Assembly (NCBI GenBank): GCA_964396385.1
Contig: CAYNFH010000002.1
Span: 1,047 to 65,046, forward strand
Length of the DNA stretch: 64,000 nucleotides
Direction: 5' to 3'
From: an uncultured Chthonomonadaceae bacterium
Lineage (GTDB): Bacteria; Armatimonadota; Chthonomonadetes; Chthonomonadales; CAJBBX01
Made by a program: the position numbers and the translations under genes. Below are positions 1-64,000 of this stretch, in pieces (the first letter of the stretch is position 1; the number at the start of each line of letters is the position of its first letter). Under the pieces are notes generated by a model. The model searched no databases. It was not told where the DNA came from and saw nothing but the letters and a program-made list of their open reading frames with translations.

Positions 1-1405
1 GGCCGAACGATTCCACCTCCGCGTCCCGGAGCGGGAGCTCGTGCGCGGCGCACTTGAGGTGGCCGACCACGATGTGCGGGTTGTCCGGGTCCACCACCGC
101 CTGCTCCGGATTCTGGGAGAACAGATAGGCGGAGTGGGCCATGAGGTACTGGTCGATGGGCGAGTTCTGCGCGACGAGCACCACCAGCGCCTCCTCCTTG
201 CCTCGGCCGGCGCGCCCCGCCTGCTGCCAGAGGCTCGCGATGGTGCCGGGGTAGCCGACGAGGATGCAGGCGTCCAGGCTGCCGATGTCGATGCCCAGCT
301 CCAGGGCGTTGGTGCTGGCGACGCCGAGCAGCTCTTTGCCGGCCAGCCGCCGCTCTATCTCCCGGCGCTCCTCCGGCAGGTAGCCGCCCCGGTAGGCGTG
401 GACGGAATCGGCCAGCTTACGGGAGACGGGCTGGAGCAGCTCCCGGCTGTTTCGGAAGAGCATCTCCGCGGCGAGCCGCGTCCGGACGAAGCCGATGGTC
501 TGCACACCCTCCCGGACCAGCGAGGTCATGAGCTGCGCCGCCTCCCGGGCCGCGCTCTTCCGGTCCCCGCCCACGCGCCAGGCGGGCGCGCTGCCCCGGG
601 CGGCGTCCTCCAGCTGCGGCGGGTTCCAGAGCACGAACCGCTTGGGCCCGCGCGGCGAGCCATCGTTGGTGACGACGGTCATGGAGCGGCCGGTGACCCG
701 CTCCGCGTGCTCGCCGGGATTGGCGATGGTGGCCGAGCAGCAGATGAACTGCGGCGACGCGCTGTAGTGGCGGCAGATCCGGTCCAGCCGGCGCAGGACA
801 TTGGCCAGGTGGGAGCCAAAGACGCCTCGGTAGGCGTGGATCTCGTCGACGACCACGTACCGCAGGTGCGAGAAGACGCGGTTCCAGCGGGCGTGCTGCG
901 GGAGGATGCCCTGGTGCAGCATGTCCGGATTGGTGAGCAGGATGCTTGCGCCGTCCCGCAGCTTGCGGCGCAGGTTCTGGGGCGTATCGCCATCGTAGGC
1001 GCCGCTTAGGAAGCGGAGGCCGTCGTCCGGCCGGTCGAACCGGGCGAGGCCGCGGAGCTGGTCCTGAGCGAGGGCCTTGGTGGGATAGAGGTAGAGGGCG
1101 GTGGCAAGCGGATTCTCGATCAGGGTCTCGACAGCCGGGATGTTGTAGCAGAGGGTCTTGCCGCTGGCGGTGCCGGTGACGATCACCACGTCGCGGCCGG
1201 CGCGGACCTCCGCGATGGCTTCCGCCTGGTGCGCGTAGAGCCTATCGATGCCGCTCCAGAGGAGGGCGCTCTCCACGAGCGGGTGCAGGCCACCCGGCAC
1301 GTCGGCATAGACGGCCTCACGCTGTGGCAGGACCTCGACATGGGCCACCTGGCCGCCGTATCCTCGCCGCGACTGAATCCGCTCCAGAAAAGCTCCCGCG
1401 TTCAC
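1..1405 (-). CDS. DEAD/DEAH-box helicase, YprA/MrfA-like (DUF1998 family) paralog; N-terminal ~468 codons only, 3' end lies outside the window
   Basis: Absent from the ORF track because it runs off the window edge. My minus-strand translation from GTG 1405 (GAGGAG 9 nt upstream) stays open to position 1. It reads YAHQAEAI, VTGTASGKTLCY (motif I), VVVDEIHAYRG (motif II), CCSATIANP (motif III) and YRGGYLPEERREIE, colinear with the 3579-6650 helicase. Confidence 0.85.
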   Translation of the reverse strand, partial: MNAGAFLERIQSRRGYGGQVAHVEVLPQREAVYADVPGGLHPLVESALLWSGIDRLYAHQAEAIAEVRAGRDVVIVTGTASGKTLCYNIPAVETLIENPLATALYLYPTKALAQDQLRGLARFDRPDDGLRFLSGAYDGDTPQNLRRKLRDGASILLTNPDMLHQGILPQHARWNRVFSHLRYVVVDEIHAYRGVFGSHLANVLRRLDRICRHYSASPQFICCSATIANPGEHAERVTGRSMTVVTNDGSPRGPKRFVLWNPPQLEDAARGSAPAWRVGGDRKSAAREAAQLMTSLVREGVQTIGFVRTRLAAEMLFRNSRELLQPVSRKLADSVHAYRGGYLPEERREIERRLAGKELLGVASTNALELGIDIGSLDACILVGYPGTIASLWQQAGRAGRGKEEALVVLVAQNSPIDQYLMAHSAYLFSQNPEQAVVDPDNPHIVVGHLKCAAHELPLRDAEVESFG

Positions 1406-1558
1406 GTTCCAATTCTCCTCGTCCGCCGCTCGGGCTGACGCAGTATTAGTCCCGCAATTGCCGTAACCCTGCCGGGCACAGGTAACTGTTCGAGCTGTGC
1501 CGCTGGGGTATGCTCCTGGCAATCGCTTGACGGTAACCCACCCAGAGAGGAGCACAGC

Positions 1559-1930
1559 ATGGAGCTCGGCGCGTTCTCGATCAGCCTGGCAGTAAAGGAT
1601 ATTGAGGCATCCAGGAGTTTCTACGAGAAGTTCGGTTTCCGCGAGTACGCAGGCGACGCCGCGCAGAACTGGCTGATCATGAAGAACGGCGACCACGTTA
1701 TCGGGCTGTTCCAGGGGATGTTCGAGAAGAATATATTGACCTTCAACCCAGGCTGGGACCAGAACGCCCAGAAGCTGGACAGTTTTAGCGACGTCCGAGA
1801 CCTGCAGCGCCAACTGAAGGCGCAGGGGGTGACGTTGGCGCCAGAGGCGGACGAAAGCACGACGGGCCCCGCGCACTTCATGGCGGTTGACCCGGACGGG
1901 AACCCGATTCTGGTCGATCAGCACGTTTGA
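1559..1930 (+). CDS. VOC (glyoxalase/bleomycin-resistance/dioxygenase) family protein
   Basis: 123 aa with GAGGAG-type SD before the ATG. Typical VOC strings are [22 protein letters not shown] and [15 protein letters not shown]. Confidence 0.85.
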
Positions 1931-2053
1931 GGAGTTAGGAGCCCTCACCCCATCCCCCGATATACCGGAAGGCCGTGCGCGCTGGAGGCCCTCACCCCGG
2001 CCTTCGGCCACCCCTCTCCCAAGAACAGGAGAGGGGGAGAAGGGGAAAGGCCG

Positions 2054-2270
2054 GAGTCTAGAGTCGCGAGTCGAGAGAACGGATTCCTCAGGAGGGCCGG
2101 TGGGTATGCACCCTGTAATCTTCGCGTGAGATCGTTGTCGCAAATCTGGCGCGGCGGCGCCACATTGCGGGCGGAGTCGAGAGTCGAGAGAGCGGATTCA
2201 GGAGGAGGGGCGGCGTGAGACATTGTCTCAATTTGGCGCTGCGACGCCAGATTCGAGTCCTCCGCCTCGG
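2054..2270. repeat. Two tandem ~100-118 bp composite units: GAGTCGA heptamer array, CGGATTC core, then a short hairpin
   Basis: Unit 1 starts gagtctagagtcgcgagtcgagagaacggattcc and unit 2 starts gagtcgagagtcgagagagcggattc. Both continue through ...gtgaga...gtc.caa.t.tggcgc...gcgcca.att.cg. Confidence 0.7.
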
Positions 2271-2299
2271 GCGCGGGCTGAACCGGCACTTCTCCCGCC

Positions 2300-2321
2300 A
2301 TTTGACACGCGCGTGTCAAAT
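2300..2321. repeat. Perfect 22-bp palindrome ATTTGACACGCGCGTGTCAAAT (operator-like or hairpin)
   Basis: Read directly; the reverse complement is identical. It lies in a ~1 kb region with no convincing CDS. Confidence 0.9.
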
Positions 2322-2457
2322 CAGCCTCCTGGGAATGTGGCGCCGGCTCCGTGTGGCCGGCGGCTGAAGCCGCGCCAACAGGTAAAGAGAGTCCGCCTGC
2401 GCGGACGCGGGATGTAGTGGCGGCACGTACCTTGCGCATGGCGGTGAGCTGTGCGGT

Positions 2458-2652
2458 CTACTGGTCCGGGGGGATGCTGCCGCTTTCGGCCTGTTTGAGC
2501 CAGAGGAAGCGCTGCTCCTGGGGAATGAGGCTGCGGCCGCCTTGCTGCCATTGCTCAAGGGACTCGGTCCAGGAGGAGGGGTCCGGTAGCAGGAGGACGG
2601 TGGAGACTTCCAGATCCTCCCGGTGGGTCTGCGGGGACGTGTTCTTGTGCAT
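2458..2652 (-). CDS. Hypothetical small protein (64 aa), weak call
   Basis: The internal ATG of the 2458-2715 ORF is preceded by GAAGGAAAG. The stretch is locally lower in GC and the sequence is non-repetitive (MHKNTSPQTHREDLEVSTVLLLPDPSSWTESLEQW...). No family recognised. Confidence 0.3.
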   Translation of the reverse strand: MHKNTSPQTHREDLEVSTVLLLPDPSSWTESLEQWQQGGRSLIPQEQRFLWLKQAESGSIPPDQ

Positions 2653-2956
2653 GAGTTTCTTTCCTTCATCCGGAATCTCCCAGGCTCCGGATACAGGGGC
2701 GTTTCTTGCAGCCATGTGTGGGGTGGGCCTCTCGGGCGAGCCTCCGCCGCCCGGTGCAGTAGAAACGATGTGGCAGCTTGGCAGGCCGGGCGTCGCCTCA
2801 CCCTGCCGACCCTCCCCACGCCCCTCCCGCAGATTCCGGAACGCAGCCGCGCGGCGCGGCTGCCTGGTTTCCCGCTGTACTAGCTTCGGACGGTCATGGC
2901 ATCCGTGGTCACCCAGGAACTCGGGGCTAAGTCGGCGGCAACACGAAGGGCAAGAT

Positions 2957-3205
2957 ATGGCTTATAGGGCGAATGTGCATCGGGCAGAAGAGGGCGGCTA
3001 CTGGGCGGAAGTTCCCGAGCTTCCAGGCCTGGTCACGGAAGCGGACAGCCTGAATGCGCTGATGGACAACCTGAACGACGCCATTCAGGGTTGGTTGGAA
3101 GCAGATGCCAAGCAGAATCCTGGACGACAAGTCCCTGAGTCAGCCGCCTCAACGCCAGCTAGAGTGGGACCTTCGAGTTCGTCGCGTGAAGTCCGTTTCA
3201 CGTAG
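2957..3205 (+). CDS. hicB: HicB-family antitoxin-like protein (UPF0150 fold)
   Basis: Only the last 82 codons of the 2351-3205 ORF look real. MAYRANVHRAEEGGYWAEVPELPGLVTEADSLNALMDNLNDAIQGWLE is a classic HicB N-domain, and GAAGGG lies 6 nt before ATG 2957. Confidence 0.7.
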   Translation: MAYRANVHRAEEGGYWAEVPELPGLVTEADSLNALMDNLNDAIQGWLEADAKQNPGRQVPESAASTPARVGPSSSSREVRFT

Positions 3206-3213
3206 CGCCATCG

Positions 3214-3441
3214 TTATCGTAGAGCGGCAGCAGAATCTCGTATCGCGCGAAGCGCATCGTCGGGATCGTCCTCGCGTATCAGATCGTACTTCACGCCCAG
3301 CTCATCGAGTAGTGAGAGTGCCGGTTCGGGCACGATGAACTGGTTGCCCCGCAGGGATACGACCCGTCCCCGCTTGGTCACTTCTAGGATCCCGCGGGAG
3401 CGTTGCTCTTTATCATCAATGCGTATCCGAAAGTGCTTCAT
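3214..3441 (-). CDS. Hypothetical small protein (75 aa)
   Basis: The internal ATG at 3441 is preceded by AAGGAG at 8 nt. Sequence is MKHFRIRIDDKEQRSRGILEVTKRGRVVSLRGNQFIVPEPALSLLDELGVKYDLI; no family recognised. Confidence 0.5.
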   Translation of the reverse strand: MKHFRIRIDDKEQRSRGILEVTKRGRVVSLRGNQFIVPEPALSLLDELGVKYDLIREDDPDDALRAIRDSAAALR

Positions 3442-3578
3442 GGTCCATCGCTCCTTTGGACCCTTTGTAACACGGTGCGGTTGCTCAGGCAAAGGGCCTC
3501 TCAGTCCATGAGGGGGTCTGGGAGTAGGCACTACCTACGAGGATTCCACCGCACCTCTCTTGCAGGGTCGCGGGCGGG

Positions 3579-6650
<3,072 letters not shown>

Positions 6651-6734
6651 TCGATGAGTCCTCGGTTCCGGAGTCCGCGGAGGCGGACTTCGCGTACTTC
6701 ATAGTCCACGGCTTCAGTCGCAGGGTACGGACCG

Positions 6735-7685
6735 TCACCGCTTTCCGCCGGGGACCTTCACGAACAGCTCGGCCAGAGTGAGCAGGTCCAGGGCGTTGTG
6801 GTGAAGGATGCGGGCCATCTGGGTGGCGTCCCCGGTGCGGACGAAGGCGTGGTACGCCTCCGGCACCGCGTGTCCGGGGATGTCGTCATTGCGGAAGCGG
6901 CGGCAGATCCAGCGCTCCAGCGTCTGGAGCCGGTGGTCCGGCACCTGGCCGCGCCAGGCGCGGCGGCAGACGTGCAGCAGGTCCATGTGGGGCAGGTCGC
7001 AGCGGAACGGGACGCCGGTGGCGGCGGCGCGCGTGCGCAGGTAGGGCAGGTCGAACGTCTTGCCGTTGTAGGAGATGAGCAGCCTCCTCCCGGCGGCGAT
7101 GGCGGCGAACAGCGCGGTGACGCAGGCTTCCTCCGCGTAGGTGCGGGCGAGGTACTGGCGGAGCGCGAGGCCCTCTTCCTCCAGATAGAGCAGGCCCACC
7201 AGGAAGACCGGCGCGTTGCTCAGGCCGGCAGTCTCCAGGTCCAGGAAGAGCAGGTCTTGCGGGCGGACGGTCTCGTCGTTGCAGAGGTCGCGGGCGCGGA
7301 TCATGGCGGGCGACTCGCAGGCCTCGCACCGTGCGCGAAAGGCGCGGCAGACCTCGGCCCCTTCCCGACCCATGTCGGCAGCGGTCCGGGCGACCAGGAA
7401 GGCGCGGCCCCATCCGGCAAGCTCCACCTCCACGCCGCTCACGGCCTGCTCCAGCGCGACGGGAGTGGCCGAAGGGGCGGCGGGGTGTTTCGCGGGCCCG
7501 GCCGCGCGGGGCAGGCCGCGCTCGTAGACCACGGGCGGGGCGGGGGCGACCGGCCTAGCGGGCGGGCGCTGGCCGAGCTTGCGCTTGAGGTCGCGGACTG
7601 CGGATTCGGTCTCGTCTGGGACATGCTCCAGCGGCCGGCCATTCAGCTCGGCGAGTCGTTTGAGGTAGTCGCGATCGGTAGGCAT
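6735..7685 (-). CDS. RNase H-like fold exonuclease, YprB/MrfB-like, with ~130-aa N-terminal extension
   Basis: DEDD-type strings LLFLDLETAGL, ISYNGKTFDLPYL, HMDLLHV and HHNALDLLTL. It lies immediately upstream of the helicase on the same strand. Confidence 0.75.
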   Translation of the reverse strand: MPTDRDYLKRLAELNGRPLEHVPDETESAVRDLKRKLGQRPPARPVAPAPPVVYERGLPRAAGPAKHPAAPSATPVALEQAVSGVEVELAGWGRAFLVARTAADMGREGAEVCRAFRARCEACESPAMIRARDLCNDETVRPQDLLFLDLETAGLSNAPVFLVGLLYLEEEGLALRQYLARTYAEEACVTALFAAIAAGRRLLISYNGKTFDLPYLRTRAAATGVPFRCDLPHMDLLHVCRRAWRGQVPDHRLQTLERWICRRFRNDDIPGHAVPEAYHAFVRTGDATQMARILHHNALDLLTLAELFVKVPGGKR

Positions 7686-7786
7686 CCTAAGCAGCGGTAC
7701 CGGAACAGGTGTCTAGCAGTTGGAGTAGGATTCCGCGACGGGCGGGCATTATCCTCCGAGGTGCCTCCTGATGCATTCTGGCACAT

Positions 7787-7824
7787 AGAAAAGGGCCGGG
7801 CTCCTCTTGAGAGAGGCCCGGCCC
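7787..7824 (-). terminator. Rho-independent terminator downstream of the GlsB-family gene
   Basis: Minus strand reads GGGCCGGGCCTCTCTCAAGAGGAGCCCGGCCC followed by TTTTCT. Confidence 0.7.
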
Positions 7825-7859
7825 GTACCGCGCTGCGTCGGCGCAGTGGCCATGCGCGG

Positions 7860-8123
7860 TTACGTGGTCGTTGTGCGGGTGCCGGTGATGGCGCGCAGGA
7901 TGAACAGCAGGATCACGGCGCCAACGAAGGCCACGATGGTGCTGCCGATCCAGCCGCCGTAGCTGTGCCCTAGTATGGCCTGAAACACGAAACCGCCGAT
8001 CAGGGCGCCGACGATTCCCACGATGAGGTCTCCGAGAACTCCTCCCGGCCCCTCACCCGGGACGACCATCTTGGCCAGCCAGCCGGCGATGATCCCAACT
8101 ATGATCCAGAAGATGATAGTCAA
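7860..8123 (-). CDS. GlsB/YeaQ/YmgE family stress-response membrane protein (transglycosylase-associated)
   Basis: 87 aa; IIVGIIAGWLAKMVVPGEGPGGVLGDLIVGIVGALIGGF is diagnostic for this family. Confidence 0.9.
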   Translation of the reverse strand: MTIIFWIIVGIIAGWLAKMVVPGEGPGGVLGDLIVGIVGALIGGFVFQAILGHSYGGWIGSTIVAFVGAVILLFILRAITGTRTTTT

Positions 8124-8248
8124 CTATTGTCACTCCTTTCATACTGGTGAAGGACTGACGCTAAAGGGCAGACAATTGTTCCTCTGCCAGGTCTCGCGTT
8201 TAGCGCCGCCACCCCTCGGTTCGATAGCGAGATAGGAGCAAATTCGCC

Positions 8249-9943
8249 ATGTCCAGACGGGGCGCAAAGAGAACACCGGGGCAGACGGCGACCGCCTCCA
8301 CGCCGGAGGGCGAGCTCCAGCGGCACCTGCGGGAGCTAGGGCTGGAGAGCGCGGAGATCTACCGAGCGTGGTGCGCGGCCCACGGATTCCGGCCGGGACT
8401 CCAGAAGACGTGGCAGGAGCGGCGAGCGGAGGTCCGGACGGCACAGCGGTTGGCGCAGGAGGCGGCCGAGCGGCGGGAGCTGGAGAAGCACGCCGCGGAC
8501 CTTGGGTTCGCGGACCTGGACGCCTACTCCGCATGGCGCCGGGAGCGCGGCTTTCCGGCGTCGATGCGACTCACGCCGGAGCAGCGGCGGCGCGAGCGGG
8601 AGACGCTGGAGCGGGAGCGGGCCCGGAGCGCCATGGCCGGCGCCCGGCAGAGGGCCCGGCGACCGGACGACGTGCTGCGGGCCATCGCGGCGGACACGAT
8701 AGCCGCGGAGGAGCTGCGTACTCCCGCGCTTCAGAAGGCGCATGCCGTCTTCGCCGGCATCCAGGATACCGGCGTGCGCGATTCTCTTCTGCGCCTGCTG
8801 CTCCACGCCCGAGCCCACACGGAGCTTCTGTCCCCCTCCCCCGTCATCCCCCACTTCGGGCCGCAGCCGGGGAATACGTTCATCGAGGCGCTTGCCGGAC
8901 TGGCGGCATGGCACGGATGCTGGCTGCGCGAGCCGGAGGAGTGGCGGCCGGATTCCCGCAGCTCACGACGGCAGTTTGCGGGACTGGCGCGGCACCTGCT
9001 AGCGCGGTACTTCGTGCCGTCCTTCATGGACGAACCCTGGTTCATTGCGCCAGGTCCCGAGGCCGCGCGGAGGCAGGGCTGGTTCATCCACGTGGGCGTC
9101 GGCCAGAACATCCGGAAGGCGGACATCCCGCTTCACCTGACCAAGATGATGGCCCACCATTTCCTGCTGGCGCCAAAGGACGTGACGCTGGTGGGGGCGC
9201 TGCGCTGGGGCCAGCTCCTGGCGCTAGGCGGGGACGGGTACCTTGCGCGTGCGGTCGCAGCGACCCGGCTGGGAGAGCTGCAGGAGGACGAGCCGTTCTG
9301 GGAGTCGTTCCTCCACTTCCTGGTAAACAACCCCATGCTGGACCGCGCCTGCATCGGCCCGATGGCGGACTTTATCCACCACCGCCGGTTCGAGCGGGTA
9401 GAGGCGGTAGAGGACGGTCAGGCCGTGCTGCTGGAGCCGCCGGAGCCCGGCTTCAGCATGAAGGGCCGCACCGTACCGGCGCTGTGGAAGCGCGTGGAGG
9501 AGTGGCACCGTGAGCTGGCCCGGCTGGACAGGCGGCAACCCCAGGAGTGGCCGCCCTCCGGTATCGGCGGCTTGGAACTCACCGAGCGGGATGAAGAGAC
9601 CGGGAAGCGGGTGCGGTGGCACGTGATGGAGCTGCTAACGCACCGGGAGCTGGTGGAGGAGGGCCGCGACATGCACCATTGCGTCGCCTCCTACTCCCGC
9701 TCCTGCGCTCGCGGGGCTACCAGTATCTGGTCCATCCGGCTGGAGGACCGGGAGGGATACTTCCGGCGCGTGATGACGGTGGAGGTCCACAACGGCCGCC
9801 GCTCCATCGTGCAGGCGCGCGGCGTGTGCAACAAGTCCCCCAACGGCCGGCGGGCCAGCACGCGGTTGCAGGAATCGCCGCGGATTCTGCGGATGTGGGC
9901 CGCGCAGGAGCGGCTGACGGTGCCGGGGCACCTGTTTCCATGA
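8249..9943 (+). CDS. PcfJ-like domain protein with N-terminal duplicated ~35-aa motif
   Basis: C-terminal EEGRDMHHCVASYSRSCARGATSIWSIR...VEVHNGRRSIVQARG matches my recollection of the PcfJ-like core. The N-terminal repeats are LGLESAEIYRAWCAAHGF and LGFADLDAYSAWRRERGF. Confidence 0.6.
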   Translation: MSRRGAKRTPGQTATASTPEGELQRHLRELGLESAEIYRAWCAAHGFRPGLQKTWQERRAEVRTAQRLAQEAAERRELEKHAADLGFADLDAYSAWRRERGFPASMRLTPEQRRRERETLERERARSAMAGARQRARRPDDVLRAIAADTIAAEELRTPALQKAHAVFAGIQDTGVRDSLLRLLLHARAHTELLSPSPVIPHFGPQPGNTFIEALAGLAAWHGCWLREPEEWRPDSRSSRRQFAGLARHLLARYFVPSFMDEPWFIAPGPEAARRQGWFIHVGVGQNIRKADIPLHLTKMMAHHFLLAPKDVTLVGALRWGQLLALGGDGYLARAVAATRLGELQEDEPFWESFLHFLVNNPMLDRACIGPMADFIHHRRFERVEAVEDGQAVLLEPPEPGFSMKGRTVPALWKRVEEWHRELARLDRRQPQEWPPSGIGGLELTERDEETGKRVRWHVMELLTHRELVEEGRDMHHCVASYSRSCARGATSIWSIRLEDREGYFRRVMTVEVHNGRRSIVQARGVCNKSPNGRRASTRLQESPRILRMWAAQERLTVPGHLFP

Positions 9944-10046
9944 GGAACGGTTGAAACGGTGCTATGCCCGCCACAGAGGCGGGCCGGGACGGCGCCCGAT
10001 TGACGGGAGCGGTTTCGCACCGGAGCAGAGCGGGCCGGAAGTCGCA

Positions 10047-10967
10047 CTATCGAATCCTATCTGCGTATGGTTTTTCGTGGGCGAGGAGGCGTTTGCGACG
10101 GCTGATGGCGACGTGGTCCGGGTACTTGCCGGCGTCGTGGTCCAGGCCGGTGTCCCGATCCAGGAAGAGCGGGAAGTCCGTGGCGGGCGGCTTGGTGTGG
10201 TCGTAGGCGTAGCTGTAGGATCGCATGATGATCCGCTGCTCCCGGTTGAGGGTCTGGAGCCACTCCGGGTCGTTCTGCAGCCGGTCCGCCGCCACGATCC
10301 AGGAGGGACAGTAGGCCAGGAAGATGTTCTTGCGGACCGTGTCCGTCTCGTTGGGCTCCACGCGGTGCCAGACGTTGCAGTTCATGAGGGTGATGGTGCC
10401 GCGCGGAACGCAGAGGACCATCTCGTCCGGCACGCTCTCGTGGGTGTCGTAGTAGGGGAAGTACTGCTCCCGCTGGGAGCGCGGGCGCATGACGATGTTG
10501 CCCATGCGCGGGTGCGGCAGATCCGTAAGCCAGTAGCCTATCTTGATCTGGCACGGCAGGTCCGGCGAGAATACCTGGTACGGCACGGCCCGTGCGCCAT
10601 CCGGGTGCCACTTGTTGTAGTCGCCGCCGCGAGGCCGCACGAAGAACTGGGAGAGGTGGAGCTTCAGGAGCTCGCCATAGAAGTCGTAGACGTAGCCGAC
10701 GTGGCGAGGATGGTCGATCAGCTCGGCGAAGACGGGGTCCAGCTCCACGATGTTCTCGCGAGCGTAGAAGCGCGACGGGTCGAAATGCTCGTCCTTGTGG
10801 ATGTGGCGGTCGATGGCATCTATGTAGCGAGCGATCTCGTCGTCCGTGAGGCGGTCCGGGAGGATGAGGTAGCCCTCGCGCTCGAAGAACTCGCGCTGCT
10901 CCGGGGTGAAGCCCGGTGGTGCGAGGCGGTATGTAGACTCGGTTGGGTCCTTTAACGTGGTTGTCAT
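10047..10967 (-). CDS. Phytanoyl-CoA dioxygenase (PhyH) family Fe(II)/2-oxoglutarate oxygenase
   Basis: FFEREGYLILPDRLTDDEI, WHPDG and NVWHRVEPNETDTVRKNIFLAY. Confidence 0.85.
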   Translation of the reverse strand: MTTTLKDPTESTYRLAPPGFTPEQREFFEREGYLILPDRLTDDEIARYIDAIDRHIHKDEHFDPSRFYARENIVELDPVFAELIDHPRHVGYVYDFYGELLKLHLSQFFVRPRGGDYNKWHPDGARAVPYQVFSPDLPCQIKIGYWLTDLPHPRMGNIVMRPRSQREQYFPYYDTHESVPDEMVLCVPRGTITLMNCNVWHRVEPNETDTVRKNIFLAYCPSWIVAADRLQNDPEWLQTLNREQRIIMRSYSYAYDHTKPPATDFPLFLDRDTGLDHDAGKYPDHVAISRRKRLLAHEKPYADRIR

Positions 10968-11007
10968 TGATTGTGCCTATTCAGATCTGAATCGCGGCAA
11001 GGTAAGG

Positions 11008-11097
11008 TGTCATTCTGAACCAAGTGAGGGATCTGCTTTTCTCCGGCAGAGTACGCTCCGTTACCGTAAAGCAGATTCCTCGCGGAGCTCGGGATGA
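11008..11097. repeat. REP/MITE-like palindromic element (GTCATTC...GGGATGAC termini)
   Basis: Left arm gtcattctgaaccaagtgagggatctgc and right arm gcagattcctcgcggagctcgggatgac are inverted repeats. The flank gatgacaggttggtgcg is shared with the copy near 4115. Confidence 0.75.
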
Positions 11098-11151
11098 CAG
11101 GTTGGTGCGCTCAAGGGTCCCTTCCTACAACTAGGCGCTTGTGCCGTCGGA

Positions 11152-11600
11152 TCACTCGGGAAGGCGGTTGCTGTAGTTCTCCCCTACCCGCATGCGAGTG
11201 GCGGCACCGTCCGGGCCGAGCTCGAACTCCACGAAGTCGCCATCCTCCACGAAGGGGCCGGTGGCGCGGGTGCGGAACCGGCGCGGGCCGATGGGCTCCA
11301 GCGTGACCTGCGTGGCGGCGGGTCCGCGAAGCCGAAGCCGCGGCACCAGATCAGCTCCTGGTCGTAGATGACGCCGAGGGTCATTCCCGGCAGGCCGGCG
11401 TAGGCCATGCGGCTCTCCACCCACGCCTCCAGGATCCGAATGCCGGCCTGGACCTCCGGACGCGCAGTGATGTCGCTGCCTATGGCTGCGGTTGTCTGTG
11501 CCAAGGGATGCTCACCTCCACCCGCACGTTCGGCTTTGTGGGGCCGCGCTCCTCCCCGGCAGGGCTGAGCGTACCTAGGCCCACCCACCGAGCGTCCCAC
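11152..11600 (-). pseudogene. Remnant of a beta-lactamase-family serine hydrolase with a large internal deletion and frame change
   Basis: One frame gives the N-terminal AGLPGMTLGVIYDQELIWCRGFGFAD. At about 11330 it switches frame directly into the C-terminal LEPIGPRRFRTRATGPFVEDGDFVEFELGPDGAATRMRV. The SxxK catalytic region is missing. Confidence 0.6.
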
Positions 11601-11694
11601 CCATTGCTCCGCTCCTCGCCCTCCCTGGGAGCGAGGGGCGCCACAACTCGGGTAGCGTTGGGCTGGCAGGGGCTTTGCAGCCGAGGGCAGAACG

Positions 11695-12810
11695 GTGGGA
11701 GCGAAAGGGGGGCGTGTGTCCTATCTCTGGTACTGGCCGTCAGGAGGGTGGGATTTCGAGCGGTGGCGGGACGGCTGCTCGTGGACGCCGGTGCGGGGGC
11801 CGCAGTCCGGACAGAAGGACCTCCGGCCTCCAATCCCGCGACGCGAATCTCTGCAAGAGTGGGAGGCTCTTCGGCCGGAGCTGCTGAGACTGACATGTGA
11901 GCTGCTGGGCGAAGTATCGGACTCACCGCCTGCCGAGATGCGCTGGGAGACGCTGGAGGAGTTTCCAGGCACCTCTTACCAGCTACGCCGCATCCGCTAC
12001 TCGCTCACGGACCGGGAGTGGGGCTACGCCTGGCTGCTGCTCCCTCGCGAGACAGACTCGCCACGACCCGCGGTGATCGCGCTGCACCAGACGGTGCCGC
12101 AGGGCAAGGACGAGCCCGTAGGAATCGAAGGCGATCCGGCGCTGGCGTACGGGCGAGAGCTGGCCGAGCGCGGGTTTGTGGTCCTGGCACCGGACGCGGT
12201 GGGGTTCGGGGAGCGGCGCATGGACCAACCGGGCGCCCTCTACCGGAGCGCCGACCGCTTCTTCCAGGCACACCCGGAGGGCTCCGTCATGGCGAAGATG
12301 GCGTTCGACACCTCGCGCGCGGTGGACTTCCTGGAACGGATGCCGGAGGTGGATTCCGCGCGCATCGGCTGCATCGGGCACTCCCACGGCGGTTATGGAA
12401 CGCTGTTCGCGATGCTGCGGGATGAGCGGATCCGCGCCGGGGTGATTAGCTGCGGCGTCACGCCCCTCCGGACCGACCCTACGCCGGAGCGCTGGTGGCG
12501 CCGAACCGCTCTCATCCCGAGGCTGGGCCTGTACGAGAGCGCGATGGAGGGGACGCCGGTGGACTTCCACCAATGGATCGCGCTCCTCGCGCCGCGGCCG
12601 GTGTTCCTCTCCGCCGCGCTGAACGACGCCATCTTCCCGAACACCGAATCGCTGCGGCGCCTCGCACGGCGGGCGCGTTCGGTGTATGGGGTGTACGGCG
12701 CGGTATCCTGTCTGCGCCCGTGGATCTTTCACGGACCGCACTGCTTCCCGCGTGAGGCGCGGACCAGAGCGTACCGGATGCTGGAGGAGACGTTTTGCTC
12801 ATTCCGATGA
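11695..12810 (+). CDS. Alpha/beta hydrolase (dienelactone hydrolase / acetyl-xylan-esterase-like); start uncertain
   Basis: Nucleophile elbow GHSHGG within IGCIGHSHGGYGTLFA, plus ALHQTVPQGKDEPVG. The N-terminal ~60 codons of the ORF may not be translated. Confidence 0.75.
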   Translation: MGAKGGRVSYLWYWPSGGWDFERWRDGCSWTPVRGPQSGQKDLRPPIPRRESLQEWEALRPELLRLTCELLGEVSDSPPAEMRWETLEEFPGTSYQLRRIRYSLTDREWGYAWLLLPRETDSPRPAVIALHQTVPQGKDEPVGIEGDPALAYGRELAERGFVVLAPDAVGFGERRMDQPGALYRSADRFFQAHPEGSVMAKMAFDTSRAVDFLERMPEVDSARIGCIGHSHGGYGTLFAMLRDERIRAGVISCGVTPLRTDPTPERWWRRTALIPRLGLYESAMEGTPVDFHQWIALLAPRPVFLSAALNDAIFPNTESLRRLARRARSVYGVYGAVSCLRPWIFHGPHCFPREARTRAYRMLEETFCSFR

Positions 12811-15548
12811 TCCTTCTCACGACTATGTCAGCCCACCCCGCCCATAGCGTCTTCTACCCGCCTGCGCTGGTGGCACGGGCGCGGGAGAACATCCGGCGCG
12901 GGGGATGGGCCGCCCAGGAGGGAGACCGGCTGGTGGCGGCGGCCCAGCCGTGGATGCGCATGCCGGACGACGAGCTGTGGCAGCTCATGTTCGGGAACAC
13001 CATCCGCAGGAGCTGGATGGTGTGGTCGAACGGGTTCTGCCCTGCCTGCAAGCAGCCGGTGCCCATGTACACCTGGGAGATAGACGCCCTCCGCACGCCG
13101 TGGAAGGTCCGCTGCCCCCACTGCGGGGAGCTGTTTCCCAAGAACGACTTCGCCCGTTTCTACCGCTCCGGACTGGATGAACACGGCATCTTCGAACCGG
13201 CCAGGGCGGACCGGTCTCTGCTGTACAACACGGAGCACCCCGATCCGCACGACCCGCTCCACCTGTTCGGCGTGGATGATGGCGAGGGCTACGTTCAGGG
13301 CGACCATCGCTGGCGCTTCATCGGCGCTTACCTCATCTACGGCCAGTGGAAGCAAGCCGTCTATGGGGGCATCGTTCGCCTGGCGGCGGCATACACCTTG
13401 ACCGGCGACCGCGCCTATGCCCATAAGGCGCTGGTACTCCTCGACCGCGTGGCGGACCTCTACCGCACGTTCGACTTCGGCCGCGAAGGCGTGATGTACG
13501 AGGGCCCGCCCAGCGCCGGATACGTCTCCACGTGGCATGACGCCTGCGAGGAGACACGTGAGCTGGCTCTGGCGTGGGATCAGGTTCGGGACGCACTGGA
13601 CGGCGACACGGGCCTGGTGGCGTTTCTTTCCGAGCAGGCTCACCGCTACGCTCTCGACAATCCCAAAACCACAGCCGAAGACATCCGCCGCAACGTAGAG
13701 GACCGCATCCTGCGGGACGCGCTGGCGCATCGAGACAGGATCCACTCCAACTATCCGCGGACCGAGATAGCCGTGGCGACTATCCTCACCGTGCTAGGGT
13801 GGCCCGAGAACCGGCAGGAGGTGCTTAGCCTGCTGGATCCGGTGCTGGATAAGTCCACGGCCGTGGACGGAGTTACGGGCGAGAAGGGGCTGGCGGGCTA
13901 CACCGCTTTCACCATTCGCGGGGTTGCTCTGCTCCTGGCGCAGTACGACCGGATGGACCCCACATTTCTGCCGGAGATGCTGCGCCGCCACCCGCGCCTC
14001 CATGCCATGTTCCGCTTCCACGTGGATACCCACTGCCTCTCGAGATACTATCCGGAGGTGGGGGATTCCGGTGGCTTTGCACAGCCTGTACCCACTTACC
14101 AGGGAGTCTCCTTCAGCTCGAATCCCGGCCTGGAGCCGAGTATGTACGGCTTCCTCTGGAGGCTATACCAGATCACCGGTGATGCTGCGTTTGTCCAGGC
14201 TCTGTACCAGGCAAACGGAGGCAAAGCGGACGGGCTGCCGTACGATCTGTTCGCAAAGGAGCCTCCGGCGTTCCAGCGGGGCGTACTGCAGGTCATCGCT
14301 CGCGAAGGTGTCGAGCCGCGGCTGCGCAGCGTCAACCTGAAGGAGTGGCATCTCGCGATACTCCGCTCCGGGCAAGGCGCGAACAGGCGGGCCGTGTGGT
14401 TGGAGTACGACAGCGGCGGGCCGCACGGCCACAAGAACGGCCTCAACCTGGGGCTGTTCGCGCACGGGCTGGATCTGCTGCCGGACTTCGGCTATCCGCC
14501 AGTCCAGTATGGCGGATGGTCCTCTCCCCGCGCCAACTGGTACCGTGCCACCGCGGCCCACAATACGGTGGTCGTGGACGGCCGGAACCAGCCCGACGGC
14601 GCGGGGACGTCCACGATCTGGGCGGACGGCGAGCGGTTTCATGCCGTCCGCGGGAACGCTCCAGCGCTGAACGGCGGGCACGAGTACGAGCGGACCATCG
14701 CGCTGGTGGACGTCTCCGACCGGGACGCCTACGTGGTGGACCTGTTCCGCGTGCAAGGCGGAGCGGACCACGCCATGTTCCTGCACGGTCCCTTCGGTAC
14801 GATCCAGGTCGAAGGCTTACCGCGCTCCCCTGCCCCGGAGTATGGACACGACGCGCTACTGCGCGACTTCCGCGGCGGGACACCCGCGGCGGAGAGCTGG
14901 TCCGCAGAATGGAATGTGGAGGACCGGTACCATGTGGCGTTGCCGGGCGCGCAAGTGCGTCTGCGCTGTACCGAACTGACCCGTGGCGCTCGGGGTTTTA
15001 CCTGCGAAGCCTGGGTCTCGCCCAGCGGCTTCCAGCAGACCGAGGAGGCCTGGATCCCATGCATCGTGGTCCGCCGCGGTAAGGAGGACGGAGGACCGAG
15101 GATGGGGGACGGACGGATCCCCCAGGCGCTGACGTCTACTTTTGTGTCCGTGCTGGAACCGTACGAGGGCTCTCGCGCTGCAAAGTCCATCCGCAGGCTG
15201 GATCCGGACGGGCAGGATTCCGAGGCGGTCGTGGAGGTCGGGCTTTCGGACGGGCGGCGTGACCTGCTGGCGGCACAAATGACCCAGGGTGCCCTCACGG
15301 AGCGAGGTTGGCGCCTGCATACGGACGCGGAGCTGTGCCATGTCCGGCGCGCCACGGATGGGCACGTGGAGCACATCGCCCTTTGCCACGGCAGCTTCCT
15401 GCAGGTGGGAGTGGTAAGACTGACGCTAACTGAGCCGGTAGAATTCGTGGAGGTGGCACTGGAGGGCAGCGGCGCCCGGATCGTGGGCGACAATGGTGCG
15501 ATCGTGAAGACGCTGACGGTTCGCGGGCGCACCGTCCCGGTGCGATGA
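12795..15548 (+). CDS. Heparinase II/III-like polysaccharide lyase family protein with N-terminal Cys4 ribbon
   Basis: GGPHGHKNGLNLGLFAHGLDLLPDFGYPPVQY...AAHNTVVVDGRNQ is the heparinase II/III C-domain signature. The ribbon is CPACKQ...CPHCGE. TTG 12795 overlaps the upstream stop; alternative ATGs are at 12807 and 12825. Confidence 0.8.
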   Translation: MLIPMILLTTMSAHPAHSVFYPPALVARARENIRRGGWAAQEGDRLVAAAQPWMRMPDDELWQLMFGNTIRRSWMVWSNGFCPACKQPVPMYTWEIDALRTPWKVRCPHCGELFPKNDFARFYRSGLDEHGIFEPARADRSLLYNTEHPDPHDPLHLFGVDDGEGYVQGDHRWRFIGAYLIYGQWKQAVYGGIVRLAAAYTLTGDRAYAHKALVLLDRVADLYRTFDFGREGVMYEGPPSAGYVSTWHDACEETRELALAWDQVRDALDGDTGLVAFLSEQAHRYALDNPKTTAEDIRRNVEDRILRDALAHRDRIHSNYPRTEIAVATILTVLGWPENRQEVLSLLDPVLDKSTAVDGVTGEKGLAGYTAFTIRGVALLLAQYDRMDPTFLPEMLRRHPRLHAMFRFHVDTHCLSRYYPEVGDSGGFAQPVPTYQGVSFSSNPGLEPSMYGFLWRLYQITGDAAFVQALYQANGGKADGLPYDLFAKEPPAFQRGVLQVIAREGVEPRLRSVNLKEWHLAILRSGQGANRRAVWLEYDSGGPHGHKNGLNLGLFAHGLDLLPDFGYPPVQYGGWSSPRANWYRATAAHNTVVVDGRNQPDGAGTSTIWADGERFHAVRGNAPALNGGHEYERTIALVDVSDRDAYVVDLFRVQGGADHAMFLHGPFGTIQVEGLPRSPAPEYGHDALLRDFRGGTPAAESWSAEWNVEDRYHVALPGAQVRLRCTELTRGARGFTCEAWVSPSGFQQTEEAWIPCIVVRRGKEDGGPRMGDGRIPQALTSTFVSVLEPYEGSRAAKSIRRLDPDGQDSEAVVEVGLSDGRRDLLAAQMTQGALTERGWRLHTDAELCHVRRATDGHVEHIALCHGSFLQVGVVRLTLTEPVEFVEVALEGSGARIVGDNGAIVKTLTVRGRTVPVR

Positions 15549-17470
15549 TCGATCCGACCTCCAGCCCGCTTCCAGAATCGCCCCAGCCGAAGCCTTCGCC
15601 CAGTCCTTTGCGCATCCGGGCGCGGGCGATTGCGGTCACCTTCGCCGCGCAGGCGGTCCTGATCGCGTGGACGGCGGACAGCGAGATCGCGCGCGGGATC
15701 TACCTCATCTGCTATGCCCTGATGATGCCGACGGTGCTCTACCTGCTGGCCGCACGGCTCCTGCAGGGATGGCTGGAGCGGCACGAGGTGCTGTTCAGCT
15801 ACGTGGTCCTCACCGGCACGCTGCCGATTATCGGCTTTGGCGCAATGCGGTTCCTGCTGCCCGGCGCGGGCTATCTGCCCTACTTCTCGGAGACCCAGCC
15901 GCAGTGGGCGCGGTACCTGGGCGCGGCGGCCCGCCTGCCGGTGCTGCACGATCCGGCGGCCATCCGCGGGCTATACCGCGGCGCGGAGGGCGTGCCGTGG
16001 GGCGCCTGGCTGCCGTTCATCGGGTTCTGGAGCGTGTACCTGCTGGCGCTGAGCGGCGTCTGGCTCGGCCTGGCAGCCCTGCTCCACCGCGTGTGGATCC
16101 GCCAGGAGCGGCTGACGTTCCCGGTAGCGGTCCTCCCTCTCCAGCTCACCGACCCGCGCGACGACGTGCTTCACCGCCCGCTCTTCTGGCTGGGCTGCGC
16201 CATCCCGGCCGTGATGCAGAGCCTGCTGGCGCTGCACGACTGGTTTCCCGCGGTACCCGCCGTGCAGCTCAAGGCGTTCGACGTGCGGCCACTATTCTTC
16301 ACCTCCCCGCCCTGGAGCTCCATCCCGGATATCTCCATCGGCTTCTACCCCATGGCCATCGGGCTGGCCTACTTCGTGCCCAGCCATGTGAGCCTGAGCT
16401 GCTGGCTCTTCTGGCTGGTCGCCAAGCTCTCCTACGTGGGCGGAGCGATGGCGGGCCTGGACTCGGGCGGGGCGGGCTCCTCGCGGTTCCCGTTCAAGGA
16501 GGAGCAGGCGGCGGGCGCCTGGATCGCGTTCGGGCTGATGGCGCTGTGGACGGCCCGCCGGTCTCTCCAAAGCGCCCGATCGGACTTGTCAGACCGGGCG
16601 GACAGGTCTGACAATGGGCAGATTCGACTCTGGGCTGGTGGCGCAGTGGCCTGCGGCGGCGTGTGCATCCTGATGATGCTGGCGGCAGGCATGACAGGTG
16701 CGATGGCCGCGCTGGTCCTGACGGTCTACGTGCTGTACGTGGTGAGCGGAGCGCGGGTCCGGGCGGAGGCCGGGGGGCAGTGGACCTTCGCGCCGGCCCT
16801 GTGGACGCCGTACAGAGTGGCAACCGCGGCGCTCGGCTCGCGGGACCTCGGGCTCCAGCCTCTGGCGGCGGGGGCGCACTTCGACTTGGTCCACGTGGAC
16901 ATCCGGGGTCAGTCGCTCCCCTACGTGCTGGAGGGGCTGAAGATCGCGGACTCCGCGGGGATTCCCTGGCAGACGGTTCTCCGATGGGTGGGGCTGGGCA
17001 CGGTGACGGCGCTGGCGCTCGGCTGGTGGAGCAGCCTGAGCAACTTCTACGCGGTGGGCGCGACGACGGCACATGGGAATGCGTACGTCCTCACCAAAGC
17101 GCGCATCGAGATGGACCAGATGCACGCGGCTGCCAACAGCCACGCGGGTCCCGACACGCCGGGGCTGGGGGCCATGGTCTTCGGGGCCACAGTAACGCTG
17201 CTTCTGGCGGCGCTCCGCGCTCGCTTCTCCGGCTTTCCGCTGCATGCGGTGGGTTACGTGCTGGCGAATACCTTCACGATGAACGCGTTTTTCGTGCCAT
17301 TCCTCCTGGCCTGGGCGGCCAAGGTGTTCATCCAGCGGCTTGGCAACATCACGTACCGCCGGAGCATCCCCTTCTTCGTGGGGCTCATCCTGGGCGATAT
17401 TGCCACGCAGGCGGGCTGGGCCATTATCGGGCGGATACTGGACAAGCCGGTGTATCAGTTTCTGTCGTGA
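15545..17470 (+). CDS. Large polytopic integral membrane protein of unknown function (possible transporter)
   Basis: 641 aa with many long hydrophobic segments. The ATGA start/stop overlap with the lyase gene implies translational coupling. No family motif recognised. Confidence 0.75.
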   Translation: MIDPTSSPLPESPQPKPSPSPLRIRARAIAVTFAAQAVLIAWTADSEIARGIYLICYALMMPTVLYLLAARLLQGWLERHEVLFSYVVLTGTLPIIGFGAMRFLLPGAGYLPYFSETQPQWARYLGAAARLPVLHDPAAIRGLYRGAEGVPWGAWLPFIGFWSVYLLALSGVWLGLAALLHRVWIRQERLTFPVAVLPLQLTDPRDDVLHRPLFWLGCAIPAVMQSLLALHDWFPAVPAVQLKAFDVRPLFFTSPPWSSIPDISIGFYPMAIGLAYFVPSHVSLSCWLFWLVAKLSYVGGAMAGLDSGGAGSSRFPFKEEQAAGAWIAFGLMALWTARRSLQSARSDLSDRADRSDNGQIRLWAGGAVACGGVCILMMLAAGMTGAMAALVLTVYVLYVVSGARVRAEAGGQWTFAPALWTPYRVATAALGSRDLGLQPLAAGAHFDLVHVDIRGQSLPYVLEGLKIADSAGIPWQTVLRWVGLGTVTALALGWWSSLSNFYAVGATTAHGNAYVLTKARIEMDQMHAAANSHAGPDTPGLGAMVFGATVTLLLAALRARFSGFPLHAVGYVLANTFTMNAFFVPFLLAWAAKVFIQRLGNITYRRSIPFFVGLILGDIATQAGWAIIGRILDKPVYQFLS

Positions 17471-17520
17471 GTCGAGAGTCGTGAGTCGTGAGACCGGATC
17501 CGGGTGTTCAGGTGTTCAGG
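17467..17520. repeat. Heptamer-array element: (GAGTCGW)n - GACCGGATCCGG - (GTGTTCA)2
   Basis: gtgagtcgagagtcgtgagtcgtgagaccggatccgggtgttcaggtgttcagg; the stop codon of the membrane-protein gene lies in the first unit. Confidence 0.85.
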
Positions 17521-17584
17521 CATGGGCAACGGTGGAGTTGCGTGAAGCCGCAGGACTGTTTGGGAGGAGGCGGAACATAGGGGC

Positions 17585-19327
17585 ATGGCTGCGCCGAACC
17601 TGCCGCTAGGAGTGTGTGTGCTGCCGGAGATGGGGCGGAACGCCGCGCGCACGGTGGCGTATCCGGGCTACGTGCACGAGATCCTGGCGCACGCCGGGAT
17701 CTGTTACGCGGCGGCGCCCTGGGATGAGCTGCCGGAGAAGTTGGATGGGCTGCGAATCCTGGTGACAGTTGGCGAAGCGGCTTTGCCCGAGGGGCTCCAG
17801 CAGCGGCTGCGGGAGTGGGTGGAAGCGGGCGGTGCGTGGCTCGCGGTGGCGGGCGTGTGCGGGATGGAGGAGCTGTTCGGCGTGCGGGTGGAGCAGCCGG
17901 CGTACTCCACGTGGGGCGGAGGGCTCTGCACGCTGGGCGAGGGGTATGTGCGGCCAGGCGGCGGGGGTGCGCTAATGGACCACGTCCAGTATCCGCTGCA
18001 CTATTTCAACGGGCTGCCGGTGCAGGCGGTGGGGGCGTCCACGCTGGCGACGTGTCTGGACGCGCACGGGCGTGAGACGGAGCGAAGCGCAATAACGGAG
18101 CGAGACGTCGGGCCGGGGTACTGCCTGTTGATTGCGCCGGACGTGACGGGCGCGGTGGTGCGGATACAGCAGGGAATCGCGGTCACGCGGGATGGGGTGC
18201 CGGCGGGCGACGGCACCGCGCCAGTGAACGACGCAGTACTCAAGAGCGATGATGGCGCGGTGCTGGACTGGATTCTGGACCGGGAGCCGGTACCGGGCGT
18301 GCCAGGATTCCGCGCCTTCCTCCAGCCCATCGCCGACCAGTGGCGCGAGCTGCTTATCCGCGCCATCCTCCATACTGCCCGGAGGCAGAAGGTACCGCTG
18401 CCCGTGCTCTGGTACTATCCCCGCAACTTGCCGGCCCTCGGCCATCTCTCCCACGACACGGACGGCAATGAGCCCGATCCGGCCTACGCGCTGCTGGATC
18501 ACGAGCAGAAGCTGGAGGTAAAGTCGACGTGGTGCGTGATCTTGCCGGGATACGACGGCGGACTCATCCGGTCCATCGGGAGGCACGGCCACGAGCTAGC
18601 GCTGCACTACGATGCCATGACGGACGGCTGCCCCTGGAGCGAGGAGGAGTTCGATCGGCAGTGGCGGCTGTTGACGGAGCTGTTTGGGGAACGACCTACC
18701 AGCAACAAGAACCACTACCTGCGATGGGAGGGCGATACGGAGCTGTGGGAGTGGTGCTGTGAACGGGGAATCCAGCTCGACCAGTCTAAAGGCGCTTCCA
18801 AGACCGGCGAGGCGGGATTCAACTTCGGGACGTGCCATCCGTACTTCCCGGTGGCGCGCGAGGGCGCCCTTCTCGACGTGCTGGAGCTGCCCACGCCCAC
18901 GCAGGACCTGGGAGTGTTCGCGCCGCCGGAACTGCTGGATCCGCTGCTGGGCGCCGTTACGCGCCACCACGGCGTGCTGCACCTGCTGTTCCACCCGGCG
19001 CACGTGACCAAGCCGGCGGTGGCGGCCGCGCTCATCGATGCCGTTGAGCGAGGCAGAAAAGCCGGGCTGGAGTGGTGGACGGCGGCGGAGATTAACCATT
19101 GGGAGCGCGCCCGCCGGCAGGTGGAGTGGCTCGGATATGAGTGCGCGGATGGAACCGTCCACGTGCGACTGCGGTGCGGGGTGCCATTCTCGGAGGCGAC
19201 GATTCTCTGGCTCGCCGGCGACGGGGAAGCGGATACGGTATGTCGGTGGGGTGTCCCGTTCCGCGCGCATCCGTTTGACGCGGGGGCGGGAGAAGTGGTG
19301 GAGATTTCGTCCGAAGGTACAGCGTAG
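17585..19327 (+). CDS. Hypothetical protein with polysaccharide-deacetylase-like central region
   Basis: 580 aa. GHLSHDTDGNEP and GHELALHYDAM resemble the His/Asp motifs of the deacetylase beta/alpha barrel. The N-terminal LRILVTVGEAALPEG...AGGAWLAVAG looks like a flavodoxin/GATase-like fold. Confidence 0.5.
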   Translation: MAAPNLPLGVCVLPEMGRNAARTVAYPGYVHEILAHAGICYAAAPWDELPEKLDGLRILVTVGEAALPEGLQQRLREWVEAGGAWLAVAGVCGMEELFGVRVEQPAYSTWGGGLCTLGEGYVRPGGGGALMDHVQYPLHYFNGLPVQAVGASTLATCLDAHGRETERSAITERDVGPGYCLLIAPDVTGAVVRIQQGIAVTRDGVPAGDGTAPVNDAVLKSDDGAVLDWILDREPVPGVPGFRAFLQPIADQWRELLIRAILHTARRQKVPLPVLWYYPRNLPALGHLSHDTDGNEPDPAYALLDHEQKLEVKSTWCVILPGYDGGLIRSIGRHGHELALHYDAMTDGCPWSEEEFDRQWRLLTELFGERPTSNKNHYLRWEGDTELWEWCCERGIQLDQSKGASKTGEAGFNFGTCHPYFPVAREGALLDVLELPTPTQDLGVFAPPELLDPLLGAVTRHHGVLHLLFHPAHVTKPAVAAALIDAVERGRKAGLEWWTAAEINHWERARRQVEWLGYECADGTVHVRLRCGVPFSEATILWLAGDGEADTVCRWGVPFRAHPFDAGAGEVVEISSEGTA

Positions 19328-19461
19328 GGGTGACGGCTTTGCCCCGGGCGACTGAAGTCGCGGGCAACAAAGACGCAAAGTCCACCTTCGTGGACTCGGG
19401 ATTCCGAAAAGGACCAGACGGGCGACCACACAGGGTCGCCCCTACCAGTTGGAGAAGACCC

Positions 19462-20709
19462 ATGACTTTGGCGATTGACGTGGAACGGCCGGCGGTGGCG
19501 GGGGGCGCGCCGGCCAAGACTCGGCCCTACGGCAAGGAGCCGCGATACGGAGCGGAGGAGCTGCGCGAGCTGGAAGAGGCGCTGGCGCAGGGCACCCTCT
19601 TCTACGCGCAGGGCCGCAAGGTTAAGGCGCTGGAGGAGGAGTTCGCGCGGCGCAACGGCGTGGGGTTTGCGGTCGCGTGCTCCAGCGGCACCTCCGCCAT
19701 CCACGCCGCCCTGGCCGCGCTGGAGGTCGGGCCCGGCGATGAGGTCATCACCTCCCCCATCACGGACGCCGGCACCATCGTGCCCATCCTCTACCAGGGC
19801 GCAATCCCGGTGTTCGCGGACCTGCATCCGCACACCTACTGCCTGTCGCCCGCTTCGGTCCGGGAGGCCATTACGCCGCGCACTCGTGCCGTTATCGCGG
19901 TGCACCTGGGCGGCAATGCCTGCGACCTGGACGCGCTGGCGGACCTCTGCCGCCGCCGCGGCGTCGCGCTCATCGAGGACTGCGCGCAGGCCCTCGGCGG
20001 CCGGTACCGCGGGCGCTCAATAGGTACTATCGGGAGGATAGGTTGTTTCTCGCTGAACGAGTTCAAGCACATCTCCTGCGGCGACGGGGGTCTCGTCATC
20101 ACGGACGATGAGGCACTGGCGGTGCGGCTCCGGCTGGCGACTGACAAGGGGTATGACCGCCGGCCCGAAGGGCCGGTGCGCAGTCCCACCTTCCTGGCCA
20201 ACAACTACCGCATGACGGAGCTGCAGGGCGCGGTCGCGCTCGCCCAGCTCCGCAAACTGGACAGCATTGTGGAGCGCCGCCGCGCCTGGTGCTCCGCGCT
20301 CACGCATCGCCTGCGCGGCCTGCCCGGTATCCACCTGCCGGAAGTGACGCCCGGCTGCAAATCGTCCTGGTGGTTCTACATGTTGCGCGTGGTCCCGCAA
20401 GAGCTAGGCGCGGACGCCACTACTTTCGCGCAGGCCCTCGGGTCCGAAGGGCTCCCGAGCTGGGCGCACTACATCGGCCAGTGCGTCTATGAAAAGCCGC
20501 TGCTGGCCGAGCACCGCGCGTTCGCCAAGGGAGAACATCCGTACACGGCGCGCGAGTACCGGCATGGTATCTGCCCCACCGCCGAGGCCATCCTGGACAC
20601 GTGCGTGGTCCTCAGCGTTAATGAGGCGTACACGGAGGAGGACCTGGAGGAGACGGCGCGGGCGATCCGGCGGAACGCGGCATGGTTCCGGTCCAGGGAT
20701 GAAGGATGA
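19462..20709 (+). CDS. DegT/DnrJ/EryC1/StrS family PLP-dependent aminotransferase
   Basis: GGAGAAG lies before ATG 19462. Contains VACSSGTSAIHAALAAL, ITSPITDAG and the active-site Lys region SLNEFKHISCGDGG. Confidence 0.9.
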   Translation: MTLAIDVERPAVAGGAPAKTRPYGKEPRYGAEELRELEEALAQGTLFYAQGRKVKALEEEFARRNGVGFAVACSSGTSAIHAALAALEVGPGDEVITSPITDAGTIVPILYQGAIPVFADLHPHTYCLSPASVREAITPRTRAVIAVHLGGNACDLDALADLCRRRGVALIEDCAQALGGRYRGRSIGTIGRIGCFSLNEFKHISCGDGGLVITDDEALAVRLRLATDKGYDRRPEGPVRSPTFLANNYRMTELQGAVALAQLRKLDSIVERRRAWCSALTHRLRGLPGIHLPEVTPGCKSSWWFYMLRVVPQELGADATTFAQALGSEGLPSWAHYIGQCVYEKPLLAEHRAFAKGEHPYTAREYRHGICPTAEAILDTCVVLSVNEAYTEEDLEETARAIRRNAAWFRSRDEG

Positions 20710-20802
20710 GGGATGAACGGCGGAGCGGGTGAGCGGGCGAGTGGGCGAGCGGGCGAACCCGAAGTCCGGTCTCACGACTCACGACTCACGACTCACGACT
20801 CG
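20696..20802. repeat. Triple heptamer-array element: (GATGARG)3 - (GGGCGAG)4 - CCCGAAGTCCGG - (TCACGAC)4
   Basis: Read directly. It spans the DegT stop and the first ~30 codons of the 20713 ORF. Confidence 0.9.
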
Positions 20803-21831
20803 CCGCCTGATCGCATAGAGAACGTCGGCCACCTAGAGGAGATGCTGAGCGAGCCCACGACCGGCGTGGTGGAGATGCTCGGCGGGCTGGATGGCGACGT
20901 GCTAGTGCTGGGTGCGGCCGGGAAGATGGGCCCGAGCCTCGCTCGCATGGCGCGTCGGGCGCTGGACGCCGCGGGTAGCCGCGCCCGAGTCATCGCCGTG
21001 TCGCGGTTCAGCGCGCCGGATTCCGAGGCCGGGTTCCACGCCCACAACGTGGAGACCGTTCGCTGCGACCTGCTCGACCTCGATGCGCTTGCGGGCCTGC
21101 CGGAAGTACCCAATGTGGTCTACATGGCCGGCATGAAATTCGGCTCGACAGGGGGCGAGCCGCTCACGTGGGCGCTCAACGCCTTCCTGCCGGGATTGGT
21201 CTGCCGGCGGTTTCGCAACAGCCGGATCGCCGCCTTTTCCACGGGCAATGTCTACCCGTTCACGCCGCCGGAGCGGGGCGGCAGCGTGGAGACCGACCCT
21301 CCGGCGCCGGTGGGAGAGTACGCGCAGAGCTGCCTGGGCCGCGAGCGCATCTTCGAGCACTTCAGCGGCTCCCTTGAAACGCCGGTCTCCATCATCCGGC
21401 TGAACTACGCGGTGGAGATGCGGTACGGCGTGCTGGCGGACCTGGCCCGCAGGGTGTATGAGGGCCAGCCCGTGGCTCTGGAGATGGGCTGGTTCAACTG
21501 CATCTGGCAGGCGGACGCCAACGCCATGGCGCTGCAGTCGCTGGCCCACGCCTCCAGCCCGCCCCTGGCGCTGAATGTCACGGGGCCTGAGCTGCTGAGC
21601 GTCCGCCAGGTCTGTATGGATCTGGGGTCCCTGCTGGGACGGGAACCTACCTTCACCGGCCAGGAGGCATCAGATGCCCTGCTGAGCAACGCAGCCCGCG
21701 CGTTCCGTCTTTTCGGGGGCCCGCGCGTGGATGCCGCGCAGCTCCTCCGCTGGACGGCCGACTGGGTGTCGCGGGGCGGCGCCAGCCTGGACAAGCCGAC
21801 GCACTTTGAGGAGCGGGAGGGGAGGTTTTGA
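20713..21831 (+). CDS. NAD-dependent epimerase/dehydratase (extended SDR) family protein; start ambiguous (ATG 20713 or 20842)
   Basis: Rossmann motif VLVLGAAGKMGPSLA. If ATG 20713 is used, the N-terminus (SHDSRLTTHDS) is encoded by the heptamer arrays. Confidence 0.8.
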   Translation: MNGGAGERASGRAGEPEVRSHDSRLTTHDSPPDRIENVGHLEEMLSEPTTGVVEMLGGLDGDVLVLGAAGKMGPSLARMARRALDAAGSRARVIAVSRFSAPDSEAGFHAHNVETVRCDLLDLDALAGLPEVPNVVYMAGMKFGSTGGEPLTWALNAFLPGLVCRRFRNSRIAAFSTGNVYPFTPPERGGSVETDPPAPVGEYAQSCLGRERIFEHFSGSLETPVSIIRLNYAVEMRYGVLADLARRVYEGQPVALEMGWFNCIWQADANAMALQSLAHASSPPLALNVTGPELLSVRQVCMDLGSLLGREPTFTGQEASDALLSNAARAFRLFGGPRVDAAQLLRWTADWVSRGGASLDKPTHFEEREGRF

Positions 21832-21858
21832 GGGATGAGGGATGAGGGATGAATCCGG
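21829..21858. repeat. Heptamer array (GAGGGAT)3 + GAATCCGG
   Basis: tgagggatgagggatgagggatgaatccgg. It contains both the upstream stop codon and the ATG at 21849. Confidence 0.9.
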
Positions 21859-22991
21859 AAAGTACGGGATCGGCATGGAGCGTTTCGCGGCATCTTCCAG
21901 TTCCTGTCGCGGAGGCGTTGGCGCGGGGGGTGGTGGTTCCGGCGATGCCGCTGGCGCTGGATGCGCGGCGCAGGCTGGACGAGCGGCGGCAGCGCGCCCT
22001 CATCCGATACTACGCGGACGCGGGCGCCGGCGGGCTGGCGGTAGGAGTACACACCACTCAGTTCGCCATCCGCGAGGCCGGGCTCTATCCCCCGCTCCTG
22101 GCCCTCGCCCGGGTAGAGATGGACCGCGCGGACAGCAGAGCGGGCGAGCGGGCGATTGCGGAATCCGCTCTCACGACTCACGACTCACGACTCACGACTC
22201 CGCTTGTCCGCATCGGTGGCATCTGCGGTGGCACGCAGCAGGCGGTGGCGGAGGCGGAGCTGCTGCGCGAGCATGGATTCCACGCCGGGCTCCTGAGTCT
22301 GGCGGCGCTGAAGGATGCGGATGACGCCGCGCTCTTGGCGCACTGCCGGGCCGTGGCGGAGGTCATCCCGGTGATCGGCTTCTACCTGCAGCCGGCTGTA
22401 GGCGGGCGGCGGCTCCCGTACCGATTCTGGCGCGAATTCGCGGAGATTGAGCGGGTGCTGGCGATAAAGATCGCGCCGTTCGACCGCTACGCCACGCTAG
22501 ACGTGGTGCGGGCCGTCGCCGAGTCCGCGCGCGAGGAGATCGCGCTCTATACGGGCAACGACGACAGCATCGTCCACGACCTGATCACCCCCTTCCAATT
22601 TGAAGTGGAGGGTGGGACCGTGGAGCGGCGCATTGTGGGCGGGCTGCTGGGCCACTGGGCGGTGTGGACGCGCCGCGCCGTGGAGCTGCTGGAGGAGTGC
22701 CATCGGGCGGTGGATGCGGGTGCTATTTCGGCCGAGCTGCTGCGGAAGGGCGAGGAGGTGACAGACTGCAACGCCGCTTTCTTCGACGCCGCGAACGGCT
22801 ACGCGGGCTGCATCGCCGGGCTGCACGAGGTGCTGCGCCGGCAGGGGCTGCTGGAGGGATTGTGGCTCCTGGATCCGGACGAGCGGCTCAGCCCCGGCCA
22901 ATTGGAAGAGATAGACCGTGTCTACCGCGCATACCCGCACCTCCACGACGACACCTTCGTGGCCGCCAATCTCCCGCGCTGGCTCTCCTGA
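21849..22991 (+). CDS. DHDPS/DapA-like class I aldolase family protein carrying an in-frame repeat insertion
   Basis: Family-like VVPAMPLALDARRRLDERRQRALIRYYADAGAGGLAVGVHTTQF and GICGGTQQAVAEAELLREHGF. The segment SRAGERAIAESALTTHDSRLTTP is encoded by the repeat element. Confidence 0.65.
   Translation: MNPESTGSAWSVSRHLPVPVAEALARGVVVPAMPLALDARRRLDERRQRALIRYYADAGAGGLAVGVHTTQFAIREAGLYPPLLALARVEMDRADSRAGERAIAESALTTHDSRLTTPLVRIGGICGGTQQAVAEAELLREHGFHAGLLSLAALKDADDAALLAHCRAVAEVIPVIGFYLQPAVGGRRLPYRFWREFAEIERVLAIKIAPFDRYATLDVVRAVAESAREEIALYTGNDDSIVHDLITPFQFEVEGGTVERRIVGGLLGHWAVWTRRAVELLEECHRAVDAGAISAELLRKGEEVTDCNAAFFDAANGYAGCIAGLHEVLRRQGLLEGLWLLDPDERLSPGQLEEIDRVYRAYPHLHDDTFVAANLPRWLS
22138..22202. 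repeat. Composite heptamer element (GGGCGAG)2 - TTGCGGAATCCGC - (TCACGAC)4 inside the DapA-like CDS
   Basis: gagcgggcgagcgggcgattgcggaatccgctctcacgactcacgactcacgactcacgactccg. Same composition as 20723-20802. Confidence 0.9.
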
Positions 22992-23022
22992 CCGCGCCCT
23001 TTGCGGCGCATACCGCCGACTC

Positions 23023-23490
23023 CTACGGATGCGTGTTGGGGTCATCTACGGTGAGCCCTTCAGAGGACGCGGCAGCGTTGAGTTTCGAATCAGATGAAAG
23101 GAGTGTAATGCGAGGCAGTCGCCCTCCGGTCCTCAGCGCATTAACCGCCAACGCAGCCGCGAGTTGAATGGCGTCGAATCCCCGGATGCCGTGCTTCTCA
23201 GCAAGTTCCATGGCCCGTTCTGCAAGGGCGGGAGAAAACTCTATCACCTGATAGTCCGTCGCGAGGTCCGAACGAAAATCCGTTCTCGCCTTGTGTGCAT
23301 CAATAGGCGTGAGGGAACCACCTCGTTCCCGCCGGGTAAGGGCCGCAATCATTTCCACCGCTGTAGTGCGAGCCACTATCACCTGGCAGCCGGCAGCCGG
23401 ATCTACAGTAGCACGGAGCCAGGTCGACCCCAGCTCTAGCACGTACCTCTTACAGAGAGCGCTGGTGTCGGCAAAGTAGGCAGCCGCCAC
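23023..23490 (-). CDS. vapC: PIN-domain toxin, VapC family
   Basis: 155 aa with YFADTSALCKRYV (first acidic residue), DAIQLAAAL and LLSSDSKLNAAA, typical of PIN domains. Confidence 0.85.
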   Translation of the reverse strand: MAAAYFADTSALCKRYVLELGSTWLRATVDPAAGCQVIVARTTAVEMIAALTRRERGGSLTPIDAHKARTDFRSDLATDYQVIEFSPALAERAMELAEKHGIRGFDAIQLAAALAVNALRTGGRLPRITLLSSDSKLNAAASSEGLTVDDPNTHP

Positions 23491-23753
23491 TAACGGCGGT
23501 CCTCAATAACCGTCTCGGAAAGCGGCTTGCCAGAAATCGGGACCGCGGGGCGGTCGAGCTTGCTAGAGCGATCGGGCCGCCTGATCTCGGTGATCAGTCC
23601 AGCCCGCATCAGACTCTGTAGGAACTGCTCCTCCGGGTCCGCGGCAGGCATATCGGTCAATCTGCCCTCCACCGCGTCCCGAACCCGCGCGAGCTCCCCT
23701 GGGGCCAACTGCTGGATATCCTTCAGTACCCGGTCAAGAATCGATTGTGCCAT
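23490..23753 (-). CDS. Putative cognate antitoxin of the VapC toxin
   Basis: 87 aa. Its stop overlaps the vapC start by 1 nt, giving the classic upstream small-gene arrangement. No family motif recognised. Confidence 0.6.
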   Translation of the reverse strand: MAQSILDRVLKDIQQLAPGELARVRDAVEGRLTDMPAADPEEQFLQSLMRAGLITEIRRPDRSSKLDRPAVPISGKPLSETVIEDRR

Positions 23754-23916
23754 AAGGGTTCCTCCTCAGGGCATTTTATCACACTGCGTGGAGCGCCCCG
23801 CCCGAGGCTCCGCCCCATGTTTCCGAAGTGGGTCGACACCTCTAACACCGACGGCTTGCCCCGCTACCCCACCATCACCGCCGTCTACCCCGCCACCGCC
23901 TGACCCGCCCCGCAGA

Positions 23917-23954
23917 ATCGCGGCCTCCAGTCCAGGTAGACCGGAGGCCGCGAT
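23917..23954 (-). terminator. Strong 12-bp stem hairpin downstream of the secreted-protein operon (no clear U-tract)
   Basis: ATCGCGGCCTCC-14 nt loop-GGAGGCCGCGAT, located 37 nt beyond the stop at 23991. Confidence 0.45.
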
Positions 23955-23990
23955 GGACCGAGAGCAGGCGCTGCCGAACCGCGCCCTTGC

Positions 23991-25325
23991 TCAAGGAAGG
24001 AGAGAACCGTCAAACACATCCAGGTCGACATTCATGCCGGTAGTGGTGTCATCCAGCACGTACTGCCTGCCCAGGCGGCTGGTCCAGCCACCATAGGGCT
24101 GCCATGCACCAGGGCCATCAGACCCCAACCTATCGTCCGTGCGGCTCCAATACCGCACTTCCCACAGTGGCGCCTCTGTCAGGGGGTAGTTGCCCGTAAT
24201 GAGCTGCCAGTCGGAGCGGCGCGTGTAGATGACCGCCTGCCCCGGAACGGCGTTGAGCGCCTCGTAGATGCGGGCTACGCGCGCCGCAATGGAATCCGGG
24301 TCCTGTGGTAGCGGCTCGTTGGAGAGCGGCTCGATGTCTATGGCAATGAAGGAGACGTTGCCCGCCTCCGCGCCAAGCGCCTTCAACGCCTGGCCCACCT
24401 GCCAGTCGCCCGTCTGGATGCCGTTTGGCGCAGGATCGTTCGGGTCGTCCTGGCCACTGTCATCAAAGTTGAGGAGGCAGTAGGCCGCTTTACTCACTCC
24501 CGGGATTGCGGCCCCGGCGCCGCTCAGGATGGACTCGGCGGGGAAGCGGTGTCGCCCGCCCCACGCATCGGCGATCACGAAGCGGGGATGGTACGCCGAG
24601 ACGATAGGACCCCAATTGGACGGGACGCTGGAGAGGTCTATCCCGTGCCGCACGTCGGAGTAGACCTCGAACTCGTAGATCCACCCATGGACGATGGGAT
24701 CGCCGCTCAGGGTGGCGCCAGAGTTGTCGAAGGAATACCGCACCTTACTGGCCGTCACCGGGTCGAAGACGTACTCGTCGGAGTTGGAGTACCCGGAGTT
24801 TGTGCCGTCCTCGTGGTAGTTGCCGTAAACGCGGGCAGCAGCGATGGGGACCCAGTTTGATCCGTCCCAGTAGCTGATGGTCGTATCTGCCGGCACGTGG
24901 TTTGTCTCATCGCCGTGGTGCCAGATTACGACCTTCTGGAAGGTGACGGGGGCGCCGAAGTCGATGGTAGCCTGGCGCGGGCCGGCCGGCTGGATCCAGC
25001 CTCCGCTGTCCCATCCGCCCGTGTGGCCGCCGGTGAAGGCCAGGCCGTTGGCCCAACTGTCGTAGTGCCTCCGGCCGTCTACAATGGACCACTGGTCGGA
25101 GCCGCCGCCCCAGCCTTGGTCGGAGGCCAGGGGGCTGGGATAGCCGGTACGCGAGGTGTTGACGGCAATGTTTACCAGTCCATCGTCCTGCGCGCACGCG
25201 GGCGTACCCAGTGCCGCCCCCAGGAACGCGCATGCTGCCAACGTGGACACAAGGCATCTGTAACTGCAGAGAGCGTTCCCGGCCTGTCTGTTCGGATGGT
25301 CCTTTCCGGAATTGCGGTAGCGCAT
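23991..25325 (-). CDS. Secreted protein: N-terminal discoidin/CBM-like domain + C-terminal GH25-like muramidase domain
   Basis: Signal peptide. FQKVVIWHHGDE...ISYWDGSNW...GWIYEFEVY resembles an F5/8-type C domain. The C-terminal GIDLSSV, FIAIDIEPL (DxE), IYTRRSDW, LWEVRYW and VDLDVFD resemble GH25. Confidence 0.6.
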   Translation of the reverse strand: MRYRNSGKDHPNRQAGNALCSYRCLVSTLAACAFLGAALGTPACAQDDGLVNIAVNTSRTGYPSPLASDQGWGGGSDQWSIVDGRRHYDSWANGLAFTGGHTGGWDSGGWIQPAGPRQATIDFGAPVTFQKVVIWHHGDETNHVPADTTISYWDGSNWVPIAAARVYGNYHEDGTNSGYSNSDEYVFDPVTASKVRYSFDNSGATLSGDPIVHGWIYEFEVYSDVRHGIDLSSVPSNWGPIVSAYHPRFVIADAWGGRHRFPAESILSGAGAAIPGVSKAAYCLLNFDDSGQDDPNDPAPNGIQTGDWQVGQALKALGAEAGNVSFIAIDIEPLSNEPLPQDPDSIAARVARIYEALNAVPGQAVIYTRRSDWQLITGNYPLTEAPLWEVRYWSRTDDRLGSDGPGAWQPYGGWTSRLGRQYVLDDTTTGMNVDLDVFDGSLLP

Positions 25326-25374
25326 AGCCTGTTCTCCTTTTCAACTGCGAGCAGTGCGACTTCTCGGTACGCGG

Positions 25375-26478
25375 CTACTGAGGCGTGAGCAGGAAGGCGT
25401 GGACCTGGTCGTTGATGTAGCCGTCGCCTATGATCTGGCCGGCGTCATTGATGGCCCAGGCCCGCAGCAGAACGCGCCAGCCGGAATCCGGGGGAATCAG
25501 GTCGTTGAGGTCGTAGACCGTCCCGCTGTCGTACAGGAAGGCGAAGTGGTAGCCGAAGTAGTACTCCGCATAGCCCACCACCTGCCCGAACGAATTGATG
25601 CTATAGGCCGTGCTGCTGGTGCTGGGTCCCAGCGCGCTTGCCGTCAGATCGGTCATTCCTACGGTGTCGCGCCACAGGAACGCATGCGACACGCCGCTGC
25701 CGGTAGTCGAGACGCCGACGACCTCGCCGTTAACCCCTATTCCCGACCCGGAGCTGAAGGTGCCGCCGAGCGTGCCGAGGTCCCGGATGGCTGCCGGTTG
25801 CGGGCTGTCCCACCGGACGGCGTGCGTCAGGCCCGCCGCGGTGAGAGAGGTCCCTGCGATCTGGTTGGCATCATTGACCCCGTTGGCGAAGCTCTCGGGA
25901 CCGCCAAGCGTGCCGAGGTCCTTCATGCCGTTCTGCCGGTTCCAGAAGAAGCCATGCCGCGGATTGGGATACGGGCCGGTTCGGGAGTAGCCGACCACTG
26001 CCAGGAGCGGCTCGTCGATGTTGTTGATGGCCTGCGCGGAAGCTTCCGCTCCCGGCGCGAGCACGCCCAGGTCCTGCGGGAAGTAGTCCGGCGGCTCCCA
26101 AAGGATGGCGTGATGGCCGCCGGAGTCCTGGATGTCGCCGGCTGCCGCGCCGGCCGCGTTGATGCCGTTGGCCACGCTGGGGGCGGTGGCGGGGAAGGCG
26201 GGAGCGTTGGGCAGCACCGCGATGGCGCCCGTCGTCGCGTTCGGGAAATCGGGCGTCCAGAGAAAGGCGCGGCCCGTCCCGTTTGGCAGGTAAGAACCGC
26301 CCACGACCTGGCCGCCGATGTTCAGTCCGAAGGCGTTAGAGCCCACCCGGCCGCTTGAGCCGCCGAGGGTGCCGAGGTCCGTGATGGCGAAGCTCGGCTG
26401 TGCGGCGGCGGGCCGCAGGATACACGACGCGGCGAGAGGGATTACAGCAGCGGTGATCTTGAGAATCGAGCGCATCAT
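25375..26478 (-). CDS. HAF-repeat extracellular protein
   Basis: Signal peptide plus repeated GG...A.GIN..GQVVG......HAFLW units (RAFLWTP, HAILWEP, HGFFWNR, HAVRWD, HAFLWRD, FAFLYD, HAFLLTPQ). Confidence 0.8.
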   Translation of the reverse strand: MMRSILKITAAVIPLAASCILRPAAAQPSFAITDLGTLGGSSGRVGSNAFGLNIGGQVVGGSYLPNGTGRAFLWTPDFPNATTGAIAVLPNAPAFPATAPSVANGINAAGAAAGDIQDSGGHHAILWEPPDYFPQDLGVLAPGAEASAQAINNIDEPLLAVVGYSRTGPYPNPRHGFFWNRQNGMKDLGTLGGPESFANGVNDANQIAGTSLTAAGLTHAVRWDSPQPAAIRDLGTLGGTFSSGSGIGVNGEVVGVSTTGSGVSHAFLWRDTVGMTDLTASALGPSTSSTAYSINSFGQVVGYAEYYFGYHFAFLYDSGTVYDLNDLIPPDSGWRVLLRAWAINDAGQIIGDGYINDQVHAFLLTPQ

Positions 26479-26541
26479 TTTCTACTCCCTTTCAGCGGGA
26501 AACACGAACGTTGTCAAACGTGGCCCTGCGTGGGCCGCGGA

Positions 26542-27786
26542 TCACGGGCTAAACGTGTAGACACTGACGTCGCTATTGCCACCGCGGTTGGCTGTGAAGA
26601 CCAGGGTTCCGTCGAAGCTGAAAATGACGCCGGCCGCGGATGCTCCAGAATCGTCGCTGGACTCAGGGGAGCCAGTCACGTTGGTCATGGTGGAGGTATC
26701 CAGTACAGACAATTTGTTTGAATACCGCAGCACTGCTACGACGTAGGCGCCCGTCGGGTCTACGACCAGTCCGCTGACGGCGTCCGCCACCGTGGTGGAA
26801 CCGATCTGCAAGAGCGAGAGTGCCCCTGTCCCAGGGTCAATGCTGTACTGTACGACTCTCCCATCATTCGTCCCGGCATAGAGGCTGGAAGCGTCTGGAC
26901 TGAGGGCTATGCTGCCCGAGCTCGAGACACCATTGGGAAGCGTGAATGGCGAGCCACCGACTGCCCCAAGAGTACCGTCATCGGCGATCTTGAACACAGA
27001 GATATTGTTCGATCCCTCGTTGTCAACATACAGCCGGTTATCCGGACCCGCAACCAGCCTTGGAGGAGCATACGCACCGCCGAACCCGGCGCCGCTCCCT
27101 CCTGTGGCCACAACCGCGCCAGCCGTCAATGTGCCGTTCGGGTTGACGCTGTAGCTGCGTACGGTGTTGGGCGAAGAGTTATTTGCGACGTAGATGAAGT
27201 CCCCACCTGGCACGGAGACATACTGGATGCCGTTCAGCGGCGCTGCCGAATCACCTGGGGATACTGCCTGAATTTGCGCAAGCGTACCGTCTGGTGCCAC
27301 CGAATACACCGTCAATTCGTCCGCGTTTCCGCTGATTACGTACAATCTGTCCCCAGCAGGACTGAGCGATAGTCCGGAAGCGGCGGTACATGGTGACGCG
27401 GAGTATGCGCCTTGGGGAGACAGCGAGCCGTCGCCGCCGACGTTTAGCACGGAGATGTTGTTGCTGTTCTGGTTCGTGGTGAACAGAAGGCTCTGATCGG
27501 GGCTGAGCGCCAGCATGTTGGTATAGCTGCCCTGGCTGAAGACGAAGGGCGAGCCCGGGATGCTGGTGAGTGGACCTTGGGCACCCCCCGCCGATGCCAA
27601 TGCCGCGCACAGGAGTCCTGCGCCGAGAGTCCAGGTCAGGTGCAGCGAATGGGGTACACGACTGCCATTGCCGGTTTTCAGATTGCACAAAGCTGATTCC
27701 CCCTTCAAGCGGTTTCCATGTTGTGCCGGACAACTCCGGTTGGATACTTCCTTTACCTCCATGCCGCGATGCCGAGACCCCTGCAA
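26542..27786 (-). CDS. Secreted 7-bladed beta-propeller (lactonase/YVTN-like) protein; start uncertain
   Basis: Repeated blades NNISVLNVGGDGSLSPQG, DELTVYSVAPDGTLAQ, NTVRSYSVNPNGTLTAG, NNISVFKIADDGTLGAV, VVQYSIDPGTGALSL and SDVSVYTF. The signal-like LGAGLLCAALASAGGAQG begins ~50 codons into the ORF. Confidence 0.7.
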   Translation of the reverse strand: MQGSRHRGMEVKEVSNRSCPAQHGNRLKGESALCNLKTGNGSRVPHSLHLTWTLGAGLLCAALASAGGAQGPLTSIPGSPFVFSQGSYTNMLALSPDQSLLFTTNQNSNNISVLNVGGDGSLSPQGAYSASPCTAASGLSLSPAGDRLYVISGNADELTVYSVAPDGTLAQIQAVSPGDSAAPLNGIQYVSVPGGDFIYVANNSSPNTVRSYSVNPNGTLTAGAVVATGGSGAGFGGAYAPPRLVAGPDNRLYVDNEGSNNISVFKIADDGTLGAVGGSPFTLPNGVSSSGSIALSPDASSLYAGTNDGRVVQYSIDPGTGALSLLQIGSTTVADAVSGLVVDPTGAYVVAVLRYSNKLSVLDTSTMTNVTGSPESSDDSGASAAGVIFSFDGTLVFTANRGGNSDVSVYTFSP

Positions 27787-27825
27787 GGATCATCTCGGGA
27801 GGTGTGCACCGGTCGCGTATCATGG

Positions 27826-28797
27826 TCATGGCAACTTAAGGCCGGTGAAGGTCCAGAAGAAGAACGACAGCGTGTTCCCAAACTGATCGTACATCGCCCC
27901 GTCCAGAGCCAGGTCGACATTGGCGCCCGGCGGGCCCGCCGTAGATGCAAACGTGAACGTAACCGTATTCGTGGTGTGGTTGGGAAGCGAGAAGTCTACA
28001 GGAAGGGGCGTGAGCGGGGAGACCTCCGCGCCCAGGCCCACATCGTCGACCTGAAGGACTGGGATATTGTCGTTGCTAAAGTTGTTGAACCGTAGGTCCG
28101 CGGAGTACTTCCCGTCGGCGAGCCGCCGCAGACCGACCAGCCGGATGAAGAAGCCGGTATCCTGGGGTGAACCCTGGCTCTCCGTGACCTCGACGGCGAA
28201 AGACCCCGTGTTCCCGCGCCAGCCCCACTCGTCCATCGTTCCCAGAAGCAGCCTGGTGGCCCCATCCGGCACCACGACCTGCCTCAGTGTTCCTGACTGG
28301 GTCACTCCCGAGCCGATGAAAAAGACTTGCTGTGCGTCGGGGGCAATGCTCCCGTAGTCCCGATCGTCACGCGTGCTGAAGTCAAGACTGGTGGGCCGAG
28401 GCAACTGGTTGGGCTGGAAAGGCCCGAGGAAGACGCCGAGCAGAGAATTCATAGGAGCAATGATGTTGGAGTTGTCAAACTCCGGTCCGGCCTGGTGCGT
28501 TCCGACGCGCAGGGCATCTCCATCCGGCGGATCGTGAGGAATGCCACCTCCCGCGTCAACGGAGCCGGTGGCCGCGAAAGTCACGATGTCACCCGGGTTG
28601 ACCGGGATGCCCGGCACCTGGATGGGCGATTCCGACGGAGCCGAGTCTCCCGCCCACGCCACCGTTCCGTTGGGCATTCCCGCCAACCATGGGTTTGCAT
28701 AACCTGGCACGCGCACGTTGACCGTGATTTGGGCAAAGGCGATTTGTGTGGTGAGCAGGAGCAGAGTGAGTGTTAGCAACCGCCGCAACAGATTCAT
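27826..28797 (-). CDS. Secreted hypothetical protein
   Basis: The internal ATG 28797 is preceded by GAAGGGGA. Clear signal peptide MNLLRRLLTLTLLLLTTQIAFA; no family recognised. Confidence 0.7.
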   Translation of the reverse strand: MNLLRRLLTLTLLLLTTQIAFAQITVNVRVPGYANPWLAGMPNGTVAWAGDSAPSESPIQVPGIPVNPGDIVTFAATGSVDAGGGIPHDPPDGDALRVGTHQAGPEFDNSNIIAPMNSLLGVFLGPFQPNQLPRPTSLDFSTRDDRDYGSIAPDAQQVFFIGSGVTQSGTLRQVVVPDGATRLLLGTMDEWGWRGNTGSFAVEVTESQGSPQDTGFFIRLVGLRRLADGKYSADLRFNNFSNDNIPVLQVDDVGLGAEVSPLTPLPVDFSLPNHTTNTVTFTFASTAGPPGANVDLALDGAMYDQFGNTLSFFFWTFTGLKLP

Positions 28798-29225
28798 CGT
28801 CTGGTCCCCTTCTAGTGTGTAGGTCGGGACGCGTGGCGCGGCCATGCATCCGCCACTCGCTGCAGGGCAGCATCCGAGGCAGGAGGGTTGAGGCACGGGG
28901 CCACGCGCCGGCAATGAGTGGAGTTGCCCGCCCGGTCCGGCGTCTGGGCCGGAGCATCGCGCGGGAGGAGGCTATGAGAGAACTGGCGGCGCCAACACTT
29001 CAGACCGCAGGCGTCGCACCCGTACAACTTCCTAAGCTATGTCGGCCACTATACCGGGAGCAGGGCTCCAGTTGCTGTTTTTCACCGCACTTTCACCCGA
29101 GCGCCCGGCACTAGGGGAACGGTGAAGAACTGGTGAATTCTAGGCGAACCGCGCGCTCGCCAGCGGGCCGGCGCCTGTTCGTCTGCTGGGGCTCCTGGAG
29201 CTGGCCTCCTAAACAGGCATGGCAC

Positions 29226-29272
29226 AATATAAGCCTCCGCTCGCCTCCTGTCAATGAGTATTTACACCCATT
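29226..29272 (-). promoter_or_regulatory. Sigma70-type promoter TTGACA-17-TATATT with upstream dyad AATGAGT-N6-ACCCATT
   Basis: On the minus strand the -35 is 29249-29254, the -10 is 29226-29231 and the dyad is 29253-29272. The elements are AT-rich against a GC-rich background. Confidence 0.55.
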
Positions 29273-29295
29273 TCTTGGCAGGCTGGGCACGTTCC

Positions 29296-30927
29296 TCACG
29301 CCGTGTACCCGCACACCCAGAGCCGGCCGGCGTTGCCTGACGCGGCGCTGGTGGGGACGAGGCCGGGTGACAAGGGCAGTCGGGACTGGACCTCTCCGGC
29401 GGGAGTCAGGACCGCGATCTCCCGTGTCCGGGAGCAGGGCACGTAGAGCCTGCCCTCGGAATCGACCGACAGGCGACATTCGTCGAGGCCGGTAAGCGGC
29501 ACGGACCGAACAAACTGGCCGTTCACATCGAACTGCTCCACCATCCGGTCCCCTTCCCGTCGCGCCACGGCGTACACGTGGCCGGCAGAGTTCACGGTCA
29601 GGCCGAGGTAGTGCCAGCCGGGGTCCGGCCCCGTTATGGCGCCCGCCGGTGTGCCGTCCGGGTCCCAGATCCGTATTAAGCCGGGCGTGAAGTCGCCAGG
29701 TGCTCCATAGATGCGGCCATCTGGCCCTACGGAGACCTGGAAGTACCAGCCGTCTATGAACCGGCGCACCGTGGTGCCGCCGTCCTCGAACGCCAGGATC
29801 GCATTTGTCAGCCAGCCCGATGTCGCCAGGAGCCGCCCGTCCGCATGGAATGCAAGGCTCAGCGGGCCCACCAGCCGGATCCCGATCTCCGATCCGCCGG
29901 TGAACGTCCGGACGTACTCCCCACCCGGGGTGGACTCCGTAATTGCTCCGCGGCTAAGCCCGTCCTGCGGATGCAGGTCGTGCGCGACCAGGAGATTGCC
30001 GGGCTTGAAACCGTGCTCCGCGGCACGGTCCGGTACGACCGCGATGCTCCGCGCTGCCTCAATGACCTCCTGGCCGAACACGCGTAGGATGCGGCCATCT
30101 GGTCGCAGCTCGCATATCGCGCCGCGCGGCCACTCACGGGGCGCGTCGCCATGGACCTGCCGCTCCATCGCCGCGCTCACCATCAGCAAGAACAGACCAA
30201 GCGCGGCGATAGGTGCGGCCCGACCGGTCTTAATCGGCGGCCTCATCTCCAGCGCCGTGGCGCAGAACGCCCGCAAGGGCTGGACGCCGCGCTCGTGCCG
30301 GCGCGACCTCTCGAGCGACATATCCAGTCCGTCCGGGTCGTGGTACCCCAGCTCTCTGGCGCGGGCAGCCGCCTGGATGGGACCCCGCACGCCGAGCTTG
30401 CGGTAGATGTTCCCGACGTGGCGGTCCACCGTTCGCGGGGCGATGTCCAGGAGCACCGCAATGTCGGCGTGCGGTTTGCCGGACGTGAGTTGCCACAGCA
30501 CCTCGAGTTCGCGGCTGGACAGGAAAGGATGGCCCGCGCAGTCCGGCATCGGGGCCGGCCGCTCGCGCGGGAAGAGACTTCGAAAGAGAAACGCTAAGGC
30601 ATCGCCGCTACCGAGCGATTCAGGCAGGCCCAGGATCTGCTCTGCCAGCACGCCGCCGGAGCCCAGCAGCCCGCCGATGTCCTCCGCGATACGCAGGAGC
30701 GGCTGCAGGTCACCGGCCGGTTCCGGTGCGTCCAGCGGTTGAGCGTGCTGGACCTTGAGCGTGCCTGTGCCTACCACCGGCGCGGCGAGGGCCTCGGCGG
30801 CCAGCAGGATGGTGGTGAGCTGGCCGCGCTGCGCCGCCGTGGGGCCGGTGTAGGCGGGCGGTAGCTGCACCGGCTCGGAATCGGCTGGACGGGACTTCTG
30901 GGTGGAGCGCGTGTGACGCCTGCTCAT
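29296..30927 (-). CDS. Membrane-anchored LuxR/GerE-type HTH regulator with C-terminal NHL/beta-propeller domain
   Basis: HTH is LSSRELEVLWQLTSGKPHADIAVLLDIAPRTVDRHVGNIYRKLGV. There is a single hydrophobic segment, APIAALGLFLLMVSAAM. About 290 aa of propeller-like repeats follow (DGRLLATS, DGRIYGAP, AGHVYAVA, EGRLYVPC). Confidence 0.8.
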   Translation of the reverse strand: MSRRHTRSTQKSRPADSEPVQLPPAYTGPTAAQRGQLTTILLAAEALAAPVVGTGTLKVQHAQPLDAPEPAGDLQPLLRIAEDIGGLLGSGGVLAEQILGLPESLGSGDALAFLFRSLFPRERPAPMPDCAGHPFLSSRELEVLWQLTSGKPHADIAVLLDIAPRTVDRHVGNIYRKLGVRGPIQAAARARELGYHDPDGLDMSLERSRRHERGVQPLRAFCATALEMRPPIKTGRAAPIAALGLFLLMVSAAMERQVHGDAPREWPRGAICELRPDGRILRVFGQEVIEAARSIAVVPDRAAEHGFKPGNLLVAHDLHPQDGLSRGAITESTPGGEYVRTFTGGSEIGIRLVGPLSLAFHADGRLLATSGWLTNAILAFEDGGTTVRRFIDGWYFQVSVGPDGRIYGAPGDFTPGLIRIWDPDGTPAGAITGPDPGWHYLGLTVNSAGHVYAVARREGDRMVEQFDVNGQFVRSVPLTGLDECRLSVDSEGRLYVPCSRTREIAVLTPAGEVQSRLPLSPGLVPTSAASGNAGRLWVCGYTA

Positions 30928-30972
30928 CCGCTGGAGCTCCTTTGTCGTGGTCTCTTGAACAGGCGCAGCCTC

Positions 30973-31019
30973 ATTATCGTGCCCGGCCTGCGTTGCGTCA
31001 ATGGGTATTTACACCCATT
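30973..31019 (-). promoter_or_regulatory. Sigma70-type promoter TTGACG-17-GATAAT of the LuxR-type gene with perfect dyad AATGGGT-ATTTAC-ACCCATT
   Basis: -35 at 30996-31001, -10 at 30973-30978, dyad at 31000-31019. AAAGGAG SD and ATG 30927 follow after a ~39 nt leader. Confidence 0.65.
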
Positions 31020-31175
31020 TTTGTGGCGCTTGGCCGCGAATCCTGGCAGAACCGCGGCGCGGTTGACTTTTGCGCCGGGCGGCCCTAAGATTCCATGCAG
31101 GGCGGAGCCGAGACGGGAGGAAGCGCAGGGTGTCGAAGAGGGACGTCTACCACGAGGTATAGAAGAGGTCGCCGA

Positions 31176-31511
31176 ATGGATCGAATGAGGAACTATACGG
31201 CAATCGTACGAAGTGTCTTGCGAGAACTAGCGGATCGCTTTCCGCCTAACGACGACGTAACCGCCGAGCTCATACTGGATGATGCCGCCGGTCACTACGA
31301 GCTGATGCTCGTGGGATGGGAAGGTGATGACCGTGTCCACGGCTGCGTGGTTCACATGGACGTGCGCGATGGCAAGGTCTGGATCCAGCATGACGGAACG
31401 GAGGACGGCCTCGCGAGCGATCTGGTGGCCGGGGGCATTCCCAAGGACCACATCGTGCTCGCCGTCCACCCTTCCTACGAGCGACCCTACACGGGCCACG
31501 CCGTCGCCTGA
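31176..31511 (+). CDS. xisI: XisI family protein
   Basis: 111 aa starting at ATG 31176 (AGAAGAGG SD). YTAIVRSVLRELA...HYELMLVGWEGDDRVHGCVVHMDVRDGKVWIQHDGTEDG...LVAGGIPKDHIVLA is the XisI signature. Confidence 0.85.
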   Translation: MDRMRNYTAIVRSVLRELADRFPPNDDVTAELILDDAAGHYELMLVGWEGDDRVHGCVVHMDVRDGKVWIQHDGTEDGLASDLVAGGIPKDHIVLAVHPSYERPYTGHAVA

Positions 31512-31523
31512 AGCAGAGAGAAA

Positions 31524-31545
31524 GGGCGGCCCAACCGGGCCGCCC
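31524..31545. terminator. Bidirectional terminator hairpin between xisI and the giant operon
   Basis: GGGCGGCCC-AACC-GGGCCGCCC. T-rich runs follow on both strands (TCATATTT on plus, TTTCTCTCT on minus). Confidence 0.6.
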
Positions 31546-31555
31546 TCATATTTGC

Positions 31556-31584
31556 GATTCCTGAACCCCGAACCTTGAACCCTC
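31556..31584. repeat. Heptamer array GATTCC-(TGAACCC/CGAACCT)3 abutting the stop of the 613-aa ORF
   Basis: gattcctgaaccccgaaccttgaaccctc. Confidence 0.8.
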
Positions 31585-33425
31585 TATTGGAGCGGTATGG
31601 CGTCCGCGAAGACGAGGCGGCGCGTGGCCTCCGGGTTCGAGGGGCTCCAGCCGCCGTCTAGGACCTCGAACTCCTGGATCACCAGCCGGTAGTTGCTCTT
31701 GTCTCCGGGCAGCGTGATGTTTCCACGGTAGTTGGCGGGAGAGCCGCCGTCGTCCTTCAACTCGATTGGATCGATTCCCGCCGCCGGCACCCAGCCGATG
31801 GTTGGGCCGGTCTGCCCGGCCAGAGCGTTAGGCGCAGAGGCGCCGAGGTTTGCCGCCGTATTCGGTTGCTTGGTCTCGATGATCACCACCACCTCCGCCC
31901 GACCGCGCTTCGGCGTTTGAGAAACCACGCCGGTGAAGGTCACGGCCACCTGGTCTGCTGTGCCGCCCGGCACCGGCGCCAGCGTCACGCTTCGCTCCGG
32001 AGTGAGCTGGATAAAGTCCGCGCGCACCACCTTGGAGAGATGGCAGTCGTTCACCGCGTACGGCTGGTACCGCGCCAGCGCCAGCCGCACAAAGGGCGTG
32101 TACTGCTCCGGCATCTTGATCTCGATGTCGCAGTACCAGAGGTCCCGCGTGGGGTCGTACTTCACGTCGTGCGGCGCGATGTTCACCGCGAAGTTGTAGT
32201 TGTCCGCCAGCTCCGCAAGCGTGTACTTCGGCGCCTGCGGCAGAATGCCGGGGTTGATGCGGATGATACTGGTGGGAGCGGGCGACGGCTTGACCTGCAT
32301 AACGGTTGACCTCGGAATGGCCAGCCGCAGCAGCGGCTTCGACGCGGGGGCGGGCGCCGGAGCGGGCGCCGCAGGCTGCTTCATGAGCGTGACCGCCTTC
32401 ACCAGGGTCAGTACCAGCGGCGGCTTGTCGCCGGCAAGAGACTGGACCGCCAGCGGGAAGTCTCCCACCCCCAGCTCGGCGTTCCGCGCAGGAGCGGTGT
32501 TCCAAATCGGGTCCTTGCCCCAGAGCGTCACATACGGCTCCAGCGTGGGATTGACAGCGGCGGCCGGCAGCAGTCCCCCTGTGGGCGCCAGAAGTACCGC
32601 CAGCTTCTCGTCGTCGCCGGAGGAGTACCAGGGCCGATCCAGGTAGATTCGGAGCCCGCCTCCGGATCGCTTGGTGGCGTTGGCGCTGCGCTCCCACTTG
32701 AACTGCGGCACGATGTACAGCAGGCTCGGCGCGTCCGGCCGCTTGGAGCTCGGCACGTGCAGGTCCACCGTGGCGGAAGGCCTCTGAAAGTCCGTGGGCT
32801 GCAGGTTCTTATCGGCGAAGAACTGCGGATACCGGGTGGTTGCCACGCAGGAGTAGGTCACCTTCCGGTGCTTAGTGTCGTGGAACTCGTGTCGGAAGCC
32901 GTTGGCCGAGTCGGGAGGAAGCACAAGCTGCTTCTGACCGTAGAACACCTGGGTCTCAAATGCCACGGACTGTCCCGGCACCTGGAGCGGAGGCCCCGCG
33001 GCGCGCAGGTCCACCCACTCCGTCCACGTGCCGCCGATGTTAATCTTCTGCGTGCTGTTGCCGTGGACGTACAGGTTGTCATCGGCCAGGATGGCATATG
33101 TATCGCCCACCGCCCGTCCGGCCCGGAAGTTGGGGCCGAACTTGGGTGGATCGATGGGCTGCTGAACGGCGTGAACAATAGTAATCTGCCGGTAGGGCGT
33201 GAACATCCAGTGCTGGCCGGAGCCCGCCAACTGGCGGAGCTGGTCCATTCGAGGCGCCGCGATACCCTCCTCCAGCAGCCACCGGTAGAGCCCCATGCTG
33301 GTGACGGCATTCGGGTCCATTACGGAGCTGATCAGCACGTTCTCGTGCATCTCGCCCTTGGGTACGGAGACCGTCAGCACGCGGGCCGCCGGGTCCCACC
33401 TGGGCGGAGCCGAGCCCTCCACCAC
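31584..33425 (-). CDS. Giant-operon ORF3 (613 aa), uncharacterised; probably the C-terminal continuation of ORF2 across an in-frame TAG
   Basis: Complex, non-repetitive sequence with no SD before GTG 33425. It is in the same frame as ORF2, five sense codons after that ORF's TAG. Confidence 0.75.
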   Translation of the reverse strand: MVEGSAPPRWDPAARVLTVSVPKGEMHENVLISSVMDPNAVTSMGLYRWLLEEGIAAPRMDQLRQLAGSGQHWMFTPYRQITIVHAVQQPIDPPKFGPNFRAGRAVGDTYAILADDNLYVHGNSTQKINIGGTWTEWVDLRAAGPPLQVPGQSVAFETQVFYGQKQLVLPPDSANGFRHEFHDTKHRKVTYSCVATTRYPQFFADKNLQPTDFQRPSATVDLHVPSSKRPDAPSLLYIVPQFKWERSANATKRSGGGLRIYLDRPWYSSGDDEKLAVLLAPTGGLLPAAAVNPTLEPYVTLWGKDPIWNTAPARNAELGVGDFPLAVQSLAGDKPPLVLTLVKAVTLMKQPAAPAPAPAPASKPLLRLAIPRSTVMQVKPSPAPTSIIRINPGILPQAPKYTLAELADNYNFAVNIAPHDVKYDPTRDLWYCDIEIKMPEQYTPFVRLALARYQPYAVNDCHLSKVVRADFIQLTPERSVTLAPVPGGTADQVAVTFTGVVSQTPKRGRAEVVVIIETKQPNTAANLGASAPNALAGQTGPTIGWVPAAGIDPIELKDDGGSPANYRGNITLPGDKSNYRLVIQEFEVLDGGWSPSNPEATRRLVFADAIPLQ

Positions 33426-33440
33426 CTGGATCAGGAACGG

Positions 33441-35834
33441 CTACGCGTCGAACCAGATCGAAGCCGCATCGAAGGTCACCACCTGCACGGCCATCTGTGC
33501 TCCCGCCGGCAGGTTGCGCAGCGACACTCCGGTGACTATCGGGTCGGGAAGGTAAGGCAGGGCGGTGAGCTGGCCGGAAGGGATGATCACCGGCTTCTCA
33601 CCGCGCACCGGGTCCGCGGTCATCTTGCTCTTATCCAGGTCGCGCAGAGTGCCCTCATGGGTAGAGAGCACCGTGTAGGTCTTGTTGCCCTTGGAGTCCT
33701 GGAGCATGGTGTTCGGGCCATCGAACTTGCCGTACTGCTCCGCGGTCATCTGGTCCGATACGGGCGGTGTGACGTAACGGCGCGTGTCCGGCTCCAGCGT
33801 GGGCGTGTTGTAGTTGCTGCGGATCACGAGGGTATCGACCGATTCGGCCGGCTTCGGGTCCGCACAGTAGGTAAGGTCCGGCGAGCCCAGCGGGTTGTAC
33901 CGGCCGTACAGGTAGTCGCCCGTAGCCACATTGGCGGCGTTGGCCTGGGGCGAGTCCATGGCCAAAGTGTTGCCGGCCAGATCCACGATTCGGGCACGAA
34001 TGCGGTAGGTTGTGCCGTACCGCAGGCGAGGAAGGGATCCTGGGGGCACCGTAAAGGTGGGCACGACCTTTATGCCCGTTGAAGCTGTGTTGGCCGCCGG
34101 ATCGTACTTCGTCATCTGGCCCTTGTTGTCCAGGGACTTGCCGGGCCGCTCCACCGCCAGGCTCCAGCCGGTCCAGCGGATGATGGCGTCGTTGACGAAT
34201 AGCTCTTTGGTATTGGGGTCACTGGAAGCGGCGAGCTGAATGAAGCCTTCGTCCGTCACGCCGGAGATGGGTGGCGCGCTCGGGTCTATGAACTTGTAGG
34301 TGCCCGTGCGCTGGCATACGGAGTGCCACTTCTTGGTCTGATTGTCCCAAACGTCCACGGCGTAGCCGCGCACGAGGTCGGATGCATAAAGGATCTTTTC
34401 ACCGGCTACCGCGCTGGCGGGCTCGACCGCTCCGCCTATTCTCGGCCGAAGGAGCTGCCTGGCAGCCCCTGGCCGCACTGCGCCTGCGACCGGCGCCTCT
34501 ACGACGGCCGTTCGGAGAATGTTCCTGTTGCCGATGATGCCGGCCTCAAGCTCAAGCGCCCTCTTGAAACCGAAGTACGTGAACTTGGCCCGTTCGTTCT
34601 TCGTCACGGCCAGACCGGAAGCGTAGATCGCCGGAAGCCCCTGCTCGTCTACGGGCTCCTGGTTGGCCATCGCCAGGATGGCGGCCTTCTGCGAGACCTT
34701 CATCAACTGTGCGACTGTCGGGCTGAACGTCTGGACCTGGTCCGGCGAACAGAGCCCGTGCCTGACAGCCATGTCCCTAAACGCGATGGTCTGCCGCTCG
34801 GAGCGGAGCAACTTACGCTCCATCCGCCGCTGGAGCATGGTGCTAAACTCGATGAGGTTTAGCGCCGCCCCCTCCACGTCCAAACTGATGAGCTGATAGT
34901 TGGGAGGGCTCAGAACCAGCATCCCGCTCTTCACGTCGCTGCCCGCCGGGTCCGGCGCGGGCAGGAAGGCCGGCATCTCGATGGCGGTCTTGGGCGTCGT
35001 GTTCGTTGTTGCTGCGGGAGCGGTCACCTCCACGTTCACGGTGGAAGCCGCGGGCGCGGTTGGGGGAAGCGTAAACTCCAGGTCGATGACCAGTCCGACG
35101 CGGCGCATGATCACCGGCAGAGAGCCGAGAGAGGCTACCTGCTGATGGAAGTCGAGCACGGGCGGCGCTGGCTTCGGCGTTACTTTCCGGATGGCCGAGC
35201 CGGCCGATGCCTGGCGAACGAAGAAGCCCTTCACCGCCGCGAAATTCAGCCTGGCCGCATCGGCGTTGATCTGGCCGTTCTGCAGAATCGGCGTTTTGGC
35301 CATGAAGATGTTCTTCTGGACCGTGGTGTGGATCTCCGTGAACAGCTTTTCCTCGGGCGTAGGCTCACTGGGCGAGGCGTCCAGGCCGCCATAGTAGCCA
35401 ATGGGCGCCAGGTACGCCTGGGTGGTCAGGATTTCCGTGGGCGGGGGCGCCTCCGGGTGCTGTTCCGCCACCTGCGCGTACTGCTTGCGTATGAATCCGT
35501 GCACCTCGGCCACATCGTACGAATGGATGGGCTTGGCCGTGTTGTCCACGAAGTTGAAGGAGTTAACCGGCGTGCTGGCGGGGAACAGCGCCTTCCAGTA
35601 CTGGCTGCTGGGCTTGTCGCCCACCACCGTCGCCGGAGTCACGGTATTGCCGTAGCGCACCGTCCACTTCTGCGTAGCCAGCGTAGCCGGCCAGTCCAGA
35701 AAGCTGGGAAACTCCGCCAGCGTGGTTGTCTTCGCATTTCCGGTCAGCCGTGGTGAGACCAGGACCGAAACCTGGAGCTTACCGTTCTTAACGCCGTTCG
35801 GCACGGCCGTCCATATTATCGTCTGCGAGCTCAT
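33441..35834 (-). CDS. Giant-operon ORF2 (797 aa), uncharacterised, no signal peptide
   Basis: GGAG SD 6 nt before ATG 35834. N-terminus is MSSQTIIWTAVPNGVKNGKLQVSVLVSPRL; no catalytic motif recognised. Confidence 0.8.
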   Translation of the reverse strand: MSSQTIIWTAVPNGVKNGKLQVSVLVSPRLTGNAKTTTLAEFPSFLDWPATLATQKWTVRYGNTVTPATVVGDKPSSQYWKALFPASTPVNSFNFVDNTAKPIHSYDVAEVHGFIRKQYAQVAEQHPEAPPPTEILTTQAYLAPIGYYGGLDASPSEPTPEEKLFTEIHTTVQKNIFMAKTPILQNGQINADAARLNFAAVKGFFVRQASAGSAIRKVTPKPAPPVLDFHQQVASLGSLPVIMRRVGLVIDLEFTLPPTAPAASTVNVEVTAPAATTNTTPKTAIEMPAFLPAPDPAGSDVKSGMLVLSPPNYQLISLDVEGAALNLIEFSTMLQRRMERKLLRSERQTIAFRDMAVRHGLCSPDQVQTFSPTVAQLMKVSQKAAILAMANQEPVDEQGLPAIYASGLAVTKNERAKFTYFGFKRALELEAGIIGNRNILRTAVVEAPVAGAVRPGAARQLLRPRIGGAVEPASAVAGEKILYASDLVRGYAVDVWDNQTKKWHSVCQRTGTYKFIDPSAPPISGVTDEGFIQLAASSDPNTKELFVNDAIIRWTGWSLAVERPGKSLDNKGQMTKYDPAANTASTGIKVVPTFTVPPGSLPRLRYGTTYRIRARIVDLAGNTLAMDSPQANAANVATGDYLYGRYNPLGSPDLTYCADPKPAESVDTLVIRSNYNTPTLEPDTRRYVTPPVSDQMTAEQYGKFDGPNTMLQDSKGNKTYTVLSTHEGTLRDLDKSKMTADPVRGEKPVIIPSGQLTALPYLPDPIVTGVSLRNLPAGAQMAVQVVTFDAASIWFDA

Positions 35835-35864
35835 AGTTATCTCCGTTGAACAGCTCTACCACCT

Positions 35865-35927
35865 CCCCCAACCCCTCCTTGGTAAGGAGGGGGAACTCCC
35901 TCCCCTTCGCAAGGGGAGGGTTGGGGT
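35865..35927 (-). other. Intercistronic nested hairpins (possible three-way junction) built from CCCCTCC/GGAGGGG-type repeats
   Basis: Hairpin 1 is CCCCTCC-ttggtaa-GGAGGGG (35872-35892). Hairpin 2 is CCCTCCCC-ttcgcaa-GGGGAGGG (35898-35920). They are enclosed by CCCCAACC / GGTTGGGG. Confidence 0.6.
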
Positions 35928-35935
35928 GGGGTGTG

Positions 35936-38900
35936 CTACGCAAAAGCAAACGACGCGCAGTAGGCATCCCAGTCCGGCTCATCCACCTGATCGTGGAATT
36001 TGCCGGTGCCGCCCTGCGGCGCCTGGCCGAGAGCGAACCCCGTTGGGAGCGTGAGGCTGGCAAGCCTCCGGTCCTCCACCGGCAGCGCAGCCGTGTGGGC
36101 CGGCGAACCGGCGAAGGTCTTGGTATACGTGCATCCCACGGTGGCGCTGAAGAATAGGATGCTGATGTGGAACTCTATCTGCGCCGTGCCGGTGACGGAA
36201 CTGGAGTTGTCGACGTTCTGCACATACTCCAGTCCCAAGTACAGCTCAAGAGACAGGCTGATGATTCCCAGCACGCTCACGTACCCACCGGCCTGGAGGT
36301 AGCCCGTCAGGTCGGTCGGATGTCGGGTTACGTCTTTGCCGTGCGAGTCCTTCAACGGGGTCTTACCGTCTGCGGCGAGGACAGTCTCCGGCTTCTTCAG
36401 GCTATAGGTGAGACCTGCCTTGATGTAGACGCCACCGCTCGCGATGGTGATGTCGAAGTTGATCATCGCGCCGAACTGGAAGCCCGCGGTGAGCTCCTGG
36501 AGCTCGTGCACGTCCAGCAGCAAGTGGCACCAGCCTCCGCCGCCGAGCAGCCACACCGTTAACAGGAACGGGTCGCTCTGGGAGCAGAAGTCGAAGGCGA
36601 AGTTCACGGGATCGCCGGTGAATGGTATCCCGACGCCTGCCTTCACCTTGATGTTCTGGAGGCTGAACAGCCCCACGGAGATGGTGGGTATGCCCACCTT
36701 AACCCCGGCATAGATGCCGAGCGGGCTGGTGGTGGGATGGATGTCCGGTCCGATATCGAAGCCGCCTACATTGGGCATGGCGCACGCTGCGGGCAGCATG
36801 GTGTCTGTGTCGGCGTGGCCCCCGCCACCGGAACTGGAGCTGCTGCCCATTCCGGGGATGATGTCCTTCAGCTTATTCACGAAGGCCAGGGCGCCCATGA
36901 ACTTGATGCCGTCGTCCTTGATGCTGGGATCCGGCTTGAAGCTGCTTTCCGGCGACGAGGTGAACTTGAAGTAGTTGAAGTCGATCTCGATACAGCCGAA
37001 CAGCGCCATCTTGAATTCGTTGAGCTTGCCCTCCACGCTCCACGTAGGCGCGGGCGGTTTGGTGCCCGCCATGTCCTTGATGTTCTTGGCGATGTTCGCC
37101 GCCGCCTGGGTCGCGCTCAGGCTCGCGCTTGGGTTCGTGGGCGCGGCCGTGGGTTTGATCACCTCGATCTTGGCCTTGAGCGAAAAGCAGTTCTTCACGT
37201 CCTTGGGCACGAAGAGCGTGCTAGCCGCCGGTGGGTCGTCGGCATAATTCGCGCTCGGAGGGATCGCGATGATCTCCGGCGCCCAGTCCAGGATGATCTC
37301 TACCCCCGACTTCTTCTTGTTCTCCTCGCTGTCATCGTTGGGATACTCCACGGAGTGGATCTTGGGGACGTTCTTGCCGTCCCCGCCCACACCGCCCTTC
37401 ACGAGGTCCGCAAGCACCAGGCAGCCCAGGATGGCGCCGTTATTGGCAAAGAACTGCTTGGGGTCAAAGTTCCAGTCGGTGCCGTCACCGAAAGCACATT
37501 CACCAGGGCGAGCGTCGTCCCGTAACGCGATCTTGCCCGGTACGGCTCCCCCGACCGGCCCGTACTTGCGGGAGAGGGCCGTCATATTCATATTGGGCGA
37601 GCCCACTCCCCCGGTTTTGTCCCCGTTCGCGGCCATGCTGCCGTCGGGTTTCTGGCCGGAGAAGGTCACGTTTACCGGCGCGCCGGCCACCTGAACGTAC
37701 AGCTCGCTGGCGTTACCGGGGCCGAATCCGTTCTTGAGGAAGAGGTCCGGATAGTCCACGCTGGTTGCGTTGTTGAGGTCCGCGAAGGCCCGCAACGCCG
37801 GAACGTTCACCTCCGCCATCTCCAGCGCGGGATAGAACTGCACGCGGCCCGCGGCCACAGTCTGCGGAGGCTGCGCCTTCCAGGTGATGGACTCGGTCTC
37901 CAGCCGCGTGTCGCCCAGCTTCAGGCTGTCCGCGAATACAATCTTGGCCCCGTTTGTAGGACCGATGCGGCGCGCGGCATTCTCCGGTCTGTTATAGTCA
38001 AACATGATGCCCAGCAGGGGCATGGGGTTTCCCGATGGCAGGGCGAGGCTGGACTCTACCCAGCCCAACGGCATAGTGAACTGGGTCTGGTAGCCGTTGC
38101 GGTCGGTGCCGATGAGCACGAAGCGGAAGTCCTCGCCCCCAACGCGCGGCCAGAAGGCGTCCTGTCCGTGCCCGGCCAGGCTGTTCTTGGCGGGATCCCT
38201 GGTCGGATCGTCCAGCATGGGAGTGACCTTCGTGAGGATCTGCACGTCCGTGAACGGCGTGTTGCGCCCGCCGAACATCTGCAGGCCGTCCGGATAGCTC
38301 TTTTCCGGTTCCCGCACCACAATGAACATCCGCTGCCGGTTGACCGCTATCCGCTGGCTGTTCACGAGCACCACCTTGCGCTCCGTGATCTTCACGAGCG
38401 AAGCGCGGTGGCCAAACGGCATCAGGTAGCCTCGATACACCACCTTCACGAACTGGTCACGGCCCATTGTGGCGCGGTGCTGCCACTCCTCCACATCCAG
38501 GCCCTGCACTTCTTCCCAGTGTCCATCCAGCTCTATCCAGGCGCCGATGGAGGAGAGCATGAGCCGGTCCACCGGGATTGCCGACGGAGTCACCGGCTTG
38601 CCGGTAGGAGTTTTGAGGCCGGTGAAGTCCGAGGAGAGCCGCACTATCTCGTAACGGTCGTCCGCATCCAGCGACGTCCGGAACGGGTTTATGGCGTCTC
38701 CCGGATACATGTAGTGGCCCGGCTTGGCGGCGGTGTTGCTTGGACAATCCGGAGACCAGACCGCCCTCACCGTGCGGTAGTAGGCGTCACTCTCGTCCGG
38801 CTTGCCGTTGTTCATCACGGCGAGCCGGGTGTGCCACAACTCCGTCCTCCCGTCAAAGCTAATAGGAGCGGATGCGTGGCTCCAGCCTGAGCCGCCGTGA

Positions 38901-41011
38901 GGCGAAAGGTGAAGCCGCCATGGCGCCTCGATGGTGGTCTCCGTCGGCAGGGGCTCGCGAATCTGGGGCAGGAGTATGATCCCGGGATTTATCTTGATGA
39001 TGGATTCCGGAGGACGAGTGAGTGCCACGGGCGACTTCAGCGTGCTCTGTAGCAGTGCGGTCGCCGGCGGCTTCGGAGGCGGCGTAACCTGGTGGGACTG
39101 GAGGTCCTTGCCGCGACTCGCAAGCGTCGTCTGGAGCTTGTTTATCCTCAGACGGTTCGCATCAGCCGCCGCAAAGGCCGCGACGCTGACCTGCTTATCG
39201 TTTAGGATGTTGCCAAGCTGGCCCAGGAAAAACACAGGGGCAGGCGGCGGCTCCGCGACGGGTACTACGCTCGGTGTGAGCTTGGTCCAGTCAAGCAGCG
39301 CCTCGATCGTGTATGGGATCGCGTTGACGGACTGCGGCACGAAGAACGCCAGCCGCGACTCCCCCGCGAGACGGGATGCAGCGGGCAGCGTGATGGGCTC
39401 ATCTCCACTCTTGCTCGCGTCCGGGTCTTTCGCGCCCGGTGGATTCTTGTCGCCCGGCTTCACGCCCGGCTGGGTTTCAAAGAAGGCCTGTTCGGCGATG
39501 TTCTGAGACGGGAAGTGAACGATCAGGAAAGCGCCCTCGCTCGAGCTCGTCCTTTCCAGTCGGGGCCCGCTGCCGTCGCTCTTGAAGTTGAGGTTCACCA
39601 TCTCTATCTCGAGCGCCAGCATGTCGTCGGGGCGGGTGATTTTCATGCTGGGGCCCTGGCGGCCCAAGGCCATGAGGATTGCCGGGCTCAACTTGATCTG
39701 AAGCCTGGCCTGAGGCTGAAGGGCCGCTCGCTGTCCCAACCCGTAGGATGCGAGCTCAATGTGGGCATCCTGCGGCATGGGGCCGTAATTGACGATGGCG
39801 CCCTCCAGCGGGGCCGCGAATCCAAGCAGCGCCGGAGCGACGTGCAGGCGGTGCGCGCGGTCCTCGTCCCCCACCAGCTCGAACGGCGCCGCGCCGTCGC
39901 GGTGGCCTACGAGCACGCTGCAGCCGTTGCCGTGCAGCCAGCGGGGCTCGTCCTCATAATCCGCCAGCAGCGCGTGGCGCTCCCTGCCGCCGTCGAACCC
40001 GATGGCATAGCGGACGTTGCGCAGCCCAACGGAAAACGGCGCGCCGTCATCCGCCAGGGCGACATCGCCCGGCTCATACCGCGCCGCACTTCGGGAGGAG
40101 GTGGACTCGCCCAGCAGCGCGTAGCGCCGCCCGCCCTCCGCGGTCTCGGAGCACTCCAGCCGCAGCGTGTCGAGCAGGCCGTCTTCCTGCACCAGACGCC
40201 CAATGCGCGGCTTGGCAATGCGCGGCTTGAGCGGCCAATTCTCCTCCCCCCGTCTGAGCGATACGAGCGTCCGCCGGCTATCCGGGGACAGCATCGCGCT
40301 TGCCGCACCCGGAGCCAGCAGCGCAATCTCCACGCACTGCGCCTCGACGGCCCCATCCGGCGTATCCGCCCGCGCAATGCTGCCCTCTGACGACTGACGA
40401 CCGACGACCGACGACAGGCTGAATGTCCAGTCCGGCCGGAAGCTGGCCTGTGCTCTGCCCCCGAGCCGAAGGCCATACCTGCCATTGAGCGCCCACTCAT
40501 AAGCCTGGAGGCGGACCGGAGAAGCCGCCTCCGCCTGCCCCAACAGCCACCGCTCGAAGGGCGCCTCACACCGGAATCCCCCGACCGCCATCTGGAGCGA
40601 CATCTTCCATCCAGCGCCTGAGCGGCGAAGCTCACAGGTGAAGTCGGCGGGAAGGTCTGTGCCGGGGTACCTGCCGCCTTCCAGCGCCACTCGGATGTGC
40701 CGTGCGCTCTCCTCTACCTTCAGCTTGGGAGTGCCGGAGAAGCAGCGGGCGTCCACCACCCACCGTTCCTTTCCTTCCAGCTTGAATGCGATGCGGTTAT
40801 CGGAGCGCTCCACCTCCAGCGGCGCTCGCAATGTGTCCCCCAGCGCACGGGCGACCGGCGAGACCGCGGCCGCAGCGGCGCCGGTGAGGCCGAGCAGGTC
40901 GCGGCGGGAGAGGACGAAGCGGCCGGGCGGGACTTGTTGGGTTGTGGCCGCGCGCGCGCCGGGGAGCCGGCGGGTGCGGAGCGCGTTCAGGTCCAGACGA
41001 ACAGCTTTCAT
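35936..41011 (-). CDS. Giant-operon ORF1 (1691 aa), uncharacterised, with a twin-arginine (Tat) signal
   Basis: N-terminus has FVLSRRDLLGLTGAAAAAVSPVARALG. The body is long and non-repetitive. The C-terminal ~330 aa are Gly-rich with alternating hydrophobic strands. Confidence 0.85.
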   Translation of the reverse strand: MKAVRLDLNALRTRRLPGARAATTQQVPPGRFVLSRRDLLGLTGAAAAAVSPVARALGDTLRAPLEVERSDNRIAFKLEGKERWVVDARCFSGTPKLKVEESARHIRVALEGGRYPGTDLPADFTCELRRSGAGWKMSLQMAVGGFRCEAPFERWLLGQAEAASPVRLQAYEWALNGRYGLRLGGRAQASFRPDWTFSLSSVVGRQSSEGSIARADTPDGAVEAQCVEIALLAPGAASAMLSPDSRRTLVSLRRGEENWPLKPRIAKPRIGRLVQEDGLLDTLRLECSETAEGGRRYALLGESTSSRSAARYEPGDVALADDGAPFSVGLRNVRYAIGFDGGRERHALLADYEDEPRWLHGNGCSVLVGHRDGAAPFELVGDEDRAHRLHVAPALLGFAAPLEGAIVNYGPMPQDAHIELASYGLGQRAALQPQARLQIKLSPAILMALGRQGPSMKITRPDDMLALEIEMVNLNFKSDGSGPRLERTSSSEGAFLIVHFPSQNIAEQAFFETQPGVKPGDKNPPGAKDPDASKSGDEPITLPAASRLAGESRLAFFVPQSVNAIPYTIEALLDWTKLTPSVVPVAEPPPAPVFFLGQLGNILNDKQVSVAAFAAADANRLRINKLQTTLASRGKDLQSHQVTPPPKPPATALLQSTLKSPVALTRPPESIIKINPGIILLPQIREPLPTETTIEAPWRLHLSPHGGSGWSHASAPISFDGRTELWHTRLAVMNNGKPDESDAYYRTVRAVWSPDCPSNTAAKPGHYMYPGDAINPFRTSLDADDRYEIVRLSSDFTGLKTPTGKPVTPSAIPVDRLMLSSIGAWIELDGHWEEVQGLDVEEWQHRATMGRDQFVKVVYRGYLMPFGHRASLVKITERKVVLVNSQRIAVNRQRMFIVVREPEKSYPDGLQMFGGRNTPFTDVQILTKVTPMLDDPTRDPAKNSLAGHGQDAFWPRVGGEDFRFVLIGTDRNGYQTQFTMPLGWVESSLALPSGNPMPLLGIMFDYNRPENAARRIGPTNGAKIVFADSLKLGDTRLETESITWKAQPPQTVAAGRVQFYPALEMAEVNVPALRAFADLNNATSVDYPDLFLKNGFGPGNASELYVQVAGAPVNVTFSGQKPDGSMAANGDKTGGVGSPNMNMTALSRKYGPVGGAVPGKIALRDDARPGECAFGDGTDWNFDPKQFFANNGAILGCLVLADLVKGGVGGDGKNVPKIHSVEYPNDDSEENKKKSGVEIILDWAPEIIAIPPSANYADDPPAASTLFVPKDVKNCFSLKAKIEVIKPTAAPTNPSASLSATQAAANIAKNIKDMAGTKPPAPTWSVEGKLNEFKMALFGCIEIDFNYFKFTSSPESSFKPDPSIKDDGIKFMGALAFVNKLKDIIPGMGSSSSSGGGGHADTDTMLPAACAMPNVGGFDIGPDIHPTTSPLGIYAGVKVGIPTISVGLFSLQNIKVKAGVGIPFTGDPVNFAFDFCSQSDPFLLTVWLLGGGGWCHLLLDVHELQELTAGFQFGAMINFDITIASGGVYIKAGLTYSLKKPETVLAADGKTPLKDSHGKDVTRHPTDLTGYLQAGGYVSVLGIISLSLELYLGLEYVQNVDNSSSVTGTAQIEFHISILFFSATVGCTYTKTFAGSPAHTAALPVEDRRLASLTLPTGFALGQAPQGGTGKFHDQVDEPDWDAYCASFAFA
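40387..40418. repeat. Heptamer array (GACGACY)4 inside ORF1
   Basis: ctgacgactgacgaccgacgaccgacgacagg, encoding SSVVGRQSSEG. Confidence 0.8.
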
Positions 41012-41254
41012 GCGCTCAACTCCTAGCGGGATTCGACAGCATAGGTTAGGCGTACGTGCTCATTGCACGTGGATGGTAGACCGTTCTGAGGCGGAGGCAG
41101 CGCTCGCACCGGTCCGTCCCTCGCTTCGAGGCGCGGGACAGACCGGCTATAGCTCGCGGGGGCGGTGGATGAATCAGCGAAGGAAGAGGTACAGCCTTCT
41201 CTAAGCCATCGGATTCCGCTGCCAGCGGACGGATGAGCGGACTATAGTGCGGCC

Positions 41255-41297
41255 AGTATATCGGCGGGCCCACTCACCGTCAAGTGACGTATTTCAC
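41255..41297 (-). promoter_or_regulatory. Sigma70-type promoter TTGACG-17-TATACT of the giant operon with upstream dyad GTGA-CGTATT-TCAC
   Basis: -35 at 41278-41283, -10 at 41255-41260, dyad at 41284-41297. The string GGTGTGAAATAC resembles GGTGTAAATAC of the other two boxes. Confidence 0.55.
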
Positions 41298-41398
41298 ACC
41301 GCTCGACCGGACTAATTTACAGACCAGCGCCTAGGAATCCTACCAGCCGGGCGTGACGGGAGCGTGAACCCACAGGCTTATCTGCGTGACATGGCGGC

Positions 41399-42334
41399 TT
41401 AACTTCGTCCGCCGAGCAGATGGAGCGCGGCGCGAGCCGATGCCGTGTCCCTGGCGCCCGTCACCATGCCGAGGATGGATCCACGTAGCCGGGCGCCGGT
41501 GCCTTTCTGCCGGGAATCCATGCCGGCGAAGGAGTCCGGCAGGCCGGCGGGGGCGGGCGCTGCTTTGCGGGACACAAGGTACCGCCGATAGGCTTCGAAA
41601 GCGGCCCGCGCCGCCCCCGCGTTGGGGTATCGGATGAGGATGAGCGTGGGCTTCACGCCCGCCAGGCTGTACTCCGCCCCCACCGCCTCCGCCCCCTTCG
41701 CGATGTCGAACACGTCCCTGGGCGTGAAGATGAGCGTTGCGTCAAAGGCGGACTTGCCGCGGATGTAGCGCGCCGAACCCAGGACTATGCCCGCCTGCGG
41801 CAACCGTCCTAGCAGGTCCGGGAGACGGCCCTTCTCGCGAATGCGCGCCGAAACGGCGCGGGCGAACTGCAGCAGGGTGGCGTCATCCGGGCGGCCGATC
41901 TCGGGCTGAACGACGACCGTGTACCGGCCCTTCCAGAAGGTGAGCACGCCCACGGCCTCATAGAGCCTGGCCGGATGGTCCAGCGGAATCTGCCTGTCGC
42001 GGGAGCGCGGGCTGTGCTCCAGAAAGCTGCGCGCGCTGAAGTACCCGAACGCGTCTGCCGGACGGCCCATCTCGAAGATAGCCACCTCCAGCGTAGCCTT
42101 GCCCTTCCGGTACCTGGCGGAGCCGAGTTGCCGCAGCCCATATCCGCGCGGGATCTCCCCCGCCCCATCCATATAGTCGAACACGCGCTCGCCGGGGTAG
42201 AGCTTCGGCGGGCCCTGCACCACCCAGCCCGCCACCTGGTTGGAGGCGGGGAACAGAGCCTGAATCGGCGGCTGTGCTCGCGCACTTTGAATTGCCAGCA
42301 GCCAGACAAAAAGCAGCAGCGAGTGAGCGCGCAT
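41399..42334 (-). CDS. Secreted hypothetical protein (311 aa)
   Basis: The internal ATG 42334 overlaps the upstream TGA (TGATG). Signal peptide is MRAHSLLLFVWLLAIQSARA; no family recognised with confidence. Confidence 0.7.
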   Translation of the reverse strand: MRAHSLLLFVWLLAIQSARAQPPIQALFPASNQVAGWVVQGPPKLYPGERVFDYMDGAGEIPRGYGLRQLGSARYRKGKATLEVAIFEMGRPADAFGYFSARSFLEHSPRSRDRQIPLDHPARLYEAVGVLTFWKGRYTVVVQPEIGRPDDATLLQFARAVSARIREKGRLPDLLGRLPQAGIVLGSARYIRGKSAFDATLIFTPRDVFDIAKGAEAVGAEYSLAGVKPTLILIRYPNAGAARAAFEAYRRYLVSRKAAPAPAGLPDSFAGMDSRQKGTGARLRGSILGMVTGARDTASARAALHLLGGRS

Positions 42335-43278
42335 CAGACCAAGACGCGGCGGACATCGATGCGGCGGAGGTCGGAGACGCCGGCGTGGTACTCGGCGTCC
42401 GCGCGCTCCACGTGGTACAGGGGGTCTATCCGGCCGGAAGGCTGGCCGACCTTCAGGTACATGTCGAAGGCCACGCGATCCGCCGCTACGGGATCGGTGG
42501 AGAGGACCAGGCTCTTGGTGTAGACCCAGCCGTCCGGATAGGCGGTCCAGCCGCGCGAGGTCGTTCCTACGCGCAGCAGGTCCACCACGTGGAGCTTGCG
42601 CTGCAGCTTGAAGTCGTTGGCCGGCACCCAGCCGCAGGCCCCCATGCCGCCGCCCACCACGCCGTCCCAGCGAGGATCGTTGCGGGGCACCTCCGTGTGG
42701 TAGTTCCACGGCCCCTTCTTGGAGAAGCAGGCGTAGAGCTTGAGCGTGCCGCTGATGCCGGCAATCTCGTGGTGCTTGATGGTCGGCGTAACCACCAGCG
42801 CGTCCATCGGCAGGTCCGCGATCCCGAACAGCCGGTTGGTGATCAGCTCCGGCATCCGGTCCTGCATGGAGGCGGTGACCCGCTCGCGCCAGCCGGAGGA
42901 CATGCGGTGGGTGCCGACTACCATCCGGTGGACGCCCAGGCGGGCGATCGCGCGGTAGACCGCGACGTTCACCTCCGGCACGTTCTCAAGCTGGCCCCCG
43001 GCGGTAGGCAGGGCCACCGTATCGGTCTTGCGGACGAACGTGGACCAGGCCTGGAGCGGGTCGCTCACGCCGGCCAGGGTAGTGATGCCCTTCTCCAGCA
43101 TCCGCTCCACGAGGGGCAGCGTGGGCGGGTTCGCCGGGCCCATGGCCTCCCGGGCGGTGACCACCACGACCTTCGCGCGCGCAGCCGCCCATTCCGGGAA
43201 CACCAGCGCGCCCGCCGCCGCGCCGGCCCGCGCTACGAACTGCCGCCGGGTCACCGGCCGGCCGATCCGGTGCTCCAT
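42334..43278 (-). CDS. DUF362-domain protein with Tat signal
   Basis: The twin-arginine motif is TRRQFVARAGAAAGALVFPEWAAARA. VVVVTAREA...HHEIAGISGTLKLYAC...DPVAADRVAFD is DUF362-like. Confidence 0.75.
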   Translation of the reverse strand: MEHRIGRPVTRRQFVARAGAAAGALVFPEWAAARAKVVVVTAREAMGPANPPTLPLVERMLEKGITTLAGVSDPLQAWSTFVRKTDTVALPTAGGQLENVPEVNVAVYRAIARLGVHRMVVGTHRMSSGWRERVTASMQDRMPELITNRLFGIADLPMDALVVTPTIKHHEIAGISGTLKLYACFSKKGPWNYHTEVPRNDPRWDGVVGGGMGACGWVPANDFKLQRKLHVVDLLRVGTTSRGWTAYPDGWVYTKSLVLSTDPVAADRVAFDMYLKVGQPSGRIDPLYHVERADAEYHAGVSDLRRIDVRRVLV

Positions 43279-43293
43279 CTCTATCCTCCTTGA

Positions 43294-43337
43294 GGACCAC
43301 AGACCACAGACGACAGATCACTCCGGAATCCGTGGTC
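43294..43337. repeat. Heptamer array (CCACAGA)3 + TCCGGAATCCG core
   Basis: ggaccacagaccacagacgacagatcactccggaatccgtggtc. Confidence 0.85.
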
Positions 43338-43431
43338 CCCCAACCCTCGAATCAGTGGTGGGGCTGGCACTCCGGCCCATGGTCCGTGGTCCATGCGCGC
43401 ATCGGGTAGCATAGCGGAGAATCCCTTAGCA

Positions 43432-43465
43432 CTGAACGCCCGAACGCCTGAACGCCTGAACGCCC
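43432..43465. repeat. Heptamer array (TGAACGC)4 ending at the GTG start of the glycosidase gene
   Basis: ctgaacgcccgaacgcctgaacgcctgaacgccc. Confidence 0.85.
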
Positions 43466-45600
43466 GTGTCCTTCCGCCTCTTACTACACACGCTCCCATT
43501 GTCCCTGCTGGTCTTGCCTCTGGCAACGTGGGCATTGCCGGATCCTTCCACCCTGCGCATCGCACCTTCGCCGATGTTGGACCTGGTGGGCAACCGGCCG
43601 GACAAGAACAGCGTGGGGCACGGGAAGAACGTGGCCCTCTATACCGGCGCCCCATCCCGGTTCTTCTTCGCCACGCACGAGCTGGGCGACGTCTTCAGCG
43701 CGGTGGACGGGGCGACGGAGCGCTGGTACCCGGACCAGGTGATCGTCCGCCCCGCGGCGCCCGAGGCGGGCATCGAAGAGAGGCGGCAGGTGTGCGTTAC
43801 GGAAGATGACGTGGTCGTCTCCCGCATCCACCTGTACAACTCCGGCGGGGCGCCGGTCCGGCGTCGCATCGAGGTGACGGGCGATTGCCGCGGTTCCTTC
43901 GACTGGCGCGGAAAGCCCGGCGGGCTCAAAGAGACGCGGCGGGACGGCCGCGCCATCCTGCTGGTGGACCACAACGTCTATCCCGAGTTCCTGCCGCACG
44001 GGCTGAGCATGGCCATCGGCGGGACGGCCGCGCCGTCCGAGGTGGATACCTCTACGCCGGGGGCGTACCGGCTGGGCTACGACGTGGAGGTGCCGGCGCA
44101 CGGCTCCCGCGTCCTCACGCTGGCCTGCGCCATCCACCGCGACGAAGCGGAGGCGCGCCGGCTGCTGGCCGCCACGCTCAGGCAGGGTGACCCGGTCGCT
44201 CGAAACCGGACCCGTTGGGCCGAGTTCTACGCGCGCGAGGCGCCCCGCTTCGAATGCTCCGACCGCAGCCTGACGGAGCTCTACGCGTTCCGCTGGTTCC
44301 TGCTGAAGTTCTCCACGGCTGGCGGCAGCCTGGGTCTCTATAAGTACACGGTGGTGATGGAGGGACGGCAGGCCTTCCAGACCTACTGCTGCTACAGCGC
44401 GCCGTTCATGGCCTTCGATACCAACTGGCTCGTGGATCCCGAGGCGGGATTCGGCCAGATCGCCAACATGGCTGAGGTGGCGTACGAGGACGGCCGCTTC
44501 CCGTGGTACACGTCGCCGCGCACGAACCACGTGCCGCTGGACCATGCCTCCAAGACCGGGCTCTCCCTGCTGCCGCTGGCTGCCTGGAAGCACTACCAGG
44601 TCCACGGCCGGAAGGACCTGCTGCGCCGTGTCTATCCGGCCATGAAGCGGAACATGGAGTGGTGGATCTCGGACCGGGACCCGGACGGTAACGGCCTCTT
44701 CGCCATCGACGATCAGCTCGAGACGGGTATGGACGACCTCGTGCGCCGCTGGAAGGGACCCCGTCCTCGCCGCTATGAGGCGGTGGACGCCACGAGCTAT
44801 GCGGTCGCCAATCTGCGCGCCGTTGCGAAGATGGCGAAGGAGCTGGGAAATGGGGAGGATGCGCGCCGCTATGGGGAGTACGCGGATCGGGCGGAATCGG
44901 CGCTCCACCACATCGCCTGGGACGCCGGCTCCGCCCGGTTCCTGGACCGGAACCCGCAGGACGGCGAGCGGAGCGACTACACCGCCATTACCATCTTCTA
45001 CCCGCTCTTCGCGGGAGTTCTGAACCGCGAAGAGCTATCCATCCTCCCGCTCCGCCTGCTGAGCGAGCAAGAGTTCTGGCTGCCGCATCCCCTGCCGGCG
45101 CTCTCCCGCTCCGACCCGGAGTTCGACCCGGTGCACCGCTACTGGGCCGGCCCGAGCTGGCCCGCCGCGACCTGTCACGTCATCGAGGGGTTCGCCGACA
45201 CAGCCAAGCGGATGGACCGGTCGCTGCTGCCGCAGGCGGCGGAGCTGTTCCTCCGCGCCGCCGCCAACCACCTGCAGCCCCGGCCGGACTTCTACGAGCG
45301 GTACGATCCCTTCAGCGGGAAGCCGCTCAGCCGGTTCCGGGACTACATGCACTCCTGGTGGATAGACCTGTTCATCCGGCACGTGGCGGGACTAATGCCG
45401 CAGGAAGACGGGAGCCTGGTGATCGATCCGCTACCGCTGGGCCTCACGCGGTTCGCCCTGCGCGGCGCTCCCCACCGCGGCCACCGCGTGGACGTGCTGT
45501 GGAGCAACACCGACGGTCTCACCGTGCGCCAGGACGGCCGAACCATCCTCCGCCGCCCCACCTTCCACCCCGGCGGCGCACGGATCGGGATTCCAGCGCG

Positions 45601-45604
<4 letters not shown>
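43466..45604 (+). CDS. Secreted (alpha/alpha)6-barrel glycoside hydrolase, GH63/MGH1/trehalase-like
   Basis: Signal peptide. DRDPDGNGLFAIDDQLETGMDD and FYERYDPFSGKPL are typical of this clan. Confidence 0.65.
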
Positions 45605-46887
<1,283 letters not shown>

Positions 46888-47004
46888 GCCGCCTCCTAAG
46901 TGAAAGTCTGAGAATACTCTAACCCCGGCTGGACGAACAAAGGAATTGCCCGCCCGTCCAACAGGATGTTAGCAGCGAACAGTACCTGGACGGAGGTTGA
47001 GATA

Positions 47005-47205
47005 ATGACGAAGCGATACGGGACCTGCCCCTTCTGCAGGGCTCAGAATATGGCGCACCGCGGTGAATGCTGGTGCTGCGGCCTGCCTCTGCCGCCGGGA
47101 TTCTACCTGACCGACGAGCAGGCGGCGGTGCGGCAGATACCGCGGGACAACCATCGGACGCCCGGCTTCTTCGGCTTCGGGAAGCTGAGGACCATGGGCC
47201 GGTAG
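47005..47205 (+). CDS. Small Cys4 zinc-ribbon protein (66 aa), weak call
   Basis: GAGGTTGAG lies before ATG 47005; contains CPFCRAQNMAHRGECWCCG. Confidence 0.4.
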   Translation: MTKRYGTCPFCRAQNMAHRGECWCCGLPLPPGFYLTDEQAAVRQIPRDNHRTPGFFGFGKLRTMGR

Positions 47206-47231
47206 GTGTAATGCCAACACGGGCCCCACTT

Positions 47232-47335
47232 GTCATTCCGACTGGGGAGCCGAGCGAGCGCAGGCTCCGTTGGAGGAATCTGGCTCCGGGGCAGAGCGGC
47301 CAGATTCCCCAGTCGCTCCGCTCCTTCGGAATGAC
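47232..47335. repeat. REP/MITE-like palindromic element (GTCATTCCGA...TCGGAATGAC)
   Basis: Arms gtcattccgactggggag...ggaatctggc and gccagattccccagtcgc...cggaatgac are inverted repeats. It lies just downstream of the nrfD-like stop. Confidence 0.75.
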
Positions 47336-47358
47336 AACGGTACTGATCCGCAGTGGAG

Positions 47359-48357
47359 TTATGCCCGGCTTACGTCGCGGTCTGCCTGTGGATCGCCCGC
47401 GGAGGTGTGGCCGGCGTAGACCAGGGCCCACCGGAGGGCGAGGCCGCCGACCAGACCGAGTACAGCGGCCGTTACCTTGAGCCACGGGGCGGCGCGGCGG
47501 AACTTGCGGCCCGCCGCCTGCGCGATAGCTGGCGCGATCATCCCGGCGCCCACCGCTCCACCCCACAGGTGCGGCGCGTAGGGTCCGGAGGTGAGCGGCT
47601 TCGCCAGCGAGCCAGCGGCGGAGAGGAAGCCCGCTACCGTCGCGGCCTCCGCGACGTGGGTGACCTGCTCGATGGTTTCGATCGTGTCTGCCTGCTCCGT
47701 CCGCTGCTGCTCCTCCTGCGGCTTACCGGCCGCCAGTAGAAGGTGGATGGCGGAGGCGCCCGTGCTGAGCGCTCCGGTACTGAAGAGCGGGCCGATCCAG
47801 GGATTCCGCGCCCAGATGGGCGTGGCGGTCGTGCTCAGCAGCACGCCGGTGTACCCGGCGACCAGCAGCGCCAGCGGGATGCCCGCTGCGTCAGACAGAA
47901 GGCCGATGAGGCGATGAGCTGATGAGCCGATGAGGCGTCCCGGATTCCGAACGTCCTCTCCCGTCGGACCGCTGCGCTCGAATAACTCGTCCAGCGCCGC
48001 AAGTGTGACTATTCCGCCGTAGCCGGTGAGCGCCCAGGCGCCGAGGTTCATGGGAGAGCCGGGCTTGAAGACCCGAAGCATGTAGTGGAACCGCTTATGG
48101 TCCCCCAGGTCCTTGATGAGCAGCGGCGCGCAGGGCAGCATGGTGGTCCAGGCGACCATCGTGCCGGCCCGGGTCACGTCGCGGTAGCGCGGCCCCCCGA
48201 ACCGCTCGGCCATGCGCGCCAGCAGATAGGCCCCCGTGGAGAGACCACCGAGGAAGAAATAGGTAGCGATCTCCCAGCCCCATACGGGCGGCTTCAGCAT
48301 CGGCACGTCGTAGTACGCCGGCGCCGGCGGTTCCCGCGTCACCAGTGCTTCGGTCAA
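47359..48357 (-). CDS. NrfD/PsrC-type integral membrane quinone-interacting subunit of the formate dehydrogenase operon
   Basis: YYDVPMLKPPVWGWEIATYFFLGGLSTGAYLLA is the NrfD family N-terminus. TTG start with GAAGGGAG SD. It carries a heptamer-array insertion. Confidence 0.8.
   Translation of the reverse strand: MTEALVTREPPAPAYYDVPMLKPPVWGWEIATYFFLGGLSTGAYLLARMAERFGGPRYRDVTRAGTMVAWTTMLPCAPLLIKDLGDHKRFHYMLRVFKPGSPMNLGAWALTGYGGIVTLAALDELFERSGPTGEDVRNPGRLIGSSAHRLIGLLSDAAGIPLALLVAGYTGVLLSTTATPIWARNPWIGPLFSTGALSTGASAIHLLLAAGKPQEEQQRTEQADTIETIEQVTHVAEAATVAGFLSAAGSLAKPLTSGPYAPHLWGGAVGAGMIAPAIAQAAGRKFRRAAPWLKVTAAVLGLVGGLALRWALVYAGHTSAGDPQADRDVSRA
47903..47953. repeat. Heptamer array (GATGAGN)4 + CCGGATTCCG core inside the nrfD-like CDS
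   Basis: ccgatgaggcgatgagctgatgagccgatgaggcgtcccggattccgaacg, encoding RLIGSSAHRLIGLL. Confidence 0.85.
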
Positions 48358-48380
48358 GTTGATGCTCCCTTCAAACCTGG

Positions 48381-48421
48381 CGCTCAGGCGTTCAGGCGTT
48401 CAGGTCCGACGTCAGAACGCC
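48381..48421. repeat. Heptamer array (CAGGCGT)3 with short hairpin, in the spacer between fdhB and the nrfD-like gene
   Basis: cgctcaggcgttcaggcgttcaggtccgacgtcagaacgcc. Confidence 0.8.
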
Positions 48422-49261
48422 CTACTCATCGCCCTTGGCAAATAGCACTGCGGAAAGGGCGGTGAGGGCGATGCCGGCGGCCAGGCTGAAGAGGTACCGG
48501 GCGCCCATCCCGTCCTTGGGCCTGCGGGGCTTCGCCGGCAGGTTGTACGCATTGGGGTGGTCCTTGAGCAGGAAGAAAGCGTTCAGCCGACTGTAGGAAT
48601 CGGTCTCCTCTTCTCCATAGAGGTAGGCGTCTGTCTCGCCGCGCGCGTGCAGCTCCTCCACGCGTCTGCGCGCCTTGTCGCGGAGCTCGTTCACCGGTCC
48701 AAACTGGATGGATTCCGTCGGGCATGCTTTGGCGCAGGCCGGCTCCAGACCGCCTCGCTGCCGGTCGTAACAGAGCGTACACTTGTGGACGTGGCCGTCC
48801 ACCTTGCTCCGGCCCAGCACCCCGAACGGGCAGGCCACGATACAGTAGCCGCACCCATTGCAGATATCCGGCTGGACGTAGACGTCGCCGAACTCGTTGT
48901 AGATGAGCGAGCCGGTGGGGCAGGCGTTCTGGCACGGGGCGTCTTCGCAGTGCTTGCAGACGTCGCTCATCATCAGCCAGCGGGGCCGGCCACGCGCGTC
49001 CGTCTGCTCCGTGAAGGCGACGTGCCGCCAGGTGGTCTCGGAGAGATGGCCCGTGTTGTCGTAGCTGTTGCCGGTCCACTTCAGCCCGTCCGAGGGGAGC
49101 TGGTTCCACTGCTTGCACGCCACCTCACACGCCTTGCAGCCGATGCACAGCGTGGTGTCCGTGAAGAAGCCCATCTGCGGCTTCTCACGGCGCGCATCCT
49201 GCACGCGCAGCACCTCGTCTTGCGGCGCAAGGGCGAAGACGTTGCGTATGTCTGCTAACAA
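48422..49261 (-). CDS. Formate dehydrogenase iron-sulfur (beta) subunit, FdnH/FdoH-like, with C-terminal membrane anchor
   Basis: CIGCKACEVACKQWN, CKHCEDAPCQNACP, CNGCGYCIVACPF and CTLCYDR ferredoxin motifs. C-terminal hydrophobic helix. TTG start with GGAG SD. Confidence 0.9.
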   Translation of the reverse strand: MLADIRNVFALAPQDEVLRVQDARREKPQMGFFTDTTLCIGCKACEVACKQWNQLPSDGLKWTGNSYDNTGHLSETTWRHVAFTEQTDARGRPRWLMMSDVCKHCEDAPCQNACPTGSLIYNEFGDVYVQPDICNGCGYCIVACPFGVLGRSKVDGHVHKCTLCYDRQRGGLEPACAKACPTESIQFGPVNELRDKARRRVEELHARGETDAYLYGEEETDSYSRLNAFFLLKDHPNAYNLPAKPRRPKDGMGARYLFSLAAGIALTALSAVLFAKGDE

Positions 49262-49276
49262 AGCAGTCTCCTAGAG

Positions 49277-49343
49277 ATTTTCAATTTTCGATTTTCAATT
49301 GCCGGCCCGCAAGTCCGAAATGGAAAATTGGAAATTGAAAATC
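49277..49343 (-). other. 24-bp AT-rich imperfect hairpin formed by two complementary heptamer arrays around a GC-rich loop, between fdhA and fdhB
   Basis: attttcaattttcgattttcaatt (49277-49300) pairs with aatggaaaattggaaattgaaaat (49319-49342). That is 21/24 Watson-Crick pairs plus 2 G-U, with an 18-nt loop gccggcccgcaagtccga. Confidence 0.8.
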
Positions 49344-52300
49344 ACCTGAACTGTCCTTCCGGCTGCGCAGCCCTCGGGGTATCCGGGGCCGGTTCGCGAG
49401 TGGGCCAGGGAGCGTAGGGCTGCGTCGGCTCCGTGGGCGTCTCCTCCACCCGGCCGGGGCGCACCTGGCAGGAGAACACCTTGCCCTCGTGCATGCTCAC
49501 GTTGGGATCCGCCACCAGCGAGGTAAGGTCGTTGGCGTTGCTGCCCACGGTCTCCCCGGCGTAGCCCCAGTGGAACGGCAGCCCGATCTGGTGAATGGTG
49601 CGCCCCTCCACCACCATCGGGCGAATGCGGCGGGTCACCATGGCGCGCGCAGAGATGGAGGCGCGCGCCGTGCTCACGGTTACCCAGCTCCCATGCTGGA
49701 TGCCCCTCTCGGCCGCCAGCTCCGGGCTCATCTCCACGAACATCTCCGGCTGGAGCTCGTTGAGCCAGCTATTGAACCGGCTCATGGGGCCGCTCAGGTA
49801 GTGCTCCGTGAGCCGGAACGTGGTGCCGACAATCGGGTACTCCTCGGTCGGGCCCTGCGCGATAACGTTGAGCGGCCCCTCGAAGAGGCGAACGGTGGGG
49901 CTCTCCTGCTGCTTGTACAGGGGATTGCGGACGGGAGACTCCACCGGCTCGTAGTGGGTGGGGAATGGCCCGTCCTTGGTGCCGCCCGGCGCGAAGATCC
50001 AGCCGCGGCCATCCGGCTTCATGATGAACGGCGCGTCGCCTGCGATGGCCTCCATGCCCTTCGCTCCGGGGCTTGGGCGGTAGTCCGGCGGCTTGTTAGG
50101 CTCGAAGTCCGGCTCATCGATCCCGACCCACTTCCGCTCCTTCTCGTCCCACCAGATGTACTTCTTCCGCTCCGACCACGGACGGCCCTGCGGGTCTGCC
50201 GAGCAGCGGTTGTACATCATGCGACGGTTGTGCGGCCAGGCAAAGCCCCACTCCGGCTGCACCCGGTTGTTGGTGATCTTCCGCTCCCGCGCCCGGTTCC
50301 GGTTGTACGCGGGGAAGACGCCGCTGTAGATCCAGCAGCCGCAGGCGGTAGTCCCATCGTCCTTGCACTCCGAAAAGCCGCTCAGGAGCAGGGGCTTGCC
50401 GTTGTTGGGATCGGTCTGATTCAGGTGGTATCCATTAACCTCCTGCATCACTTTCTCTACGTCCGGCTCGCCTTCTATGCGGGTCATACGGCCGTCCGGC
50501 AGTCGGGGCGGATCCTCGTGCTCGTACTCCCACGTGAGGTTCTGGATGGCCGCGTCCCGGGGATCCAGGGAGCCGGCGTACATCGCCTTGAGCCGCTTGC
50601 CCAGGTTATAGACAAACCAGGCGTCCGAGCGACAGTCGTCCGGAGGGTCCACGGCCTTGTCGTGCCACTGGACCAGGCGCTGCGTGTTGGTAAAGCTGCC
50701 CTCCTTCTCCGGGGCGGCGGCGGCCGGCACGAAGAAGACTTCCGTCTTGATCTGGTCCGGCGGCGGGCCGGTCGGATCGTTTTTCCAGAAAGTAGCGCTC
50801 TCCGTCTCAAACCAGTCCGCCACCACCAGCCAATCGAGCTGGCGGAGTCCCGCCCGGTGCAGGCCCGCGTTGGGGCCGCCGCCGCCAGGGTTCTGGCCGA
50901 AGAGGAAGTACCCTTTCATCTCGCCGCGACTCATACGGTCGAAGGTGGGGAGCTGCGAGTAGTCGCCATCCAGCCGCGGGATCCAGCCGAAGCCCCAGTC
51001 GTTCTCCTTCGTCGCGGCGGGGCCGAACCACGCCTTGAGCAGGCTCACCGCGAATTTCGGGAAGTTAGCCCAGTAGCCCTCTGTCATTCCCTCATAGTCG
51101 CAGTAGCCCTGTAGGGTGCTATGGTGCTCGTCCGCGATGGGCTGCGGCAGGTAGCCAGGAAGCAGATCGTAGAGGGTCGGGATGTCCGTGGAGCCCTGGA
51201 TGGAGCAGTGGCCGCGGAGCGCCATAATGCCTCCGCCCGGGCGGCCCATGTTGCCCAGCAGAAGCTGGATAATGCCGGCCGTGCGGATGATCTGAACTCC
51301 CGTGGTGTGCTGCGTCCAGCCGACGGCGTAGCAGATAGCGCTGGTCCGATCCGGTCCCGAGTTGCGGCAGAGCGTCTCCGCGACCTCGATTAGCTCTTCC
51401 GGCGAGCAGCCGCAAATGTCCGCGACCACCTCCGGCGTGTACCGCTCGTAGTGGCGGCGCAAGTACTGGAATACGGAGCGCGGGTTCTGCAGAGTCTCGT
51501 CCCGTGGGGGCTGGCCACCCGGCTCCTCCGTGGGACCGGACTTGCGCGAAGTATGGGAGCTGGCGCCGCCCATCAGGCCGGGGCCGTGGACGCCGTGGCG
51601 CCCGGACTGGGATTTGGCCTCTCCCCCACCGGCGCGCGTCTCACCTTTCGCCGCTTTACGGCCCTTGGCCTGGGCCTTCTCCTCCGCCGTGGACCCGGCG
51701 TACCCCCACTTGCCCTTGGCGCTGTCGTAGGTATGCTGCTCCGGGTTGTAGCCGCTGAAGATGCCCCCAAGCTCCTCCGCGTCCTGGAACCCCTCCTCCA
51801 CGATGGTGGACGCGTTGGTAAAGGCGAGCACGTACTCCTTGAACCACCTGTCGCGGGTCAGGATGTAGTTGATGATGCCGCCGAGGAAGGCGATGTCACT
51901 GCCGGCGCGGATCTGCACGTGCCGGTTGCACATGGCGGATGTGCGCGAGAAGCGCGGGTCCACGTGGATGAGCGTGGCGCCCTTCTCGCGCGCCCGCATG
52001 GGATAACGGAACCCTACCGGATGGGCCTCCGCCATGTTGGAGCCCATGATCAGGATGCAGTCGCTATTCTCAAGGTCTTGCTGGAAGGTGGTGGCCGCTC
52101 CGCGTCCAAAGGAGGCGCCCAGACCGGGCACCGAGGCGGAGTGTCATATACGGGCCTGGTTTTCGATGGAGAGAACCCCCAGCCCGCCGCTGAACAGCTT
52201 CTTGATAAGGTAGTTCTCTTCGTTGTCAAGCGTGGCTCCGCCGAGGGTCCCGAATGACTTTACAGGCGGGTTGTGGGGTATGCCGGTATTGGTTGAGGGT

Positions 52301-52779
52301 TGAGGGTTGAGGGTTGACAAGCCGGGATCCGGATTCCGCTCTCTCGGCTCTCGACTCTGGACTTTCGACTCCGGTTGCTCCCCCTCTCTCAGTTCCGCGT
52401 CTCGCGTCTCCTTCACGCGGCGCGCGATCTGTTCCATCGCCCACTCCAGCGTCCTCGTCTCCCACCGGTCGGAGTAGGGAGCACGGTACAGGACCTGGGT
52501 GATGCGGTGCGGGTTGACCGCGAGCTGATAGCTATTGGCGCCCTTGGGGCATAGCGTGCCCTCGTTGATGGGGCTGCGCGGGTTGCCCTCGATGTCTATC
52601 ACCTTGCCGCGTTTGGTGTAGACCAGCAGGCCGCATCCCACGGCGCAGTACGGGCAGACGCTCTCCGTGACGGTGGCGCCCTCTATGCGCGGATGCTTCT
52701 CGATGGACTGGGGGCTGTACGGCTGCGGCGGCTTCTGGGCCGCCTTATTCGCGTTGAGGCGGTACGGACTCAAGGCCAT
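49342..52779 (-). CDS. fdhA: Formate dehydrogenase catalytic (alpha) subunit, molybdopterin oxidoreductase, selenocysteine-containing (UGA at 52144-52146)
   Basis: The two track ORFs (49342-52131 and 52144-52974) are one gene: IENQARI-UGA-HSASVPGLGASFGRGA parallels E. coli FdnG/FdhF around Sec. N-terminal CPYCAVGCG Fe-S motif. GGAGGAG SD before ATG 52779. Confidence 0.9.
52098..52143 (-). promoter_or_regulatory. SECIS-like hairpin immediately 3' of the UGA
   Basis: mRNA is UGA CAC UCC GCC UCG GUG CCC GGU CUG GGC GCC. The upper stem GGUGCC/GGCGCC carries a CGGUCUG loop. GGUCUG lies the same distance from UGA as I recall for E. coli fdhF. An outer stem CUCCGC/GCGGAG is also possible. Confidence 0.65.
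52291..52374. repeat. Composite heptamer element (GAGGGTT)4 - GCCGGGATCCGGATTCCGC - (degenerate GAGTCGA)n inside the fdhA CDS
   Basis: ggttgagggttgagggttgagggttgacaagccgggatccggattccgctctctcggctctcgactctggactttcgactccgg, encoding ESKVQSREPRERNPDPGLSTLNPQPST. Confidence 0.9.
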
Positions 52780-53010
52780 GCGGAAACTCCTCCGGAAAGG
52801 GCGCGTTGCGCCCGACGCTACATCTCGCGGCGCGACACGGCAGCCCTCAAGGCTTGACGGCCCGGCCCGACCGCAAGTTCCCTTGCCTGCCGGGCCGCCA
52901 ATTCCTTCGGATTTCGATAAGCCGCCGCTCGATTCCCGCCATGCCTCAGGGAGCGCCGCCCCGATCCTGTGCAAGCCTGTCGCAGGGTGACTCGGTGGCG
53001 GTTCGAGTGT

Positions 53011-53217
53011 TGGCCGTTCACGGTCCGGCAGAAACTCCCGTGCATCTGGGTGCCACTTACAGAAGGCGAGCCAGAAGTAGTCCTGGACCTTCAGGCCGCC
53101 TTCGACTCAGTCTACGACGAAGGAGCCTACGCCCGCCGCATAGACTACTCCAAGCCCCCGGCAGTCTCGCTCTCACCCTCTGATGCGAATTGGGCTGCCT
53201 CTCTTCTGAAAAGGTAA
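53011..53217 (+). pseudogene. 3' fragment of a DUF4058-family gene
   Basis: IWVPLTEGEPEVVLDLQAAFDSVYDEGAYARRIDYSKPPAVSLSPSDANWAASLL matches my recollection of the conserved DUF4058 C-terminus. The ~180 N-terminal residues are absent. Confidence 0.5.
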
Positions 53218-53233
53218 TGGTGACACTGCACCC

Positions 53234-54157
53234 TCAATCAACGTGATCCGTCGGGCGCACGTTCGACTTGTTCTCCTCCAGCCATATCGCCTCGTTGACC
53301 AGCCGTGGAGGCAGCAGTTTTCCAGCCAGATGGGAATACTCCTTCGGGAGCCATTCCTCCCGAATCCGAGTGTCATGGCACCATTGTACGAAGGCCTCGG
53401 GATCCTCCGGCAGTCCGTACCTTCTGTGCGCGGTTCCGAGGAACACGCTGTCCGGCTTGTAGCCGCTTAACCACTCGATTCGGCCCTCGCGCCAGAGCCA
53501 CAGCAGCCAATCGCAAATCATGTAGGCTGACAGAGCAGGGCCGACATTGTAGAAGTCCCGCTCAACTGCTTTGATCCAGTTCTGCTCGGCGGCTAGAACG
53601 TCTCGCCCCAGGGCCGGCTCAATCGGGCATACTCGATCCAAGTATCCGCGAAAGCTGGAACCGTGCTCCGTGAGCAGTGCCGAGTTCTGAATGTACGACC
53701 GGATCATGCCGTTCGTTGCGTGCGAAATGTGATGCCCCCGAAGCGATGCAATTGCCTCCGCTAAGATCCGCGTTGCGGCGTTGCCAGACGCACCTACCAG
53801 CAGCTCCATTAACGGCCGGATTCCCTGGCGTTTCAGTTCCGCCGGCCGCATCGGATTGCTGTGAAGGATCAGCGCCTGTTTCGCATCGGAATCGTCCCAT
53901 AGGAGTGCAAGGCCCTGAATCAAGCTCTTGCTGTCTCGCCAACGCTCCCGCAATCCGCGGTAGCTTGGATCGGATGGGTTGGTCCCTTCGTTCGGGCCGC
54001 CGGTGAAAATGTCCGCTCGGAAGCCTTGCATGTCCTGGCTGTGGGCGAAGAAGAGCCGCCAGTTCATCTCCTCCTCGTTGTCCGGGACGCACACTCCATC
54101 GCCGGAAAGGATCTTGGGACACCACTTTGTCAGCACCGCGTCTACCTTATCCATCAT
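53234..54157 (-). CDS. Hypothetical 307-aa protein, possibly HhH-GPD-like, translationally coupled to the NADAR gene
   Basis: ATG 54157 overlaps the NADAR TGA (ATGA) and has a GAGGAGGA SD. FYNVGPALSAYMICDW...KPDSVFLGTAHRRYGL loosely resembles the HhH-GPD hairpin plus Asp region. Confidence 0.7.
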   Translation of the reverse strand: MMDKVDAVLTKWCPKILSGDGVCVPDNEEEMNWRLFFAHSQDMQGFRADIFTGGPNEGTNPSDPSYRGLRERWRDSKSLIQGLALLWDDSDAKQALILHSNPMRPAELKRQGIRPLMELLVGASGNAATRILAEAIASLRGHHISHATNGMIRSYIQNSALLTEHGSSFRGYLDRVCPIEPALGRDVLAAEQNWIKAVERDFYNVGPALSAYMICDWLLWLWREGRIEWLSGYKPDSVFLGTAHRRYGLPEDPEAFVQWCHDTRIREEWLPKEYSHLAGKLLPPRLVNEAIWLEENKSNVRPTDHVD

Positions 54158-54612
54158 CGCTGTCCTCCTCTCTCTGCCTGAATCGCCCTGCGCTCGGCCA
54201 TCAGTATTCTGCCAAGCCAGTTCAGTCCCGTGCCACAGGTCCGCCGCTTGCCACAGGTACAGTTTCCCCAATAGTTGTCGTGCCAGGTGTTACCTTCCAC
54301 CAGCTCCTCGTCGCCCGTGTTCGCCAGAGCCTCGCCGAGCGCCTGATTGGTAAACTTGCCTCGAACAAGTTGCTTCATTATCTGCACCCGTTCGTAGTCC
54401 CAGTTAGGCCTCAACTCCACCTTCTTGCCCATCCGCTTGGCAAGTGCGGGGGGCACGGTCTCGAATGGCCTCCGCTCCTCTACGTTGAGAGTCTTTGCAG
54501 CCTGGAAGGCGTTCTCAACGGTGGGATACATGACGCCTTCGTATTCCACTCCGCCCTCCACCGGAAAGAAGTTTGACAGGAACGCGTATTCACCACGAAA
54601 CGAATCGATCAA
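54154..54612 (-). CDS. NADAR (DUF1768/YbiA-like) domain protein
   Basis: TTG 54612 lies 7 nt after GGAG. IDSFRGEYAFLSNFFP...GVMYPTVENAFQAAK...VEGNTWHDNYWG is the NADAR signature. 152 aa. Confidence 0.8.
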   Translation of the reverse strand: MIDSFRGEYAFLSNFFPVEGGVEYEGVMYPTVENAFQAAKTLNVEERRPFETVPPALAKRMGKKVELRPNWDYERVQIMKQLVRGKFTNQALGEALANTGDEELVEGNTWHDNYWGNCTCGKRRTCGTGLNWLGRILMAERRAIQAERGGQR

Positions 54613-54670
54613 TACTCTTCTCCTCTCTGCGGTTCTCAATGTGCTTGGCCGGCAGCGTTGTCCGACGCAA

Positions 54671-54716
54671 CAAAAAAGCAGCGCAACCGATGCAGGCGGA
54701 TACGCCTGCGGTTGCC
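54671..54716 (-). terminator. Rho-independent terminator between the small antitoxin-like gene and the NADAR operon
   Basis: Minus strand reads GCAACCGCAGGCG-tatc-CGCCTGCATCGGTTGC followed by GCTGCTTTTTTG. Confidence 0.75.
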
Positions 54717-54810
54717 CTGCCGTGTACACTCTCTCGACCGGGTTCCGACATCGAGAGCGGCTATTTGGTTATTCCTACACGTCTATTGTACTGGAGTGAT
54801 CAGCCAAGCG

Positions 54811-55011
54811 TCAAGGATGAGATTGAGTGCCGTGCAGCAGTTTCCGCGACTTGGCCCGGAGGATGGCGATGAAGTGGCTGGCACGGATGTAGGTTTCGTA
54901 CTCCTCCCGCTCTTCGGGTGTGAGCTGACCCTCGGTTGACTTTTCTGCCAGCGTGTCAGTCCGCCTCTGAAGCTGCGGAGAGGCACGCAGCTCCACAATC
55001 CTCTTCGCCAC
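54811..55011 (-). CDS. Small antitoxin-like protein of a common uncharacterised family; canonical start missing or N-terminally truncated
   Basis: QLQRRTDTLAEKSTEGQLTPEEREEYETYIRASHFIAILRAKSRKLL. The family-like sequence (EAITLDRLLDPLGRCLTSEVAKRIVEL) continues upstream in frame to a TAG, with no ATG/GTG/TTG before GTG 55011. Confidence 0.5.
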   Translation of the reverse strand: MAKRIVELRASPQLQRRTDTLAEKSTEGQLTPEEREEYETYIRASHFIAILRAKSRKLLHGTQSHP

Positions 55012-55114
55012 CTCAGACGTTAAGCACCGGCCCAGAGGGTCCAGAAGTCTGTCCAGAGTGATAGCTTCACGTGTCTCGCTCGCGAACCGATTCTACCACG
55101 GGAACAACCGCTCG

Positions 55115-55270
55115 CCTCCCGCCGTTGAATACGCTACGTCAAGAAGGCGGAAGGAAGAGCAAAATGCGGCGGAGAGTGAGTGAGGCGGGGTTGGCGCCGG
55201 CGAGCGAGGGGCGGCTGCTGGCGCTGCTGGGCACGGCGCTCGGGGCGGTCATGGGCGAGCAGCAGCAGAA
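55115..55270 (+). repeat. Left copy of a ~160-bp direct repeat (diverged duplicate of the esterase promoter and 5' end)
   Basis: cctcccgccgttgaatacgct...ggaagagcaaaatg...ggcgccggcgagcgaggggcggctgctgg...gggcgagcagc matches 56228-56385 with scattered mismatches. Confidence 0.75.
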
Positions 55271-55418
55271 CTAGGTCAGTTGTCTGGTGATCGGCAGGCC
55301 TTCAGCCCCGTCCCTGTCCGTACCGTGCGGGTAACGCCATGGATGCATTGAATGGGACCCACGAAGTCCGACAGGCTTCTGTGCCTCCTGGTGCCGCTTC
55401 CTCAATCAAAGTGTTACA

Positions 55419-55772
55419 ATGAACACAACGCGGCGCTCGGGACAAGGACAGCAAGGAACAAGAATGAGTGGAACCGTAGGACTGACTGGGGCCAGGAGAC
55501 GTTCAACCCCCTCGGCCGGACAGATTGTTGACCTATTCCTTTCGCAGGTAGCTGCGATACCGGGAGTGCTTGAAGCGAAGGCTCTCAGTCCGGGAACACC
55601 AGAAGGCCAGCCGATCCTCGTCCGCATCCAACGGAGAAATCTGGACGCTGAGCGGAGGGTATACAGCCTGGAGGGCGAGATGTACGATCAGCACCCGGAT
55701 GCGCGCCTGGAGGTGCTGATTGAAGAGGCGGACGAGCCCGGCTGCAGAGCCGAGGATCTGAGCTCCGTCTGA
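55419..55772 (+). CDS. Hypothetical protein (first gene of a two-gene cassette); start uncertain
   Basis: 117-aa ORF; the region IVDLFLSQVAAIPGVLEAKAL...ILVRIQRRNLDAERRVYSLEGEMYDQHPDARLEVLIEE looks protein-like. No family recognised. Confidence 0.45.
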   Translation: MNTTRRSGQGQQGTRMSGTVGLTGARRRSTPSAGQIVDLFLSQVAAIPGVLEAKALSPGTPEGQPILVRIQRRNLDAERRVYSLEGEMYDQHPDARLEVLIEEADEPGCRAEDLSSV

Positions 55773-55784
55773 CGCACCTGCGTA

Positions 55785-56198
55785 ATGGCTCTCACTAGAT
55801 CCCTCGCGCTCGCGCACCTGGAGCAGGCACGTAGCAACTACAGATTGTATCAACGCCTCAAAGGCGAGGGTGATCACCTCGACTGGGCGGCGACACTCCT
55901 CTTCTACACGGCTCTTCAGCTTGCGCAAGCCTATCTCGTGGAAGTCGCTTCGGACGGCTTCGACTACCCGCGGGGACATACAGACCGCGAGAGCTTCATC
56001 CGTCGGCGCATTCCCGAAATCTTCGAGCCGTTCAGATTCCTCGAAACGCGAAGCAGGTGGGCTCGCTATCACCAGGATCGCCCCGACCCTACGGTCGCAG
56101 ATCTCGATCAGTACGAACGCTCCTGGTTCACGCCTGTAGTTGATGCCATGTCAAAGAGAGGTGTTTCCCTGGTCGAATCGGAGGTTCAATCGTCCTAA
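55785..56198 (+). CDS. HEPN-like domain protein (tentative)
   Basis: 137 aa and helical. LDWAATLLFYTALQLAQAYL and a C-terminal R-x4-H (RWARYH) fit the HEPN pattern. It follows the upstream ORF by 12 nt. Confidence 0.45.
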   Translation: MALTRSLALAHLEQARSNYRLYQRLKGEGDHLDWAATLLFYTALQLAQAYLVEVASDGFDYPRGHTDRESFIRRRIPEIFEPFRFLETRSRWARYHQDRPDPTVADLDQYERSWFTPVVDAMSKRGVSLVESEVQSS

Positions 56199-56227
56199 CC
56201 ACCGCCACGGACTGGAACATCGGGACT

Positions 56228-56385
56228 CCTCCTGCCGTTGAATACGCTGCCTTAGGAAGATGGAGGGAAGAGCAAGATGGGGAGCGGAGTTGGGGCGGGA
56301 ATGGCGCCAGCGAGCGAGGGGCGGCTGCTGGCTCGGCCTGGCGCAGTGTCGGGGGCCGCAGTCACGGGCGAGCAGCGGCTGGGGA
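56228..56385 (+). repeat. Right copy of the ~160-bp direct repeat (functional 5' end of the esterase gene)
   Basis: See 55115-55270. Confidence 0.75.
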
Positions 56386-56990
56386 CTGGCGGACGGAGGG
56401 AGGCGATCCTCTACGTGCCGCCAGGATACACGCCGGAGAGCCCCGCGCCGTTCGCGCTGTCGCTCCACGGAGCAGGCGGCCGGGCGGAGAATGGGCTGTG
56501 GCCACTGCGTGAGCTGGCCGATTCGGCGGGCATTATCCTGCTCGCGCCCAGCTCGCGGCGGCAGACCTGGGACCTGCTGACGGGAGGCTTCGGTCCGGAC
56601 GTGGCCGTGCTGGACGATGCGCTCCGCCAGACCTTCGACCGGTATGCCGTCGACCCCCATCGCCTCGCCATCGGCGGATTCTCGGACGGGGCTTCCTACG
56701 CGCTCACGCTCGGATTGATGAACGGCGACATGTTCACCCACATCCTGGCCTACTCGCCCGGGTTCATGGCCCCCATGGACCAGCGGGGCTCGCCGCGGGT
56801 CTACATCTCCCACGGAACGAACGATTCGGTGCTCGCCATAGACCGGTGCAGCCGCCGGATCGTCCCACAGCTTCAGCGGGCGGGCTACGATGTAACGTAT
56901 CGCGAGTTTATGGGGCCGCACACGGTACCGCCGGAGATTGCACGGGAATCTTTGAGCTGGTTGCTTGGCGCACCGGTAAAGCAGAGCTAG
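56277..56990 (+). CDS. Phospholipase/carboxylesterase-type alpha/beta hydrolase
   Basis: LSLHGAGG, nucleophile elbow GFSDGA and ISHGTNDSV. Confidence 0.8.
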   Translation: MGSGVGAGMAPASEGRLLARPGAVSGAAVTGEQRLGTGGRREAILYVPPGYTPESPAPFALSLHGAGGRAENGLWPLRELADSAGIILLAPSSRRQTWDLLTGGFGPDVAVLDDALRQTFDRYAVDPHRLAIGGFSDGASYALTLGLMNGDMFTHILAYSPGFMAPMDQRGSPRVYISHGTNDSVLAIDRCSRRIVPQLQRAGYDVTYREFMGPHTVPPEIARESLSWLLGAPVKQS

Positions 56991-57196
56991 AAGCCACCCT
57001 TATCATTGCTGCCGGCTGCTTGGAGAGCATCCGCGCGATTCATTTCCAGAGCCTCTTCCAGGGCGGGCCGGCGGGCACATTGCGGGAACATGCGTCCCCG
57101 GCCCAACCGTCGCACCGAGCGGGGAAAGTGCTCACGCCGGACACCCGCGCTCAAGACGGAAGTGCCCGCCTGGATGTTCCCCGCCGGACAGAACTC

Positions 57197-57640
57197 ATGC
57201 CCAATTGCCCCTCCAACGCAACGCGCGCGCTGCTGGCCCCGGCCTGGATGCTCGCGGCGGCCGGCCTCGTGGGGCTCGGGATGCGGCTGGGCGGCTCCGC
57301 GGGCCACGCCGACGGGATGCCGCCCGCCATGGCCACCGCGGAACAGCGCCGGATATACTCCACGCCGGCAGGACTTTACAGGCGTGCCGACATCCGCGCG
57401 AACGGCGCGGCACCCGCTTCCGAGAAGTACCGCGGGCAGATGCCCCACCACGACATGCACCCCAGGCCGGGTGACGTCATCTGCCCGATCACCGCGACAA
57501 AGGCCGACCCACGCTTCGCCTGGACCGTGGAAGGCAAACAGTACCTCTTCTGCTGCCCGGCCTGCATCGACGAGTTCGTGCAGCGCGCCAGGACGAACTC
57601 CACTTCGATCCGCCCGCCCGAGGGCTACATCGAGCGATGA
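57197..57640 (+). CDS. Membrane-anchored YHS/TRASH-like metal-binding protein heading the oxidase operon
   Basis: ICPITATKADPRFAWTVEGKQYLFCCPACIDEF resembles a YHS domain, and there is an HHDMH motif. The ATGA overlap couples it to the subunit II gene. Confidence 0.6.
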   Translation: MPNCPSNATRALLAPAWMLAAAGLVGLGMRLGGSAGHADGMPPAMATAEQRRIYSTPAGLYRRADIRANGAAPASEKYRGQMPHHDMHPRPGDVICPITATKADPRFAWTVEGKQYLFCCPACIDEFVQRARTNSTSIRPPEGYIER

Positions 57641-58548
57641 ACCAGTCCGCCCTGCACCCGGCCGGACCGGCGGCGTCCCATATCGCTGGCTTGTGGTGGT
57701 ACCTGTTCACGGTCTCGGCAGTCGTCTTTGCCGCCACCATGGGGCTGCTGATAGTGGCGGTAGTGCGGAGGCCTCGTGAAGCGCCGGGGCCCCACAGCGG
57801 GACCGGCCTCGTGCTCGTGGGCGGCATCGTGCTGCCCGGCATCATCCTGGTGATCACTCTGTTCATCTCTCTCAGCACGACCATGGCGCTCAAGAACCCG
57901 GCGCGGGGGCTTACCGTTCAGGTCATTGGGCACCAGTGGTGGTGGGAGGTGAGATACCCGCAGCAGGGCATCGCAACCGCCAACGAGATCACCGTTCCGG
58001 CAGGCAGGCCGGTGCGCCTGGAGCTGGATTCCGTGGACGTGGTGCACAGCTTCTGGGCGCCCAGCCTCAACGGTAAGATGGACCTGGTGCCGGGCCATCC
58101 GAACACGTTCTGGATATCAGCGGACCATCCCGGCGTCTACCGGGGCCAGTGCGCCGAATACTGCGGGCTCCAGCACGCGCACATGGCCTTTGAAGTGCAC
58201 GCCCTGTCGCCGGACGCGTTCCAGCAGTGGCTGGCCTCGGAGCAGCAGCCTCACACGCAGTCGGCAGATCCCGCCATCGCGCGCGGCAAGCAGGTCTTCT
58301 TCGGCGCCGCCTGTAAGGACTGCCATACCATCTCCGGCACCGCCGCGCACGGTAAGATCGGTCCGGACCTCACGCACGTGGCGAGCCGCCACACCCTCGC
58401 CGCCGGCACGCTGCCGAACACGCCGGGAACCCTGGAGGGCTGGATCTCCGACTCCCAGTCCATCAAGCCCGGCAACAAGATGCCGCGCACCTTCCTTAAG
58501 CCGGAAGACCTGCATGCCGTACGCGCCTACCTGGAAACGTTGAACTGA
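57637..58548 (+). CDS. ctaC: Cytochrome c oxidase subunit II with fused C-terminal cytochrome c domain (caa3 type)
   Basis: CuA site HSFWAPSLNGKMD...CAEYCGLQHAHM; heme c site CKDCH. Confidence 0.95.
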   Translation: MNQSALHPAGPAASHIAGLWWYLFTVSAVVFAATMGLLIVAVVRRPREAPGPHSGTGLVLVGGIVLPGIILVITLFISLSTTMALKNPARGLTVQVIGHQWWWEVRYPQQGIATANEITVPAGRPVRLELDSVDVVHSFWAPSLNGKMDLVPGHPNTFWISADHPGVYRGQCAEYCGLQHAHMAFEVHALSPDAFQQWLASEQQPHTQSADPAIARGKQVFFGAACKDCHTISGTAAHGKIGPDLTHVASRHTLAAGTLPNTPGTLEGWISDSQSIKPGNKMPRTFLKPEDLHAVRAYLETLN

Positions 58549-58550
58549 CC

Positions 58551-61070
58551 ATGGCGCTTACGGTGGATCGGCCAAAGGAGGCCCCGTCAGCGCCTAATCC
58601 GTGGGAGAACCCCAAAGGCTGGATGGGCGTGCTCTGCACCATCGACAACCAGTCCCTGGGGAAGATGTTCATGGGTACGGCCGTGGCGTTCTTTCTTCTG
58701 GCAGGGCTGATGGCCGTGCTCATGCGGACTCAGCTTGCTTCGCCGGAGAACCACTTCCTGGGGCCGGAGGTGTACAACCGCCTCTTCACCATGCACGGCT
58801 CGACCATGATGTACCTTGTGGTGGTGCCGTTCCTGGAGGGGCTGGGCATCTACCTCCTGCCCATGATGCTCGGCTCCCGCGACGTCGCGTTCCCCTACAT
58901 CACCGCCTTCAGCTACTGGACCTACCTGATGGGCGGCATCACCTTCTATGGCAGCTTCCTGACCGGCGGGGTGCCGAATGTGGGCTGGTTCGCCTACCCG
59001 CCGCTGGCCGGCCCGAACTACTCCGGCATCGGCACCGACTTCTGGTCGCTGGCGCTTACGCTCGTCTCCGTGGGCGACCTGGCGGCCGGCGCGGGGCTCA
59101 CGGTGAGCGTGATCAAGCTGCGCGCTCCCGGCATGTCCATCAACCGGATGCCGCTCTTTGCGTGGACGTGGCTGGTTACGGGCGTGATGATCACCTTCGC
59201 CTTCACCACGCTTTTCTGCATCACCACACTCATGCTGCCCCTGGACCGGTCCATCAATACGCACTTCTTCGACCCGAACCACGGCGGCAGCACCCTGCTC
59301 TGGCAGCACCTGTTCTGGTTCTTCGGCCATCCGGAGGTCTACATCATGTTCATCCCTGCCACCGGGATCGTTTCTTCCGTGCTGCCGGTCTTCGTCCACA
59401 AACCCATCGTCGGCTACACCTACATCGCAGTGGCCATCGTTATCACCGCCTTCGTAAGCTTCGGGCTCTGGGTCCACCACATGTTTGCAACGGGGCTTCC
59501 ATGGCTTTCCATGAGCTTCTTCACCGCCGCCAGCCTCATGATCGCCATCGCCAGCGGCATCCAGGTGTTCGCGTGGATCGCGACGCTCTGGGGTAGCCGG
59601 CCGCGCCTGACTGTCCCCATGCTCTATCAACTGGGCTTTGTTGCGCTCTTCGTGGTAGGCGGACTGACGGGAGTGATGGTCGCCATCGTGCCGTTCGATT
59701 GGCAAGTCCACGACACGTACTTCCTGGTAGCGCACTTCCACTACGTGCTGATTGGCGGCGTGGTCTTTCCCACGCTGGGCGGCATCTACTACTGGCTGCC
59801 CAAGATGACGGGCCGTATGCCGAGCGAGCGGCTGGGTCACTGGAGCTTCTGGCTGGCCTTTATCGGCTTCAACGTGGCGTTCTTTCCCATGCACCTGATG
59901 GGATTCGCCGGGATGCCTCGCCGCGTCTACACCTATGCGCCGGGGCTGGGCGTGAGCGGCTACAACTTGACCTCTACCATCGGGGCATATATCGTGGCCA
60001 CAGGTTTCCTGCTGTTCGTGCTGAACGCCTACCTGAGCGCGCGTACCGGTACGCGCGCCGAGCCGGATCCGTGGGCGGCCGACTCCCTGGAGTGGCTGCT
60101 GGCGTCGCCGCCTCCCAACGACAATTTCCGCACGCCGCCCATCGTCCACAGCCGGCACCCGCTCTGGTCGGAGCGCTCGGCCGAGCTGGGCAGCCCGGAC
60201 GAGATGCGGGTGCGGGAAGCGATCCACGATACGCCGCGCGGCTGGCGCATCGCCCTCTCGACCACCGTGCTCAACGCGCAGCCGGAGGCGCTCCAGCCGT
60301 GGCCCAAGCCCAGCATCATTCCTTTCGCCGCGTCGGCCACTCTGACGGTGCTGCTGCTGGGCTCCATCGCCAAGTCCAACGCCATGATGCTGGTAGGTAC
60401 GCTCGCGACGCTGCTGATCGTGGCGCGATGGTTCCGGCCGGAGGACGAGCTGCTGGACACACTGCGGGACAGCGGCCTGGAGGAGAAGGCTGGCCTGCCG
60501 CTGGTGACGAGCGGTCCCAAGACGATGGACTGGTGGGGAATGCTCTTCTGCTTCGCGGTGCTGGGCGTGGTGTACGGCAACTTCCTCTACTCTTACTTCT
60601 ACATCCGGCTGTACTCGCCGTCGTGGCCGCAGGGTCACATCGCGAGGCCGGATCTCTTGGCCGGGGCAGTGCCCTACGGGCTCCTGGCGGCGAGCATCGT
60701 GCCGCAGATGATGGCCAGCCGCGCCTTCCACGCCGACAATGCCATTCGCGCGAAAGCGGGACTGGCGCTGAGCACTTGCCTGGGCGCCATCGTGTTCGCA
60801 CTGCTGTTCATGGGGCTGCACAGAATGAAGTTCCACTACGACACCAACGCCTACGGATCACTCATCTTTGTGATGACGTGGGTGCTGGCGGGTAACATCG
60901 CGGCGGCGTGCGGGGTGAATGTGGGGGCGCAGCTCCGGCTGTGGCGCGAGGGCACGCGGAAGGATAGATACGTGGCGCTCCAGGTGGAGCGCGCCGCCTA
61001 CTTCTGGGCGCTGACGGTGGGGATAGGAGTTCTACTCTATCTGGTGCTGTATGTATCGCCGTACCTTTGA
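58551..61070 (+). CDS. ctaD: Cytochrome c oxidase subunit I fused to subunit III (caa3 type)
   Basis: WFFGHPEVYI, HHMF and VAHFHYV heme-copper ligand motifs. A ~280-aa subunit III-like C-terminal extension follows. Confidence 0.95.
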   Translation: MALTVDRPKEAPSAPNPWENPKGWMGVLCTIDNQSLGKMFMGTAVAFFLLAGLMAVLMRTQLASPENHFLGPEVYNRLFTMHGSTMMYLVVVPFLEGLGIYLLPMMLGSRDVAFPYITAFSYWTYLMGGITFYGSFLTGGVPNVGWFAYPPLAGPNYSGIGTDFWSLALTLVSVGDLAAGAGLTVSVIKLRAPGMSINRMPLFAWTWLVTGVMITFAFTTLFCITTLMLPLDRSINTHFFDPNHGGSTLLWQHLFWFFGHPEVYIMFIPATGIVSSVLPVFVHKPIVGYTYIAVAIVITAFVSFGLWVHHMFATGLPWLSMSFFTAASLMIAIASGIQVFAWIATLWGSRPRLTVPMLYQLGFVALFVVGGLTGVMVAIVPFDWQVHDTYFLVAHFHYVLIGGVVFPTLGGIYYWLPKMTGRMPSERLGHWSFWLAFIGFNVAFFPMHLMGFAGMPRRVYTYAPGLGVSGYNLTSTIGAYIVATGFLLFVLNAYLSARTGTRAEPDPWAADSLEWLLASPPPNDNFRTPPIVHSRHPLWSERSAELGSPDEMRVREAIHDTPRGWRIALSTTVLNAQPEALQPWPKPSIIPFAASATLTVLLLGSIAKSNAMMLVGTLATLLIVARWFRPEDELLDTLRDSGLEEKAGLPLVTSGPKTMDWWGMLFCFAVLGVVYGNFLYSYFYIRLYSPSWPQGHIARPDLLAGAVPYGLLAASIVPQMMASRAFHADNAIRAKAGLALSTCLGAIVFALLFMGLHRMKFHYDTNAYGSLIFVMTWVLAGNIAAACGVNVGAQLRLWREGTRKDRYVALQVERAAYFWALTVGIGVLLYLVLYVSPYL

Positions 61071-61115
61071 GGGTTCAGGGTTCGGGGTTCAGGAGTCGGA
61101 GATCCGGGTCCGAAG
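61068..61115. repeat. Heptamer array (GGGTTCA)3 + GAGTCGGAGATCCGGGTCCGAAG, starting at the ctaD stop
   Basis: tgagggttcagggttcggggttcaggagtcggagatccgggtccgaag. Confidence 0.85.
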
Positions 61116-61134
61116 CGCAAGCCGGAGGTGAGCG

Positions 61135-61587
61135 ATGGCGAGTGAACACAAGAGTCCGGATTCATCCTTCATCCCTCATCCTTCATCCCTGCCGTCGCAG
61201 GACGTCCCGGTGAGCCCGCGCATCCTCTGGTTCAGCCAGTTGGGCGGCGCGGTGGCCTGGGTGCTGCACCTGACCGGTTCCTACTCCGTCGGCGAGTGGG
61301 GCTGTGCCAGCCCGTTTGCGCGGGACCAGTTCCTCTCATTGACTGGACCAGTCTGGCTGCTCTTCGTGGTGACGGCGACAGCCATGGCTCTGGCGCTGGC
61401 CGCCGCGTGGACCGGCCATCGTGCCGAGGCGGAGCTACGCGCAAAGGAGCGCTTCCCGGGGCGAGTGGGCGAGACACGACACCCTGGGATCTATATGGCG
61501 AGATCCGGCCTTATGACCAGCGGACTGTTTGCGTTCATTATCCTGGTGCAGTCCGTTCCGACGTTCTATTTCTTGCGGAGCTGTTAG
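61135..61587 (+). CDS. Small membrane protein in the oxidase operon (possible subunit IV-like); start uncertain
   Basis: Three hydrophobic segments. The first ~20 codons (SPDSSFIPHPSSLP) are encoded by a heptamer array. Confidence 0.5.
   Translation: MASEHKSPDSSFIPHPSSLPSQDVPVSPRILWFSQLGGAVAWVLHLTGSYSVGEWGCASPFARDQFLSLTGPVWLLFVVTATAMALALAAAWTGHRAEAELRAKERFPGRVGETRHPGIYMARSGLMTSGLFAFIILVQSVPTFYFLRSC
61152..61190. repeat. GAGTCCGGATTC core + (ATCCYTC)4 array
   Basis: gagtccggattcatccttcatccctcatccttcatccct. Confidence 0.85.
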
Positions 61588-61628
61588 TGGCTACGATCTA
61601 CGGTGTAGGCATACCGTGGTTCAACTGA

Positions 61629-62474
61629 GTGGGAATACAAGTGTTTAGAGTGTGGACGGCGTGGGACCTGGATCCGACGCTGCTTCTGGGGCTGGCGCTG
61701 CTCTGGTGGCTCTATGGTCGCGGCCTATTGGAGCTCTGGACGAGGGCCGGCGTGGACCACGGCGTCTCCCGCAGCCATGCCTGGGCCTTCCTCGGCGCCA
61801 TGGCCGCGCTGCTCCTGGCGCTCGTGAGTCCCCTGGACGGGCTGGCGGAAGACCTCTCTTCCGCGCACATGGCCCAGCACATGCTGCTCATGCTGGTGGC
61901 TGCGCCGCTGCTGGCCATGGCCGCACCGCTACCGGCCCTTCTGTGGGGTCTGCCGCCAGTAGCACGCAAGATGCTGGCCCCCGCAATCCAGCGGCTCGAG
62001 ACACTCAAGTGGGCCTCGTACCACGCATTCCAGCCTCTGTTGGCCTGGTGGCTCTTCACGGGGACGCTCTGGATCTGGCACGTGCCGCGCCTGTATCAGG
62101 CGGCGCTGCGCAGTCCTGTGCTCCACGATCTGGAACACCTTTCATTCCTGCTGACCGCCTATCTCTTCTGGCGCATAGTGCTCGATCCGGCTGCGCGAAG
62201 CCGGATGAACCGAGGTGCAGGCGTGATCTACTTGTTCGCCGCCTGTCTACAGGCGGGCGCGCTGGGGATCTTTCTTACACTCTCGCCTTCCGTCTGGTAC
62301 CCGGCCTATGCCTCGAGGGTCGCGGCGTGGGGCCTCACTCCCCTGGAGGACCAGCAGCTTGCCGGACTGATCATGTGGGTACCCGGCTGCGCCATCTACG
62401 CCGGGGCCGCGGCAGCCGTGTTCGCCGCGTGGCTCCGGGAGCCTGGCTTGGCGGATGAGGGGGTGAGAGGGTGA
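61629..62474 (+). CDS. ctaG: Cytochrome c oxidase assembly factor CtaG (caa3 CtaG family membrane protein)
   Basis: SAHMAQHMLLMLVAAPLL, HDLEHLSFLLTAYLFW and IMWVPGCAIY. Confidence 0.85.
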   Translation: MGIQVFRVWTAWDLDPTLLLGLALLWWLYGRGLLELWTRAGVDHGVSRSHAWAFLGAMAALLLALVSPLDGLAEDLSSAHMAQHMLLMLVAAPLLAMAAPLPALLWGLPPVARKMLAPAIQRLETLKWASYHAFQPLLAWWLFTGTLWIWHVPRLYQAALRSPVLHDLEHLSFLLTAYLFWRIVLDPAARSRMNRGAGVIYLFAACLQAGALGIFLTLSPSVWYPAYASRVAAWGLTPLEDQQLAGLIMWVPGCAIYAGAAAAVFAAWLREPGLADEGVRG

Positions 62475-62492
62475 AAAGGGTGAGGGGGTGAC
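62454..62492. repeat. Heptamer array (GGGTGAG-like)5 spanning the ctaG stop and the next start
   Basis: gatgagggggtgagagggtgaaaagggtgagggggtgac. Confidence 0.8.
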
Positions 62493-63108
62493 AGTGGGCA
62501 CGCCACAAGAGCGGACATCGTGGGCACCGCTCCTAATTGGCCTCGGAGCTGTTGCACTAGCGTCCATGGCCGCGATCCTGGCGCTGCGACACTGGGTCCG
62601 TCCGGAATCCGGCCTCTCACCTCTCACCTCTCACCTCTCACCTGAACCACCCCCTCACACCTCGCCGCCTCCGGACCCGAAGGAAGAGCATGAGCGGTCG
62701 GCAACCGGCAGCAGGCTCTCGGTGCTGCTGGCGGGGAGCGGTTTCGCTTTGCTGGCGCTCCTGGTGGGCTCCCTGGCGCTGGGTGGACTGCAGCGGCATC
62801 CGGCGCCGCCCCTGTGGCAGGTGCCAGGCGGCAGCTCAGACCGGGGCAAGCAGGCCATCCGCCGCTACGGGTGCGGCGGGTGTCACACCATCTCGGGAAT
62901 CCCGGAGGCGGCTGGACGCGTAGGGCCGCTGCTGCTGGACTTCCGCCGGGAGGCCTACATCGTGGGCCGGCTGCCGAACGTCCCCCACTACCTGGTGATA
63001 TGGCTTCAGAATCCCCAGCAGTACGAGCCGGGCAGCGCCATGCCCAACCTCGGTATCCCCGAATCCGATGCCCGCGATATAGCAACCTACCTGTACGGAA
63101 ACCCCTAG
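62488..63108 (+). CDS. Membrane-anchored monoheme c-type cytochrome
   Basis: Two hydrophobic segments, then CGGCHTISG...MPNLGI. The linker PESGLSPLTSHLSPEPPPH is encoded by a heptamer array. Confidence 0.75.
   Translation: MTVGTPQERTSWAPLLIGLGAVALASMAAILALRHWVRPESGLSPLTSHLSPEPPPHTSPPPDPKEEHERSATGSRLSVLLAGSGFALLALLVGSLALGGLQRHPAPPLWQVPGGSSDRGKQAIRRYGCGGCHTISGIPEAAGRVGPLLLDFRREAYIVGRLPNVPHYLVIWLQNPQQYEPGSAMPNLGIPESDARDIATYLYGNP
62596..62663. repeat. Exact CCGGAATCCGG core + (CTCTCAC)4 array inside the cytochrome c CDS
   Basis: gtccgtccggaatccggcctctcacctctcacctctcacctctcacctgaacc... Confidence 0.9.
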
Positions 63109-63115
63109 AGCTGGC

Positions 63116-63763
63116 CTACCGCGGCGGATACACACGCCGAAGGTAAGTGATAATGGCCCAGCGGTCCTGGGCGGTGGTGAGGTTGCGAACGGAGTGCCAG
63201 TCCTCGGGCAGGTACTCGGCGGCCTCCGGCGTGGGAGTGGAGCGGATGCCGGCGGTGATCTGGTAATAGAGCCGGCCGTCTGAAGAGCTGGGGACGCGCG
63301 CGGCCAGGTCCGGCGGCTTCGGGATGTACGCCTCCCCTACCGGGCCCATGCCTTTTCCCGGTTCCCCGTGGCACATGGCGCAGTTCACGGCGTACGCCTT
63401 CTGTCCCTGAGCCACGACGGTGGCGCCGCCCGCGAGCGGGTTTGGAATTATATCCACTACGGGCGGAACCGGCTCTCCGGCAGCCCCAACCGGCGGCAGG
63501 TCGGGTCCGGAGGCAGCGAGCATCCCTCTTGCAACGGTTCCAGTCGGGACGGTCTGACGAGTCGGACCGACCTCACTGGTCGGGCTGCCCGGAGGTGGGG
63601 CGTAGCCGGTGGAGGACGTGGCGTAGGACCGCATCTCCGCGGGCGGCAGTTCCATACCCAAGTAGACCGCCCAGCCGGCCGAAATCAGCGCCAGCACGAG
63701 CAGCGCCGCAAGTGCCAGGATGATACGCAGGTTGCGGACCTGCTCCTCCCCTACCGATGGCAT
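63116..63763 (-). CDS. Membrane-anchored monoheme c-type cytochrome
   Basis: The internal ATG 63763 gives MPSVGEEQVRNLRIILALAALLVLALISAGWAVYL (anchor). Then CAMCHG heme site and RWAIITYL. Confidence 0.7.
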   Translation of the reverse strand: MPSVGEEQVRNLRIILALAALLVLALISAGWAVYLGMELPPAEMRSYATSSTGYAPPPGSPTSEVGPTRQTVPTGTVARGMLAASGPDLPPVGAAGEPVPPVVDIIPNPLAGGATVVAQGQKAYAVNCAMCHGEPGKGMGPVGEAYIPKPPDLAARVPSSSDGRLYYQITAGIRSTPTPEAAEYLPEDWHSVRNLTTAQDRWAIITYLRRVYPPR

Positions 63764-64000
63764 GACCAGCACTCCACACTCGCCTTCGCCGCCCGATGGC
63801 ACTGCAGGCACCAGCCCATGGTGAGCGGGACCGCCTGCTGGAGACGGTCGTACTGCTCCACCTGGCCGTGGCAGACGTCGCAGCCCAGCCTTGCCGTCAC
63901 GGTGTGCGCGCGGTGGCTGAAGAACACGTGCGCAGGCAGCTTGTTGACTCGCTCCCACGGGATGGGCGCTCCCATCTCCCAGTAGCTCCGCAGCTTCCAG
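63751..64000 (-). CDS. Multiheme c-type cytochrome, C-terminal part (N-terminus outside the window)
   Basis: Three CxxCH motifs in the last 74 aa (CDVCH, CLQCH, CWSCH). The frame stays open to the window edge. Confidence 0.7.
   Translation of the reverse strand, partial: WKLRSYWEMGAPIPWERVNKLPAHVFFSHRAHTVTARLGCDVCHGQVEQYDRLQQAVPLTMGWCLQCHRAAKASVECWSCHR

Follow-up and report, generated by a model that had tools for sequence, protein, structure and literature searches.

Within the gene for the catalytic subunit of a selenocysteine-containing formate dehydrogenase, this locus carries 84 bp of repetitive DNA upstream of the selenocysteine codon. This raises the questions of whether the DNA is an insertion, where it came from, and whether the enzyme withstands it. 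The analysis covered a 64-kb stretch (hereafter, the window), in which the gene is read from the minus strand. The nearest named relatives of the FdnG and COX1 proteins encoded here are from Chthonomonadaceae or Armatimonadetes, Planctomycetota and Gemmatimonadales.

The host gene product matches the D. gigas, D. vulgaris and E. coli formate dehydrogenases in the PDB (1h0h, 6sdr and 1kqf) with E values of 1e-103 to 1e-123, and Pfam PF04879 on its N-terminal fragment plus PF00384 and PF01568 on its C-terminal part. It has the N-terminal 4Fe-4S Cys motif (CPYCAVGCG...CPKG) and the active site ARI-U-HSAS, in which Sec is followed by His. The in-frame TGA at 52146-52144 (-) is the codon of Sec212, a column that holds U in 26 of the 27 orthologues and C in the other; these matches and the retained Sec column confirm the first-pass annotation of the host as an FdnG/FdhA-type selenoprotein. 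The SECIS-like hairpin downstream of this codon folds at -25.2 kcal/mol (z only -1.1) and has no Rfam match. Both partner subunit genes follow fdnG directly and are intact, and the membrane subunit is of the NrfD type rather than an FdnI cytochrome b. No twin-arginine signal (RRxF) was found in the FdnG N-terminus (MALSPYRLNANKAAQKPPQPYSPQ) or in those of close homologues, and the protein is probably, as far as its sequence tells, a relative of FdnG and not the periplasmic Fdh-N proper.

Table 1 Positions of the host gene, the parts of the element and the related arrays within the window
Feature	Position	Strand	Description
fdnG/fdhA-type catalytic subunit	49342..52779	-	1145 codons; ATG 52779, stop 49342
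SECIS-like hairpin	52085..52143	-	directly 3' of UGA; GGUCU apical loop (predicted fold)
4Fe-4S subunit (FdnH-like), fdnG operon	48422..49261	-	Pfam Fer4_11, Fer4_7
NrfD-type membrane subunit, fdnG operon	47359..48357	-	Pfam NrfD
AT-rich heptamer-array hairpin	49272..49345	-	between fdnG stop and Fe-S subunit gene start
Left array (sense) of fdnG element	52341..52374	-	CCG GAGTCGA AAGTCCA GAGTCGA GAGCCGA GAG; degenerate, stop-free variant of GAGTCGT
Non-repetitive core of fdnG element	52318..52340	-	AGCGGAATCCGGATCCCGGCTTGT; palindrome CGGAWTCCG at 52330-52338
Right array of fdnG element	52291..52317	-	(CAACCCT)x3.9, copies perfect
Second in-frame array insertion	15083..15122	+	(GGAGGAC)x4.4 + CGGATCCCC, heparinase II/III-like gene
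Copy E1	17461..17520	+	(GAGTCGT)x4-GAGA-CCGGATCCGG-(GTGTTCAG)x2; nhmmer E=1e-12
Copy E2	20695..20801	-	(GAGTCGT)x4-GAGACCGGACTTCGGGTTC-(GCCCGCTC)x4-(TCATCCY)x3; nhmmer E=2e-13
Copy E3	22140..22200	-	(GAGTCGT)x4-GAGAGCGGATTCCGC-(GCCCGCTC)x2; nhmmer E=4e-14
Copy E5	2170..2215	+	(GAGTCGA)x2-GAGAGCGGATTC-AGGAGGAGGGG; nhmmer E=3e-7
Copy E6	2050..2095	+	GAGTCTA GAGTCGC GAGTCGA GAGAACGGATTCC; nhmmer E=1e-8

The element at 52291-52374 (-) occupies exactly codons 136-163 of fdnG, 28 codons that encode PESKVQSREPRERNPDPGLSTLNPQPST; a peptide of this loop is NPDPGLSTLNPQPSTNTGIPHNPPVK. Read in the sense direction, four degenerate GAGTCGA-like units are followed by the core and then by (CAACCCT)x3.9, the units of which are, on the + strand, G.U-complementary to the left array. 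Tandem Repeats Finder returned GGTTGAG x3.9 at 52291-52317 (100% matches) and CTCTCGA x4.4 at 52341-52371 (79% matches), and GCCGGGATCCGGATTCCGC is present exactly at 52321-52339. The 84-bp repeat element of the first-pass annotation is therefore borne out. Its sequence had been given correctly, but the strands were mixed: GAGGGTT and the core had been written on the + strand and GAGTCGA on the minus strand, which is that of the gene. The proposed distance of about 50 codons to the Sec codon also holds (Sec is codon 212, 49 codons downstream of the element), as does the preserved frame, all 1145 codons being open apart from the Sec TGA.

Comparison with homologues indicates that the stretch was gained. 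The spacing from WA(L/M)(D/E)xIA to GTLGGAT is exactly 27 residues in 95 of 107 scorable homologues vs 57 residues in the window FdnG, and at the insertion site itself the window protein has 46 residues vs 16 in the PDB enzymes. The short loop, without the element, is also that of all 27 full-length orthologues, which come from GTDB genomes of at least five phyla; the loops of the nearest relatives are 34-38 residues long. We found no homologous loop sequence in the orthologues, and the earlier claim of an in-frame insertion is thus upheld: judged by these alignments, the 84-bp stretch is an insertion. The event is read from distant orthologues because no close relative (the nearest has 67% identity) provides an empty-site allele. 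The best FdnG relatives in a scan of genome contigs have 56-62% identity, and the three closest COX1 relatives (66-68% identity) lie on short contigs with few arrays. A second unaligned stretch, residues 362-419 of FdnG, was considered as another element and rejected as an ancestral segment, as it is common to the Chthonomonadaceae, Planctomycetota, Gemmatimonadales and Acidobacteriota orthologues.

The insertion site is the connector between helix 111-133 and the strand that runs on to the segment of the Sec active site. An AlphaFold model of the N-terminal 211 residues only (120-sequence alignment; pTM 0.48, moderate confidence) gave the helix a pLDDT of 85-94 and the coil that follows, residues 134-177, a pLDDT of about 62-68. 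The 28 encoded residues are rich in Pro, Glu, Arg and Ser. On this model the site is a length-variable, permissive loop, predicted to be unstructured, and the insert would lie at the surface.

The composition of the insert sets it apart from its host gene. Its GC3 is 0.61-0.64 vs 0.86-0.87 for the gene, the lowest value for any 28 codons of the 1145-codon frame, and its rare codons are AGA, CGA, TCA, CAA and TTG. By this codon-level evidence, the composition is that of DNA of non-coding origin. Repeats of GAGTCGA are free of stop codons in each of the three frames, whereas those of the commoner unit, GAGTCGT, give TGA in all of them. Wherever a T of the consensus units would form TGA (four positions), the fdnG copy has A, and intergenic copy E5 likewise has the stop-free unit GAGTCGA.

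Related DNA is found elsewhere in the window. A module of about 45 bp, (GAGTCGW)n-GAGA-SCGGAWTCCG, is present in six copies in 64 kb (nhmmer E 3e-7 to 4e-14), five of them outside fdnG, which substantiates the repeat-element status given to the fdnG stretch. Five loci whose flanks are unrelated can be aligned over the module, and an HMM built from five copies found the sixth, E6, which was outside the seed alignment, at E=1e-8. The left array of the fdnG copy aligns with copies E1-E3 and E5 (E=1e-11), and the start of copy E1 coincides with the upstream gene's stop codon. The right-hand array varies from copy to copy. Against Markov simulations, period-7 arrays (15 observed vs 0.7 expected) and period-8 arrays (4 vs 0.25) were in excess, whereas periods 4-6 and 9-12 were at background level in the window. 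The palindrome CGGAWTCCG occurs 10 times vs 0.96 expected, and five of these ten sites touch arrays. The 84 bp thus belong to a genome-wide heptamer-array family, and this family appears not to have been described so far. Neither the family membership, nor the arrays in the same loop of other lineages, nor the stop-free unit had been seen in the first-pass annotation. Searches of JGI metagenomes gave no match to the exact module plus core.

The marks of a known mobile element were sought in the window. The search found no terminal inverted repeat for the element, no consistent or convincing flanking direct repeat (target-site duplication) at the family copies, and no Pfam match to a transposase or RAYT gene. 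The sequence CAACC precedes the fdnG copy and recurs where it ends, at a spacing of 82 bp that is incompatible with an in-frame event. A hairpin in single-stranded DNA, as a RAYT or IS200-type substrate, is unsupported for the fdnG copy, which showed no significant hairpin when folded as ssDNA. A methyltransferase link was also considered, the module being rich in GANTC, and was dropped when GANTC proved neither enriched nor avoided in the window.

Related arrays have entered other coding sequences. The heparinase II/III-like gene of the window has gained 10 residues (GPRMGDGRIP) that are absent from 17 homologues. A period-8 array with a CCGGATTCCG core lies in a variable loop of the NrfD-type gene (47902-47950); it was rejected as a clear net insertion because alignment of 29 orthologues gave a net gain of only about 4-6 residues. 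Different heptamer-array insertions occupy the same FdnG loop in other array-rich lineages (L001-L003); relatives P0005, P0025 and P0104 carry such insertions at this site, and the peptides of these expansions are unrelated between lineages. Two Chloroflexia MAGs, L028 and L025, have three in-frame array insertions in other FdnG loops; at one site the arrays of the two MAGs differ by one base in every unit.

These data can be read in several ways. The fdnG element is quite probably a tolerated and likely neutral selfish-repeat insertion, one copy from a lineage-specific short interspersed repeat family. A member of this family would consist of a tandem heptamer array (GAGTCGW), a core around CGGAWTCCG, and a second, variable array of 7- or 8-mers; the family would have dispersed by copying, and one copy may have landed in, or been copied into, the coding sequence of the catalytic subunit. 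There it would persist because its length is a multiple of three, because the GAGTCGA unit has no stop in any frame, and because the site is a length-variable loop, predicted to be unstructured, that tolerates extra residues. A purely local origin, by heptamer-specific replication slippage in a length-tolerant loop with nothing copied in, seems unlikely to us. Slippage and homogenisation clearly do shape the arrays: the CAACCCT units match perfectly, the same-site arrays of L025 and L028 differ by a single base per unit, the arrays in the same loop of L001-L003 are unrelated, and more than 120 metagenome contigs, widely differing in GC content, contain (GAGTCGT)n arrays that lack the CGGAWTCCG core. 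Moreover, a published heptamer excess is ascribed to polymerase slippage (PMC4692102, citing Mrazek 2007). However, the GAGA-SCGGAWTCCG core stands beside the same array at six loci with unrelated flanks, and slippage cannot repeatedly create a core; the insert also resembles the non-coding copies in composition, not the surrounding codons.

The same DNA evidence bears on the proposal that selection maintains the loop as a functional extension, such as a linker or a docking segment, with the DNA periodicity a by-product of coding for a low-complexity peptide. Independent expansions of one loop in several lineages could reflect selection for length, but the DNA period is 7 and not 3, codon usage in the insert is the worst in the gene, the same module occurs in non-coding positions, and the expansion peptides share nothing between lineages. 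We give this explanation hardly any credence.

Folding of the element as RNA differs between strands. The + strand forms a long, G.U-rich hairpin of -45.1 kcal/mol (z -3.6), which none of 200 dinucleotide shuffles matched, whereas the sense strand is at background level (-21.1 kcal/mol, z -0.3). Every pair of units is complementary at 7 of 7 positions, with two G.U pairs, and two in-frame elements of the L028 FdnG likewise fold on the antisense strand only. The hairpin might thus function in an antisense or regulatory RNA, or the orientation of the insert might have been selected against a hairpin in the mRNA, but either is very improbable. No promoter- or terminator-like site was found beside the element, and neither Rfam at its gathering thresholds nor a tRNA scan returned any match across the whole window. 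As the arrays are periodic, the asymmetry comes down to two transition differences per unit, and the same strand would be favoured about half of the time. Furthermore, the in-frame elements of L001 and L002 fold on both strands, and most family copies fold no better than shuffles. Within the window, arrays E9 and E11 fold on both strands, the array at 43290-43360 only on the - strand, and E1, E3 and E5 on neither; the AT-rich hairpin between fdnG and the Fe-S subunit gene has z values of -6.9 and -4.2 on its two strands.

Does the enzyme remain active? The first-pass annotation had left this as a choice between a tolerated surface loop and an inactive enzyme. The latter reading, under which the inserted DNA abolishes or impairs activity and fdnG has recently become a pseudogene or is on its way to loss, is in our view rather improbable. 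It draws on the 28 extra residues so close before the catalytic Sec, on the missing canonical D-x-x-G-x-x-L-N hairpin of the loop, invariant Gly included, and on Cys435, which is Cys in 27 of 27 orthologues and Ser here. However, the hairpin is also missing from the nearest relatives, which do not have the element, and the window FdnG differs at 4 of the 236 positions that are invariant elsewhere, which places it mid-range in a set of 28 sequences. The frame is open with a GC3 of 0.87 outside the insert; the Cys cluster motif, Sec-His, the RG..QG arginine and the predicted SECIS-like hairpin are all retained; and comparable insertions occur in intact genes of other lineages. These features favour a tolerated loop over an inactive enzyme: most likely the enzyme remains active and the 28-residue stretch is a neutral passenger.

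Among known repeats, a similar construction is found in those of cyanobacteria, in which Mazel reportedly described STRR heptanucleotide arrays in 1990 and Elhai et al. are said to have described, in 2008, Nostoc small dispersed repeats (SDR) embedded in tandem heptamers. These share with the present family a genome-wide 7-nt excess, arrays that are often inverted pairs, and a short conserved core between arrays. The units and core differ, however (GAGTCGT and CAACCCT are presumably distinct from STRR1-3), and the host here is a non-cyanobacterial organism of 66% GC with Armatimonadota as its nearest named relatives. The point of the fdnG element is its in-frame residence in a conserved respiratory enzyme.

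Heptamer simple-sequence repeats are also known from Xanthomonas and Nostoc (GGGAATC, GGGGAYT; PMC4692102), and (GATAGRA)n satellites from Chloroflexus aurantiacus (PMC6749651). They too have a period of 7 and about four units per array, are lineage-specific and mostly intergenic, and sometimes form inverted pairs, but each family has a single unit and no common non-repetitive core, and they are presented as intergenic; the available portions of these papers report no in-frame insertion into a conserved enzyme. Repeats of the REP/BIME type with RAYT transposases (PMC3116915, PMC3733652) likewise combine short palindromic cores with other motifs in a mosaic of many copies per genome. They are extragenic imperfect palindromes of 20-40 nt with a GTAG or CGTC head, of which heptamer arrays are not part, whereas the fdnG element has a palindrome core of 9-11 nt without such a head, and a RAYT or Y1 transposase gene was not found within the 64-kb window.

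In-frame residence itself has its precedent in the Rickettsia palindromic elements (RPE) and other MITE-like repeats, which have been described fused in-frame to conserved genes (Ogata et al. 2000, summarised in PMC10969869 and PMC2229807). Like an RPE, the present family is a short interspersed repeat that is both intergenic and in-frame in conserved enzyme genes, where it adds a peptide and leaves the host protein apparently intact; inside ORFs it occurs only in stop-free versions, as does the 107-bp Correia element (PMC2229807). It has dispersed copies with unrelated flanks (six in 64 kb), and residence in-frame in a gene is seen in fdnG (+28 codons) and in the heparinase-like gene (+10 codons). 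RPE, in contrast, are 105-150 bp long, form a stable stem-loop between terminal inverted repeats and are conserved in both sequence and peptide, whereas the fdnG element consists of 7-nt tandem arrays around a 9-nt palindrome, has a variable right half, showed no TIR or TSD, and owes its fold to G.U pairs that form in the antisense RNA alone. The host also differs, being an uncultured high-GC bacterium and not Rickettsia.

A broader reading is possible but doubtful: heptamer array, palindromic core and second array might together define an undescribed class of modular repeats that is active in several non-cyanobacterial phyla and recurrently colonises permissive enzyme loops in-frame, as a source of new loops. 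Its dispersal would not be tied to a known transposase, and its insertions would perhaps be filtered against a hairpin on the mRNA strand. The phyla named for such a class are an Armatimonadota-like lineage, Chloroflexia and others.

The fdnG element is a probable bacterial case of non-coding repeat DNA tolerated in a conserved enzyme. Such DNA can join a conserved respiratory selenoenzyme with the reading frame intact, and it can do so repeatedly: several lineages acquired arrays in the same FdnG loop independently, and Chloroflexia have them in other FdnG loops. Array insertions provide a natural map of insertion-tolerant positions in this enzyme class, on which the engineering of formate dehydrogenases and CO2 reductases can draw. 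For annotation, low-complexity inserts of 10-30 residues in the MAG proteins of such genomes can be repeat elements and not errors. The Rickettsia phenomenon of intragenic repeats and the cyanobacterial one of heptamer arrays are both extended to uncultured soil phyla.

The fdnG gene, which encodes the selenocysteine formate dehydrogenase catalytic subunit, lies on the minus strand (ATG at 52779, in-frame TGA at 52146-52144, stop at 49342; 1145 codons) and encloses the 84-bp element. The element makes up codons 136-163 exactly and encodes the peptide PESKVQSREPRERNPDPGLSTLNPQPST, and the Sec codon (codon 212) lies 49 codons downstream. Tandem Repeats Finder gave GGTTGAG x3.9 at 52291-52317 (100% matches) and CTCTCGA x4.4 at 52341-52371 (79% matches), and the spacer GCCGGGATCCGGATTCCGC was matched exactly at 52321-52339. 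The first-pass annotation had described these repeats, the spacer and the preserved frame correctly, although its unit names mixed the two strands.

That the host is an FdnG-like selenoprotein formate dehydrogenase, as had been proposed, was borne out by PDB matches to tungsten and molybdenum formate dehydrogenases, namely the D. gigas (1h0h) and D. vulgaris (6sdr and related entries) enzymes and E. coli FdnG (1kqf), with E values of 1e-103 to 1e-123. The protein carries the Cys cluster motif at its N-terminus, a His directly after Sec, the RG..QG arginine and the Pfam Molybdopterin and Molydop_binding domains, and genes for a 4Fe-4S subunit and then an NrfD-type membrane subunit follow fdnG. 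The gap that separates fdnG from the Fe-S subunit gene holds an AT-rich heptamer hairpin, (ATTTTCA)x3-spacer-(GAAAATT)x3, which folds on either strand (z -6.9 and -4.2) although the genome is 66% GC. A hairpin with apical loop GGUCU is predicted in the mRNA directly 3' of the UGA, its energy not significantly better than that of shuffles, and had no Rfam match; we take it to resemble the fdhF SECIS of E. coli. As the twin-arginine signal is absent from the N-terminus (52779-52680) and from close homologues, the enzyme is related to FdnG but is probably not the periplasmic Fdh-N itself. Since its partner is of NrfD type and not FdnI, the complex may be oriented toward the cytoplasm or be unlike classical Fdh-N.

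Three comparisons gave a shorter loop at the site, which upholds the claim of an in-frame insertion. FdnG residues 130-175 were unaligned with the PDB enzymes, which have only 16 residues opposite. Among the best 120 homologues from 5.8 billion proteins, the WA(L/M)(D/E)xIA to GTLGGAT spacing was exactly 27 residues in 95 of the 107 that could be scored, against 57 in the window. In a full-length alignment, 27 of 27 GTDB orthologues (from Gemmatimonadota, Acidobacteriota, Armatimonadota, Planctomycetota, Chloroflexota, Proteobacteria and Actinomycetota genomes) had the short canonical loop, and only the window had 30 extra residues. The nearest relatives, 64-67% identical, have loops of 34-38 residues that lack the element and share flanking codons with the window; no closer genome was found in the collections searched. 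None of the orthologues shows a loop of homologous sequence, so the condition named beforehand as refuting an insertion did not arise. FdnG also has a Gly/Ser/Lys-rich segment of about 58 residues (aa 362-419) missing from the PDB enzymes. This was rejected as a repeat element: homologous counterparts occur in orthologues from Chthonomonadaceae, Planctomycetota, Gemmatimonadales and Acidobacteriota, which makes it an ancestral clade-specific insertion.

The composition of the insert differs from that of its host gene. GC3 is 0.64 in the insert versus 0.87 in the remainder of fdnG, the lowest 28-codon GC3 value anywhere in the 1145 codons is found at codons 135-149, and the insert uses the gene's rarest codons. 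The common unit GAGTCGT places TGA in all three frames; the fdnG copy has A at all four corresponding T positions, giving a stop-free unit, as in the intergenic copies at 2050-2215. These properties point to the insert being non-coding DNA filtered by selection. Stop-containing arrays elsewhere in the window lie between genes or at gene ends. Five genes (ends at 17470, 20709, 21831, 61070 and 62474) have their stop codon inside a period-7 or period-8 array; either arrays landed in extreme 3' ends and supplied new stops, or their insertion favors stop codons.

The first-pass annotation had left open a tolerated loop or an inactive enzyme. AlphaFold modeling of residues 1-211, based on an alignment of 120 sequences, gave a confident helix at 111-133 (pLDDT 85-94), coil at 134-177 (pLDDT about 62-68) and then a strand leading to the active-site segment; the model agrees with formate dehydrogenase structures over the first ~100 residues. 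This very loop is also occupied in three metagenomic relatives (L001-L003), in each case by a different heptamer-array insertion. At 236 positions invariant in the 27 other orthologues the window differs at four, mid-range for a set spanning 0-10; these include loss of a loop glycine and Cys435Ser, a Ser for the invariant Cys of a P-R/H-C-V motif. We infer that the loop is probably tolerated and the enzyme still functional; inactivity is not favored.

The first-pass reading of the insert as a repeat element was strengthened by its recurrence. The fdnG copy and five other loci with unrelated flanks have in common a ~45-bp module, (GAGTCGW)n-GAGA-SCGGAWTCCG. An HMM seeded from five copies scored them at E values of 3e-7 to 4e-14 and found one more. 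The window contains 15 period-7 arrays versus 0.7 expected and four period-8 arrays versus 0.25, with periods 4-6 and 9-12 at background level. The palindrome CGGAWTCCG occurs ten times (0.96 expected; 0 of 100 shuffles reached ten), five of them abutting arrays. The second array varies among copies (GTGTTCAG, GCCCGCTC, CAACCCT, AGGAGGA) and a few units recur elsewhere in the window (GGCGTTCA, TCATCCY, SAACCCT), so the family is modular. Pfam found no transposase in the 64 kb. In the same window GATC is scarce (272 versus 348 expected, z -3.9), as is GGATCC (31 versus 48, z -2.8); GANTC is at expectation, though each module carries about five GANTC sites.

Coordinates of the fdnG element, module copies and related features
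Feature	Position	Strand	Sequence or evidence
fdnG element	52291-52374	-	sense strand: CCG-(GAGTCGA AAGTCCA GAGTCGA GAGCCGA)-GAGA-GCGGAATCCGGATCCCGGC-TTGT-(CAACCCT)x3.9
Module copy	2170-2215	+	module alignment, HMM
Module copy	17461-17520	+	module alignment, HMM
Module copy	20695-20801	-	module alignment, HMM
Module copy	22140-22200	-	module alignment, HMM
Module copy outside HMM seed	2050-2095	+	found by HMM, E 1e-8
Array in heparinase II/III-like ORF (12795-15548)	15083-15122	+	(GGAGGAC)x4.4 + CGGATCCCC
Array in NrfD gene	47902-47950	-	period-8 (TCATCGGC, sense strand) + CCGGATTCCG core
Array in 1691-residue ORF (35936-41011, -)	40380-40415		(GGTCGTC)
AT-rich heptamer hairpin	49272-49345
FdnG aa 362-419	51523-51696
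FdnG codon 435	51475-51477
L001 same-loop insertion	860-1010		(CACCCCT)n + CTGACCC units
L002 same-loop insertion	1980-2100		GTGRTGA arrays, perfect 28-nt palindrome, CCACTCA arrays; flanking arrays complementary
L003 same-loop insertion	400-580		own arrays
L028 FdnG insertions (Chloroflexia MAG)	12118-12880		three, in frame
L025 fdnG insertions (Chloroflexia MAG)	12110-12775		same sites as L028

The plus-strand RNA of the element, antisense to fdnG, forms a long hairpin (-45.1 kcal/mol; 0 of 200 dinucleotide shuffles as stable), which arises through pairing of GGUUGAG with CUCGACU over all 7 positions, two of these being G.U pairs. The fdnG mRNA strand folds no better than background (-21.1 kcal/mol, z -0.3), and no significant DNA fold was obtained for either strand. 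An antisense-only hairpin through G.U pairs was seen in three in-frame elements (window 52285-52380; L028 12290-12392 and 12790-12880), a pattern that at n=3 is not significant; the L001 and L002 elements fold on both strands. As the arrays are periodic, the asymmetry comes down to two transitions per unit and is thus an observation for a larger survey, not evidence of function. A scan for promoter and terminator patterns revealed none accompanying the element.

Array insertion into genes is a general phenomenon. The heparinase-like ORF has a clean in-frame gain of ten residues (GPRMGDGRIP) absent from 17 homologues. The NrfD array lies in a variable loop; at about 4-6 residues, its net gain is too small to make it a clear insertion. 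The array in the 1691-residue ORF, which has no Pfam family, lies near residue 200. Among the 83 loci retrieved (1.3 Mb in total), a few genomes held the bulk of the period-7 arrays, which mostly form inverted pairs in the array-rich ones: two Chloroflexia MAGs had 16 and ten arrays in 20 kb, and one Chthonomonadaceae MAG was also array-rich. The L028 insertions occupy FdnG loops other than that of the window. Those of the related L025 differ in their units, for example CGCACTC versus CGCAATC in every unit, and this one-base difference throughout suggests concerted turnover. With GAGTCGT the sole heptamer scanned, (GAGTCGT)n with n of at least 3 occurred in more than 120 metagenome contigs (loci L088-L167; GC 36-74%), lacking the CGGAWTCCG core and often as inverted pairs 40-60 nt apart; the exact module plus core had no match in the metagenome search.

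Short palindromic repeats are established as in-frame residents of conserved genes, namely Rickettsia palindromic elements (RPEs) and several enterobacterial and neisserial MITEs, the versions found in ORFs being the stop-free ones (PMC10969869, PMC2229807). Heptamer repeat excess is likewise described for cyanobacteria, Xanthomonas and Chloroflexus (PMC4692102, PMC6749651). The fdnG element behaves like all of these but belongs to none by sequence or host, nor clearly by defining terminal features; neither a target-site duplication nor a GTAG or CGTC head was found at it. Elhai et al. (2008) reportedly described short conserved repeats in Nostoc that lie within tandem heptamers. The individual fdnG case is explained, and the interest lies in the repeat family and in its recurrent colonization of FdnG loops.
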